Origin: Eledone cirrhosa
Taxonomy: Eukaryota
NCBI GenBank assembly: GCA_964016885.1
Contig: OZ024743.1
Coordinates: forward strand, 187,798,001-187,862,000
Length of the DNA stretch: 64,000 bases
Direction of reading: 5' to 3'
This document shows positions 1-64,000 of this stretch, piece by piece. Both the position numbers and the translations under genes were made by a program. The notes below the pieces were generated by a model, which ran no database searches, was not told the origin of the DNA, and saw nothing but the letters and a program-made list of their open reading frames with translations. Every line of letters begins with the position of its first letter. Within the stretch, counting starts at the first letter, position 1.

Positions 1-3000
1 TCAATACTTTCCATGAGAAAAATTAAAGTCAGATACTTTTTCAACAGATCTTGTATATATAAACATACATATGTATATATAATCCAAAATATATAGCAGC
101 CAAAAAAGTAAAAAGGCAAGAACACAGTACAATAAAGGTTATTAGGTAGGAGCTTAAATGTAAAAGGAAATAAGTTAATGTCTTTACAGCTTCATGCATT
201 TGTCCTTCATCAGAAAGAAAGAAAAAATTATGGAATAAATCAGATTAAGTAAAAGAAACAAGTAAAAAGTAAGAATTGGGATTATGTATAGAAATTGGAT
301 GATAAGGGAGTATTTTAAGGAGGTGGGATGGAAACACTGCCCTGAGTACCAGAAAAGTTTCCAAAATTGCTTCTTTTAGCATCTGAAAATATTGATATTA
401 TCTCATCTATAAGGATATATTAAATATCCTTCCTGGAGATGAAACAGTTCTCTTCAGGCATGATGACTTTTCACATCAGGCTGAGCTACGTTAATTGACT
501 ACAGCATACTTAAATACACTAAATGTTTCATGCTTGTCATCACAGATATTAAAATTAAAGGCTAATACTGTATTTCTTTTTCTACATACAATTGACCAAG
601 TTATTGACATGTCTAATGGTGCATGCTTAGTTATTCATGACATTGAAGCAAAAAGTATTAAGATAATACCAAGTGTCATATTTTCATTAGTAGGTAACAA
701 GTCCTCCTTTTACATTCCATGACAATTTCCTATCAAACTAGTAATGGCAATGACAATTAATAAATCATAATATTCATAGCATTCTTACATGGACAAATAT
801 GTGTTGCCTTTCCCAGCATCTTCACATGGCAGACAGAATTGAATGTATGTATATCCAATATATCCAATCCAGAGCCTTCTCACTCTTGTTGGAGAACCTC
901 TTCATAGTTGAATTCAACAGATTTCTGTTTGATTTTGGTCATGTCAGGGGTGTAGCCATACTCACCATGCTTGGCCAATTGCAGATTGGTGAGACTATAT
1001 TTAACCCATACTTGGACTAGATGGCATTGACTCAGAGGAGTTCATCCACCCTTTTTGCAGCTCTTGTTTTTTGTGCCACTGGGGTTCCACTTACACACCT
1101 CACCAGACACTGATCTGGTGGAGGAGTCAGTTTGGTTGCCAACCACTTAACCATGAAGCAGGTTGTACTGGGTAACATGGTACCAGTAGCAGGCAGAAGC
1201 CTCACCTGATATATATATATACCCAACCCCAGCAAAAAAGTTGTTTACAAAGAAATTCCTATTTAGAAAGATTTCTGACAATAACAACATCAATACAGGT
1301 TACAGCCACACACAACATCAAACAATATTTACCTGTACAACATCTGCCAGGTGTCATTAATTACAAAATATGGACAAATATCATTTTGTTCCCATTCATT
1401 TCCAATTCTATATTTTTCTTTGATTGCCTATTTAACAATGTATCACATGAATTCATCATCATTATTTTTTTTTGTTGCATTTTCCATACAGGCATTGGTT
1501 GGAGGGGACTTTCCAAGGTAACATTTTATAGGTAGATGTCCTTCTTGAAACCAACCATATTACTTTCAGGAATATGGTGTTCTTGCACTAAACAGGATAC
1601 ACACAGTAATTTTTATACCAACTTCATTTTTTTTGTTTTTGTCTTTTTATGAATGATTAAATCAAAGCACTAACAATTTCCTATAACATTACTACAGCAC
1701 ATGACATTAAATCATCTAGTAATGAAGGCATACATCACACTTAAAGAGTGTTCAAATTAATATATCATACTTCATCCATTCACATTTTTATTTCATACTT
1801 CCATTTCTGAAATCACTTCCCACTTTTTAATATTTCAATGAAAATTACACTTTAGCAACAATATTACAAACTCACAAATGTGAAAACTACCACACAACTG
1901 CAGCTAAATGAATTACAAAATTATTTCTGTACACATCATCAGTGACAAGGGAACAGAATTACAGACGATTCATTCATCATTCATTTTTATTTTTCTATCT
2001 CAAAAACCACTTTGCACTTCTTTGGTATTCTGTAGAATTTAAGTAGCAACAACCTATCAATAAATTACGAATTAATGAAAATAATAATCCTTAATTCCAT
2101 GAAAACTCCACCATACATGTAGCAGAAAGGATTACAACATAAACTACTATGAATTACTTCATTAGGTAAATATTTATGATATACATATACATTCTTATTT
2201 GAATGTATTTCACTAATTTTGTATATGATGATCTATAGTCAATATTTTCACTTTCCTACTCATGTTTTCAAATAACTCTTCTTTTCAGACATTGTTCAAT
2301 GTTAAAAACAAAACCCAGCAATGAATTAAGAAATATGTTCAAAGGCAACTATTGGTTCCAGCATGATTCTATTTCCTAACATTTCAGACAATTATCAAAT
2401 CAATATGGTTTAAGGATGTAGGCAACATCAAATAACATTCTCCTGCACAATATCATATGAAAGGGACAGAATCACTGATGGTTTCCATCCAAAAGTAAAT
2501 ACCATTCATTCATTGCCTATATATTATTACTTTCCTCTTCCTGCTTAATGAAATAACGCCTTCATAAAATATCAAAGCTGTTGATATCAGATGAGGTACC
2601 AATGAAAATATATGATACATTTCAAGAGAATTATTTAAATAAATAGGATACATATCTTTCATTCATGTCCATGTTTCCATCGATATTTAAAAAATCACTT
2701 CACACCTCTTTCACCTCAGGATCTACATTCCATATTTCATCATTTCTATCCAAGAATAACACTACACACTAACAACCTAAAAAAAGGACACATCAAACTT
2801 ACAGCTACCAGATAACATACATAATCTATCAATAACTAGACAGTCAAAAATGGATGAATGAAACAGGCTGAGTTCCTGATATTTAATGCTACAGGTAAAT
2901 ATGCTTCCTTGCATTTCAGTTAATGCACTTCAAAGGACTTCCTTTCACTTCATCCCATTAGAAATTCTTCATTGTCATTCATTAACAGTCCCTCCTTATC

Positions 3001-3685
3001 ATTCATTCACATTCACAGTTGGCTAAATTACTCTAACACCAGTAGCAACAAAGAAGATATATTAATCATGACCATTATAAAGGAACAATTCATTCATGGT
3101 TCTGAAATCAAACAAAAATTGTTCATTGGATGCCTATGATATTCAATGACACTAAAACACATACCATCCACATTAATTCTTCATTACAGAAAATAGTTCC
3201 TTTTCTTCAACCCTTAAAATTTTCACCTCACTCCATTTTACTTAAAGAAATTAAATTCTGAAATCCATCTTTATTCATTGAAGTTTATTAACACATGTGC
3301 AAGACAAATAACTTTCAGTTAAAAGAAACAACAAACATTTCAGGTTAGGAAGAACTCCTACTTACACAACAGAGGGATTACAAATTTGAACTAACACTTT
3401 AAAAGCAGATAAACAAACTTTACTACTAATACTAACATTGTACTTATACAATAACCATTCATTCTAATATAAATAATTAACATATATATGCATTTCAGAA
3501 TGCTAGGAGCAAATGGAAATATATACCAATCAAATACATGTTTCCATGTGGTTGATTGGATGAAATATACATCTTCTGATGTGGGTTTAATTACATCCAA
3601 AGATCGATTAAACATATTTATCATTTAAAAAATTTTTCAATGAAAATCATATTTTCTGGCATGTTTACATACCTACATATTAGAT

Positions 3686-6600
3686 CATCATCATCATCAT
3701 CATTGTTTAACGTCCATGTTCCACGCTTGCATGGGTTTGGACGGGAGTTTTCCCACTTGAGGCAAGAGTGGTTGTCTTGCTTGTATAGGACTGTCTGGCC
3801 GGTTTTCTACGGCTGGATGCCCTTCCTAACACCAACCACATTTACAGTGTGGAACTGGGAGGTTTTTACCATGTTACCTACACGGCCACATTACAGCGTG
3901 GACTGTGTTTTTTGTCGTGACACCTACACGACCTCATTTGTTTCGGACTGGATGTTGTGGTACCAACATAACTTTACATTGAAAGGGGTGGTGTGGATGG
4001 GGTGGGGGTAGTGGGATGGGGGTGTATTTTGTTAGAGGTGCCTACTGACTGTAGTAGGTTTCACTTTGCACTTAGGTAAGGCGGGTCTTCTCTATTACTG
4101 TGTAGTGCCAAAGATCTCGGTCCAGTGACATTGTCTTGGAGAGGTGTAAGTGTGTGAGGTTGGAATTTATCAAGTCGTCCCAGGTTTTTCTGGGTCTGCC
4201 TACTCCGTGGCTACCGTCTATTTTTATTGCCCTGCACTTTTTTATACAGCTGTCGTCTTTCATGCGCATCACGTGACCATACCAATGTAGTCTTCTCTCG
4301 AGTAAACAACATCTGATCCCACTTATTCCTAATTTCTCCCTTAGTTCGTTTATGCTTTGCCGTTCACGTATATTACTATTACACATCCAGCGGAACATGC
4401 AAGCTTCGTTTCTCTCCAGTCTGCATATATCCTCTGCACACAATGCCCATGTCTCACTGCCATGTAACATTGCTGTTCGTATGCAGGCATCATACAGCCT
4501 GCCTTTCATTTTTAGAGAGAACCCTTTAGCAGCCAATAGTGGTATAAGCTCTCTGAACTTTTTACATCCCGTTCTGACTCTAGCTACTGTACTTTCAGAG
4601 CACCCTCCCCCACTGCTGATTTTGTCACCCAGGTAACGGAAGCTGTCCACTATTTCTATAGTACCATCTGTGCAATGGAATGAGTTAGTATTCTGTGTGC
4701 ACTTGCTGCTACTTATTGCACCAGAGCACCGGCCACATATAAAATCTATATTCTTAGTTAGCTTACCTGTGATCCCACTACATCTTTTATGTACCCATAC
4801 TTTGCATTTGGAACATAAAATGGAGTTTCTACCTACTCCTTTCCTACACACTGAGCATGGCCATTTCCCAGATGGGACCGGTGCCTTATTTTCCTTCCTA
4901 CAAACTAGAACTTTAGTCTTAGACAAGTTAACTTTAAGGCCTTTTGATTCTAGGCCATGCGTCCATGTTTGGAATTTCTTCTCTAGCTCGGCCATTGATT
5001 CAGCTATGAGCGTTAGATCATCTGCGTATAGGAGTTCCCATGGGCAGCCGGTCTTGAACTCCTCTGTTATAGCCTGAAGAGCAATAATAAATAGTAGGGG
5101 CTAAGAACGGAGCCCTGATGAACGCCAACTTTTATGCTAAACTCTTCACTATACTTTGTTAATTCTAACCTTGCTGACTGTTTCTTTATACATGGCTTGT
5201 ATAGCTCTGACAAGCCATTCATCAACACCTAGTTTTCTAAGAGCCCACCAGATAATCGAGCGGGGTACTCTGTCAAAGGCTTTCTCCAACTCAACAAAAG
5301 CTAAGTATAGGGGTTTACTTTTAGCTAGGTACTTCTCCTGTAGTTGTTGTACAATGAAAAGAGCGTCTGTTGTACTTTTACCTGACACAAACCCGAACTG
5401 CATTTCGTCTAGATCAATTCGCTCTCTGATTAGTTGCGCTATTACTTTTTCTGTGACCTTCATGACCTGGTCAATTAATTTAATGCCTCTATAGTTTCCC
5501 CTATCTAGGGCATCACCTTTACCCTTGTAGCAGTTAATGATGATGCTGCTGTGCCAGTCCTTCGGAATGACCCCATTCTGTATGACTTGGTTTACTATCC
5601 GGGTGACCATAGTGTGTCCCACCGTTCAGCATTTCGGCAACTATTTCCGAACGCCCGGCCGCCTTGCCCGTCTTCATGTCTTTGATCGCCTTACTTATTA
5701 TACAACCTTCAACTTGCACTGCTGGTCCCTCTATTGGGTCGATGTGGGGGAGACTGTCTTTCTCCCAATTATTCTCCTCATTTAGTAGCCTTTCGTAGTG
5801 ACACTTCCAAGCTACCTTCTTATCAGCGTCAGTGATGGCAAGTACACCATCATCATTAAGGACAGACTTCTCCCCGACAATATCACTGTTTTCCTTGACA
5901 CATTGCCTAGCAATCCTGAACACCTCATGTTTCTGGTCCTCGCGTTGTAGAACATGCTTGAACTTTCTTTCCTCTGCTTCGCTTCTTGCGAAGTACACTT
6001 GTCTCCTAGCTTCCCTCCTGGCCACTTGATAGTCTTCTCTACTTCCCCCATCCCGCCATACTTTCCAAGCCTGCTTTTTGGCCTTGATTGACCTCTCCAC
6101 CTTACTGTTCCACCACCAAGTTACTCTCCTCCTGCCTATAGGCCTGCTCCAGCCACAGGTTTCATCTGTCGCCTTCAGCAGGTTAGCTTTCAGGAATTCC
6201 CACTGTTCCTCTATATTGTACGACTCTAATTGCTCTTCCTTACTATCAAAAGCATCAAGTAATATGCTTTTAAATTTATTACTGGCTGTGGGGTCCTTTA
6301 ATTTCCGTATTTTTCTCCTGAGGATAGTCCTCTTTTGTTGTCGAATAGGTCTCGTCCTGACTATGAGGTCGCTAATTATGAGTCTATGTTGAGAGGTGCA
6401 TTCTTCATGGGGGAGGGATTTAGTGTTTACAACAGACACTCTGTCACGTCTTCTGGTAAGGATATAATCTACCTGGCTTGTGTGTTCCCCCGATCTATAT
6501 GTGATCAAGTGATTGTCTCGTTTTTTGAAGTTAGTGTTACAGATAGTTAGGTTATTTGCGTCACAGAATTCCAGGATTCTGGACCTTCCTCATTTCTAGT

Positions 6601-7247
6601 ACCAAATCCATAGCCACCATGGATTCCATCATAGCCGTCACAATGTTGTCCAACGTGACCATTTAGGTCGCCAGCAATAATTATATAGTCACTGTCGGTT
6701 ATTTGGGAGGTAGTGAGTATCAGTGTCTCATAGAATCTGTCTTTTATAGTGCCGGGCAGTCCGGATTGGGGTGCGTACGCAGATATTACTGTCACCGTAG
6801 TTCTATTGAGGACAAGTCTTATTTTAATTATTCTGTCGTTCACTCTATTTACGTCTATTATCTTTTCTGCCCACTTTTCTGCTACCATGAACCCTACTCC
6901 ACCCTGCCCATTGTCATTTCCCACCCAGAAAAGCTTATAGCATCGTTCTTTACCCACGATGAATCTAGCAGACCCACCCCTCCACCTGGTCTCTTGAATA
7001 CAACAAACATTGACCTCCTTACGTTCAAGCATTTCTACAACCTCGTTAGAGCGACCCTTTAAGGTGCCTACATTCATGGTACCAACTCTGAAGTTTTGGA
7101 TTGCGTTTGGAGGGTGGGAGCGGTGGGGTGCGGGGGGAGATGGGGTTATGTTAGCCATCCGTGGCCGAAACAAAGAGGAGGAGTCCTTGCATTCTCGTCC
7201 ATGAGGTGAATTTGTCTTTATCTTTGGCATTGTCACAGAGTGTCCAG
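3686..7247 (-). mobile_element. RTE-clade LINE (family A), near full length; APE + RT + PHD finger, frameshifted
   Basis: Minus-strand ORF pieces give APE (GTMNVGTL, CIQETRW, SAYAPQ, GDLNGHVG, SQHRL), RT (QFGF, KAFDRV, LLYADD, YLG) and RTE C-terminus (WYGHVMR, GRPRKTW). (GAT)n tail at about 3686-3702. Candidate 7-bp TSD ATTAGAT at 3679-3685 and 7248-7254. Confidence 0.95.
4072..7236 (-). pseudogene. Disrupted RTE ORF (endonuclease-reverse transcriptase)
   Basis: ORFs 6547-7236, 5534-6508, 5149-5622 and 4072-4995 are consecutive segments of one protein split by frameshifts. Confidence 0.92.
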
Positions 7248-7364
7248 ATTAGATATATGTAGATATTTACACCTGTTGTTGCAGTCTTGATTACACACTC
7301 TGGATTTATACAGATATAACTTCAACTGCCAGCTTTTTGTGATGTCACCAACAAGACTATATAT

Positions 7365-8190
7365 ATCACCATCATCATCACCATTTAATGTCGATGTTTC
7401 CATGCTCTCATGGGTGAGATGAGTTATCCCATTGTGAGCAATGGCAGATGAGATGACCACGTCTTTCTCATACAGAACTGATTTTGGCTTGGTTTTTACA
7501 GATGTTTGCTCTTCCTAATGACAACCTCATTTACAGTGAGTACTGGGTGCTTTTTGTCATGATTCCTACACAACCACTTTACAGTCTGGACTGGGTGCTT
7601 TTTGTCATGATACCTACACAACTGCTTTACTGTGTTAATGCATGTTTTCACTATGACACCTACACAACACTTTATATTGAGGACCGGGTACCATCATGAC
7701 CACTTTACAGTGAGGGCTGGGTGCTTTTTGCTGTGTCACCATCACGACCACTTTACAGTGTAGGCAGGAGGCTTCACTGGATGTATACATCTGCTTATCC
7801 CCATGGGAGATGTATGGGAGTGAGTGGGGTGAGATGGTGCATATTATATATATATGCTTCAGTCTTGGCCTGTGCCTATGGGAAGTCTGGTCTTCTGCAA
7901 TACTGTGTAACACCAGAGATTTCCGTCTTGTACCATCACCTTTGAGAGGTGCAATTGGGCATGGTCAGCTTTTATTACCTTGTCCCAAATCTTCCTGGTT
8001 CTCCCCACTCCATGGCTTCCATTGAATTTGAGTGCTCTGCACATTTTTATGCAGTTACTGTCTTTCATATGCATCACATGTCCATACCAATGCAATCTCC
8101 TCTCCTGCACACTGCATCTGATTCCTCTTTTGCCTAGTTTCTCTCTCAGTACATTTATGCTTTGCTATTCACATATATCATTATTGTACA
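7365..8190 (-). mobile_element. Older RTE subfamily 3' fragment with repetitive 3' UTR
   Basis: ORF 7859-8110 reads QERRLHWYGHVMHMKD...GRTRKIWDK. It is followed by ACTGTAAA repeat modules and a (GAT)n-type tail at about 7365-7385. Confidence 0.8.
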
Positions 8191-8198
8191 TCCATTAT

Positions 8199-8230
<32 letters not shown>

Positions 8231-8393
8231 TGTCATCATCTTCAATGTTTGCAATGGACATGAAACGTTGATGATGTTGATGATATATATATACATTGCC
8301 CATTGAGTGCGCTGAGATACAACCGGTACTGGCATTGATAAATATGCTGGGTCCGTCAACCATTATTATATATATATATACAATGATGATATA

Positions 8394-8645
8394 TCATCAT
8401 CATCATCATCATCATCGTTTAACGTCCATGTTCCACGCTTGCATGGGTTTGGACGGGGGTTTTCCCACTTGAGGCAAGAGTGGTTGTCTTGCTCGCATAG
8501 GACTGTCTGGCGGGTTTTCTACAGCTGGATGCCCTTCCTAACACCAACCATATTTACAGTGTGGGGCTGGGAGGTTTTTACCGTGTTGCCTACACGGCCA
8601 CATTACAGCGTGGACTGTCTGGCGTGTTTTCTACAGCTGGATGCC
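8394..8645 (-). mobile_element. RTE family A extreme 3' end (UTR + tail)
   Basis: Near-identical to 3690-3910, with a (CAT)n tail on the plus strand. Confidence 0.9.
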
Positions 8646-8764
8646 ATATATATATATATATACAAGCGAGACAACGTCACCTGACCAATCTTACTTCAAA
8701 TGGGACAAATCCTGTCTAACTCATGCTAGCGTGGAAGATAGACGTTAAACGATGATGATGATAG

Positions 8765-9092
8765 TTGTGTTGGTGACATGACAAAAAGCAACTGGTGCAC
8801 ACTGTAAATTACTTGTTTCAGTGCCACGATAAAAAGCACCCGGTCCATACTATATAGTCGTTAGTGTTAGCACCCAGTCCATACTGTATAGTCGATAGTG
8901 TTAGCACACAGTCCATACTGTATAGTCGATAGTGTTAGCATCTGGTCCATACTGTATAGTTGATGACCATCCAGCCATAAAAATCAACCCAAAATACATA
9001 CCCACATGAGTAATTCATGGTCTCTGGACATAACGTGACAACCCGACTAATACAAGCAACAATGAAAAATGGATATTAAAGGATGATGATGA
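8765..9092 (+). mobile_element. Non-autonomous RTE-tailed SINE-like element with an internal 34-bp tandem repeat
   Basis: GCACCCAGTCCATACTGTATAGTCGATAGTGTTA-like units start at 8836, 8870, 8904 and 8938. The element ends in a degenerate RTE tail with GATGATGAT. Confidence 0.65.
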
Positions 9093-9101
9093 TATATCTT
9101 A

Positions 9102-9980
9102 TCTATAATATAAAACTGACGGCCGTATGTAGGTAACAAACTTTCCGCCAAATGGCTGGACCAAATTTGCACCATAAGATGTAACTTTTTCCAAGTAAAA
9201 AAGTGGGGGTATTTTTATCTACTGAATTTTGTTAAAAGATTAAAGACATTATTTAAATATTGAGTTCAAATCCGGCTGAGGTTCACTTTGCCTTTCATCC
9301 TTATGGGGTCAATAAAATAAAATACCAGTAATGCACTGGATAATTGCTGCCCTTGTGCCAAAAATAGAAACAATTATTTAAATATTCACTTCTTTCAAAT
9401 TTCAAATGTCAACACTTCCGGTTATATGTCATTCCTCACTTTTTCTTATGACGTCGCACAACATTCCCCTCTTTTTCTTAGTCTGTCTTTCCAAGATCTG
9501 AGAACCATCAATGGCCATCAATGTTCCACTTACTGTTTAGCTTGCCGTTACACAATGACATCCATTGGGACCTCACCCTGCAAGAAGCAGCAACTGCTAA
9601 AGTCCCTTCTCAGCTGCAAAAACCTTTTGCTATTATGCTGCACAACTGTGATCTTGCCGACCCTCTCGCACTGTGGACATCCTCCACCGCACACACAGAC
9701 ACAATCCGAACGTAACATACAATGTAGTTTTCAATGAGGCACTCATTTGTCTTGAAATCAGTGTCTTGGAGATTGGTGGTAGGCCTCTAAGTTACTATAG
9801 CTTACCTGCTCCTGACAGGTGTGTCCAGAGGTCAACGTCTACAGAGCTTCTCCGCGAGATGAGCTACGAGATCAGTGATTCTCCCATGGTCAATTGTATG
9901 TAGGATGCTCTAGGGTGAGCTCGCCAAACAATCTCTTCATCTTTGCTCCGTAGGGTCGAACAAAAAATATTGTATACTCT
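9102..9980 (+). mobile_element. Internally deleted Helitron (RepHel remnant)
   Basis: Starts A|TCTATAATATAAAA. Translations SFQDLRTINGHQC, HWDLTLQEAA...FAIMLHNCDLADPLALW and FNEALICLE...GGRPLSYYSLPAPDR, then SHGQLYVGCSRV...TKNIVY (Pif1 helicase C-terminus) at about 9881-9977. No clear 3' CTAG terminus seen. Confidence 0.85.
9262..9372 (+). mobile_element. 5'-truncated tRNA-derived SINE (Nin/Deu-like body) inserted in the Helitron
   Basis: B-box GAGTTCAAATCC and CTTTGCCTTTCATCCTTATGGGGTC...ACCAG body. 14-bp TSD ATTATTTAAATATT at 9248-9261 and 9373-9386. Confidence 0.88.
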
Positions 9981-10740
9981 TTTTTACATTTTTACCTGCT
10001 TATACATTATTAAAGATATTTATACATGTGTACGTTTAAATGTAATTCTCAGGTAGATTCAGCATGTGTACACTTACATATATATAGTTGATAAAAGAAA
10101 CAAATTGATATATATATATATATGTATGTATATCTATATTTGTGTGTATATATACATATATATATATAAATATATGTGTGTGTATAAATATGTATAAATA
10201 TATATTTGGTTTAGAATAGGTACATCCCTGCATGTTGTAGGAAGCAACTGAAATTATTGTTCTCAGAAAGGGCATCCAGTTGTAAAAAATTGCCTTAAAT
10301 GTGTCATTCAACACATGCCAACTTGGAAAAGTCAAACGATGATGATGATATAATATCTCCAATAATACAACTATCAGAGACAATAAACAGCATATGTTTC
10401 TTTTCTTCTGTGTCCATTAACCTTTTCATAATTAATATCAATTTCGACACTTTGTTTTCAAATTACTATTGCTTCATTTACATTCATTATTATCTTCAGC
10501 TGGCAAATAAATATTTATCCAATAACACAAAGAGTAAACCATACAGATTGATCACAATCATAATGATGATACCAAGCATTCATAGCAGGATCACTAAGAT
10601 ATTCTAATGAAACAAACATTTCTGAATAACTCATAACCTGCAGATTATACAACAACTTAAGGAAACCCATGCATAACACATAATGAACAATTACTGCAAC
10701 AATATATTTATAATAATAGCTTTTTTGGCTTTATTATATA

Positions 10741-10932
10741 GGGCGGTGGATTGGCAGTATTGGTAGAGGGTCGGGCGCCATGCTTTGAAGCATAGAGTTA
10801 CCTCCCTTTATGATCTGAGTTCAAATCTCGCCGAGGTTAACTTTGCCTTTCATCCTTACTGGGTCGAAAAAATAAAGTACCACTAATGCACTGCGATAAT
10901 TGCTGGCCTGGTGCCAAAAGTATAAACAATTA
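10741..10932 (+). mobile_element. tRNA-derived SINE (Nin/Deu-like), full length
   Basis: A-box TGGCAGTATTGG, B-box GAGTTCAAATC, central CTTTGCCTTTCATCCTT motif, 3' end GCTGGCCTGGTGCCAAAAGTATAAACAATTA. TSD ATTATATAG. Confidence 0.9.
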
Positions 10933-11877
10933 TATAGAAACTACATAACATGACAGCTACAGCTTGATAACGTCTATGTTCCCCAGTCTGTTGTGGTCTG
11001 GTTACGAATGCCAAATTTGGGAAGGTGAGTTGTCCGTGTTTGGTTTGCCGAATTTGGAAGGTGACAGGGATTTGGTTTGGCAGGAGGCATAAGTGAAGAT
11101 TGGCGTTCAGTGTAAGGTGCTTGTTGAGTGTTTGTGGACTGGTTTGGAAAAATAACGGTTTTATTAATGTTTATATATATAATGTTAATTCCAAAATATA
11201 CTTACATAAATTTAGATTATGTATGAGAAGACTGTTATAGGTTTTATTGTAAAAATGCAAGTGATTTTTGTGGATATGAAAACAGAAAGGAAGGAAAAGG
11301 CAAGGGCTCTAGCGTCACAGAATAACGGGAGGGAGAGGGGGAGAGGGATGATCTCTAGGCCTAGGGCATGGTGGTATTGGGGCTGCGCCCCATGGACAAG
11401 ACCACAAAATCATGATTCCAATGCACTTTAGTAATGCATATCATATTCAGTGCAGTGCTGCATCAACTCTGCAATGTATTTCTGACTATATTTAAATTTT
11501 AGCAGGTGGAAATACCTGTAGATGCCAACTATCCTCAAAACACATGAGACATTCAGTCAATCTAAATCAAGAAGCTTACTGCCTTTCAAGGTAACATTAT
11601 GAAATAAATGTCTTAATATATTCTGCATACATCATGCTTCATTGAACATTCTTACCAAATACATGTTATATCATCATCATCATCATCACTTGATGTCCAT
11701 ATTCCCTTTTGGAAAGTGATAACAATGTCACACCTGATCAATAATCAAGCAGAACCAGGTGTATTGAGGGCCCAATATATGACTCCACACTCTACTGAGT
11801 GCATTCTATTGTGGCACAAAAAATAAGGAAGTTAACGTGACATAGGCATATCTAAATAGTTTTCATGACCCTTTTAT

Positions 11878-12240
11878 GGCAAGGCTTCTGTGGTTGGATG
11901 CCCTTCCTATCACTAACCACTTTACAGAGTGTTCTGGATGATCCTATATTGTGTAGATCACCAACACTAGAGAGGTTGTCATGTTTATGACACAGCTAAT
12001 AAATCTTCTCAACACATTCTTTGGCAGGTTTTCTATAGCTAGATGACTTCCTATAACTAATCGCCCTACAGAGTGTGCTGGATGATCATTTATTGTGTCG
12101 ATCACCAACTCTAGGGAGATTGACATATCTATGATACAACTAAAAAAATCTTCTCAACGCATTGTTTGGCAGGTTTTCTACAGCTAGATGCCTTCCTATC
12201 CCTAATCACCCTACAGATTGTGCTGGGTATAATTAACATG
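11878..12240. repeat. About 145-bp tandem repeat built from the RTE/SINE GGATGCCCTTCC module; third unit interrupted by an RTE
   Basis: Units start at about 11878, 12023 and 12168. The remainder of unit 3 resumes at about 14652-14700. Confidence 0.75.
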
Positions 12241-12243
12241 TAT

Positions 12244-14262
12244 AAGCAGGCTTGGAAAGTATGGCGGGATGGGGGAAGTAGAGAGGACTATCAAGTGGCC
12301 AGGAGGGAAGCTAGGAGACAAGTGTACTTAGCAAGAAGGGAAGCTGAGGAAAGAAAGTTCAAGCATGTTCTACAACGCGATGACCAAAAACGTGAGGTGT
12401 TCAGGATTGCTAGGCAATGCGTCAAGGAAAACCGTGATATTGTCGGGGAGAAGTGTGTACTAAACGACGATGGCACACTTGCCATCACCGACGCTGATAA
12501 GAAGGTAGCTTGGAAGTGTCACTATGAAAGGCTTCTAAATGAGGAGAATAATTGGGAGAAAGGCAGTCTCCCCCATATCGACCCAATAGAGGGACCAGCA
12601 GTGTTAGTCGAGGGGAGTATAATAAGTAAGGCAATCAAGGATATGAAGACTGGTAAGGCGGCTGGGCCTTCGGAAATAGTTGCTGAGATGCTGAAGGCAT
12701 CTGGCACGGTGGGACACACCATGGTCACCCGCATAGTTAACCAAGTCGTACAAAACGGGGTTGTTCCGAAGGACTGGCATAGCAGCATCATCGTTAACTG
12801 TTATAAGGGTAAAGGAGACGCCCTAGATAGGAGTAACTATAGAGGCATTAAATTAATCGACCAGGTCATGAAGGTCACGGAAAGAGTAATAGCGCAGCTA
12901 ATCAGAGAGAGAATTGACCTAGATGAAATGCAGTTCGGGTTTGTGTCAGGCAAAAGTACCACAGACGCTCTTTTCATAGTACGACAACTACAAGAGAAGT
13001 ACCTAGCTAAAGGTAAACCCCTCTACTTAGCTTTTGTCGACTTGGAGAAAGCCTTCGACAGAGTCCCCCGCTCCATTATCTGGTGGGCTCTTAGAAAACT
13101 AGGCGTTGACGAATGGCTTGTGAGGGCTATACAAGCCATGTATAAAGAAACAGTCAGCAAGGTTAGAATTAACAACGAATATAGTGAAGAGTTTAGCGTA
13201 AAAGTCGGCGTCCATCAGGGCTCTGTTCTCAGTCCACTACTATTTATTATTGCCCTTCAGGCCATAACAGAGGAGTTCAAGACAGGCTGCCCATGGGAAC
13301 TCCTATACGCAGACGACCTGACACTCATAGCGGAATCAATGGCCGAGCTAGAGAAGAAATTCCAAACATGGAAGCACGGCCTAGAGTCAAAAGGACTTAA
13401 AATTAACCTGGCTAAGACCAAAGTACTAGTTTGTAGGAAAGAAAACAAGGCGGCGGTCCCTTCTGGGAAATGGTCGTGCTCGGTGTGTAGGAAAGGCGTA
13501 GGTAGAAACTCCATTTTATGTCCTAAATGCAAAGTATGGGTGCATAAAAGATGTAGTGGGATCACAGGTAGGCTAACTAAGAACATAGATTTTACATGTG
13601 GCCGGTGCTCTGGTGCAATAAGTAGCAGCAAGTGCCCACAAACTACTAGCTCTTTCAATTGCGCAGAGGGTTCTATAGAAATAGTGGACAGCTTCCGTTA
13701 CCTGGGCGATAAAATCAGCAGTGGGGGAGGGTGCTCTGAAAGTACTGTAGCTAGAGTCAGAACTGGTTGGAAAAAGTTCAGAGAGCTTATACCACTATTA
13801 GCTGCTAAAGGGTTCTCACTAAAAATGAAAGGCAGGTTGTACGATGCCTGCATACGAACAGCAATGCTGCATGGCAGTGAGACCTGGGCATTGTGTGCAG
13901 AGGATATACGCAGACTAGAGAGGAACGAAGCTTGCATGCTCCGCTGGATGTGTAACAGTAATATACGTGAACGGCAAAGCATAAACGAACTAAGGAATAA
14001 ATTAGAGATAAGAGGGATCAGATGTTGTTTACTCGAGAGAAGGCTACGTTGGTATGGACACGTGATGCGCATGAAAGTCGATAGCTGTATAACAAAGTGC
14101 AGGGCAATAAAGATAGACGGTAGTCACGGAATAGGCAGACCTAGAAAAACCTGGGACGAGCTGATAAACTCCGACATCACACACTTACACCTCTCCAAGA
14201 CAATGTCACTGGACCGAGACCTTTGGCGGTACTCAGTAACAGAGAAGACCCGCCTTACCTAA
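12244..14262 (+). CDS. RTE reverse transcriptase with PHD finger (lacks APE; N-terminus truncated)
   Basis: KAAGPSEI, YRGIKL, QFGF, FVDLEKAFDRV, GVHQGSVLSP, LLYADD, C4HC3 finger, FRYLG. No stops. Confidence 0.85.
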   Translation, partial: KQAWKVWRDGGSREDYQVARREARRQVYLARREAEERKFKHVLQRDDQKREVFRIARQCVKENRDIVGEKCVLNDDGTLAITDADKKVAWKCHYERLLNEENNWEKGSLPHIDPIEGPAVLVEGSIISKAIKDMKTGKAAGPSEIVAEMLKASGTVGHTMVTRIVNQVVQNGVVPKDWHSSIIVNCYKGKGDALDRSNYRGIKLIDQVMKVTERVIAQLIRERIDLDEMQFGFVSGKSTTDALFIVRQLQEKYLAKGKPLYLAFVDLEKAFDRVPRSIIWWALRKLGVDEWLVRAIQAMYKETVSKVRINNEYSEEFSVKVGVHQGSVLSPLLFIIALQAITEEFKTGCPWELLYADDLTLIAESMAELEKKFQTWKHGLESKGLKINLAKTKVLVCRKENKAAVPSGKWSCSVCRKGVGRNSILCPKCKVWVHKRCSGITGRLTKNIDFTCGRCSGAISSSKCPQTTSSFNCAEGSIEIVDSFRYLGDKISSGGGCSESTVARVRTGWKKFRELIPLLAAKGFSLKMKGRLYDACIRTAMLHGSETWALCAEDIRRLERNEACMLRWMCNSNIRERQSINELRNKLEIRGIRCCLLERRLRWYGHVMRMKVDSCITKCRAIKIDGSHGIGRPRKTWDELINSDITHLHLSKTMSLDRDLWRYSVTEKTRLT

Positions 14263-14650
14263 ATATATAGTAAAACCTACTCCAGCCAGTAGGCATCTCT
14301 AACAAATACACCCCGTCCCACCACCCCCACCCGATCCACACCACCCCGTTCTATGTAAAGTTATGTTGGTGCCGCGCCATCGAGGCCGAAACAAATGAGA
14401 TCGTGTAGGTGTCACGACAAAAAAACACACAGTCCACGCTGTAATGTGGCCGTGTAGGCAACACGGTAAAAACCTCCCAGACCCACACTGTAAATGTGGT
14501 TGGTGTTAGGAAGGGCATCCAACTGTAGAAAACCTGCCAGACAGTCCTATGCGAGCAAGACAATCACTCTTGCCTCAAGTGGGACTACCCCCGTCCAAAC
14601 CCATGCAAGCGTGGAACACGGACGTTAAACGCTGATGATGATGATGATGA
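12244..14650 (+). mobile_element. RTE family A, 5'-truncated, uninterrupted reading frame
   Basis: ORF to 14262 carries complete RT motifs and the PHD insert. About 370-bp 3' UTR and (GAT)n tail. Confidence 0.96.
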
Positions 14651-14994
14651 TTCACCAGCATTAAAGAAATTGTTGTGCCTCTGACACAGCTAAAGAATCC
14701 AGTAAATCCTTTATATATAACATATATATATTCCTACATGTACATATATTCTCTAGAATTATATAATACAATGACATGCATTGGATGGATGGGTATTGCC
14801 CAGCACAGCCTCCCATCCTTGCTATGAAGTTCTGCATTTTGAGATCCTCTCTCATTATTTCTGCCCAAATCTTGATTGATACTCTTTTACTGCAGCTTCT
14901 TTCTACTGGAAAATCCTGATACTTATCAAGCCATTCCTCATGCCCAACTTTTAAGCCTCTTCTAATCTATAGAACATAGGATATTGTCAACAAA

Positions 14995-15150
14995 TTCTAG
15001 GTATGGAGGTTTATTCTTAGGCAAGTATTCTTCCTGTAGCTATCTAATAAGGATGGTGACATCAGTAGGGCATCTAGGAACAAAGACAAACTTGATTGTG
15101 TAAAAATAATTCTGTCCCTAATTAATTGTGCAATAACTCTTTTTGTGACA
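14995..15150 (-). mobile_element. Degenerate RTE RT fragment
   Basis: VTKRVIAQLIRDRI...TDALLM homologous to family A RT. Confidence 0.6.
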
Positions 15151-15904
15151 TTTGTATAAAAGAGAGAAAAGAAGTTCAATTTATCGGACATTGGTCCTGC
15201 GTTAAGAGAGCATAATAACAGATGCATTAGAAAACAAAATATAGAAAAAAGACATGTGTGTGTGTGTGTGTTGTTTTTTTAATTTCTTGTGTGTATCAGC
15301 ATATGTATTGGTGGAATAGTCTACATATTGGTTGTGGTGGTGTTCTAGTATGCCTGGCTGTATTAGCATTGTATATGTGTGTGGTTTGTATGTGTATGTA
15401 TCAGATCATCATCATTATCGTTTAACGTCTATCTTCCATGCTAGCATGGATTTAGATATATAAAAGAAATTATTAGTGACAAATATATATCTGTTCATTA
15501 CGTATCCATTCATTAAAAAATAAAAACTCATATTCAAGGAGGTCCAGCTGAAATTGAAATAAATAAAAAATCAGTAGTTAATGCTTCATATTGCTTATAG
15601 GACCCTGTAGTGATTTCAAAGTTTATGTTTAGTCAGCTAGAGTTTTTTTTGTAGACATATAAAATACAATCTATATATTTTCCATTTAACATTCATTAAA
15701 GCGTTCAGTAAGCACATATGATTTGTTACTGGTGTAATATTATATTAATATGAAAAAAAAAATGCAGGCACAATTGAAAATTACAGCAAAATTTACTTCA
15801 GGGTATGAAATTAGTAACTAACATATATTGGAGCAATAACCAATATCTGCAAAAGTAGGTCTAATGCCTAGTAAAATAAACCATTATTTTGTTTCATATA
15901 TAAA

Positions 15905-16092
15905 GGGCAGTGGATTGGCAGTATCAGTAGAAGGTCGGACGCCATGCTTTCCAGCATAGTTACGTCCCTTTACCATCTGAGTTCAAATCCCGCCGAGATT
16001 GACTTTGCCTTTCATCCTTATGGGGTTGATAAAATAAAGTACCAGTAATGCACTGGGTATTTGCTGGCCTTGTGCCTAAAGTAGAGACAATT
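15905..16092 (+). mobile_element. tRNA-derived SINE (Nin/Deu-like), full length
   Basis: Same body as 10741. About 20-bp TSD ATTATTTTGTTTCATATATA on both sides. Confidence 0.9.
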
Positions 16093-16135
16093 ATTTTGTT
16101 TCATATATACATGTATATGCATATATATATATATA

Positions 16136-16439
16136 TTGGCCTTGCAATCGAAAGGTTGTGAGTTAAATTCTCAGTGATGTGTTGTTTCCTTGAGCAAGAC
16201 ACTTTATTTCACATTGCTCCAGTTTACTCAGCTGTAGAAATGAGATGATAGGGACTGGGGTCCCTATCATTCCACTGCAAAGTTGTTGTGGAGGTGCCAT
16301 GACCAAAAAAGCACCCAGCACTCTGTAAATGAGGTTGGTGTTAGGAAGGGCATCCAGCTGTAGAAATCAAGCCAGAATCAGTTCCCGTCCCACCCTTGCA
16401 AGCAGGGAAAAGCGGACGTAAAATGAAATGATGACGATG

Positions 16440-16441
<2 letters not shown>
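16136..16441 (+). mobile_element. CORE-like SINE with RTE family B tail
   Basis: Partial tRNA head, MIR/CORE-like TCCTTGAGCAAGACACTTTATTTCACATTGCTCCAGTTTACTCAGCTGTAGAAATGAG, and tail CCCACCCTTGCAAGCAGGGAAAAGCGGACGTAAAATGA. Confidence 0.85.
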
Positions 16442-16477
<36 letters not shown>

Positions 16478-16787
16478 ATATATATATATAATAAATGAAA
16501 TCTGTGTTTTTCGATTATTAATAATAATATTCGATTCATTTGCAATTATGCAAACAGCCTCTATTTTCAGCCATGTCAGTAGAATGAGCCCCTCATTCTT
16601 GCTCTTGTGTTGGCATGTAAACAGAACTGCAGACACTAATGTTTCTTGGTGATTAGCCTTCATTAGTGCAGTTTACTGCTCACCTACCAACTGTCATAGC
16701 TAGTGAAAATATATAATTTCTGAAATATACAGTGACTGATCAGCATGATTTGCATATTAGCAGACTGGCTGATCATATATATATATA

Positions 16788-17690
16788 TATAAACGTTTGT
16801 ATATGTATAATAAAGCCAAAACAATGCAGGTATGGACATAGAATAAAGAATGCAAATGCAAAAGATATTGTTGACAATTAGTCTTTTACCTTAGATTTAT
16901 TTAAATGTCCTTAATTTTCGAGATAATACTCTTCTTCGGAGGGAAGTAAAATGGTTAAACCAGTGTTCTAAATAGCTTGCCAAGTCATTCTGACAGGAAA
17001 TGGTATAGAGTATCTGTTCTATCTCTAATGTCAAAGAGTTAAGGTTAGGTGGATAAAGAGTAGTCTCCCTTTAAAAGGTTTTTTTTTGTACATGCCTGTT
17101 TAAGTGTGTAGGAGAATGCATGAAGGTGTAAGTATGTGAGTGTGTGTGTGTGTGAGTGTGAGAAGATATGTCTATACGTAAATGTAGGGGATAGATGTTA
17201 TCTAATATTTACACCCCCCCCTCTCACACACACACTCATACCCACGCTTACACCACCACTTATTCTCTCTCACACACATACATACACACACAAAGACCAG
17301 TTCTAACAGAAGATAACATCTATCCCCCACATTTACGTATAGACATATCTTCTCACACTCACACACACACACTCACATACTTACACCTTCATGCATTCTC
17401 CCACACAGGGAGACTACTCTTTATCCACCTAACCTTAACTCTTTGACATTAGAGGTAGAACAGATACTCTATACCATTTCCTGTCAGCATGACTTGGCAA
17501 GCTATTTAGAACACTGGTTTAACCGCTTTACTTCCCTCCGAAGAAGAGATATTATCTCGAAAATTAAGGACATTTAAATAAATCTAAGGTAAAAGACTAA
17601 TTGTCAACAATATCTTTTGCATTTGCATTCTTCATTCTATGTCCATACCTGCATTGTTTTGGCTTTATTATACATATACAAACGTTTATA
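16788..17690. repeat. About 400-bp inverted repeat (foldback), probably Penelope-like inverted pLTRs
   Basis: 16788-17203 is the reverse complement of 17311-17690 apart from a roughly 40-bp indel. Hammerhead-like CCGAAGA-stem-GAAA followed by AATAAA in each arm. Confidence 0.85.
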
Positions 17691-17754
17691 CCTCATTACA
17701 CAATGCTTCAAGTGAACTATAACCTCCTCCTATATATATATATGTATGTATGTG

Positions 17755-17787
<33 letters not shown>

Positions 17788-17944
17788 GTATATATATATA
17801 TATATGTATGTATGTGTATATATATATACATCTATATCTGGTGTGGGATGCTTAAAGTGTCCATATGTAGTAGGCCATTTGAGCACTCGTCGCACCTCCT
17901 TTTCTTATGTGATATATATATATATTTATATATTTATATACGTT

Positions 17945-18133
17945 GGTACCATAAAGCATCCAGTCCACACTGTAAATGTGGTTGGCATTAGGAAGGGTAT
18001 CCAGCCATAGAAAACCAGCCAGAAACAGTCCTATATGAGTGAGACACATTCACCCAACCAAACTTGCCTCAAATGGGACAAACGCCTCTAACCCATGCAA
18101 GCATGAAAGATGGACGTTAAATGATAATAATGA
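17945..18133 (+). mobile_element. RTE-tailed SINE/LINE 3' fragment
   Basis: CACACTGTAAATGTGGTTGGCATTAGGAAGGGTATCC module and CCCATGCAAGCATGAAAGATGGACGTTAAATGAT tail. Confidence 0.75.
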
Positions 18134-18199
18134 TATGTGTTATTTCCATAGAAAAATTAAAAGAAAAAAAAGTGCTCTATGTATTGTACAGAGCTAGCT

Positions 18200-18408
18200 A
18201 ATTACATAATAAACAACACACTATAATTATTTCATTACCAAAGGTTTCAAGAAACTAGGTGATTATTGTAAGGAACATCCAGTTCATTTGTCATACAAGA
18301 CAATTATTTTGTCTAACGAATGAATGAACAGAATGTTCCTTGCAAGATATATCTAGTTTCTTGAAACCTTTGGTAATGGAATAATTATATTGTGTTGCTT
18401 ATGTAATT
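18200..18408. repeat. About 200-bp imperfect palindrome (MITE or foldback)
   Basis: ATAATTATTTCATTACCAAAGGTTTCAAGAAACTAG at about 18223 pairs with CTAGTTTCTTGAAACCTTTGGTAATGGAATAATTAT at about 18353. Confidence 0.75.
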
Positions 18409-18434
18409 AATATATATATATATATATGTATATA

Positions 18435-20618
18435 TGGGGTTTGACTGAAAAGAACAGGACTTAGTGTGCTGTGTGAGCTATAAGTGGGGTAGGGATTAAT
18501 TAGTGGGCAGTGTGGCCGTGTAGGAGATGTCCTCACCAGGAACTTTCATCAGAAGATGACCAACATCAAGAAGTCGAACTTCTGAAAGGCAAGCGACACT
18601 AACGCAGTACGTGTGGAGAGCCATCATTGAAGTGTTCGGACATTCCAGCATGCCACCCTCAATTCCTTCCTTTGTCTGAAGAGTGGGATTACTGCGGGAG
18701 TAGTCTGTAGAGCCATAGCGGTAGGAGCGCTGTTGCTTTGCATTGCGTTCGTAGCGGGAATACAATTCGTATTTGTAGGATTCATGGAAGAAGTGTCATG
18801 GGAGTAGTGAATTCACAAGCGGTCCCTAAAAAACCCGCATGTATATCCGAGGGGAAAAAACGTCCTGTTTGCTGCAGATTCTCCATGGATGCAGAGACAG
18901 AATACGACCCGAAGCCACCCATTGCCGGAACAGACACCTCTTGGATTTTCACCAGAGCCCCTTTTGCCGGGTTACGGCCCTAATACCGCCGGGTGCCAGA
19001 CCAATCCGCATTGGGTGGCCCTACCAGGAACTGAAGTTGCCGACAGCATAGCTCTGACACTACCCGTTGCCACCGCCCTGCCACGTTGAGGGCGTGGACC
19101 TGGAGGATGTGGAGTCCTTCGTTTACCTGGGCTCAACAGTGGTTCCAATGGGACAGGGCGCAGCTGAGGTCAAACCTTGCATAGGTGCTGCCAGATCCGC
19201 TTTTGGGTGCCTGCAGCGGTGGCTGTGGGACAGAAGAGAGATCACCTCGGCAACCAAAGGGCGAATCTACCAGGCCGTCGTTTGAATTATCCTCCTCTAT
19301 GGCTATGAAACATGGCCTATGAGAGTAGTCGATCAACGAGGGCTGGAGGTCTTCGACAATGACTGTCTCCGCCGCATTCTTCGCTGCCGATGCGTTGATC
19401 GGGTACCTACCACCAGTCTTCTTCTTCACCTGAATCTTCGACCCCTTCCTTCAGTGCTTCTGCAACGGCGCTTGAGATGGCTTGGTCATGCAGCCCGACG
19501 CCCTGAGGGTGAGCTGATCCGCGATGTTGTCCTCCCACCTCCACTCCTTAACTGGCGCAAGCGCGTTGGTGGGCAGCTGAAGATCTGGGCAACAACGATC
19601 AAGGAGGACCTCTCCAAACTCTCAGGTCAGCAGGTGGTCGGCCTGTGCCGATGGAACCGTGACTGGCTCGCTATCTCCAGTGACCTAGCCTGGGACCGTC
19701 GTGCGTGGCCTGCCATGGTTCAGGCTGCCACCAGGACAAGGGAAGAAGCCGGCTCAACCCGTCCAGGGTGAATCTCGCACAAGTACAAGTAAGTAAGTAA
19801 GTGTGGCCGTGTGTAATAACATCTAGGAAATATATCACTGACATCTCAGCTCTCTTTAGCCATTCTATGGTTTTTGGTGTGCTTTTGTTAGCTATTCAAT
19901 TTCAGGCCATCGAGCTATGGGCACAGATCAGCAAACCAGCCTGAAGTTTCTGGTCTGACTGAGAAAAACTCCATCAGGAGAATTATGTATACTGCAGCAA
20001 GTGTACGGAGATAAGAGGATGTCCTGATTACAGATTTTTGAGTGGCACAAAAGTTTCCAAGGAACGGGAGTACATGGAAGATGACCCATGAACAGGAGGC
20101 CTTCAATGAGTAGGACTGAGGCCAATGTTGAGCACATGAGGCAGGTGATCTATGGCAATCATCGGCTATCTGTTTCACTGATCGCAAGTGTGCTGGGCAT
20201 GCACCATGACAATGTTTGGAAGATTTTCACTAAAGATTTGGACATGCAAAAGATCGCCAGCTCACATTGCCCTGAGCATCCAGCAGTGTCTGGTCGAGAA
20301 GAACATCGCCATACTGGAACAACCTCCTTATTCACCTGATCTTGCTCTGTGTGACATTTTACTTTTCCCCCAAGCTCAACTGGGTCATAAAGAGGACTCG
20401 TTTTAAGGCATGGAGGCCATCGTGAGGTCCATAATGAAGGAGCTCAGGGGCATCCTAGAAGAATCCTTCCAGAAGTGCATAGAAGCATAGCAGAGAAGGA
20501 TGGAAAATTGCATAAGATTTGAAGGGGTTACTTTGAAAGGGAAACCATGTAGTTTATTGTTTGGAATTGTAATAAATTGTTTGTGAGACCAGTCACGTTA
20601 TTTTTCAGATAGACATTG
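18435..20618 (+). mobile_element. Degenerate Tc1/mariner DNA transposon (carries an RTE insertion)
   Basis: Imperfect TIRs TGGGGTTTGACTGAAAAGAACAGGACT and CAGTCACGTTATTTTTCAGATAGACATTG, flanked by TA. Transposase relics include RRPSMSRTEANVEHM and LEQPPYSPDLALCDILLFP. Confidence 0.8.
18522..19799 (+). mobile_element. GC-rich RTE (BovB-like, family C) with 5' inversion and (AAGT)n tail
   Basis: 13-bp TSD AGTGTGGCCGTGT at 18509-18521 and 19800-19812. About 19086-19771 (+) is the RTE C-terminus (FVYLGS, RRLRWLGHAARR). About 18522-19085 (-) is the 5' UTR plus APE start (VACWNVRTL, VACLSEVR). Confidence 0.9.
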
Positions 20619-20621
20619 TAT

Positions 20622-21082
20622 ATCATCATCATCATCATCATCGATTAACATCCATCACCCCCGCTAGCATGGGCTAAACGGGTCCCATTTAGAGGCAAGT
20701 TGTGTAGGGTGACCATGTCTCGCTCATATAGGGGTATTTCTGGCTGGTTTTCTACCGCTGGCTGCCCTTCCTAATGTAAACCACATTGACAGTGTGGGCC
20801 GGGTGCTTTTTACTGTGTCTTGTACACGTCCACTTTACAGTGTGGGCTGGGTGCTTTTTTGCCATGTCTTTTACACATCCACTTTACAGTGTAGGCAGGG
20901 GGGGGGGGGCTCTACATATGCTTCAGCTTGTGCTCTGAGAGGTGCAATTGGGCAAGGTCAGCCTTCATCACCTCATCCCAGGTCTTCCTGGGTCTCCCCA
21001 CTCCAAAGCTTCCAACGACTTTCAGCACTCTGTACTTTTTTATGCAGCTATCATCCTTCCTATACAGCACATGTCCATACCA
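20622..21082 (-). mobile_element. RTE 3' fragment with repetitive 3' UTR
   Basis: Minus strand shows WYGHV...GRPRKTWDE, ACTGTAAAGTGG modules and a (GAT)n tail. Confidence 0.78.
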
Positions 21083-21084
21083 TA

Positions 21085-21086
21085 TT

Positions 21087-21166
<80 letters not shown>

Positions 21167-21177
21167 TATATATATAC
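21085..21177. repeat. (TA)n microsatellite
   Basis: Direct reading. Confidence 0.95.
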
Positions 21178-21299
21178 CAACCAAACAGTGAGTGTGTTCC
21201 GTTATTAATCCTGGCAATATTATTACACAAATATGACCCTCCCCAAGTATAACAATATATATATATGTGTGTGTGTGAGTCCCAGTTAGTAAGTTACTC

Positions 21300-21484
21300 A
21301 ATACATTAGTAGAATGTAAACATCAAGTTTAATATAGAATAGGGTTCTACAGGACTAGAACTGTTTCATTCAAAAGAAATCACCAGGAAAGCTTTCCAGA
21401 TTATTTTTTTTTGTATGAATTGTTTCTAGTCCTGTAGAATCGTTTTCTATATTAAATTTGATGTTTACATTCTACTAATGTATT
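21300..21484. repeat. About 185-bp palindrome with a degenerate hammerhead-like motif
   Basis: AATACATTAGTAGAATGTAAACATCAAGTTTAATATAGAA pairs with TTCTATATTAAATTTGATGTTTACATTCTACTAATGTATT. Minus strand reads CTGGTGA-TTTCTTTTGAAT-GAAAC. Confidence 0.78.
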
Positions 21485-22027
21485 AAACTTGATATATATA
21501 TAGGTTCCTTTAATTTGGTTGAAAATGTTTGATGGCTAAATTTGTGAAGAAAGCTTTTGAAAAATTGAAATTAGATAACCAGAGTCTTTATGTAAATGAA
21601 TCCATTTTATTAGCAGTAAATAGGAAGGAAAATTTCTAATGATAAATAAATCACATCAGTTTTCTGACCATTTATTTGCATTGAAGGTTTGAGGAAACAG
21701 CTATTAGTTAATAATTCAAATTTTATAGTTACATAGATTTTTTACTTTCATCTGTTGACTATGGCATTAAATAAGCTTTCAGTCTCTTAGACTGGTGCTT
21801 CAATTAATCAACATGTTCTGATGGACTTTGATTTGGGAGTAAACTGTTGGTGTTTGAGGGGTGTGTGTGTGCACGTGGGTGTGTGTATCATTTAACGTCT
21901 ATCTTCCACACTAGCGTGGGTTTAGAAGTATCTATATAGAAATGTGTCTTTCCGAGTCAATGAATTTGTTTTGATTTGCTTATGTGTATGTGATTGAGTA
22001 TAGCCATATTGTATGTGTAGATGCATG

Positions 22028-22320
<293 letters not shown>

Positions 22321-23812
22321 GTTTAGATTCTTGAGCCTGGTTGTTTCTGAAGGTATGTGTGTATACAGTGATATTGTGTATTATATGTTTTCTGTATAAA
22401 TTTACCTTCCTTTTAAAAATATGAGTCCATATGTCTGTCTCTATGTGTGATGATGAAGTCATTTGAATAATTGGAATCATCATCATCATTATAATTCCTG
22501 TTTTCCTTGCTAGCAAGGGTTGGACAGGTCTACATAGACTAAGCCAGTACTGAACTGGGACTACTGATCCGCCAGACAGGCCAGGGATTAGCATCTTGCT
22601 TATGTATCATCTCATTGTCTTTGACATGACTGATGTGTCCTCCCAACCCTTGTTTGACAATCTTTCTGTGACTGGATGCCCTTCATATCACCGACCACTT
22701 TAGTGCATGTACTGGGTGCGTTTATCATGTAGGTCACCGTCACAAGGGACGTTGAAGCGTCCTCCTAACCCAGGAATGTCCAATTATGTATATATATTTC
22801 TGCATTGCTTGTAGAAAAGAATATGAAGATTATGTGTTCATGTTTTGTTTAGGTTTTGTTTGCATAATTAATAGAATGGTGTTTTGTATATATTTTATGT
22901 TACCATATGTAGAGCCAGTTAAAGTGGGATACCAAGGAAGATATGGCATAAATTTGTGAAGAATGATCTCAAGAAGTTGAGCCTCATGAAGGAGCTGATG
23001 TAAGATAATGATGATGGGTGACTCACTGTACTAAAAACACTAACCCAACAGTTAAAGTAAAGTAAGTACTGTGACACATGTAGTGAAGGATCAGAGGTTG
23101 CATGGAGTGGAGAGCCTCTTTTTGTTTGCAGTGTAAGGGGCTGGCTAACAAAGAGAGTCAACATAGGGTTAAGAGGACCCCTCTGGTCTTGTCAAGGATC
23201 TAACAATCTTTCTAATGTTGATGCCATGATAAAATACATCCAGTACCCACTATAAATTGGTAGTGTTGAAGCTATAATAAAATGTGCCATGTACACTCTG
23301 GCACTCTGTAATGTGGTATTGCTGGTGCCCTGATAAAATGCACCCAGTGTAATGTGTGGAATGGTTGGCATTATGAAATGCATCTACATGTAGAAACGAT
23401 GCCAAAATATGGCAGATCAAGATGATTACTCTGATATACACCTTCTCTTTTCCAGCCTTTATTGCTCCTTATTTTGCATAGGTCTGAGCATATTTGCTTT
23501 ACTTTCTGACATTTACTTGTACAAACAATGTTCCTCCATTGTAACACAAGTATTCTACTTGTTCAGACCTCTTCTTCTGTCACATCATTTTATGTACAGT
23601 CGACTATCAACATCATATTTTTCGCAAAACATTTTATACATATTAAACACTTTTCTAGTTTTCCTATCAATCAATATCCTGTGGTTCTTGAATGTTCCAG
23701 TTATTGATATCTACACAGTATTGAACGTTGAAAACAGCACATAAGTTGATAGATGTGATGACATTTCTACTGGTTGAAGTGGATTTTAATATTTTCTTAT
23801 ATATTCATTTTC

Positions 23813-23815
<3 letters not shown>

Positions 23816-23895
<80 letters not shown>
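23816..23895. repeat. (CT)n microsatellite
   Basis: Direct reading. Confidence 0.95.
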
Positions 23896-23899
<4 letters not shown>

Positions 23900-24574
23900 C
23901 TCTCTCTTTTATTCTCTTAGCTTCTATGACTCCTAAATATATGTACCTAATATTTTATCTATTTGCTTTATTCTTTCACCCATAAGAAGTTAATTTCCTC
24001 CTAAATCAGTTAATTTTCCTCTTTCTATAGTAGGCATTCCACACATGTTAAATCCCAATTTCATTCTTATGTCATCACTGAATATTGGTACAATGTTCAC
24101 CAAATGCCAGGTTATTTTTTATTCTTACTGAATAATTTCAAGTCACCCATGAATATTTGGTGGTTTGTACTTTGTTCATCTTTCTTTTATTCATATACTG
24201 TTTTTAACCTTTCTCATGATATGAGCCAGAGAGATCATACTGATTATAAATAGTGAAGGTCTTCCATTTGGAATATTCCTCCAATTTTACCATAGGTTTT
24301 TCAGGTTTTTTACTCTCTGTTATGTGTTCACTATTTCTGAGGAATGATTGAATATGTTCAAGCATTTTATGATTTGGGAATGGAGTGCCATATAAAAAGA
24401 ACTTTCTATAATCAAATCCAGGCCATAGCTAACCATTTCTGTCTTCTTTTAAAGTTTTGTATTATTGTTTTATCAATTCAGAGTTGAATTTTTGTTCCTT
24501 TGTTCAATTTTCAGTGACATTTTTGTTCTTCTGGCTGCAAACTTTTGATATTAACGTATTGGTAGATTTTGGTG

Positions 24575-24856
24575 GAGATGATGTTAGATCACAACTCCGA
24601 TATTATAGGCATATGGTTAGAATGTCTCAGGAAAGAATCACTCGACAGATTTTATGGGCAGGACATGCAGGGGTAGACCCCAAGCAAGATGGTTGGATAA
24701 GATCCATAAGCTTGGCTGGTCTTGCTTGGGGATCCAGCTGGATCAGTTGGAGAAGGTTGCTTCTCACAGGACTATCTGGAAGGAGTATTTGAGGACTCTG
24801 CTTCCACGACACTCTCAGGAATGAGTGGGCACAGAAGAAGAAGAAGAAGAAGAAGA
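24575..24856 (+). mobile_element. RTE-like LINE 3' end with (GAA)n tail
   Basis: RSQLRYYRHMVRMSQERITRQIL and GRPK-RW-like motifs, followed by (AGA)n. Confidence 0.65.
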
Positions 24857-24860
24857 TAAT

Positions 24861-25041
24861 TGTTTCTACTTTTGGCACAAGGCCTCCAATTATTCCAGTG
24901 TATTACTGGTACTTCATTATATCAACCCCTTAAGGATGAAAGGCAAAGTTAACCTTGGCGAGATTTGAACTCAGACCATAAAGGGCCATAACTCTTTGCT
25001 GCAAAATATGGCGTCCGACCCTCTACTGATACTGCCAATCC
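24861..25041 (-). mobile_element. tRNA-derived SINE (Nin/Deu-like)
   Basis: Reverse complement of the 10741 family. TSD AAGATAAT. Confidence 0.85.
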
Positions 25042-25399
25042 AAGATAATGTTAGTTGTTTCCACTGCATGTGGAAGCAAATGTTAGATCTGTATTTGATT
25101 ATTTCATCTTCTTTCAGATTTTTCATTTTATTATAAACACTGTTCCTTTGGTTAACCAAATAGGAACAGAATTAGAATTGAGGAATTCATATAATAACAA
25201 TTGTGCCATTCTCTGGTGTAGTGACTTGAAGTTCTTAATCTAGTAGTAACCTTGCACTATATCCAGGCTCAGTGATTTCCATTTAGGGTAATATTTTGCT
25301 TGACTTTTGAGCACCCCTACAGTTATATCTAGGTTCTTTTGTTTATCATCTTCCTTATACATTTCTCTTTCTACTTTCAAAATCTACCTTCCCCATCAT

Positions 25400-26320
25400 T
25401 TGGTGTCAAAGGTATCTAACTGGTTTTCTTGGCAGGTCTTCACACTCCACGTTTCGCACACACAAGAAAATTGAAAAAAAAATTGCTATTGTAGAATCTC
25501 ATCTTGGTACCAAACAAAATATTTCACTTCCCAGATCTTGTTGAGTTGTTTAAAGGCAGCCAGAGCTTGGCCTATTCTGCAATTAAATTTTTTACATCAT
25601 GTCCCCACTTCTGTTGATAGGGCTTCCGAGGTAGGTAAAGCCATCCATGACCTCCACCTCCCCATGATTGATGCAGATGTTTGTTGGCAATGATTAATAT
25701 TTAATGCATGTTCTTGGTCTGTAGATGATCCAATCTCATCTATCAGATACTGCAAATTAGATGCATCTTTCGCTATGGCCACAATATTATCTACAAAGTG
25801 AAGGTCTGAGAGCTTCCATTCCTCTAGCCAGTCAATCTTATTATCTTCTGTTGCCCTTCTGAGAAACCAGCCAATGGCAATAGCAAAGAGAATCAGAGAC
25901 AGAGCACATCCTTAACAGACTCACGTGATGGACATATCATGAAAGATGTACTGCCAGGTTAACCTGATTCAAATAAAAGAGGCAGTCGATCATGTCTTGC
26001 ATGAGCAACAAGCTGGATTCTGACCTAAACGCTCATGTACCAATAAGATATTTACTCTATTTAAAATATTTACTCATTTACAACATCGAGAAATACAATG
26101 AATTCCAAGTACCACTTGCCATCACACTCATTGACTTTACAAAAGCATTTGAAAGCCTACACAAACCGTCCTTATGAGGGATGATACAAACTTATGGTAT
26201 ACCCTCCAAGGTTATCTCAGCAATTAAGGTTTTATATACTGGTTCAAAATACTGTGTAAGAACTGAGGGTGGCTATAGTGAATGGTTTGCTAATAGTGTA
26301 CTAGTCTGAAACTGGTGTCA
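25400..26320 (-). mobile_element. Old degenerate RTE RT fragment with 5' inversion
   Basis: About 25400-25930 (-) has QGC-LS-ILF, LHFVDNI (YADD relic) and FTYLGS. About 25950-26320 (+) has QAGF, IDFTKAFESL, YGIP, SEWF and ETGV. Confidence 0.7.
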
Positions 26321-26414
26321 TATTTATTTTCTGCTGATGTTGCATTGCTTATATGGTTAAGACACTTAATTCTATATAGTCAAATTCATGTAGCTCAGTG
26401 TAAATTCACATCTG

Positions 26415-26750
26415 TGTGCTAGTGCCATGACAAAAAGCAACCATGCTGATGCCACTACAGAAAACATCTAATCTATCTTCAAAGGTGGTTGTATTGGTGC
26501 TATAAATTGCACCCAGTCTACTCTGTAAGGTGGTAATGCTGGTGCCATGATAAAAAAGCATCCAGTCAACTCTGTAAGGATGTAGAGGTGCCATTATGTG
26601 TGGTTGGCATTAGGATGGGTATCCAACTATAGAAAACCAAGCCAAAACATGAGCAAGATGTGATTTCCTGACCTGTCTAGCCTCATAATTTGACAGCCCA
26701 CCTAATCCATTCAAGCATGAAAAATAGACATTAAGCAGTGATGATGATGA
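26415..26750 (+). mobile_element. Degenerate RTE-tailed SINE-like element
   Basis: Repeated GCACCCAGTC-ACTCTGTAA units, GTGGTTGGCATTAGGATGGGTATCC and a GATGATGA tail. Confidence 0.65.
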
Positions 26751-27389
26751 AGCAGAGTGCTAATTTAATTTGTTTACTCACAAAAGGGAGACTAATTTGT
26801 TTTATCAAAAGAACACAGATATAGTTGTGTGGGAAAGAGTTTGCTTCACAAACTTATGATTCCTGGTTCAATCCCATAAGTATTATATTGCATATACTTC
26901 AAGCCTTGTGAGAGAAATTTAACACAGCAGAAGAGAAGCCCATTGGATGGACTCTACATGTGATACTCTTGGGTGATAAATCCAAGTCATCATTTGGTTT
27001 TACAGTATTACAAGGCCTTTTATTTTGTATTTAGTTGACTCTTCCTCTTGTATGTTTTCACACCAAGCTTTCTGTCAAGGTTAACTCAATATCTCGATTC
27101 ATTGTTTAATCCAACTACAATACAGGAGTTGTGATTTTTTCCTCCACTATCCTTACCAAAGTTATGAGACCTACCCTGTCTTCTTTGACTGAGAAGTAAA
27201 AAAACAAAATGGAGAAAACCTTAACATTTATTTACTTAGTACTCGAGAAATTGAACCTTAACACGGGATATATACAGCAGAGGATATATAACTAGACACA
27301 ATTCTTCATAGGGTTTATGGATTTACTTGAGGAATTAATATTGAGTTTAGATTACAAGCATGCACTAGGGTTCCCTTGAAGAGAAGAAA

Positions 27390-27425
<36 letters not shown>

Positions 27426-28397
27426 TTTTAACATAATTAAAAACGCAAATATTGTACTAGATAAAGAAATAAAAAAAGAAAATTACACTAAATACCAGCT
27501 TACAAATGCTTATGGATCTAGATAAAGTACAACACAAGATCTAGATAAACACAAGATCTAGATAAAGTACAACACAAATGAAAGAAAATATTAGAAATGA
27601 ATATTATAGATGCATTGGAATAATAATTCAAGTAGAACTAAATGCAAAAAATACCCACATTGACCTAATAACACATCTCCAGTAAATTAATTTAGAATAT
27701 ACTGTAATACCGAAAATCTAGCATAGAAATATATTTATTATGAAAACAAGGAAGTGGGAACTTTGTGCAATCAAAAAACTAATATGAATATTGTAAAATG
27801 AATGTAAATAATGACAAAAAAAAAATGAACAAATCAAGTAAGTGTTTTTGTAGTCACAGATAAATACAAAACAAAAGCTCAAATGACAAACATCTGTGAA
27901 GATGAATGAAAAATTTTAACAGAAATTGGGAAATAATGAAAAAAAATAAGGAAAAAAATAATGGAATCAGAAGGCTAAATGTATGCTAAAAAATAATAGG
28001 GGAGTTCATTAATTTGTTTTCCATTTAGGCTAATTGCTTTTTGATGCTCTTGCTTTCTTTTACTTCTATCATCAATATTTTTCTACCATTCTTCAGACTC
28101 CACCTCCCTGCCACTGCAATATGATGAGGTGGAACTGCTGCTCAGATCCTCTGACTTACACTGTATTGAAATATGAGACTCCTCTATGAACTGTTCTATT
28201 CCATAGACTATATGTCTGAGTAGCACTGAAAATGTTGGAACTGAGATTAGTAGTCTTTTGAGAAAATTGGCTGGGCCCATTTCGGTTTTTCCTTCAGGCA
28301 CCATACTGTTGTCATGACATCTGCTGCTATTGCCTGCTCCCTTTTTCTCTTTTCCTTGTTAGAAGGCCATGAGCTAGCCTGTGCTACCAAGTAGCAT

Positions 28398-28946
28398 CAT
28401 CATCATCATCATCATCATCAGGTTTAGCGTCCGTGTTCCACGCTTGCATGGGTTTGGACGGGGGTTTTCCCACTTGAGGCAAGAGTGATTGTCTTGCTCG
28501 CATAGGACTGTCTGGCGGGTTTTCTACAGTTGGATGCCCTTCCTAACACCAACCACATTTACAGTGTGGGGCTGGGAGGTTTTTACCGTGTTGCCTACAC
28601 GGCCACATTTACAGCGTGGACTGTCTGGCGGGTTTTTTTGTCGTGACACCTACACGATCTCATTTGTTTCGGCCTGGATGTTGTGGGACCAACATAACTG
28701 TACATTGAAAGGGGCGGTGTGGATGGGGTGGAGGTGGTGGGACGGGGGGGTGTTTTGATAGAGATGCCTACTGACTGTAGTAGGTTTTTTACTTTGTATT
28801 TAGGTAAGGCGGGTCTTCTCTATTACTGAGTACCGCCAAAGGTCTCGGTCCAGTGACATTGTCTTGGAGAGGTGTAAGCGTGTGAGGTCGGAATTTATCA
28901 GCTCGTCCCATGTTTTTCTGGGTCTGCCTACTCCGTGGCTACCGTC
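28398..28946 (-). mobile_element. RTE family A 3' fragment
   Basis: Reverse complement of about 50300-50830. TSD TAGCAT at 28392-28397 and 28947-28952. Confidence 0.93.
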
Positions 28947-29103
28947 TAGCATATAGGGGACAACTCTGGTCATCTTTTAGTCTTATTGTGACTTCATCAG
29001 TAAAGTATATATAGCCTTTATTGTACTTTCTAAAATAGAGATAGGAAATTCATTGAAGGATTGTTCAAAATTGTAAATTTGTTGGCAGAGGAAAATAAAA
29101 TGA

Positions 29104-29310
29104 TTCAGAAATTATATCATTCAGAGTTACCATCTGCATGTATGTATGTATGTATGTATGTATGTATGTATGAATGAAGGTTTATAAAAATGTAAAATAT
29201 AAATTCACAACAAACAAAGAAAAGCAATATATCAGTAGACATTCTTGCATTGTAGCTTTATGTTGAATATATACAAAGAACTTAAATAAATAAGCACTCT
29301 CACCACTATA
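29104..29310. repeat. Left arm of an inverted repeat pairing with 34342-34601
   Basis: TTCAGAAATT...GAGTTACCATCTGC(ATGT)n...CAGTAGACATTCTTGCA...CACCACTATA is the reverse complement of the right arm. Confidence 0.88.
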
Positions 29311-29325
29311 TATATATATATATAT

Positions 29326-29652
29326 ATCATCATCATCATCATTTCATTTTACGTCCGCTTTTCCATGCTAGCAAGGGTGGGACGGGAACTGATTCTGGCT
29401 TGATTTCTACAGCTGGATGCCCTTCCTAACACCAACCTCATTTACAGTGAGAGCTGGGTGCTTTTTTGCCGTGGCACCTCCACGACCACTTTGCAGTGGA
29501 ATGATATGGACCCCCAGTCCGTATCATCTCATTTCTACAGCTGAGTAAACTGGAGCAATGTGAAATAAAGTGTCTTGCTCAAGGAAACAACACATCACCC
29601 GGTCTGAGAATTGAACTCACAACCTTTCGATTGCAAGGCCAATGCTCTAACC
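29326..29652 (-). mobile_element. CORE-like SINE with RTE family B tail
   Basis: Reverse complement of the 16136 and 54781 family. Confidence 0.88.
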
Positions 29653-29700
29653 ATATATATATATATATATATATAAACATATATATATATATATATATAT

Positions 29701-31916
29701 AAACCGTGATATTGTCGGGGAGAAGTGTGTACTTAACGATGACGGCGTACTTGCCATCACCGACGCCGATAAGAAGGTAGCTTGGAAGTGTCACTATAAA
29801 AGGCTACTAAATGAGGAGAATAAATGGGAGAAAGACAGTCTCCCCCACATCGACCCAATAGAGGGACCAGCAGTGTTAGTCGAGGGTAGTATAATAAGTA
29901 AGGCAATCAAAGATATGAAGACAGGCAAGGCGGCTGGGCCTTCGGAAATAGTTGCCGAGATGCTGAAGGCATCTGGTACGGTGGGACACACCATGGTCAC
30001 CCGGATAGTCAACCAAGTCATACAGAATGGGGTTGTTCCGAAGGACTGGCGTAGCAGCATCATCGTTAACTGCTATAAGGGTAAAGGAGATGCCCTAGAT
30101 AGGAGTAACTATAGAGGCATTAAATTAATCGACCAGGTCCTGAAGGTCACGGAAAAAGTAATAGCGCAACTAATCAGAGAGCGAATTGATCTAGATGAAA
30201 TGCAGTTCGGGTTTGTGTCAGGAAAAAGTACCACAGACGCTCTTTTCATTGTACGACAACTACAGGAGAAGTACCTAGCTAAAAGTAAACCCCTATACTT
30301 AGCTTTCGTCGACTCGGAGAAGGCCTTCGACAGAGTCCCCCGTTCCATTATCTGGTGGGCTCTTAGAAAACTAGGTGTTGATGAATGGCTTGTGAGAGCT
30401 ATACAAGCCATGTATAAAGAAACAGTCAGCAAGGTTAGAATTAACAACGAATATAGTGAAGAGTTTAGTGTAAAAGTTGGTGTTCATCAGGGCTCTGTTC
30501 TTAGCCCCCTACTATTTATTATCGCCCTCCAGGCTATAACAGTGGAGTTCAAGACCGGCTGCCCATGGGAACTCCTATACGCAGATGATCTAACGCTCAT
30601 AGCTGAATCAATGGCCGAGCTAGAGAAGAAATTCCAAACATGGAAGCACGGCCTAGAATCAAAAGGCCTTAAAATTAACCTGGCTAAGACTAAAGTTCTA
30701 GTTTGTAAGAAAGAAAATAAGGCGGCGGTCCCCTCCGGGAAGTGGCCATGCTCAGAGTGTAGGAAAGGCGTAGGTAGAAATTCCATTTTGTGTCCCAAAT
30801 GCAAAGTTTGGGTGCATAAAAGATGTAGTGGGATCACAGGTAAACTAACTAAGAACATAGATTTTACATGTAGCCGGTGTTCTGGGGCAATAAGTAGCAG
30901 CAAGTGCCCACAAAATACTAGCTCTTTCAACTGCGCAGAGGGTTCTATAGAAATAGTGGACAGCTTCCGTTACCTGGGTGACAAAATCAGCAGTGGGGGA
31001 GGGTGCTCTGAAAGCACAGGAGCTAGAGTCAGAACTGGGTGGAAAAAGTTCAGAGAGCTTATACCATTATTAGCCGCTAAAGGCTTCTCCCTAAAAATGA
31101 AAGGCAGGTTGTACGATGCCTGCATACGAACAGCAATGTTGCATGGCAGTGAGACCTGGGCATTGTGTGCAGAGGATATATGCAGACTAGAGAGGAACGA
31201 AGCTTGCATGCTCCGCTGGATGTGTAATAGTAATATACGTGAACGACAAAGCATAAACGAACTAAGAAAAAAATTAGAAATAAGAGGGATCAGATGTTGT
31301 TTACTAGAGAGAAGGATACGTTGGTATGGTCACGTGATGCGCATGAAGGACGATAGCTGTATAACAAAGTGCAGGGCAATAAAGATAGACGGTAGCCACG
31401 GAATAGGCAGACCCAGAAAAACCTGGGACGACATGATAAACTACGACCTCACACACTTACACCTCACCAAGACAATGTCACTGGACCGAGACCTTTGGCG
31501 GTACTCAGTAATAGAGAAGACCCGCCTTACCTAAATACAAAGTAAAACCTACTACAGTCAGTAGGCATCTCTAACAAAATACACCCCCCCCCCCACCCCA
31601 TCCACACCGCCCCCTTCTATGTAAAGTTATGTTGGTGCCACACCATCCTGGCCGAAACAAATGAGATCGTGTAGGTGTCACGACAAAAAAACACACAATC
31701 CACGCTGTAATGTGGCCGTGTAGGCAACACGGTAAAAACCTCCCAGACCCACACTGTAAATGTGGTTGGTGTTAGGAAGGGCATTCAACTGTAGAAAACC
31801 TGCCAGACAGTCCTATGCGAGCAAGACAATCACTCTTGCCTCAAGTGGGAAAACCCCCGTCCAAACCCATGCAAGCGTGGAACACGGACGTTAAACGTTG
31901 ATGATGATGATGATGA
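29701..31916 (+). mobile_element. RTE family A, 5'-truncated
   Basis: ORF 29873-31534 (RT + PHD), 3' UTR and (GAT)n tail. Sits between (TA)n tracts. Confidence 0.96.
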
Positions 31917-31930
31917 TATATATATATATA

Positions 31931-33983
31931 TTAGGTTGTCTCACATGAAATGTCGTATTTTTAATAAGTTTCTTTATCAGCCATTTATAAGCTTGATTAT
32001 GTGTACGCTTGCGTTTAATCTTAACTATCTTTTATTCCAAACAATATTACCATTCAAAATCGCTACCCAGAATCCTATGACAATGTTGACAACTAAACAA
32101 TACTGAGTGGTTTTCTTGTACGAATATAAGCTGGATCCCTCGATCTCAAGCCCTACGAAACATTAAGCGAGCTTTTGGTAACGATTCTGTTGACACCAGA
32201 ACTGTCCAGAGATGGTTTCAAAGATTTCGTTCAGGAAATGAGAGCCTTAAAAATGAACCAAGAGGGAGACCCATATCAGTAATTCGACATGATGATTTGA
32301 ATGCTTTGGTTAAACAAAATCCGAGAACAACGGTTCGAAAAATCTCATCTGAGCTCCAGACATCTCTCTCAACTGTTTCTCGACACCTGAAGAAAATTGG
32401 AAAAGTCAAAAAGATGGACAGGTTTGTTCCACATCAACTTAATGAGATTCAAAGAAACAGGCGTCTTACAGTGTGTTGAATGTTGGTTTCTCGGCTCGAA
32501 AGCGATCCATTTTTGCATCGACTCATTACGTGTGATGAGAAATGGATAATCTTCGATAACAGCAGAAAGACTGGACAGGGGTTAGATGCAGAAGAGTCAC
32601 TGAAACACTACCCGAAACCACCATTGCACCCTAAGAAGTTGATGGTCACTGTATGGTAGTCTGCAAAGGGGATTATTCATTATTCATTTTTGCAACAAGG
32701 CAATACTGTAACAGCAACATCATATTGTCAGGAAATTGATCGTATGCATGAAAAATTGAAGAAGAAGCATCCCAGACTAGTGAATAGAGATGGCCCAATT
32801 TTGCTTCACGATAATACATGGCCTCACACCTCTCAAGCTATGGTCCACAAGTTGCAAAGTCTGAATTATGAAATTTTGCAACATCCTCTCTATTCTCCTG
32901 ATATCTCTCTTACTGATTATCACTTATTTAAGCATTTTGAGCTTTTTATACACAATAAAACATTCTTAAATAGAGAAGAGGTAATTGAAGCATTCGGACA
33001 ATTCATCAGTGCAAAAGATGATAAATTCTTTGAATCAGTAGAGGAGCTAGAGAATAAATTCTGGCTATGGAAACAGCAGTTGGAAGCAAGAGGACTGAGA
33101 GTGAATCTAGCTAAGACAAAAGTGTTGATGAGTAGAAAAGAGGACAAAACCCTGATTCCGTCAGGGAAATGGCCATGTTCGATATGCAGAAAAGGAACTG
33201 GCATAAAGTCTATAAAATGCAGACAATGCAGATCCTGGGTACACAAGAGATGTAGCGGGATAGCAGGCAAACTAACAGGTAGGGAGAAATATGTATGCAG
33301 TAGATGTACAGGGAAATTAGACAGTAGAAGTCGCATTGATAGACACATTTTTCAAATGCAGGAGGGCGCTATAGAAGTGGTGGATAGCTTCCGGTACCTA
33401 GGAGATCAGATTAGCATGGGAGGAGGGTGTTCCGAGGCCATAGTATCTAGAATAAGGATGGGTTGGAAGAAGTTTAGGGAGCTGCTTCCTCTGTTGACGA
33501 AGAAGGGTTTCTCCCTGCGTACGAAAGGCCGGTTGTATGATGCCTGTGTGAGGAGCGCGATGCTGCATGGTAGTGAGACATGGGCAGCAACTGCAGAGGA
33601 TATGCGACAGCTGGAGAGAAATGAGGCAAGCATGCTCCGTTGGATGTGCAGTGTAAATGTGCGTGAACGACCCAGCATAAATGTGTTGAGAGAGAAACTG
33701 TGTCTGAGAGGGATAGAATGTAGTGTACGGGAGAGGAGACTGAGGTGGTATGGACATGTGATGCGCATGGAGGATGACCGATGGGTGAAGAAGTGCCAGG
33801 AAATGCCAGTTGAAGGAAGACGTGGTAGAGGTAGACCATGAAAAACATGGTCGGAGGTGGTGAGAACAGACCTCAGATCATTGAAGCTCACGGTGGAGAT
33901 GACGAAGGACTGTGACGAGTGGAGAAATGCTGTGCTGAATAAGACCCATCCCACCCTTGCAAGCAGGGAAAAGTGGACGTAAA

Positions 33984-34027
<44 letters not shown>

Positions 34028-34297
34028 ATATATGCCTTAGAGGAACGTTGGGCGAAGGTCATATAATATAATAATAATGAAATTATTGTGTACAGTGCTC
34101 AGGTGCACTACAACTCATCAAAGGTGCATGTATAGTACATAGAATAATGTACAAATGTCAGGAAAATGAACAGTGTATGAGTCATGATATATTAATAATA
34201 ATATGTAAACAAGGATCACATTTTGAATAAATTAAACACTTAAAAACAATTTTATTCTTTCCATTTCAAATACGACATTTGATGTGAGACAACCTAA
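31931..34297 (+). mobile_element. Mariner (DD34D) DNA transposon, inactivated, with RTE insertion
   Basis: TIRs TTAGGTTGTCTCACATGAAATGTCGTATTT and AAATACGACATTTGATGTGAGACAACCTAA with TA TSD. Transposase motifs FVPHQL, ITCDEKW, LLHDN and YSPDISLTDYHLF. GIYALEERWAKVI resumes after the RTE. Confidence 0.95.
33032..34026 (+). mobile_element. RTE family B 3' fragment (PHD-containing) inserted in mariner
   Basis: GLRVNLAKTK, CSICRKG...CRQCRSWVHKRC...CSRC, FRYLG and WYGHVMR. Short 3' end CCCACCCTTGCAAGCAGGGAAAAGTGGACGTAAAA(TGA)n. Confidence 0.93.
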
Positions 34298-34341
34298 TAT
34301 ATATATATATGTATGTATGTATACATATATATATATATATA

Positions 34342-34601
34342 TATAGTGGTCAGAGTGCTTAATTATTTAAGTTCTTTGTATATATTCAACGTAAAGCTAC
34401 TATGCAAGAATGTCTACTGATATATTGCTTTTCTTTTCTTTGTTTGTTGTGAATTTATATTTGACATTTTTATAAACATTGATTCATACATACATACATA
34501 CATACATACATACATACATACATACATACATACATACATACATACATACATACATACATACATACATGCAGATGGTAACTCTGAATGATCTAATTTCTGA
34601 A
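34342..34601. repeat. Right arm of an inverted repeat pairing with 29104-29310
   Basis: Contains expanded (CATA)n; reverse complement of the left arm. Confidence 0.88.
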
Positions 34602-34964
34602 TATAGAAACACAAAGTATTCAAAATAAAATTAAATTGTTAAAAAAAAAACAACTATAGATTAATTAGTGCAATGATTAATACCCTTATCTAGAATTTTC
34701 TTTTAATGTAATTGAGACAATGCAAAATTGTAAAAATTGTTTTAGAAATATGATGCTAGCAATTTATGTGTCATATTATAGTAACCTCATTGCTTTTAGA
34801 ATTCACTTCAGATAATTGCAGCAATTAATTATCAATGTAAATTCCTCTCCTAATATATTGCAATAATACTTCTTGAAGAGTATCTCTTGTATTTCATACT
34901 GGAAGTTTAGAAAAAATAATTTTAGAATATCCCTGAACAACAACATACACTCCATCTTGAGTGG

Positions 34965-35130
34965 GTATTGTTGTTGTTGCTATTATCCTCCTCCTGATCA
35001 TCATCATCATCATTATTATTATTATTGATGTTCTTATTTTGTTGTTGTTGTTGTTCTTCTTCTTCTTCTTCTCCTCCTTCTTCTTCTTCATCTACTTCTT
35101 CTTCTTCTTCTTTTTCTTCTTCTTTTTCTT

Positions 35131-35169
<39 letters not shown>

Positions 35170-35170
35170 G
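34965..35170. repeat. Compound trinucleotide microsatellite (GTT/CAT/CTT/TTA)n
   Basis: Direct reading. Confidence 0.9.
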
Positions 35171-35171
35171 T

Positions 35172-35638
35172 TCTTTGAGTCTCAGTCATTGATGTTAGTT
35201 AACTGGAAAGTTTGTTGAAATGAATATCAAGCCACTACCTGCAGCCTCAGATATTCAGGACGTATCGGAGGGTTCTTGCTGTTCCCAGCAAGCATGCCTT
35301 TTGAAGCGTTCCAAAAAGCGTGAAGGGGCCAATTTTCTTTAACCATCCCTGGAAACTCCTTGAGATAGTCCCTAGTGCGCCTATGACAATCGAGACCACT
35401 TTGACTTCATGGCAGTTCCAAATCCTTTTTAACTCCCACTTTAAGTCCAGTTAATTTTCTCCCTCTCCTTCTCTTGCACTCTCGTGTCGAATGGGCAGGC
35501 CACATCCACAATCAGGCACGATCTTTTTCCAATGTCCAAAAAAACCACATCAGGTCTATTGTGTTCTAATTTCTTGTCCGTCTGTATCCTAAAATCCCAC
35601 AGCACCTTCACCTGATCGTTTTCTATCACCGCCTCTGG
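35172..35638 (-). mobile_element. R4/Dong-type RLE non-LTR retrotransposon 3' fragment (copy 1)
   Basis: KVLWDFRIQTDKKLEHNRPDVV...IVDVACP...EKI (PD-(D/E)xK restriction-like endonuclease) and QKACLLGTARTLR. Runs into (TAA)n; has a small frameshift. Confidence 0.88.
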
Positions 35639-38600
35639 AGGCAAAGGCCCAATCCGTAGTGACCCTAAGGAGCGAGGAAATGGTGTTGGTGCCCTCCTAC
35701 TGCGGGCAAAAAATTGTGAGGGTCAAACTGACCCCCCCCCCCCCCCGGGATGGCCCCCTCTTGGCTGGCCGCGTCTGTCCTCGTCGGGATCGAGGACAAA
35801 ACAACTGTACTGTAAGTACAGAAAAAATTAAGAGAAGATTGGGTCGGCACCTCCATTGAGATGTTAATCCAAACCAACCAGGAGTGCATCGAAGCTATCC
35901 CGGATGTGATAGACTTCGATAACGGCACTCAACTGCCCATAAGTGTTGAGGGCAAACGCCCGAAATGCTTTCGCTGTGGATCGAAGACTCACATCAGGGC
36001 CTTCTGCAACGAGAAGACCCTGAGAAAGGAGAAAACCCCCCTCCTTCCGAAACCGGCTCCACGGCTACCAGCAACAGGACAAGCGGCAACCAGGAACGAT
36101 AGGTCCGTGGCACCCATACCCACGCCACGGAAATCAAAAACAGCAGCAGCAGTGGAAGTATTAACAACAACAACAGCAATACCAAATGCAGCTGCAACAT
36201 AGACTCCAGTGCAAACATCACCAAAAACAAGTGAAAGAGTGGTACTGGTACCCCTCCCCGACCTCACAGAATCAGACATGGAGTGTGAGGTGGGAGAGGG
36301 ATGGCAAAAGGTCGTAAGAAGGCACAAACGCAGAAGCAGCGCATCGTCGCCTTTGAAAAGGGAGGAAAGAAATGAAAAAAGGGTAAAGGCTACTGCAAAG
36401 AGACTCACAGCAGCAACACCACCAACACCATCACCACCCACACTAGCACCACCATCACCACCGGCGACAACCACACCACCAACAACACCTTCAACACCAC
36501 CACCACAAGCACCAACATCGCAAACACAACAACAAAACACACACACCCAGCAACAACGACAAGAAAATAGCAGAACCACACCCCACCCCCAGAAAAACAA
36601 ATGCACGGCAATAAATACACACAACAAGAAACTAATGACTTACATAATTGAACACACAGACATTTCACAACACGACTACATAATACCAGCACCAATCAAA
36701 ACGCCAACTAACATAAGACTGCTAAAAATAGCACAGAAACAATACACAAACATTAAAACGAAATTCCCCAACGCAGTTGGTGATTTCAGAGACCTAGGAG
36801 GGACACTCAACCGAAGAGAATATTCGGATATACTCATAGAAGAGCCGACGACCATCCAAAGGGACGATTCAACGACCAGACGATCAAGTAAAAAGGGATG
36901 GAAAAACCATCCCTCCTCTACGAAAAGTAAGGTAAGTGGTCTTTCCCATCTTTTCCACTCTATTTTAAACATGACCTCACTCAGAATAGGCAGCATAAAT
37001 GCGCGTGGCTTGGGGTCGTCATGGAAGCAGGGTCACCTGCTCAACGACCTCAGGTCACTAAAGATAGATGTAGTGGCCATCAGCGAGACCAGAATCTCCG
37101 AAGCACGGGCCTTCGCACCGATCTTCGGCGGCTACGATGTGTACGCATCTCCCAGCCGTCCTGGATCGGGGGGAGGAGTTGCTGTGCTTTTTCGGAGAGG
37201 TTTGGATCTCGCCATACGGGGCATCTTCCTGGACCCAGAGGGTAAGTTGGTGGTGCTGGACGTGACCAGCGGAGACGGGCAAGCTTTCAGGCTAGTTGCC
37301 GTCTATGCCCCGACAGGAGCAGGGCGGCCTGATTTCTTCCGGCGTCTGGAGACCTTTCTTGGAACGTCCCGCTCTTTAGTATTAGTGGGCGACTGGAACG
37401 GGATCTTAGATGCACGCTGGGATTGTGTGGGATTAGCGGATAGGGGTGGAGGGTGCAAGAGCCTCACCAACCTGCTCAGGCGTTTTGATCTGTCTGACAG
37501 GTACCGATTGGATTTCCCGAATGTGCCAATGTGGACTTGGACAAATCGCATAGGGTCATCCAGATCATATCTAGATAGAGTATTTTGTAGGGAAATAGAT
37601 AGGTCTAGCATAGGCTGTCCACAATTCAAGATAGTCAGCTACACGGACCACAAATTCGTGATCTGTGTGCTTGACTTAGATAGGCTTCATAGACGAGGAC
37701 CCGGCTACTGGAAGCTAAACGCGTCCTTACCAGCGCGCAAAGCCTACAGAGACCGGATTAGCGAACTAGTTAAGCGGGTGTTGACGGGGGCCATCGTCAA
37801 CAACAAGTGGTGGTTTGCTCTGAAAAGAGCGATTAGAATAGAATCGATTAGGTTTAGTAAGGCTTTAGCAATAGAGAAAAATAGAGCAGAGGGAGAACTA
37901 GTTAGAAAATTAGACGAGGCACTTAGCAAAGGCATTGCGACCGACGTGCTTGCGGCGAAATTGGCCCTTGATCAATTCTTCAATGCAAAACACGAGGGCT
38001 GCGTTGTCAGAGCTAGGGTGCGTGCTCTCAGACACGAGGGGACGAAAGCCGTTCAATGGGCCCGAGTGGCGGAGGCGCGTCGTGGCAACAAAGCCACGAT
38101 CCGGTCTTTGGTGGACCACGACGGGCGCATGCTACTCGATCCCGGGAAAATGTGTGAAGCTTTTCAGCGACACTTCACTCAGCTGTTCGGGGGAAGCGGT
38201 GGGCCGGGTCGAGGGATAGACTTTAGTTTCTACCTCAACGGACTGCCGCGGCTCTCGACCACTGAGGCGGAGTGTTGCGAAAAGTCGATAACAGCCGCTG
38301 AAGTAAGGGAGGCAATGACTGGCTGCACAAGGGGTAAATCGCCTGGTTTGGATGGTCTGCCCTATGAACTTTACGTACAGATGCCAGACTTCTTCGGAGG
38401 CCTCTTGGCGGACGTCTACTGCAACTGGCAACAGAACGGGAGAATTTCCCAGTTCTGTGAGCCGAGGAGCGGTGGCACTGCTGAGAAAGGATCCGAACAA
38501 GGGGGATAACATAGATAATTTCAGGCCCATAACTCTGCTAAACACAGAGTTCAAGATTTTGGCCAAGGTGCTAGCAAAGAGGTTGGCGCTTGTCGTTGGT

Positions 38601-40321
38601 GGTCTGGTGGGAGAGGCGCAGACATGCGCTATTCCCGACAGATCCATCCACGACAACCTCCACCTCATGCGATACATCGTAGAGAGGGTAACTAGGGAAC
38701 CTGGCACGGGTGGATCCTTGATCAATTTAGATCAGTCGAAAGCTTTCGATAGGGTCGACCATCGTTACCTAGCGGCAGTCCTGAGGGCGGCTGGCTTTCG
38801 GCCCGTCTTCAGAGGCTGGATCGCTGCCATGCACAGCGACACCTGCTCTGTGGTGAGAGTGAACGGTCACCTTTCGGAACCGTTCAACATCATGCGCTCG
38901 GTCCGCCAAGGATGACCCTCTCGTCCCTCTTGTACGTATTGACTCCCGAGCTATTACTGCACAAACAGGAGACGTTGAGGGGCGTCCCGCGCGAACTAGG
39001 ATGCGGAAGATCCGTGTCAGCATATGCGGACGATGTCACCGTAGTGGTGTCGAACGCCAAACACATCGAGGCGATCGGCACCACACTAAGAGAATACGAA
39101 GCGGTGACAGGAGCAATGATCAACCAGGAAAAGTCAGTGGGCCTGCAGCTCGGCACCTGGAGATGCAGGTCCATGCCGTCCAACAGCGTCGTCGGACGCT
39201 GGACGGACGGACCGATTAAATTGCTAGGGGTCTGGTTCGGCTACGACATCTCCACCTCTTCCTCGACGGTGATCAGGTGTGGTCGCCGTTTGCTAGACAC
39301 GTATTTCCCCAGCTCGTTTCCTTTACAAAGCTGCAGTCCTGGGTCAAGCGAAGACCGAGAGGGAGCGCCTGGAGACTAGAATGTCTTCAGGCGCTCACAG
39401 CCCTCGAACAATCGGGCAATGTGATCGGTGGAAACTCCACCTCGGCGTTCTATAGAGGATTAGTGGAGGCGAAGAGCGACGACGTACATGGGGAAACTCT
39501 AGGCGTCGACGAAAATCAACTAGCCAATCTCTTCGGAAGAACTTTCGGGCCGGGGCCTATGGACAACTTCCAGAAATCTCTGGCCTGGCAGTGCTACCGA
39601 GGAGCCTTGCCAGTTCGGGATAAACTCTACAGGTATGGTAGTGCCGTCAGGCGGGCATGTCCGAGATGCGCGCAAGGCGACGAAACCGTCCTGTACGCAC
39701 TCGTCCAGTGTCCGAAAATTGCTGACTTGTGGGTTTATGTCGAACACCTGCTGTCGCGTTTAGGACGGATCCGGCTATCATCTGAGTCCATCGTGAGGAT
39801 TGCCCCGCCCTCCTCCTTTAGCCGGGAAGGGCAGGCAGTTTTTATCTGTCTGGTGGCCATGGCGAAAGAGATAGTATGGTGTACACGTTTGAAAGGGCTG
39901 AAGACGACCACTTACCTCTTCGGTGATGCTCTGAATGAGTTTTTCAAATTTCATTTGAAAAGGAAAATCAGAGTAGAGAGGGAAGTGCTCTCTTCCCAGC
40001 ATTTTGTTGAAAGATGGGTGAGAGAAGCAAGAATGGCCCAAGTGAATGGGCCTACTCTGAGTATATATCTGTAAATTAAAGGTGGAAAACTGGGAGAGGG
40101 CGCTTGCCTTGGTGGTCTGGGTCATTGTGGCCTTTTACTGGGCTTTCTCCACAAATGTCCCTCCGAAGTCTCCCCCCTATTGGGGAATTTTTCATTGTTA
40201 TTTTTTGTTACATCCTCTGTTTTTGTTTTTTACACGCAGAAATGCCCATTTGTACCGTCCTGTATTGTCCTGCACTGTCCTAATGTCTACTTTATGTAAA
40301 CCCTTGTGGTTAATAAAGAAA
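35639..40321 (+). mobile_element. Tx1/L1-clade LINE copy A (5'-truncated in ORF1, internal deletion in ORF2)
   Basis: ORF1 relic with CCHC knuckle CFRCGSKTHIRAFC. ORF2 from ATG 36971 has APE (SINARGL, ISETR, VYAP, GDWN, YLDR, TDH), RT (KSPGLDG, DQSKAFDRV, AYADD) and C-terminal CPRC...C. AATAAA then (TTA)n. Confidence 0.95.
36971..40074 (+). pseudogene. Tx1 ORF2 (APE-RT-zinc finger), frameshifted
   Basis: ORFs 36209-38509, 38352-38915, 38912-39379 and 39277-40074 are successive pieces. Confidence 0.9.
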
Positions 40322-40379
<58 letters not shown>

Positions 40380-40886
40380 TCTTTGAGTCTCAGTCATTGA
40401 TGTTAGTTAACTGGAAAGTTTGTTGAAATGAATATCAAGCCACTATCTGCAGCCTCAGATATTCAGGACGTATCGGAGGGTTCTTGCTGTTCCCAGCAAG
40501 CATGCCTTTTGAAGCGTTCCCAAAAGCGTGAAGGGGCCAATTTTCTTTAACCATACCTGGAAACTTTTTGAGATTGTCCCTAGTGCGCCTATGACAATCG
40601 GGACCACTTTGACTTCATGGCAGTTCCAAATCCTTTTTACCTCCCACTTTAAGTCCTGGTATCGGTTAATTTTCTCCCTCTCCTTCTCTTGCACTCTCGT
40701 GTCGAATGGGCAGGCCACATCCACAATCAGGCACGATCTTTTTTCTTTGTCCAAAACCACCAGGTCAGGTCTATTGTGTTCCAGTTTCTTGTCCGTCTGT
40801 ATCCTAAAATCCCACAGCACCTTCACCTGATCGTTTTCTATCACCGCCTCTGGCTTATGCTCATACCACTTCTCAGAATGTGGTAA
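40380..40886 (-). mobile_element. R4/Dong-type RLE retrotransposon 3' fragment (copy 2), open RLE frame
   Basis: Open frame 40455-40886 reads PHSEKWYEHKPEAVIENDQVKVLWDF...RPDLVV...DVACP...EKINRYQDL...PIVIGALG. Flanked by (TTA)n on both sides. Confidence 0.92.
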
Positions 40887-40895
40887 ATTGTTTAC

Positions 40896-40929
<34 letters not shown>

Positions 40930-41438
40930 GGCGACCTACGTAGTAAATCGTATCATCGTGAGCTCCGCAAAGGTGTGTTATTTCCGTTTGTTAAAAATTG
41001 TCATTTATGGAAAATTTTATTGTTAACTGTTTATAAGCGCACATACATTGTTTTCTGAAAAGGACACCCAAAAATATTGGGGCCTTGTGCCCAAAATTTA
41101 AACTTTTATTATTATCAAAAAAATTTCTTTGAAAAAAATGGCTAATTCACCTCTGCACGAAGCAGCTGAAAGCCTTCCTCACAAATTAACACCTCACACC
41201 GATACCACCATTGTAAATGTTACTACGTTTGCCAACACAAAAAAAAAATATAAGCACTAGCAATATTTTAAATTTGTCTCAGGCAGACATTCATTTCCCG
41301 CCATTACCAATGACTGCAGGTGTTAAAGCCTCCACCACCACCACCACCGCGACAACCACCACCACCACCACCGCGACAACAGAAACAAAAGAAGAAAAAA
41401 ATAAATTAACTCGTGATGTCGAAATGTAATCAAGCAAA

Positions 41439-43127
41439 ATGGACTCTTCCCCACCAAAGACGGCCGACGTCACCACCACCACAACTGAAACTAAAATTAA
41501 TATTAACGATAGCAACAACAACAACAATGACATTATAACCCCCCCCCCCCCCCCCCCCTTCAGTTTCGCCAGAGTAGCAAAACAGTTCGAAGCATTTACG
41601 GTAACTCAGGAGGATTTAGAAAACGCCAAACAACAAATGTTAAAGAAAAATGGGTACAGGGTCAGCCTCACCCCCTCACCTAATAAAATGGAGCATTGGC
41701 GCCTATGCACCGTGTCGTATAGAACAATAAATGTAAAATCGCGCCGAGTGGAACGGGCATCCGGGTCCCAAATCCAAAAAGCTTTGGGACATGTGTGGGC
41801 AAGAAAAACCCACATCAGACGTGGGCAAAAATATGGAACCGTGCACGTGTTCTTTGAAACACCAGAGGAGGCTAGAGAACACTCCATGGCCCCATTAAGA
41901 AGTGACGACTTCACACTCGTCCCAAGCTATTGTGGCCAGAGACTCGTAAAGATCAGGGTGACCCACGTTCCACCGGCCATCGAAAGTCCCTGGCTAATAG
42001 CGGCTGTCCTCGCCGGCATCGAAGCCAACACGAAAATAATAGCAATAGCAAAAGAAAAGCAGGAGAACTGGTCTGGTTCTGGGATGGACCTCCTGATCCA
42101 AGCGGACCAAAAAAGCATTGAGGAGATCCCAGAGGTAATAGACCTCACTGACGGCAGCCACCTCACGGTAATTGTCGAGGGCAGAAGACCTAGGTGTGTC
42201 GTTTGTGGTGAAGGAACCCACCTAAGGGCTTTCTATCCTCAGGCTAAAAGGTTGAGGCCACCTCTCCTACTCACCCCAGTGACACAACCACCAACACCAC
42301 CAGTAGCAGAGATGGCAGCAACAACTGTAGCAGCAACAACTGTAGCAGCAACAACAGAAGCAACTATAACAGCAACAACCCCAGCAACAGTAGCAAAACC
42401 AACACCACCACCACCCAACGCTTCAGAACTAGCACCAGCGCCTACACCATCCACCACGCCACAACCAAAACTAACGGCTGTGGAGGATTTTCCACTCCCC
42501 GGCCTATCACAACTGGAGACAGATTGTGACGACGAGGAGTGGGAAACGATATCCGGAAAAAAAAAAAAAGAAACCAAAAAAGAAAAAAATTCTCTTCCTT
42601 CCCCCTCCAAAAACAAAATACAGAGGGAAACAAATAAATTAAGAAACAAAAAAGTTAGGACAGATATGCCACCATCCACACCAGCATCACCAACCCCATC
42701 AACCCAAACACCAACACCATCACCATCATTAACCCCAACACCACCATCACCTACACCACAAAAGTCACCAAAATGCGAAACAGAAACAAACCCACAACAA
42801 ACGCAAACAAAACAAAACAACCAAAACGATACACACTGCACAGCATTAAATTTGAACAACAAGCAATTATTACACTACATCCAACACAACACCAGCATCA
42901 CAGAAAAAGACTACACAACAACCCCAAAATTCACACCACCTCCACACATACAAATCACTCGCATCACACAGAAAACGTACATGACACTAAGACAAAAATT
43001 CCCCAAAGACATCGGAGACTTCCGACAAGCACTCTCCAGGAGGATTTATAAGGACAACCTTCCTGAGGAGGCCACAAGCAGTGAAAAGGATGGAAAAACC
43101 ATCCTTCCCCTACGAGAAGTAAGGTAA
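41439..43127 (+). CDS. Tx1 ORF1 (gag-like; RRM-like region, degenerate CCHC knuckle, Pro/Thr-rich linker)
   Basis: 562-aa open frame directly upstream of ORF2. SFARVA motif and CVVCGEGTHLRAFY knuckle (last Cys lost). Confidence 0.82.
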   Translation: MDSSPPKTADVTTTTTETKININDSNNNNNDIITPPPPPPFSFARVAKQFEAFTVTQEDLENAKQQMLKKNGYRVSLTPSPNKMEHWRLCTVSYRTINVKSRRVERASGSQIQKALGHVWARKTHIRRGQKYGTVHVFFETPEEAREHSMAPLRSDDFTLVPSYCGQRLVKIRVTHVPPAIESPWLIAAVLAGIEANTKIIAIAKEKQENWSGSGMDLLIQADQKSIEEIPEVIDLTDGSHLTVIVEGRRPRCVVCGEGTHLRAFYPQAKRLRPPLLLTPVTQPPTPPVAEMAATTVAATTVAATTEATITATTPATVAKPTPPPPNASELAPAPTPSTTPQPKLTAVEDFPLPGLSQLETDCDDEEWETISGKKKKETKKEKNSLPSPSKNKIQRETNKLRNKKVRTDMPPSTPASPTPSTQTPTPSPSLTPTPPSPTPQKSPKCETETNPQQTQTKQNNQNDTHCTALNLNNKQLLHYIQHNTSITEKDYTTTPKFTPPPHIQITRITQKTYMTLRQKFPKDIGDFRQALSRRIYKDNLPEEATSSEKDGKTILPLREVR

Positions 43128-43161
43128 GTGGTCTTTCCCATCTTTTCCACTCCTTTTCAAC

Positions 43162-46100
43162 ATGACCTCACTCAGAATAGGCAGCATAAATGCGCGTGGC
43201 TTGGGGTCGTCATGGAAGCAGGGCCACCTGCTAAACGACCTCAGGTCACTAAACATAGATGTAGTGGCCATCAGCAAGACCAGAATCTCCGAAGCACAGG
43301 CTTTCGCACCGATCTTCGGCGGCTACGATGTGTACGCATCTCCCAGCCGTCCAGGATCGGGGGAGGAGTTGCTGTGCTTTTTCGGAGAGGTTTGGATCTT
43401 GCCATACGGGCCATCTTCCTGGACCCAGAAGGTAAGTTGGTGGTGCTGGACGTAACCAGCGGAGACGGCCAAGCTTTCAGGTTAGTGGCCGTCTATGCCC
43501 CGACAGGAGCAGGGCGGCCTGATTTCTTCCGGCGTCTGGAGACCTTTCTTGGAACGTCCCGCTCTTTAGTGTTAGTGGGCGACTGGAACGGGATCTTAGA
43601 TGCACGCTGGGATTGTGTGGGATTAGTGGATAGGGAAGGAGGGTGCAAGAGTCTCACCAACCTGCTCAGACGTTTTGAACTGTCTGACAGGTACCGAATG
43701 GATTTCCCGAATGTACCAATGTGGACTTGACCAAATCGCATAGGGTCATCCAGATCATATCTAGATAGAGTATTTTGTAGGGAAATAGATAGGTCTAGCA
43801 TAGGCTGTCCACAATTCAAGATAGTCAGCTACACGGACCACAAATTCGTGATCTGTGTGCTTGACTTAGATAGGCTTCATAGACGAGGACCCGGCTACTG
43901 GAAGCTAAAACGCGTCCCTACCAGCGCGCAAGGCCTACAGAGACCGGATTAGCGAACTAGTTAAGCGGGCGTTGACGGGGGCCATCGTCAACAACAAGTG
44001 GTGGTTTGCTCTGAAAAGAGCAATTAGAATAGAGTCCATTAGGTTTAGTAAGACTTTAGCAATAGAGAAAAATAGAGCAGAGGGAGAATTAGTTAGAAAA
44101 TTAGACGAGGCGCTTAGCAAAGGCATCGCGACCGACGTACTTGCGGCGAAATTGGCCCTTGACCAATTCTTCAATACAAAGCAAGAAGACTGCGCTGTCA
44201 GAGCTAGGGTGCGTGCTGTCAGACACGAGGGACGAAAGCCGTTCAATGGGCCGAGTGGCGGAGGCGCGTCGTGGCAACAAAGCCACGATCCGGTCTTTGG
44301 TGGACCACGACGGATGCATGCCACTCGATCCCAGGAAAATGTGTGAAGCTTTTCAGCGACACTTCGCTCAAATGTTCGGGGGCAGCGGCGGGCCGAATCG
44401 AGGGATGGACTTTAGTCTCTACCTCGACGGATTGCCGCGGCTCTCGGCCACTGAGGCAGAGTGTTGCGAAAAGCCGATAACAGCCGCTGTAGTATGGGAG
44501 GCAATGACTGGCTGCACATGGGGTAAATCACCTGGTTTGGATGGTCTGCCCTATGAACTTTACGTACAGATGCCAGACTTCTTCGGAGGCCTCTTGGCGG
44601 ACGTCTACTTCAACTGGCAACAGAACAGGAGAATTCCCAGCTCTGTGAGCCGAGGAGCGGTGGCACTGCTGAGAAAGGATCCGAACAAGGGGGATAACAT
44701 AGATAATTTGAGGCCCATAACTCTGCTAAACACAGAGTTCAAGATTTTGGCCGAGGTGCTAGCAAAGAGCTTGGCGCTTGTCGTTGGTGGTCTGGTGGGA
44801 GAGGCGCAGACATGCGCCATTCACGACAGATCCATCCACGACAACCTCCACCTCATGCGATACATCGTAGAGAGTGTAGCTAGGGAGCCTGGCACGGGTG
44901 GGTTCTTGATCAATTTAGATCAGTCGAAAGCTTTCGATAGGGTCGACCATCGTTACCTAGCGGCAGTCCTGAGGGCGGCTGGCTTTCGGCCCGTCTTCAG
45001 AGGCTGGATCGCTGCCATGCACAGCGACACCTGCTCTGTGGTGAGAGTGAACGGTCACCTTTCGGAACCGTTCAACATCATGCGCTGCGTCCGCCAAAGA
45101 TGTCCCCTCTCATCCCTCTTGTACGTATTGACTCTCGAGCCATTACTGCACAAACTGGAGACGTTGAGGGGCGTCCCGCGCGAACTAGGATGCGGAAGAT
45201 CCGTGTCAGCATATGCGGACGATGTCACCGTAGTGGTGTCGAACGCCAAACACATCGAGGCGATCGGCACTGCACTAAGAGAATACGAAGCGGTGACAGG
45301 AGCAATGATCAACCAGGAAAAGTCAGTGGGCCTGCGGATCGGCACCTGGAGAGGCAGGTCCATGCCGTCCAACAGCGTCGTCGGACGCTGGACGGATGGA
45401 CCGGTTAAATTGCCAGAGGTCTGGTTCGGTCCGCCCTCCAGACAGACAAAAACTGGGACGAGGTGACGAGCAGGGTGGCTTCTCTCACCCAAAAATGGGC
45501 GGAGAGGAAGCTATCCCTGAAAGGTCGAGCGGAGGTTTCTAACGCGTACATCGCGTCTGTCATCTGGTACCGCCTGACCGTCGTACCTTGTCCTAATTGC
45601 CGCCTGACTGCGCTGGAGCGTTTGCTCTTTCGCTTTTTGTGGAAGGGACGCGCTCCGATGATCAGGCGGTCCATCTGTTGTCAACACCCGCTACGTTGAG
45701 GGCTGGGCATGTCCTGGTTGATGATGCGCAGACACGCGCTCAGGCTACGACATCTCCCCCTCTCCCTCGACGGTGATCAGGTGTGGTCGCCGTTTGCTAG
45801 ACACGTCTTTCCCCAGCTCGTTTCCTTAACGGAGCTGCAGTCCTGGGTCAAGCGAAGACCGAGAGGGAGCGCTTGGAGACTGGAATGTCTTCAGGTGCTC
45901 ACAGCCCTCGACCAATCGGGCAATGGGATCGGTGGAAACTGCACCTCGGCGTTCTATAGAGGATTAGTGGAGGGGAAGAGCGACGACGTACTTGGGGAAA
46001 CTCTAGGCGTCGACGAAAATCAACTAGCCAATCTCTTCGGAAGAACTTGCGGGCCGGGGCCTATGGACAACTTCCAGAAATCTCTGGCCTGGCAGTGCTA

Positions 46101-46578
46101 CCGAGGAGCCTTGCCAGTTCGGGATAAACTCTACATGCATGGAGGTGCCGTCAGGCGGGCATGTCCGAGATGCGCGCAAGGCGACGAAACCGTCCTGCAC
46201 GCACTCGTTCAGTGTCCGAGAATTGCTGACTTGTGGGTTTATATCGAACCCCTGCTGTCGCATTTAGGGTGGATCCGGCTATCAGCTGAGTCCATCGTGA
46301 GGATTTCCCCGCCCTCTACCTTTAGCCGGGAAGGGCAGGCAGTTTTTATCTGTTTGGTGGCCATGGTGAAAGAGATAGTATGGTGGATACGTTTGAAAGG
46401 GCTGACGACGAGCACTTACCTCTTCGGTGATGCCCTGATTGACTTTTTCAAATTTCATTTGAAAAGGAAGATCAGGGTAGAGAGGGAAAGGCTCTCTTAC
46501 CAGCATTTTGTTGAAAGATGGGTGAGAGAAGCAAGTATGGCCCGAGTGAATGGGCCTACTCTGAGTATGTGTCTGTAA
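43162..46578 (+). pseudogene. Tx1 ORF2 (APE-RT-CCHC), frameshifted
   Basis: Pieces 43162-43455, 43128-43730, 43972-44346, 44141-45466, 45463-45699 and 45709-46578. CPRCAQGDETVLHALVQC. Confidence 0.9.
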
Positions 46579-47579
46579 ATTAAAGGTGGAAAACTGGGAG
46601 AGGGCACTTGCCCTGGTGGTCAGGGTCACTGTGGCCTTTTAATGGGCTTTCTCCACAAATGTCCCTCCGAAGTCTCCCCCCTATTGGGGAATTTTTCATT
46701 GTTATTTTTTGTTACATCCTCTGTTTTTGTTTTTTACACGCAGAAATGCCCATTTGTACCGTCCTGTATTGTCCTGTACTGTCCTTAATGTCTACTTTAT
46801 GTAAACCCTTGCGGTTAATAAAGAAAGCATTATTATTATTATTGATGTTCTTATTTTTGTTTTTGTCATCATCATCATAATCCATAATAATAATAATAGT
46901 AATATGGTGGAGTATTTTTTCTTCTTCATTTCAAGTAATTAACAATTTTCTAACAATTTATAGCATTTACTGAGGAATAATCAATTTGATATGGTAATCG
47001 TATACACCAACAGCTATGAGTGCCATTTTCCCTCTAATTGTTGTTAAAGGTCAAAACTATCTGCTTATATATTTCCTTTTGTTTTCACTTTTGAAATGTG
47101 ACAACCATTAAGAAAGAATACCTAGCAATTAAACAGTATCATGCCTATATTAAATGTAAACCATCATTCATAATTTCAATCATCATCAGCACGATCAGCA
47201 TTGTATAAAGCGATCCTCTTCAAAATCACTCTACCTGCTAGAAATAGAAGCCAAATTGCCCTCAAATCTCATCTTACCTTCTTATAAAAGAAAGGACACA
47301 TTGGATAAAGCCGATAAAAAATATCAGGGTAACAATTAGGACATTCAAATTCAAATGCATACAACATATATACCCATTCAACAATATACACAGAAGGATA
47401 TGTTGCTTTTATTAAAGCACAATTGGAATTTAAGAGAAAAAAATATAGATATAAATAGAAATTGGGATATGATAGACAGTGCCACAATTTATATATACAC
47501 AAATATGTTCCCTGCACTTCTCAGAAATGTACAGTGTAATTATACAGCAAATATACTTACTAATTAAAATGAATGTGGT

Positions 47580-48050
47580 GATATCACACTGACATAAGGC
47601 ATGTTTGATGATAGGTAATACTCTAGGTCATGCATAAAATACTGAGATCTATGAGACATGCATTCACTTGAAGTATTTGTCAAGCACCAAACACTACTAC
47701 TTTACTCAAGCTCATAGATGAGCATGTCATTTCTAATACCACTGCCTTTTACCTGCATCATTTTTTCAAACAATTTGTTGAAAAAAAACACTTGCCAAGA
47801 TGAATAATCTATCAGGGACGTTTGGTAAACATTTGTAATGAAGCCCATAGATAATATCAAATTAACCAAGAACTTCTCGCGAAGAGTTAGGAAAAAGCTA
47901 TGATCAGTAGCATATCATGGCCTCCTGGAATTTGATGAAGATATAGTACCATTAGTCATCAATAACATCGTTGGATTAGCTAGTGAAGGGAAAATTTGGA
48001 ATATGAAAGATTTTGAGGAGATACTAAAGATACAGTGAAATTTTATCTGT
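47580..48050 (+). mobile_element. Highly decayed Tigger/pogo (DDE_1) transposase relic
   Basis: LMIGNTLGHA (cf. LILDNAPGHP), PNTTTLLKLIDEHVISNTTAFYLHHFF (cf. PNTTSLIQPMDQGVIATFKAYY) and an acidic NNIVGLA...FEEIL tail. Confidence 0.6.
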
Positions 48051-48226
48051 TGAAGCTCTACAGTAACACATCCAAAAGAAGCCTGAATTTCCTACTGTAA
48101 AAACACTGAAACCAGAAATGATTCCTCCCAAATTGCATCTCCAAGATAATAGAGCAATTTACTGAGAATTACCCTTACTAAGAGAAAAGAAACAAAGCAA
48201 ACAGAAGTTTTATTTTTTTAGACATA

Positions 48227-51200
48227 CTGTGGTTAGCTGAAAAGTTCGTAGGCTGACTATGAAGTAGTGATGCTAGTGTTGTGAAATCTTGCATGCATTA
48301 ATTCCAACTCTTTTTATTAATAATGGTGTTGTTTTCACCCAGGTAAACTAACATCTGACTGTTCAAAGAAGACTTCAAATGTAACTGGTAGCAACTTCTC
48401 TTGAAAATTAACTATATTTGGCATTGTGGTGTTATCAAGTACCTGCAGAAAAAGGATGTAACTTCCAAGTATATTCATGTTGACATGTTTGCTACATTAA
48501 GGGATGCCACTCCAGCTTTACAGTGCAAAAGTGGGCAGCTGAATTTAATGGGGGAAGGGAGAGTCTTGAAGATGATCCAAAGTCTGGACGTCCTGCAACT
48601 GCCACCACTGGGGAAAACATTGATTGTGCTCACCACATGGTGATGGATAACCGACTTGCCATCACCGACGCTGATAAGAAGGTAGCTTGGAAGTGTCACT
48701 ACGAAAGGCTTCTAAATGAGGAGAACAAATGGGAGAAAGACAGTCTCCCCCACATCGACCCAATAGAGGGACCAGCAGTGTTAGTCCAGGGTAGTACAAT
48801 AAGCAAGGCAATCAAAGATATGAAGATGGGTAAGGCGGCTGGTCCTTCGGAAATAGTTGCTGAGATGCTGAAGGCATCTGGTTCGGTGGGACACACCATG
48901 GTCACCCGGATAGTTAACCAAGTCGTACAGAATGGGGTTGTTCCGAAGGACTGGCGTAGCAGCATCATCGTTAACTGCTATAAGGGAAAAGGAGATGCCC
49001 TAGATAGGAGTAACTATAGAGGCATTAAATTAATCGACCAGGTCATGAAGGTCACGGAAAAAGTAATAGCGCAACTAATCAGAGAGAGAATTGATCTAGA
49101 TGAAATGCAGTTCGGGTTTGTGTCAGGAAAAAGTACCACAGACGCTCTTTTCATTGTACGACAACTACAGGAGAAGTACCTAGCTAAAAGTAAACCCCTA
49201 TACTTAGCTTTCGTCGACTTGGAGAAAGCCTTCGACAGAGTCCCCCGTTCCATTATCTGGTGGTCTCTTAGAAAACTAGGTGTTGACGAATGGCTTGTGA
49301 GAGCTATACAAGCCATGTATAAAGAAACAGTCAGTAAGGTTAGAATTAACAACGAATATAGTGAAGAGTTTAGCGTAAAAGTTGGTGTCCATCAAGGCTC
49401 TATTCTTAGCCCCCTACTATTTATTATTGCCCTTCAGGCTATAACAGAGGAGTTCAAGACCGGCTGCCCATGGGAACTCCTATACGCAGATGATCTAACG
49501 CTCATAGCTGAATCAATGACCGAACTAGAGAAGAAATTCCAAACATGGAAGCACGGCCTAGAATCAAAGGCCTTAAAATTAACCTGGCTAAGACTAAAGT
49601 TCTAGTTTGTAGGAAAGAAAATAAGGCGGCGGTCCCATCTGGGAAATGGCCATGCTCAGTGTGTAGGAAAGGCGTAGGCAGAAACTCCATTTTATGTCCC
49701 AAATGCAAAGTATGGGTGCATAAAAGATGTAGTGGGATCACAGGTAAGCTAACTAAGAACATAGATTTTACATGTGGCCGGTGCTCTGGTGCAATAAGTA
49801 GCAGCAAGTGCCCACAAAATACTAGCTCCTTCAACTGCGCAGAGGGTTCTATAGAAATAGTGGACAGCTTCCGTTACCTGGGTGACAAAATCAGCAGTGG
49901 GGGGGGGGGGGGGGGGTGCTCTGAAAGTACAGTAGCTAGAGTCAGAACTGGATGGAAAAAGTTCAGAGAGCTTATACCACTATTAGCCGCTAGAGGGTTC
50001 TCCCTAAAAATGAAAGGCAGGTTATACGATGCCTGCATACGAACAGCAATGCTGCATGTCAGTGAGACCTGGGCATTGTGTGCAGAGGATATACGCAGAC
50101 TAGAGAGGAACGAAGCTTGCATGCTCCGCTGGATGTGCAATAGTAATATACGTGAACGGCAAAGCATAAACGAACTAAGGAAAAAATTAGAAATAAGAGG
50201 GATCAGATGTTGTTTACTCGAGAGAAGGCTACGTTGGTATGGTCACGTGATGCGCATGAAAGACGACAGCTGTATAACAAAGTGCAGGGCAATAAAGATA
50301 GACGGTAGCCACGGAGTAGGCAGACCCAGAAAAACATGGGACGAGCTGATAAATTCCGACCTCACACGCTTACACCTCTCCAAGACAATGTCACTGGACC
50401 GAGACCTTTGGCGGTACTCAGTAATAGAGAAGACCCGCCTTACCTAAATACAAAGTAAAAACCTACTACAGTCAGTAGGCATCTCTATCAAAACACACCC
50501 CCGTCCCACCACCTCCACCCCATCCACACTGCCCCTTTCAATGTAAAGTTATGTTGGTCCCACAACATCCAGGCCGAAACAAATGTGATCGTGTAGGTGT
50601 CACGACAAAAAAAAACACACAACCACGCTGTAAATGTGGCCGTGTAGGCAACACGGTAAAAACCTCCCAGCCCCACACTGTAAATGTGGTTGGTGTTAGG
50701 AAGGGCATCCAACTGTAGAAAACCCGCCAGACAGTCCTATGCGAGCAAGACAACCACTCTTGCCTCAAGTGGGCAAACCCCCGTCCAAACCCATGCAAGC
50801 GTGGAACACGGACGCTAAACCTGATGATGACTATAAATCAAATAGCCAAGGATATTAGCAAATCCCCTGAGAGAGTTGAGAATATTCGGCACAATAAAGT
50901 TGGCAGGACTAAGGTTTCTGTGTGGCGGATGTCATGTCTTCTCGTACCTGATGAAAAGTGCACCAGGCTGATCACAGGAAAATCTGACATTGTTTGATGG
51001 AGATCCAGCTGGTTTCTTTGAACGTTTCCTAACCCAACTTGAGTGTTGTGTTCATAATCTGAGCCAGAGACAAAGAGACAATCCATGCAATGGAAATACC
51101 ACTCTTCACCTGCTCCAAAGAAGGCCAATTTCGTTTCATCTGCAGGGAAGGGTGATGGCCTTGTGTTTATCTTCATAAAGGCCACATTATCAATGGAGAG

Positions 51201-51554
51201 CACTATGCCAACTTGTAGAAGCAGTTTCAAATGGTTATCAAGTCCAAACTTCCAGGAAAACTAATAAAAGTGGTTTTATTTCATCAACAGAATGCTCCAG
51301 CACACTTGTCCTTGGTTTCAATGGCATCTGTGCTTCACTGTGGCTTTGAACTGGTTGATCACTCTCTCATATCTGCTGCTGCTAACCTTTTCTTACCAGT
51401 AGGATGAAAGTCTTCACCAATGGAATCCAAGCACTGCAACACCAAAGAAAGATGTGTGGGGGATGCAAGGGAACTATGTTGAAAAATAAACCTCATTAAG
51501 TCACATTCCATGAGAGTATCTTGGTCAGCCTATGAACTTTTCATTTAACCTTTG
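48227..51554 (+). mobile_element. Mariner DNA transposon, degenerate, with RTE insertion
   Basis: TIRs CTGTGGTTAGCTGAAAAGTTCGTAGGCTGAC and GTCAGCCTATGAACTTTTCATTTAACCTTTG with TA flanks. KWAAEF..GRESLEDDPKSGRP before the RTE; EPETKRQSMQW and LFHQQNAPAH after it. Confidence 0.9.
48654..50830 (+). mobile_element. RTE family A, 5'-truncated, one frameshift, inserted in mariner
   Basis: ORFs 48523-49605 and 49545-50447, 3' UTR and short GATGATGA tail. Confidence 0.95.
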
Positions 51555-52049
51555 TAATATCCTACTAGGATGAATTGCTTCCCAAGAACAAAAAAAAAAA
51601 AAAATCTTGAAAATATACACACAATCCCTAAAAACCACCAAATATGTCAGGAAGGATCACAGTTCAGTTCGCTTTTCTCAGCTTTAACCTTTTCTATTCT
51701 ATTTTTCAATGCTGCTCTTCAACTCAATGAATGGTGAATAGGCCTGTTGACTTGAATTTAAAGCTGCTTCATTTAACTTCATTCATAATTTTATTATTAA
51801 TTAAACTAATTTTCTAATGTTATGATAATTGTAGATCCCAATGTGTGGCAGCACATTATTTGAGGTTTTATAAATTATTTAAGATCTTAGAAAGTATGAT
51901 ATGGAGTTTCAAGATTTTTTAATCATTTGTCCATATCACCATTAAAGAGTTATCAGCATCTCAATCTGGTATCTCTGTCTATAATATATTATAATGATGC
52001 TATAGAATGATATCTGTTTAAAAGTGAATTTTTAGGAATGTATCTAAAG

Positions 52050-52275
52050 AAACTGTGTATAGGAGGGATAAGCTGTAGTGTGCAGGAAAGAAGACTGCGT
52101 TGGATGATCACTGGGTAAAGAAGTGCCAAGAAAATCATGGGTGGAGGTGGTGAGAGCTGACCTCAGATTGCTGAAGCACAAGGAGGAGATGACGGAGGAC
52201 TGTGACGAATGGAGAGAGGCTGTGCTGAATAGGACCCATCCCACCCTTGCAAGCAAGGAAAAACGGACGTAAAAC

Positions 52276-52310
<35 letters not shown>
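52050..52310 (+). mobile_element. Deleted RTE family B 3' fragment
   Basis: Matches about 33700-34020 with internal deletions. (GAT)n tail then (TA)n. Confidence 0.8.
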
Positions 52311-52374
<64 letters not shown>

Positions 52375-53162
52375 AATACTTCATTTAGAGGTTTAGATAC
52401 ATTCCTAAAAATTCATTTTATATATGCCTTAAATATCCCAGTTTTTAGTGACACATCTCTTTTCCTATCATGTGGCTTTTGTCACATTCTCGCACCACAT
52501 CTTGTTGTGCTGGTTAAAACTAGCCAACATTTTCTACTCTGAGTATCTCATTCTCAGTGTATTTCGTTTTGTGTGCCTTCGTCTCAATGGGTAACTGGCT
52601 GTTTTGTTTATGGATAGTAGGAAAAGAGTTTTAACTTTTCAAACAGTTCTTAGTAGAGATACAATTTTATCAAACAACTTTTACCTGTATAAATTATGGT
52701 GATATATCAATTAGTTGATTTTCAGTATTGATTCACCTCTACCAAGTCGATATATGTTAGTTGTCCACACTTGTTGTTTTAGCATTGTTATGGGCATGGA
52801 TTCACTCCAGCCATTAATTCAAATTTGTTTTCATACACCCTGACTCCAACTTCATCACCACCTCCTTGCTTGATTAATGAGCTTATTGATATACTTTGAC
52901 CATTACCATTTAACAGATAAACTGGTAAACTGTACAGTTTACATTTGTGTAATAAATACCATGGGAATACATACAACAGTTGTATATATATATAATGTGG
53001 TGAATATAATGTGGTGAAGTAAACCCTTATTATCTTTTACTTCTTTATAATACCAATACTTCATAATTTTACTGACCTGTGTGATTCTATATCATACTAA
53101 TCAAGATACACTGACATGAAGTATTTCATCCTGCTTACACTAATGTTTATTATTTGATGTTT

Positions 53163-53350
53163 AGCGGTGGATTGGCAGTATCGGTGGAGGGTTGGACACC
53201 ATGCTTTGACGTATAGAGTTACGGCCCTTACCATTCTGAGTTCAATTCCTGCCGAGGTTAACTTTGCCTTTCATCTTTACGGGGTCGATAAAATAAAGTA
53301 CCAGTAATGCACTAGGTATTTGCTGGCCTTGTGTCAAAAGTAGAAACAAT
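53163..53350 (+). mobile_element. tRNA-derived SINE (Nin/Deu-like)
   Basis: Same family as 10741. TSD ATTATTTGATGTTT. Confidence 0.9.
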
Positions 53351-54780
53351 TATTTGATGTTTGTGACTGCACTGTTTAATTAACATAAAATAACAATAAT
53401 TTTGAATATGAAATCCTTTATTGTTTATTATTGTATATTTCAGTAAAATCACTTCAGCTTCTTCATTCTAGAAATGTTAGTACTTTGCCTCAAAAGAGTT
53501 AAAGATTAAACTAAAATCTGTATTTTCGCCATCTTGGAATATTATATCTCTAACCTTCAATGAATAGGTGCATTGGTTGTGTAGTTAATGTACTGGCTAC
53601 ATGATTACTGTTCAGTTACTATTTTACTTCTGTCCTTTTGTTTGAAACCTTAACAGAATAACTACTCTATATACTTGAAAATAAGCTGAGGAATATGTGA
53701 CCAAATAATTGATGGTAAAATCAGGGTTGGCTTTTATTTTCGGGTCAATATTTTGATGACTTTCACTAACTTCAAATCCTACATAAATAAGGTTTGAATT
53801 TTTGCCCATTTCTCATAGATAAAATTGTGGGGTTGACTTATAATTGTAATGGCTTATATTCAAGTATGTACAGTAACTCAACTTATCCTAGTTTTCCATA
53901 CTGTACAAAATACACTCCACTTCAAGAACATTGGTGAGGGGTTTACAATAAGAAAAGCATCCAGCTGTAAAAATAATTACTACAAAATAAAATACATATA
54001 TATCGTTGCACCCAATAATGGAAAAAAAAACCAGATATAAGAAGTAAAAGAAAAAAAAAACATGCCTTGAATAATTTGGAAAATACTGAACAATAACCCT
54101 TGACTAAAGGAAGACAGTGAGAGAATTTCTGTGATAGGTTAAGATAGTAGTCAAATCCATACTATATGCAAAAACAGCTATTAAATATAGTCAGAAATAC
54201 TTGGAAACTCTTTGAGTACATGCTAAACTGATTTATTACTATGTACACCTCAGGCAAGCTCTACAGATGAATCCTTGAATTATATTTAACAATTTAAACT
54301 GTTGTGGGTGATAGTTATAATTTTAATAGTGTCATTGTTGTTGTTGTCTTCTATCATGTTGATGGTAGTGTAATCTCCAGTTGTCCTGTGGTTGTTCCAT
54401 TTAGTGGGCAACTAGCTGTTCTCCATTAAGGACAACATAGAAATAATTCAATATATGATGTTGCTCTTAATGTCTGAAGAGTGATGGAAACCAACCAATT
54501 TTCTATGGCCCCAGTCGTTTTAAGCACAAAACAGGCTGAAAATCGCAACAAAAATGGTTTTCGAAATAAGTGAACTTATGAAGCGGAAATACATATGATT
54601 AGCTCTAAAATATCAGACCTACGATGCCATTCTAGCCATAGCCATTCATTCATTCTTCTCAACGTTGCATATTTAATGTTTCCTTTCCTTTTCAAGATTT
54701 GAGTGAGATCTAACTATTTGAGAATGTCAAATGAACACATAGAGGCACTCTCATTACTTCACCTTATTTTTACTTTCATT

Positions 54781-55081
54781 GGAGGCACATGGTTTAGTGG
54801 TTAGAGCATTTGCCTTGCAATCGAAAGGTTGTGAGTTCAATTCTCAGATTGGGTGATGTGTTGTTTCCTTGAGCAAGACACTTCATTTCACATTGCTCCA
54901 GTTTACTCAGCAAAATGTTTGTGGAGGTGCCACGGCAAAAAAGCACCCAGCACTCACTGTAAATGAGGTTGGTTAGGAAGGGCATCCAGCTGTAGAAATC
55001 AAGCCAGAATCAGTTCCCGTCCCACCCTTGCAAGCAGGGAAAAGCGGACGTAAAATGATGATGATGATGATGATGATGATG
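54781..55081 (+). mobile_element. CORE-like SINE with complete tRNA head and RTE family B tail
   Basis: GGAGGCACATGGTTTAGTGGTTAGAGC (A-box) and GAGTTCAATTCTC (B-box), CORE-like block and tail shared with 33950-34020. Confidence 0.9.
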
Positions 55082-56874
55082 TTTAGTTCCAGGCAAGCTC
55101 TGATCAAATAGCCTTATGATCAAAAGCAGTACCATCGAGTTTATTTAAGGCAGTTTATCTTTGACAACATAATCATCTTTCTTTTTTTAAATGGCACAGT
55201 ATGATTTGTGAGATATATAACTGTTATTTCTAGCAGGTTGAACAACTACTCTGTAGCACTCCTATTGGCTTGTCTTCATTGTGTAGGTAATAAAGGTGAT
55301 AATGATGATGGTGAGAGTAGAGAGGAAGTTTAATACTGGTGATACTAATGTTACCATTATTTAGAATAATAGTTGTGAACTCAAGTGGCATAGAGGTAGT
55401 TGTAGATGGTTTTAACAATGATCATAATATTGGAAACAGATTTTAGTGGTTGTATTATCTTCATGCTTATTGTCTTTGTGGCAGCTATATTAGTAGCAAT
55501 TTTTGGTGGTGATGGTGTTGATTATGAGGATGTCCGTGATCATGATAAAATTGCAAATAGATTTTGCCAAAATACTAGACAGTTTATCAGTATAAAACTA
55601 TAAGGAATGAAAAAATAATTGCAATAAATATAGGACAAAGATATTTATTTTAAAGAAATCTTATAACTTTGGAAAGTTTCCCAACCAGTAGGAACTTGCA
55701 ATTATCTGCTCATTCAATGAAAAGAGCCTGGAAAATAACATTATTACTTATTTCCCTGAACTACTTTGCATTATTATTATTATCATTATTATAGAAATCA
55801 ATTTTATTATTATCACCGTTTATATTATTATTGTTTTCATTTTTATTGTCACATTCCTAAAACAAACTAATGGATAAAACCACTACCCAAACTTTTGGAG
55901 TATTTTAAAAGTCAGTATATAATTAATAAAAAGATGAAACAGGCGATTCTTTTTCCAGCATCATCTGCTCTGTTATTACAGATATTATACAAAATGGTTT
56001 ACAGGAATCTTAAAAGATCATCGAATGTTATCTAGGATATTATTTTCTATAATTTCTGAAAAGAATTCCAAGTATATTTATGACAAAATTCTTGGAACCT
56101 TTAAACAAGAAATAAACAAATTTATTATTGTTTTTTTTTTTAGTCTTCTGGTTTTATTGAGATTAGCCTGTAGTTTGAATTTGTCAATTACTTTAATTAT
56201 GAATATCGTTCTTTGTACAAATTCGTGTCATTACACTTCCTCACATAGTCAGAGAAACAGACCAACGATCTGATAGTTGTTTGCTAAACTATTTTAAGAC
56301 TGACTAACACGTAATATGGAGATTGGACAGCAAGCTGAGATATCAGTAGCTCATACTGTGACACTGTCCCTGTTTTGTATAGTTATAAAGCTGTCTCTAT
56401 ATAGTTAAACAAATCGTAAGAAATAGTAATCAAATCACTCTTAATCACACACTACTATTTTTAATAAAGAAGATACACTGAACAACAGATGGGATGATAT
56501 TGGATAGAATGCCTTTGATCAGAGTGCTGCTGGAGCAGGGATAACCAAGGATTATATAGTAAGAACTTTAATTTATATATTTGTAATTCACTGGGCATAA
56601 TATTACATTTCAGTTTTATCCTTATCAAATAATTTGTGGCTTTGTAAGTTAATCATTAGTATAGAGCAGTGTTTGTAAGCTGGTATGTTAAGTTTCCATG
56701 TTTCAATTCAATCTGGTGTTTTCTACCTGTCAGTAATAACAGTCCACACATCCCACACCTTGTCTTTGTAAGAAGGAAGTACATGGGATGGTCATGGCTA
56801 TAATGCCTTTGATAATAGTACTGTTCAATTCAGGGGATAAACAATAGTATTACAACTGCTATTAAAATTCAGAA

Positions 56875-57195
56875 TCATCATCAACATCATCCTCATTTAA
56901 CGTCTATTTACCATGCTAGCATGGGTTAGATAGGTTGTTTCATTTGAGGCAAGTCAGATCAGATGCTCATGACTTGCTGATACAGAACTGTTTTGGGTTT
57001 GGTTTCTAAAGCTGGATTGCCCTTTGTAACATCTGCCACATTTACAGTGTGGACAGGGAGCTTTTTGTCATGACACTCACACAACCACTTTACTGTGTCG
57101 CCTGGGTGCTTTTTATTGTTGCACCATAGCGACCACTTTACAGTGTGGGCTGAGCGCTTTTTGTTGTGATAATAACACAACCAGTTTACAGTGTC
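56875..57195 (-). mobile_element. RTE-tailed SINE-like element or 3' UTR
   Basis: (CAT)n-TTTAACGTCTAT..CCATGCTAGCATGGG tail and repeated TTTACAGTGT modules. Confidence 0.7.
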
Positions 57196-57239
57196 AAAGA
57201 ATAAAGTCATAGAATTTGGGGCTTAGGATGGAATTTCTA

Positions 57240-58445
57240 TCTAGTCCTTTTCTGTACAATGAGCAGCGCCATTTCCCTGGTGGACTCTGGGTCCTGTTTT
57301 TCTTTCTACATAGGAGGATTTATGCTTAGACAAGTTAAAATTAAGACCTTTTGTTTCTAGGCCATGCTTCCAGGTTTGGAATTTCTTCTGTAATTCTGCC
57401 ACAGTTTCAGCTATAAGGGCTAGATCATCTGCATTCAAAAGTTCCCAAAGGCAGCCAGTCTTGAACTCTTCTGTTATAGCATGTAGGACAATAATAAACA
57501 GAAGTGAGCTAAGGACTGAGCCTTCATGGACACCTATCTGCATACATTTCTCACTATAATCATTGTTAATACTAACCTTGCTGACTGTTTCTCTATACAT
57601 GGCTTGTCCAGCCTTCAGAAGCTGTTCATCTACACCTAGTTTTCAAAGTGCTCACCAGAAAATAGATGGCAGGCTCCATTTAAAGCTATTTCCAGATCAA
57701 CAAAAGCTAATTAGAGGGATTTACCTTTAGCTAGGTACTTCTTCTGCAGTTGCCTCACAAGGAAGAGAGCATCCGTGGTACTTTTACTTGGCACTAATCC
57801 AAACTTTGCATTTGATCTAGATTAACTCAGTCCCCAATCAGCTGTTCCATAACTCTTTCTGTGACCTTCAAAACCTGGTCTATCAAATTGATGCCTGAAT
57901 AGTTTTCTCTGTCTAAAGCAGTGCTACTCAAAGTGGTTGTCCGCGGACAGTGCCGGTATGCGAGCCATCAGCTACCGGTACGCGGCCAGTGTCCAGGCCA
58001 TGCTGAGGAATTGGTTATTAAGATAAAGTACAGGAATAATATGGATATTCATTCTATATTGCACGTGGCACTGTCCTCAATTGAACCACGACTGGATAAA
58101 CTAACAAAGAAGAAGCAGGCTCACCTTTCACACGAGTAAAGATTAAGGTTATATAATTTTTATTTTTGTCTTAATAAACTGCATCTTATTTTTTTTATTA
58201 CTTTTTTATATGTTTTGATATTGTATTATTTTTTTACAAAATAAATAGAAGATAAAAAAATGGTCAACTATTATTATATTCATTATATATATCATTTCCG
58301 GTATAAATTAATATTACTACAAAATATTAGCGGTACGTGGCACATTGAAAAAAAAATACCGGTCCACCACATCAGATAGTTTGAGAAGCACTGGTCTAAA
58401 GCACCTTCTTTGTCCTTGTAGCAGTTGATGATGATGCTGCTATGC
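57240..58445 (-). mobile_element. Older family-A-related RTE RT fragment interrupted by a hAT MITE
   Basis: MYRETVSKV...GVHEGSVLS...EEFKTGCLWELLNADDL, and SIIINCYKDKEGAL at about 58400-58440. Confidence 0.85.
57919..58393 (+). mobile_element. hAT (Charlie/Buster-type) non-autonomous element
   Basis: TIRs CAGTGCTACTCAAA and TTTGAGAAGCACTG. Perfect 8-bp TSD GTCTAAAG at 57911-57918 and 58394-58401. Transposase C-terminus IKIKYRNNMDI...LSSIEPRLDKL..KKQAHLSH. Confidence 0.93.
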
Positions 58446-58928
58446 ATCATTTTATATTACTTTGTTTGCTATAGGGGGTGGCCATGGCATAACACAACAT
58501 CCCTGATTTATAAAAATGTTTATAAAAATTTGAAACAATGAATTATATTATATAACATGAGGAAGAATAGCAAACTGTTTGTCAAAGAGTGAGGAGTTCT
58601 TTACTGATGTTGCTGGGAGGAATAGTGAGAGAGAGAGAGAAGGATATGATAGAGAGAAAATGGAATATAACAGTGAAACATAAAAGAGGTAGAAGTAAGT
58701 AGGTTGGAGGTAAAACTAACAAGGGAAAACAACTGTTGGATTAATGGAATTGGGTAACAGTCAAAATGAGGAGAAATAAACACACAAACACACACGTACA
58801 CACACATGCATGGGCACACATACACACACACAAATATATATAGAGAGAGAGGGAAGGAGATAGAGTCTGCAGAAGCCGAAAGCGCTTGGCGATGTGGTCG
58901 GGATTGTACCTAACTCTCTCTCTCTCTC

Positions 58929-60520
58929 GGTGGGCTCTTAGAAAACTAGGCGTTGACGAATGGCTTGTGAGAGCTATACAAGCCATGTATAAAGAAACAG
59001 TCAGCAAAGTTAGAATTAACAACGAATATAGTGAAGAGTTTAGCGTAAAAGTTGGCGTCCATCAGGGCTCTGTTCTCAGCCCCCTACTATTTATTATTGC
59101 CCTTCAGGCTATAACAGAGGAGTTCAAGACCGGCTGCCCATGGGAACTCCTATACGCAGACGACCTGACACTCATAGCTGAATCAATGGCCGAGCTAGAG
59201 AAGAAATTCCAAACATAGAAGCACGGCCTAGAATCAAAAGGACTTAAAATTAACCTGGCTAAGACTAAAGTTCTAGTTTGTAGGAAAGAAAATAAGGCGG
59301 CGGTCCCTTCTGGGAAATGGTCATGCTCAGTGTGTAGGAAAGGCGTAGGTAGAAACTCCATTTTATGTCCCAAATGCAAAGTATGGGTGCATAAAAGATG
59401 TAGTGGGATCACAGGTAAGCTAACTAAGAACATAGATTTTACATGTGGCCGGTGCTCTGGTGCAATAAGTAGCAGCAAGTGCCCACAAAATACTAGCTCT
59501 TTCAATTGCGCAGAGGGTTCTATAGAAATAGTGGACAGCTTCCGTTACATGGGCGATAAAATCAGCAGTGGGGGGGAGGGGGGGTTTGTGTGCTCTGAAA
59601 GTACAGTAGCTAGAGTCAGAACTGGTTGGAAAAAGTTCAGAGAGCTTATACCACTATTAGCTGCTAAAGGGTTCTCCCTAAAAATGAAAGGCAGGTTGTA
59701 CGATGCCTGCATACAAACAGCAATGTTGCATGGCAGTGAGACCTGAGCATTGTGTGCAGAGGATATACGCAGACTAGAGAGGAACGAAGCTTGCATGCTC
59801 CGCTGGATGTGTAACAGTAATATACGTGAACGGCAAAGCATAAACGAACTAAGGAAAAAATTAGAAATAAGAGGGATCAGATGTTGTTTACTCGAGAGAA
59901 GGCTACGTTGGTATGGACACGTGATGCGCATGAAAGTCGATAGCTGTATAACAAAGTGCAGGGCAATAAAGATAGACGGTAGCCACGGAATAGGTAGACC
60001 TAGAAAGACCTGGGACGAGCTGATAAACTCTGACCTCACACACTTACACCTCTCCAAGACAATGTCACTGGACCGAGACCTTTGGCGGTACTCAGTAACA
60101 GAGAAGACCCGCCTTACCTAAATACATAGTAAAACCTACTACAGCCAGTAGGCATCTCTAACAAAATACACCCCCCACCCCCCACACCCCCACCCCATCC
60201 ACACCACCCCGTTCTATGTAAAGTTATGTTGGTGCCACGCCATCCAGGCCGAAACAAATGAGATCGTGTAGGTGTCACGACAAAAAAACACACAGTCCAC
60301 GCTGTAATGTGGCCGTGTAGGCAACACGGTAAAAACCTCCCAGACCCACACTGTAAATGTGGTTGGTGTTAGGAAGGGCATCCAACTGTAGAAAACCTGC
60401 CAGACAGTCCTATGCGAGCAAGACAATCACTCTTGCCTCAAGTGGGACTACCCCCGTCCAAACCCATGCAAGCGTGGAACACGGACGTTAAACGTTGATG
60501 ATGATGATGATGATGATGAT
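58929..60520 (+). mobile_element. RTE family A, 5'-truncated, two premature stops
   Basis: ORFs 58886-59218, 59330-59746 and 59750-60121 in one frame, then 3' UTR and (GAT)n tail. Confidence 0.95.
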
Positions 60521-60568
60521 ATATATATATATATATACATATATATAAATAATATGAGTAATATTAAT

Positions 60569-60746
60569 TATTTCTACTTTTTGGCACAAGGCCAGCAATT
60601 ATCACAGTGGTACTTTATTTTATCGACCTCGTAAGGATTAAAGGCAAAGTTAACCTCGGCGGGATTTGAACTCAGATCGTAATTGGACGTAACTATACTG
60701 AAAGCATGGCGTCCGACCCTCTACCGATACTGCCAATTCACTGCCC
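60569..60746 (-). mobile_element. tRNA-derived SINE (Nin/Deu-like)
   Basis: Reverse complement of the 10741 family. TSD TATGAGTAATATTAAT. Confidence 0.88.
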
Positions 60747-60837
60747 TATGAGTAATATTAATATTATCCAATTACCACTAAGAGAGTAGCTCAGTGTAAA
60801 ATAACAAATATAATACAGAGCTGGAATACTTTATAGA

Positions 60838-61010
<173 letters not shown>

Positions 61011-61562
61011 AACACACACACACCTATATATGTTTATGTATATAGCCATACATACATTCTCACATATACCTATATATAGCTAAAACTATTTAAATCTTAT
61101 GAATAATCTCTGGAAATGTTTGAAGAAATGAAAAATACCATAGATACTAGTAGGATTGCTGTACTGATCTGTCTTCGATTTTATTATCAGTCTTTCATTA
61201 TTGTCATCGATTTTTATGCCCATTTTACCGCACAGGCATGAATTGGACATGTACTTTTCAGGAGAAGAAAGGTGTATTGGGTGCTTGTTCAGTTAATGTT
61301 TGGCTATTTTATGTATACATGCACATAAAACACCCTCTTCTCTATATATGTATACACACACACAGACTATGATCTTCATAGAGTTTTACCCCATCAAATT
61401 CCCTCACAAAGCATTGGTCAGCCTGAAGCTATAGTAGAGAACTCTTGCCCAAGGTGCCACTCAGTGGGATTCAAACCAAACCCATGTAGTTGTGCAGAGA
61501 ACCATTACTGAAGTTATTTTATTAATCCCAGGCTGATTAGAAATGAATGAAGCACTGTAACA

Positions 61563-61781
61563 CAGGCATGTAAAATATATGTCCCATGGGCTGCATGCAG
61601 CCATTTACAAGCAGATCTGCACCCCGTACAAATGTTTTTACAATGTGAGCATGTTTTATCTTCATAATATAAAATTAAAAAAATTAGTTGTTATGTGCAC
61701 AATTAGTTGTCATGTGTGGCCCCCAGACAACACATATGTGACCCATGTGGTCCTCGGGGAACTCTCAGTTTGACATGCCTG
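61563..61781. mobile_element. hAT-type MITE
   Basis: TIRs CAGGCATGT and ACATGCCTG, subterminal TGTGGCCC-like motifs, 8-bp TSD CTGTAACA / CTCTAACA. Confidence 0.75.
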
Positions 61782-61827
61782 CTCTAACACATCTAATTTG
61801 TCTATATACTGTCTCTACCATACCCAC

Positions 61828-62262
61828 TGACAGTATCAGTATGGTGTCGGGCAACATGCTTTGTGGCATAGTTACTACCTTTTATGTTCTGAGATGAACT
61901 CCCACCAAGGTTAGCTATGCTTTTCAACCTTACAGGGTCGATAAAATAAAGTACCAGTAACACACTGGGATTGATTTAATCAACTTTCTCCTCCTCCAAT
62001 ATGTTCAGCTTTATGCCTATTATTATTACTACCACTAGGGCGATAGATTGGCAGTATTGGTAGAATATTGGACAAAATGTTTTGTGGTACATATTTATGG
62101 CTCTTTACATTCTAAGTTCAAATACAGAGACAGTTAAATTTGACTTTTAGCCTTCCAGAATTGATAAAAGAAAGCACCAGTCAATTACTGGGGTTAATAT
62201 AATCAACTTTAATTTTTCCCCTAATTGCTGTTATTGTACCAATATTAGAAATAATTATTATA
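61828..62262 (+). mobile_element. Two older, diverged Nin/Deu-like tRNA SINEs in tandem
   Basis: GGGTCGATAAAATAAAGTACCAG at about 61935. The second copy starts GGGCGATAGATTGGCAGTATTGGTAG at about 62038. Confidence 0.7.
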
Positions 62263-63789
62263 ACTAACACTAATCTTCACATCTTCCTTAGCATCATCAT
62301 CTATATAAACATGACAAATGGTTATCCTCACACCATTTTATCTTCGCCATTGCCTTAAATCCCTTGAGCCTCACACTGCTAGAAGTATCAGCTATATTTC
62401 TCTGAAACAAATCCATTTGCACGTTACACAACATGAAATCATCACATTACTCCCAAGCCATTGATGAAGCCTCAACTTAGAAGTAGCTACCTAATCTTAA
62501 ATCCACCACATCACACCCAACCCTCTTAGAAAGGAGCAGGTTAGATAATATGATTTTTGGCTCATTGCACATAGAACAGAGATAGGAATACCTTTGATCA
62601 TAAATCTGCTTCATCAAGGCTAACTTAGGATTAAATAATAGCAACAACATCCACACCACACTCTACCACTAATATGCAAAAGCGCATTACAAATCACACC
62701 AAAAATCAATTTCACTACATAGGTAGGATACACCACCACTACTAAATTTTCAAATCACCACATTACACCACAGAAGGAGCCACTATGTAGTCCCTCAAAA
62801 TGTTAGTAAAAACAGCCAAATATCCTTCATTTTACAGAGTTTTGTCTTTTTAAAAAGGACATATTGAATAATGTAGGCCTGACTAAAAGACAGAATATTC
62901 ATGACTGGAAACATTTTGATGATAAATTTACTTAGCCAGCTCTGGCCTGGGGCTAAATAGCAACATTACCAGCCAAACAAAAGATTTTGGGATTTCACCT
63001 ATATCACATATTTCAACTTTTATCCTTTTAAGGTTAATAATTTAAGTAAAATTATTTAAGCATTGAATAAGATGCCTTGCGGTATCTGTTTCACCTCTTT
63101 ACATTCTGAGTTTAAACTCTGCAATGTTGCCAATGGCTGCTAATCATCTAACTATAGAAGCACCTAATCATCTCTCAATTGGCTAATATGAACGGATAGG
63201 CCTAGAACCAACATAAATATACCACCAGTGGATTGAAAATTATTGAATGGCTAAATGGAATAGACACTGGTGTGTTCCATCAAAACCGAGTGGATAAAGA
63301 AGAACAAAAACATGATTCACTTTTGACATCAAAATATCTCAAAGCTGAAAAAGCAGCAAACTGGTCACAGCAAAGCCATATTGCCACACAGCCACCCACA
63401 TTGTGATAAAGTAGACAGTACATTTCTAGAACAGATGATAAAAAAACGTTAGAATAATGTGGAAACGTGTCTAGAATTCTTTCATGTACTTACTGAAAAA
63501 TTAACAAAGTGAAAAAAAAGATTTTAATATCCAGTTATAAAATGGTACAGCTTAGAAATTACTAAAAGGATAAGTGTGAGGAAGGCCATCTGACTGTAAA
63601 CTATTGCCAATAGTCCCAACCAACCCATGTCATTATGGAAAAGTTAACATAAAATCAACAGCGAAGATGATGAGGATATACTCCTATATCCATAATTGAC
63701 TATTATTTTTTTCCTTTCATTTGCTATTTGATTATATTTTAGCTTTTTAATGCCCTAAACAATATGGTTTACCTTGTGAATAGCTCATA

Positions 63790-63980
63790 TATGAGAGTTG
63801 CCGGAAAAGTTCATAGACTGACTACAAAGAATTCATGCTAGAGCTGTAAAATCTTGCGTGCATTAATTTCAACTCTTCTTATTAATAACTGCATTGTTTC
63901 TTTCTAGGGACTATGTTGAAAAATAAACCTCATTTGATCATTCCATGAGAGTATCTTGGTCAGCCTATGAACTTTTCTCC
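63790..63980 (+). mobile_element. MITE / internal deletion derivative of the 48227-51554 mariner
   Basis: The 5' part matches 48235-48340 and is joined directly to a part matching 51470-51540 (ACTATGTTGAAAAATAAACCTCATT...GGTCAGCCTATGAACTTT). Confidence 0.85.
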
Positions 63981-64000
63981 CAAAGAATTTATAGGCACCC

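What the first reader, a model, noticed from the sequence alone, without database searches (positions are those of the whole stretch)
35011..46857. Repeated head-to-head pairing of an R4/Dong RLE 3' end with a Tx1 LINE: possible composite or co-targeting retroelement system at (TTA)n
Seen in sequence: the block reads (TTA)n - RLE fragment (-) - Tx1 A (+) - (TTA)n - RLE fragment (-) - (TTA)n - Tx1 B (+) - (TTA)n. Both RLE fragments are about 470-510 bp, cover just the restriction-like endonuclease domain plus 3' UTR, and are truncated within about 35 bp of each other. Copy 1 is fused directly to mid-ORF1 of Tx1 A at 35638, as if by deletion from a pre-existing RLE+Tx1 unit. Established: Dong/R4 elements target (TAA)n and some Tx1 families are microsatellite-specific. 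Inference: either two unrelated LINE clades pile into the same microsatellite in opposite orientations, or an APE-type LINE is amplifying with an antisense RLE cassette as one unit, which would be unusual.
Basis: partly seen in the sequence, partly recalled or inferred. Interest (0 to 1): 0.72.

Follow-up and report, generated by a model that had tools for sequence, protein, structure and literature searches.

The report
Stacked LINE nest, not a composite
Four broken jumping-gene copies of two unrelated kinds sit end to end in a short ATT repeat, facing opposite ways, but genome-wide counts show they do not travel as one unit; they likely landed one at a time because both kinds insert into the same repeat, as at over a thousand other places in this genome.

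Summary
The block is as described: (ATT)n - RLE(-) - Tx1-like A(+) - (ATT)n - RLE(-) - (ATT)n - Tx1-like B(+) - (ATT)n. The co-targeting reading holds; the composite reading fails.

The genome has 8,145 Tx and 7,544 RLE 3' ends by exact pattern, and 1,317 tail-to-tail pairs (about 16%). RLE breaks in 37 head-to-head contacts run from 134 to 3,676 nt, all different. The RLE1|TxA junction and TxA's internal deletion each occur once. In 37 pairs the two parts show no shared phylogeny (Mantel r -0.06; controls 0.74 and 0.90). Three paralogous locus pairs show an RLE-type element present in one copy and absent in the other.

RLE2 is an ordinary 5' truncation; RLE1 ends 45 nt earlier at a one-off 2-nt microhomology deletion. 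Such direct fusions are common (10 of 31 unanchored contacts), each with its own breakpoints. TxA and TxB share ORF2 but carry different 5'UTR/ORF1 modules.

The scan has already reported this two-polarity nest on other DNA of this genome (8 notes). Precedents: Dong in TAA, Kibi/Koshi, TRAS/SART.

The parts
35011..35048 (+). Left copy of a 39-nt direct repeat, (ATT)5 plus unique sequence; likely target-site duplication of the founding insertion
   Evidence: 95% to 46828-46866; only clean case among 73 closed nests
35049..35169 (.). (GTT)n(CTT)n(ATT)12 compound microsatellite; (TAA)n tail side of RLE1
35170..35638 (-). RLE1: last ~470 nt of a 4.9-kb Dong/R4-like element (RLE domain end plus 3'UTR), with a 7-nt deletion
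   Evidence: best relative 95.4%; full-length ORF 1141 aa in L101
35637..35638 (.). 2-nt microhomology (GG) at the RLE1|TxA fusion; single-copy junction
35637..40323 (+). TxA: Tx1-like LINE, ORF1 type A, lacking ~1.0 kb of its 5' end; ORF2 from 36971 broken by frameshifts, a stop and a ~314-nt deletion near 39240
40324..40379 (.). (ATT)18 shared by the TxA 3' end and the RLE2 3' end (tail-to-tail contact)
   Evidence: 1,317 such contacts genome-wide
40380..40898 (-). RLE2: 519-nt 5'-truncated Dong/R4-like copy, the youngest-looking part
   Evidence: 98.9% to copies elsewhere
40899..40929 (.). T run plus (TTA)8 spacer at the head-to-head contact
40930..46828 (+). TxB: full-length 5.9-kb Tx1-like LINE, ORF1 type B (41430-43127), ORF2 APE-RT-zf broken by frameshifts and 2 stops
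46828..46866 (+). Right copy of the 39-nt direct repeat, beginning with the (ATT)5 that follows TxB

Best explanation
The block is a nest of four dead or truncated LINE copies of two unrelated classes, set in opposite orientation in (ATT)n, that likely inserted one after another and do not move as a unit. Shown: both families sit in (ATT)n/(TAA)n with fixed, opposite polarity; breakpoints and neighbours vary freely; single insertions occur at paralogous empty sites. Inferred: the APE enzyme of the Tx1-like family primes on the TAA strand and the RLE enzyme on the TTA strand, and each insertion leaves repeat on both sides, which is the next landing site. Inferred order from nearest-relative identity: RLE1 (95.4%), TxB (96.5%), TxA (97.8%), RLE2 (98.9%). 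The RLE1|TxA fusion is a one-off deletion with 2-nt microhomology, made either when TxA's 5' end was joined or later. The near match of the two RLE ends is likely coincidence.
For: Counts: 8,145 Tx 3' ends, 7,544 RLE 3' ends, 1,317 tail-to-tail pairs. Polarity: 63 of 65 Tx-RLE pairs within 15 kb share the (TTA) polarity. (ATT)n precedes 30 of 30 TxB and 20 of 20 TxA 5' ends. RLE lengths in 59 tail-to-tail pairs: 36 closed, 168-3,071 nt, all different; 23 ran past the fetched stretch. 37 head-to-head breaks, 134-3,676 nt, all different. Mantel r -0.06, p 0.69 on 37 of the 59 pairs; nearest-neighbour overlap 11 against 9.2 expected; half-versus-half controls r 0.74 and 0.90. Five identical RLE copies sit beside Tx copies that differ from one another. 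Tx reaches its 5' end in 36 of 59 paired and 24 of 38 unpaired copies. Filled/empty paralogs L234/L300, L235/L232, L233/L299. Both TxA junctions single-copy with 1 mismatch allowed. Other neighbours are as common: of 40 sampled Tx ends without a pattern-detected RLE, 14 Tx, 6 second RLE family, 3 SINE, 3 RLE, 14 other.
Against: RLE beside Tx is somewhat enriched over generic arrays: 16-17% against about 10%, and 5 of 14 against 8 of 86 in a small list (p 0.017). Among copies picked for closeness to the window's elements, 7 of 7 TxB had one RLE 3' variant and 5 of 6 TxA the other; in 90 position-ordered junctions with readable variants (88 tabulated) the link was weak (p 0.10). One 39-nt repeat flanks the whole block, as a single insertion would give. 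Direct fusions (10 of 31) exceed the ~2% internal-deletion background. Strand of cutting was not tested. The age ranks are biased by which copies seeded the searches.
Confidence: 0.9

Rival explanations
1. A Tx1-like LINE amplifies with an antisense RLE 3' cassette of fixed length as one composite element.
For: Two RLE pieces of similar length in one block; one is fused directly to TxA. 53 distinct loci in the first 100 of 109 rows have an RLE cut at about 516-530 followed by TTA.
Against: Those 53 are 0.7% of 7,544 RLE ends, and of 13 inspected only 1 was followed by a TxB 5' end. Junctions are single-copy. No co-phylogeny. Breaks scattered.
Confidence: 0.02
2. The whole 11.8-kb block arrived in one event, as a read-through transcript of a nest elsewhere, primed at TxB's 3' end and flanked by the 39-nt duplication.
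For: The 39-nt repeat brackets all four parts and starts exactly at TxB's 3' end.
Against: No source copy: both TxA junctions occur once and the RLE2 end with its T run once among the 100 listed rows. A founding insertion followed by nesting inside its duplication gives the same picture.
Confidence: 0.04
3. Direct RLE|Tx fusions such as 35638 arise when the two enzymes prime on opposite strands of one (ATT)n at the same time and the two truncated cDNAs are joined (twin priming in trans).
For: 10 of 31 unanchored head-to-head contacts lack (ATT)n (one doubtful), against 2 of 15 tail-to-tail and ~2% background deletion; 0-6 nt microhomology or 1-5 nt insertions.
Against: Fused partners differ by 1-4.5 points in nearest-relative identity, RLE younger in 6 of 10 and Tx in 4 of 10. 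RLE ends also fuse directly to SINEs and to the second RLE family. 10 of 31 against 2 of 15 is a small sample.
Confidence: 0.04

Closest known systems
Dong (R4 clade; B. mori Dong, DongAg, DongBg; Dong-R4 of octopus)
   Same: TAA microsatellite target (PMC3812793, passages). Single ORF with RT, CCHC and C-terminal PD..D-x-K domain, nearest solved relatives R2 proteins. Dong-R4 is listed as recently active in Octopus vulgaris, 5 families and 1,129 insertions (PMC13282606, passages).
   Different: Here it shares the target with an APE-type family on the other strand. Clade placement by RT tree was not tested.
Microsatellite-specific Tx1 elements Kibi (TC)n, Koshi (TTC)n, crocodilian Tx1 (TTCC)n/(TTTC)n
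   Same: Two-ORF APE-RT element with microsatellite specificity (PMC4494074 passages; PMC3812793 passages). L1-Tx1 is listed as recently active in O. vulgaris.
   Different: Target is (ATT)n, not among the targets named in those passages. Tx1 membership rests on architecture and an L1-like endonuclease; no named Tx1 came up.
TRAS and SART in Bombyx telomeric repeats
   Same: Two LINE families insert into one tandem repeat in opposite orientation and build arrays (PMC10088271, passages).
   Different: Both are R1-clade elements at telomeres; here an APE and an RLE class share interstitial microsatellites at thousands of sites.
L1 5'UTR replacement in mammals
   Same: Related ORF2 carried by unlike 5' modules (PMC5381506, passages).
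   Different: Here the switch includes all of ORF1 (52% aa over a 225-aa core) and both types are abundant and full length at once.
Composite retroelements and transductions (SVA, L1 3' transduction; recalled, not from a call beyond a listing)
   Same: A LINE carrying foreign sequence was the proposed reading.
   Different: These have repeated fixed junctions and co-inherited parts; neither is found here.

Membership tests
Composite Tx1+RLE element | Same junction in many copies | tested here: not met
   RLE1|TxA: 1 match genome-wide with 1 mismatch allowed; only self spans it
Composite Tx1+RLE element | Fixed RLE truncation point | tested here: not met
   37 different breaks 134-3,676; 36 different closed lengths
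Composite Tx1+RLE element | Congruent phylogenies of the two parts | tested here: not met
   Mantel r -0.06, p 0.69, 37 pairs; controls 0.74 and 0.90
Composite Tx1+RLE element | One target-site duplication around the unit | tested here: inconclusive
   39-nt repeat flanks all four parts; also expected from nesting inside a founder's duplication
Composite Tx1+RLE element | RNA spanning the junction | not testable with these tools
   no RNA run was listed
R4/Dong | Single ORF with RT, CCHC and C-terminal restriction-like endonuclease, no APE | tested here: met
   1141-aa ORF in L101; RVT_1 and weak zf-RVT, no APE hit; R2 match in RT and C-terminal stretch
R4/Dong | Insertion in (TAA)n | tested here: met
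   3' ends in (TAA)n; 81 of 121 right-hand ends followed by the repeat, the misses including reference artefacts
R4/Dong | RT tree placement in R4 rather than HERO, NeSL or R2 | not tested
   no named references; Atlas gave only generic RT clusters
Tx1 | Two ORFs; ORF2 = APE, RT, C-terminal zinc-binding | tested here: met
Tx1 | L1-group endonuclease | tested here: met
   best solved matches are L1 endonuclease and its chimeras, E 4e-6 to 2e-4, weak
Tx1 | Target preference | tested here: met
   (ATT)n before 30 of 30 and 20 of 20 5' ends
Tx1 | RT tree placement with named Tx1 elements | tested here: inconclusive
   65 homologs, one named (a Ciona pol-like protein), none named Tx1; no tree built

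The most novel reading that the evidence does not exclude
The frequent direct RLE|Tx1 head-to-head fusions, of which 35638 is one, are made at integration by two unrelated retrotransposon enzymes nicking opposite strands of the same (ATT)n and joining their cDNAs, a cross-class twin priming that could create new chimeric elements.
Probability: 0.05. Interest if true: 0.75.

Novelty: new variant of a known kind. Interest (0 to 1): 0.27.

Why it matters
As a composite element it does not exist, so the headline claim falls. What remains is a genome-wide case of an APE-type and an RLE-type LINE sharing one microsatellite with opposite polarity, with an (ATT)n target not named for Tx1 in the passages read. 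It offers thousands of natural replicates for how two nuclease classes choose strand and site, and for how 5' junctions are repaired. The two ORF1 modules on one ORF2 allow a test of what ORF1 and the 5'UTR contribute. The scan has already described the nest elsewhere in this genome; this locus adds the negative test of co-mobilisation, the filled/empty pairs and the fusion junctions.

Tried and rejected
Local tandem duplication: rejected, since RLE2 is 98.9% like distant copies but 94% like RLE1, and TxA and TxB have unlike ORF1s. RLE read-through carrying a full-length antisense Tx: rejected, since the full-length share is the same with and without RLE (36 of 59, 24 of 38) and there is no co-phylogeny. 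A truncation hot spot at 516-530: about 0.05% of RLE ends per base, roughly twice a uniform rate, with mixed neighbours. Telling who made the 39-nt repeat: unresolved, 1 clean case in 73 nests. Empty allele in public runs: 3 holders from one sample, no RNA holder listed; laid reads were swamped by family copies and cut at the repeats, so uninformative. No random-region background was obtained; the array total (~73,000) is extrapolated from one phase (44,308) with a phase share taken from nest-biased stretches. Atlas and homolog searches gave no clade names. One search's junction tally undercounted through a faulty de-duplication and was redone. Paper search 'octopus, retrotransposon, nested insertions, TAA' gave 0 papers; searches listed no paper whose title or abstract start describes such a pairing; subscription papers, including Kojima and Fujiwara 2004, and Repbase were not searched. 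No supplements were read; those of PMC13282606 could hold these families.
Full report
Setting. The window lies at G000:C4:187798001-187862000 in a 3.0-Gb animal genome. Its repeats resemble those reported for octopus; that is my inference, not a tool result.

Anatomy. Reading and self-alignment give: a 39-nt repeat (35011-35048), a (GTT)(CTT)(ATT) tract, RLE1 (-, 35170-35638), TxA (+, 35637-40323), (ATT)18, RLE2 (-, 40380-40898), a T run and (TTA)8, TxB (+, 40930-46828), and the second copy of the repeat (46828-46866, 95%). RLE1 and RLE2 are 94% alike; RLE2 runs 45 nt beyond RLE1's end. The parent RLE family is about 4.9 kb with an 1141-aa RT-CCHC-RLE ORF closest to solved R2 proteins. The Tx elements have APE, RT and zf-RVT domains; both ORF2s are broken. 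TxA and TxB are 93-98% alike from about 43124 onward but 49-63% before it, and their ORF1s are 52% alike over a 225-aa core. Both types are common as full-length copies.

How common the pairing is. Exact patterns count 8,145 Tx 3' ends, 7,544 RLE 3' ends and 1,317 tail-to-tail contacts across (ATT)n, about 16-17% of each; the patterns differ in strictness, so the ratio is approximate. Of the first 100 Tx ends on C1, 21 have such an RLE. Of 40 sampled from the other 79, the next element is Tx in 14, a second RLE family in 6, a SINE in 3, RLE in 3 and something else in 14. About 9 of 40 full-length Tx copies have an RLE directly upstream. Polarity is nearly fixed: 63 of 65 Tx-RLE, 36 of 40 Tx-Tx and 34 of 35 RLE-RLE pairs within 15 kb share it. 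Against an estimated 73,000 (ATT)6+ arrays, RLE ends would occupy about 10%, so the pairing is about 1.6-fold enriched; a small direct list gave 5 of 14 against 8 of 86. I read this as general nest clustering, because Tx-Tx contacts are as frequent.

Is it a unit? No. The RLE1|TxA junction and TxA's deletion junction each match once in the genome with one mismatch allowed. RLE lengths in 59 tail-to-tail pairs (60 fetched, L243 dropped because its Tx end was not matched) were all different where closed (36; 168-3,071 nt), with 23 running past the stretch. Breaks in 37 head-to-head contacts were all different; 5 fell in 430-560. RLE copies cut at about 516-530 are 53 distinct loci in the 100 listed of 109 rows; of 13 inspected, 1 was followed by a TxB 5' end. 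In the 37 pairs long enough to align, Tx and RLE distances were uncorrelated (r -0.06, p 0.69) while halves of one element gave 0.74 and 0.90. Tx reached its own 5' end in 36 of 59 paired and 24 of 38 unpaired copies (element calls entered by hand). Three paralogous or uncollapsed-haplotype pairs show single events: L234 has a 2.6-kb RLE where L300 has bare (ATT)n; L235 has an extra 0.9-kb RLE against L232; L233 and L299 have different RLE families after the same Tx.

Results against this reading. Among copies chosen for closeness to the window's elements, 7 of 7 TxB had one RLE 3' variant and 5 of 6 TxA the other. In the position-ordered list all combinations occur and the link is weak (88 of 100 rows tabulated, 10 unreadable and 2 rare variants dropped; p 0.10); waves of joint activity would explain it. 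The 39-nt repeat brackets the whole block, which a single insertion would also give, but no source copy exists; it was the only clean case in 73 nests, probably visible because the original (ATT)5 was short.

The fusion at 35638. It has 2 nt of microhomology and removes about 1.0 kb of TxA. Ten of 31 unanchored head-to-head contacts lack (ATT)n (one doubtful), against 2 of 15 tail-to-tail and a ~2% chance from internal deletions (27 deletions in 89 full copies). In 10 fusions including the window's, overlaps are 0-6 nt or 1-5 nt are inserted, and either partner can look younger (6 RLE, 4 Tx). That fits deletion during 5' joining of the later element, or fragility of the repeat; R2 5' junctions with microhomology and upstream deletions are described in PMC2718515 (passages). 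I could not separate these two.

Mechanism. Shown: shared target, opposite polarity, independent single insertions. Inferred: each enzyme primes on a different strand and each insertion leaves repeat on both sides. Inferred and tentative: order RLE1, TxB, TxA, RLE2 from nearest-relative identity 95.4, 96.5, 97.8, 98.9%, biased by the seeds of my searches.

Comparison. Dong targets TAA, Kibi TC and Koshi TTC (PMC3812793 and PMC4494074, passages). TRAS and SART enter telomeric repeats in opposite orientation (PMC10088271, passages). Dong-R4 and L1-Tx1 are known and recently active in octopus (PMC13282606 and PMC8967140, passages). RLE, Tx1 and R1 groups hold most target-specific families (PMC4640811, passages). 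5'UTR replacement is known for L1 (PMC5381506, passages). I found no paper on this pairing, within an open-access library. Eight earlier notes of this scan describe the same nests on other DNA of this genome; none lay near this locus and none held all the fusion or ORF1-swap words.

Verdict. Observation confirmed, composite reading not supported, co-targeting supported. New variant of a known kind, interest 0.27.

Noticed in passing
window 35637-36890 and 40930-43120; L141-L160, L121-L140: Two abundant full-length subfamilies share ORF2 and 3'UTR (93-98%) but have unlike 5'UTR and ORF1 (52% aa in the core); at least two further 5' types occur (L047, L108). Suggests repeated 5'-module swaps at the ORF1/ORF2 boundary.
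   Followed up: partly
L136, L231, L243, L254, L262, L268, L310, L318: Direct RLE|Tx head-to-head fusions without (ATT)n, each with its own breakpoints and 0-6 nt microhomology; RLE|SINE fusions also occur (L102, L229).
   Followed up: partly
L241:690-4340 (-); L040:1747-3226: A second RLE family with RT, CCHC and PD..D-x-K motifs shares the (TAA)n target and the antisense polarity.
   Followed up: partly
L232/L235, L233/L299, L234/L300 (G000:C1 34.5-35.9 Mb): A 96-98% duplicated segment about 1.2 Mb apart gives filled and empty insertion sites; may be a segmental duplication or uncollapsed haplotypes.
   Followed up: partly
L143:8031-8280 (oriented), L072, L076, L086, L089: A ~200-nt SINE-like element ending in (ATT)n lies in the same nests with Tx polarity, and also inside Tx copies (L227).
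   Followed up: no
L267: RLE copies with internal inversions and duplications (twin-priming-like) beside a short Tx end.
   Followed up: no
window 4013-6076, 12244-14651, 29701-31920, 48484-50834, 58929-60520: Several 91-98% alike RT-encoding LINE copies (RTE-like, from recall) ending in (ATG)n/(CAT)n repeats, in both orientations; one abuts a mariner-like transposase remnant at 32660-33000.
   Followed up: no
L020, L022, L028, L037, L039; window 35049-35133: (AAG)n and (AAC)n expansions grow inside the (TAA)n spacers next to element ends.
   Followed up: no
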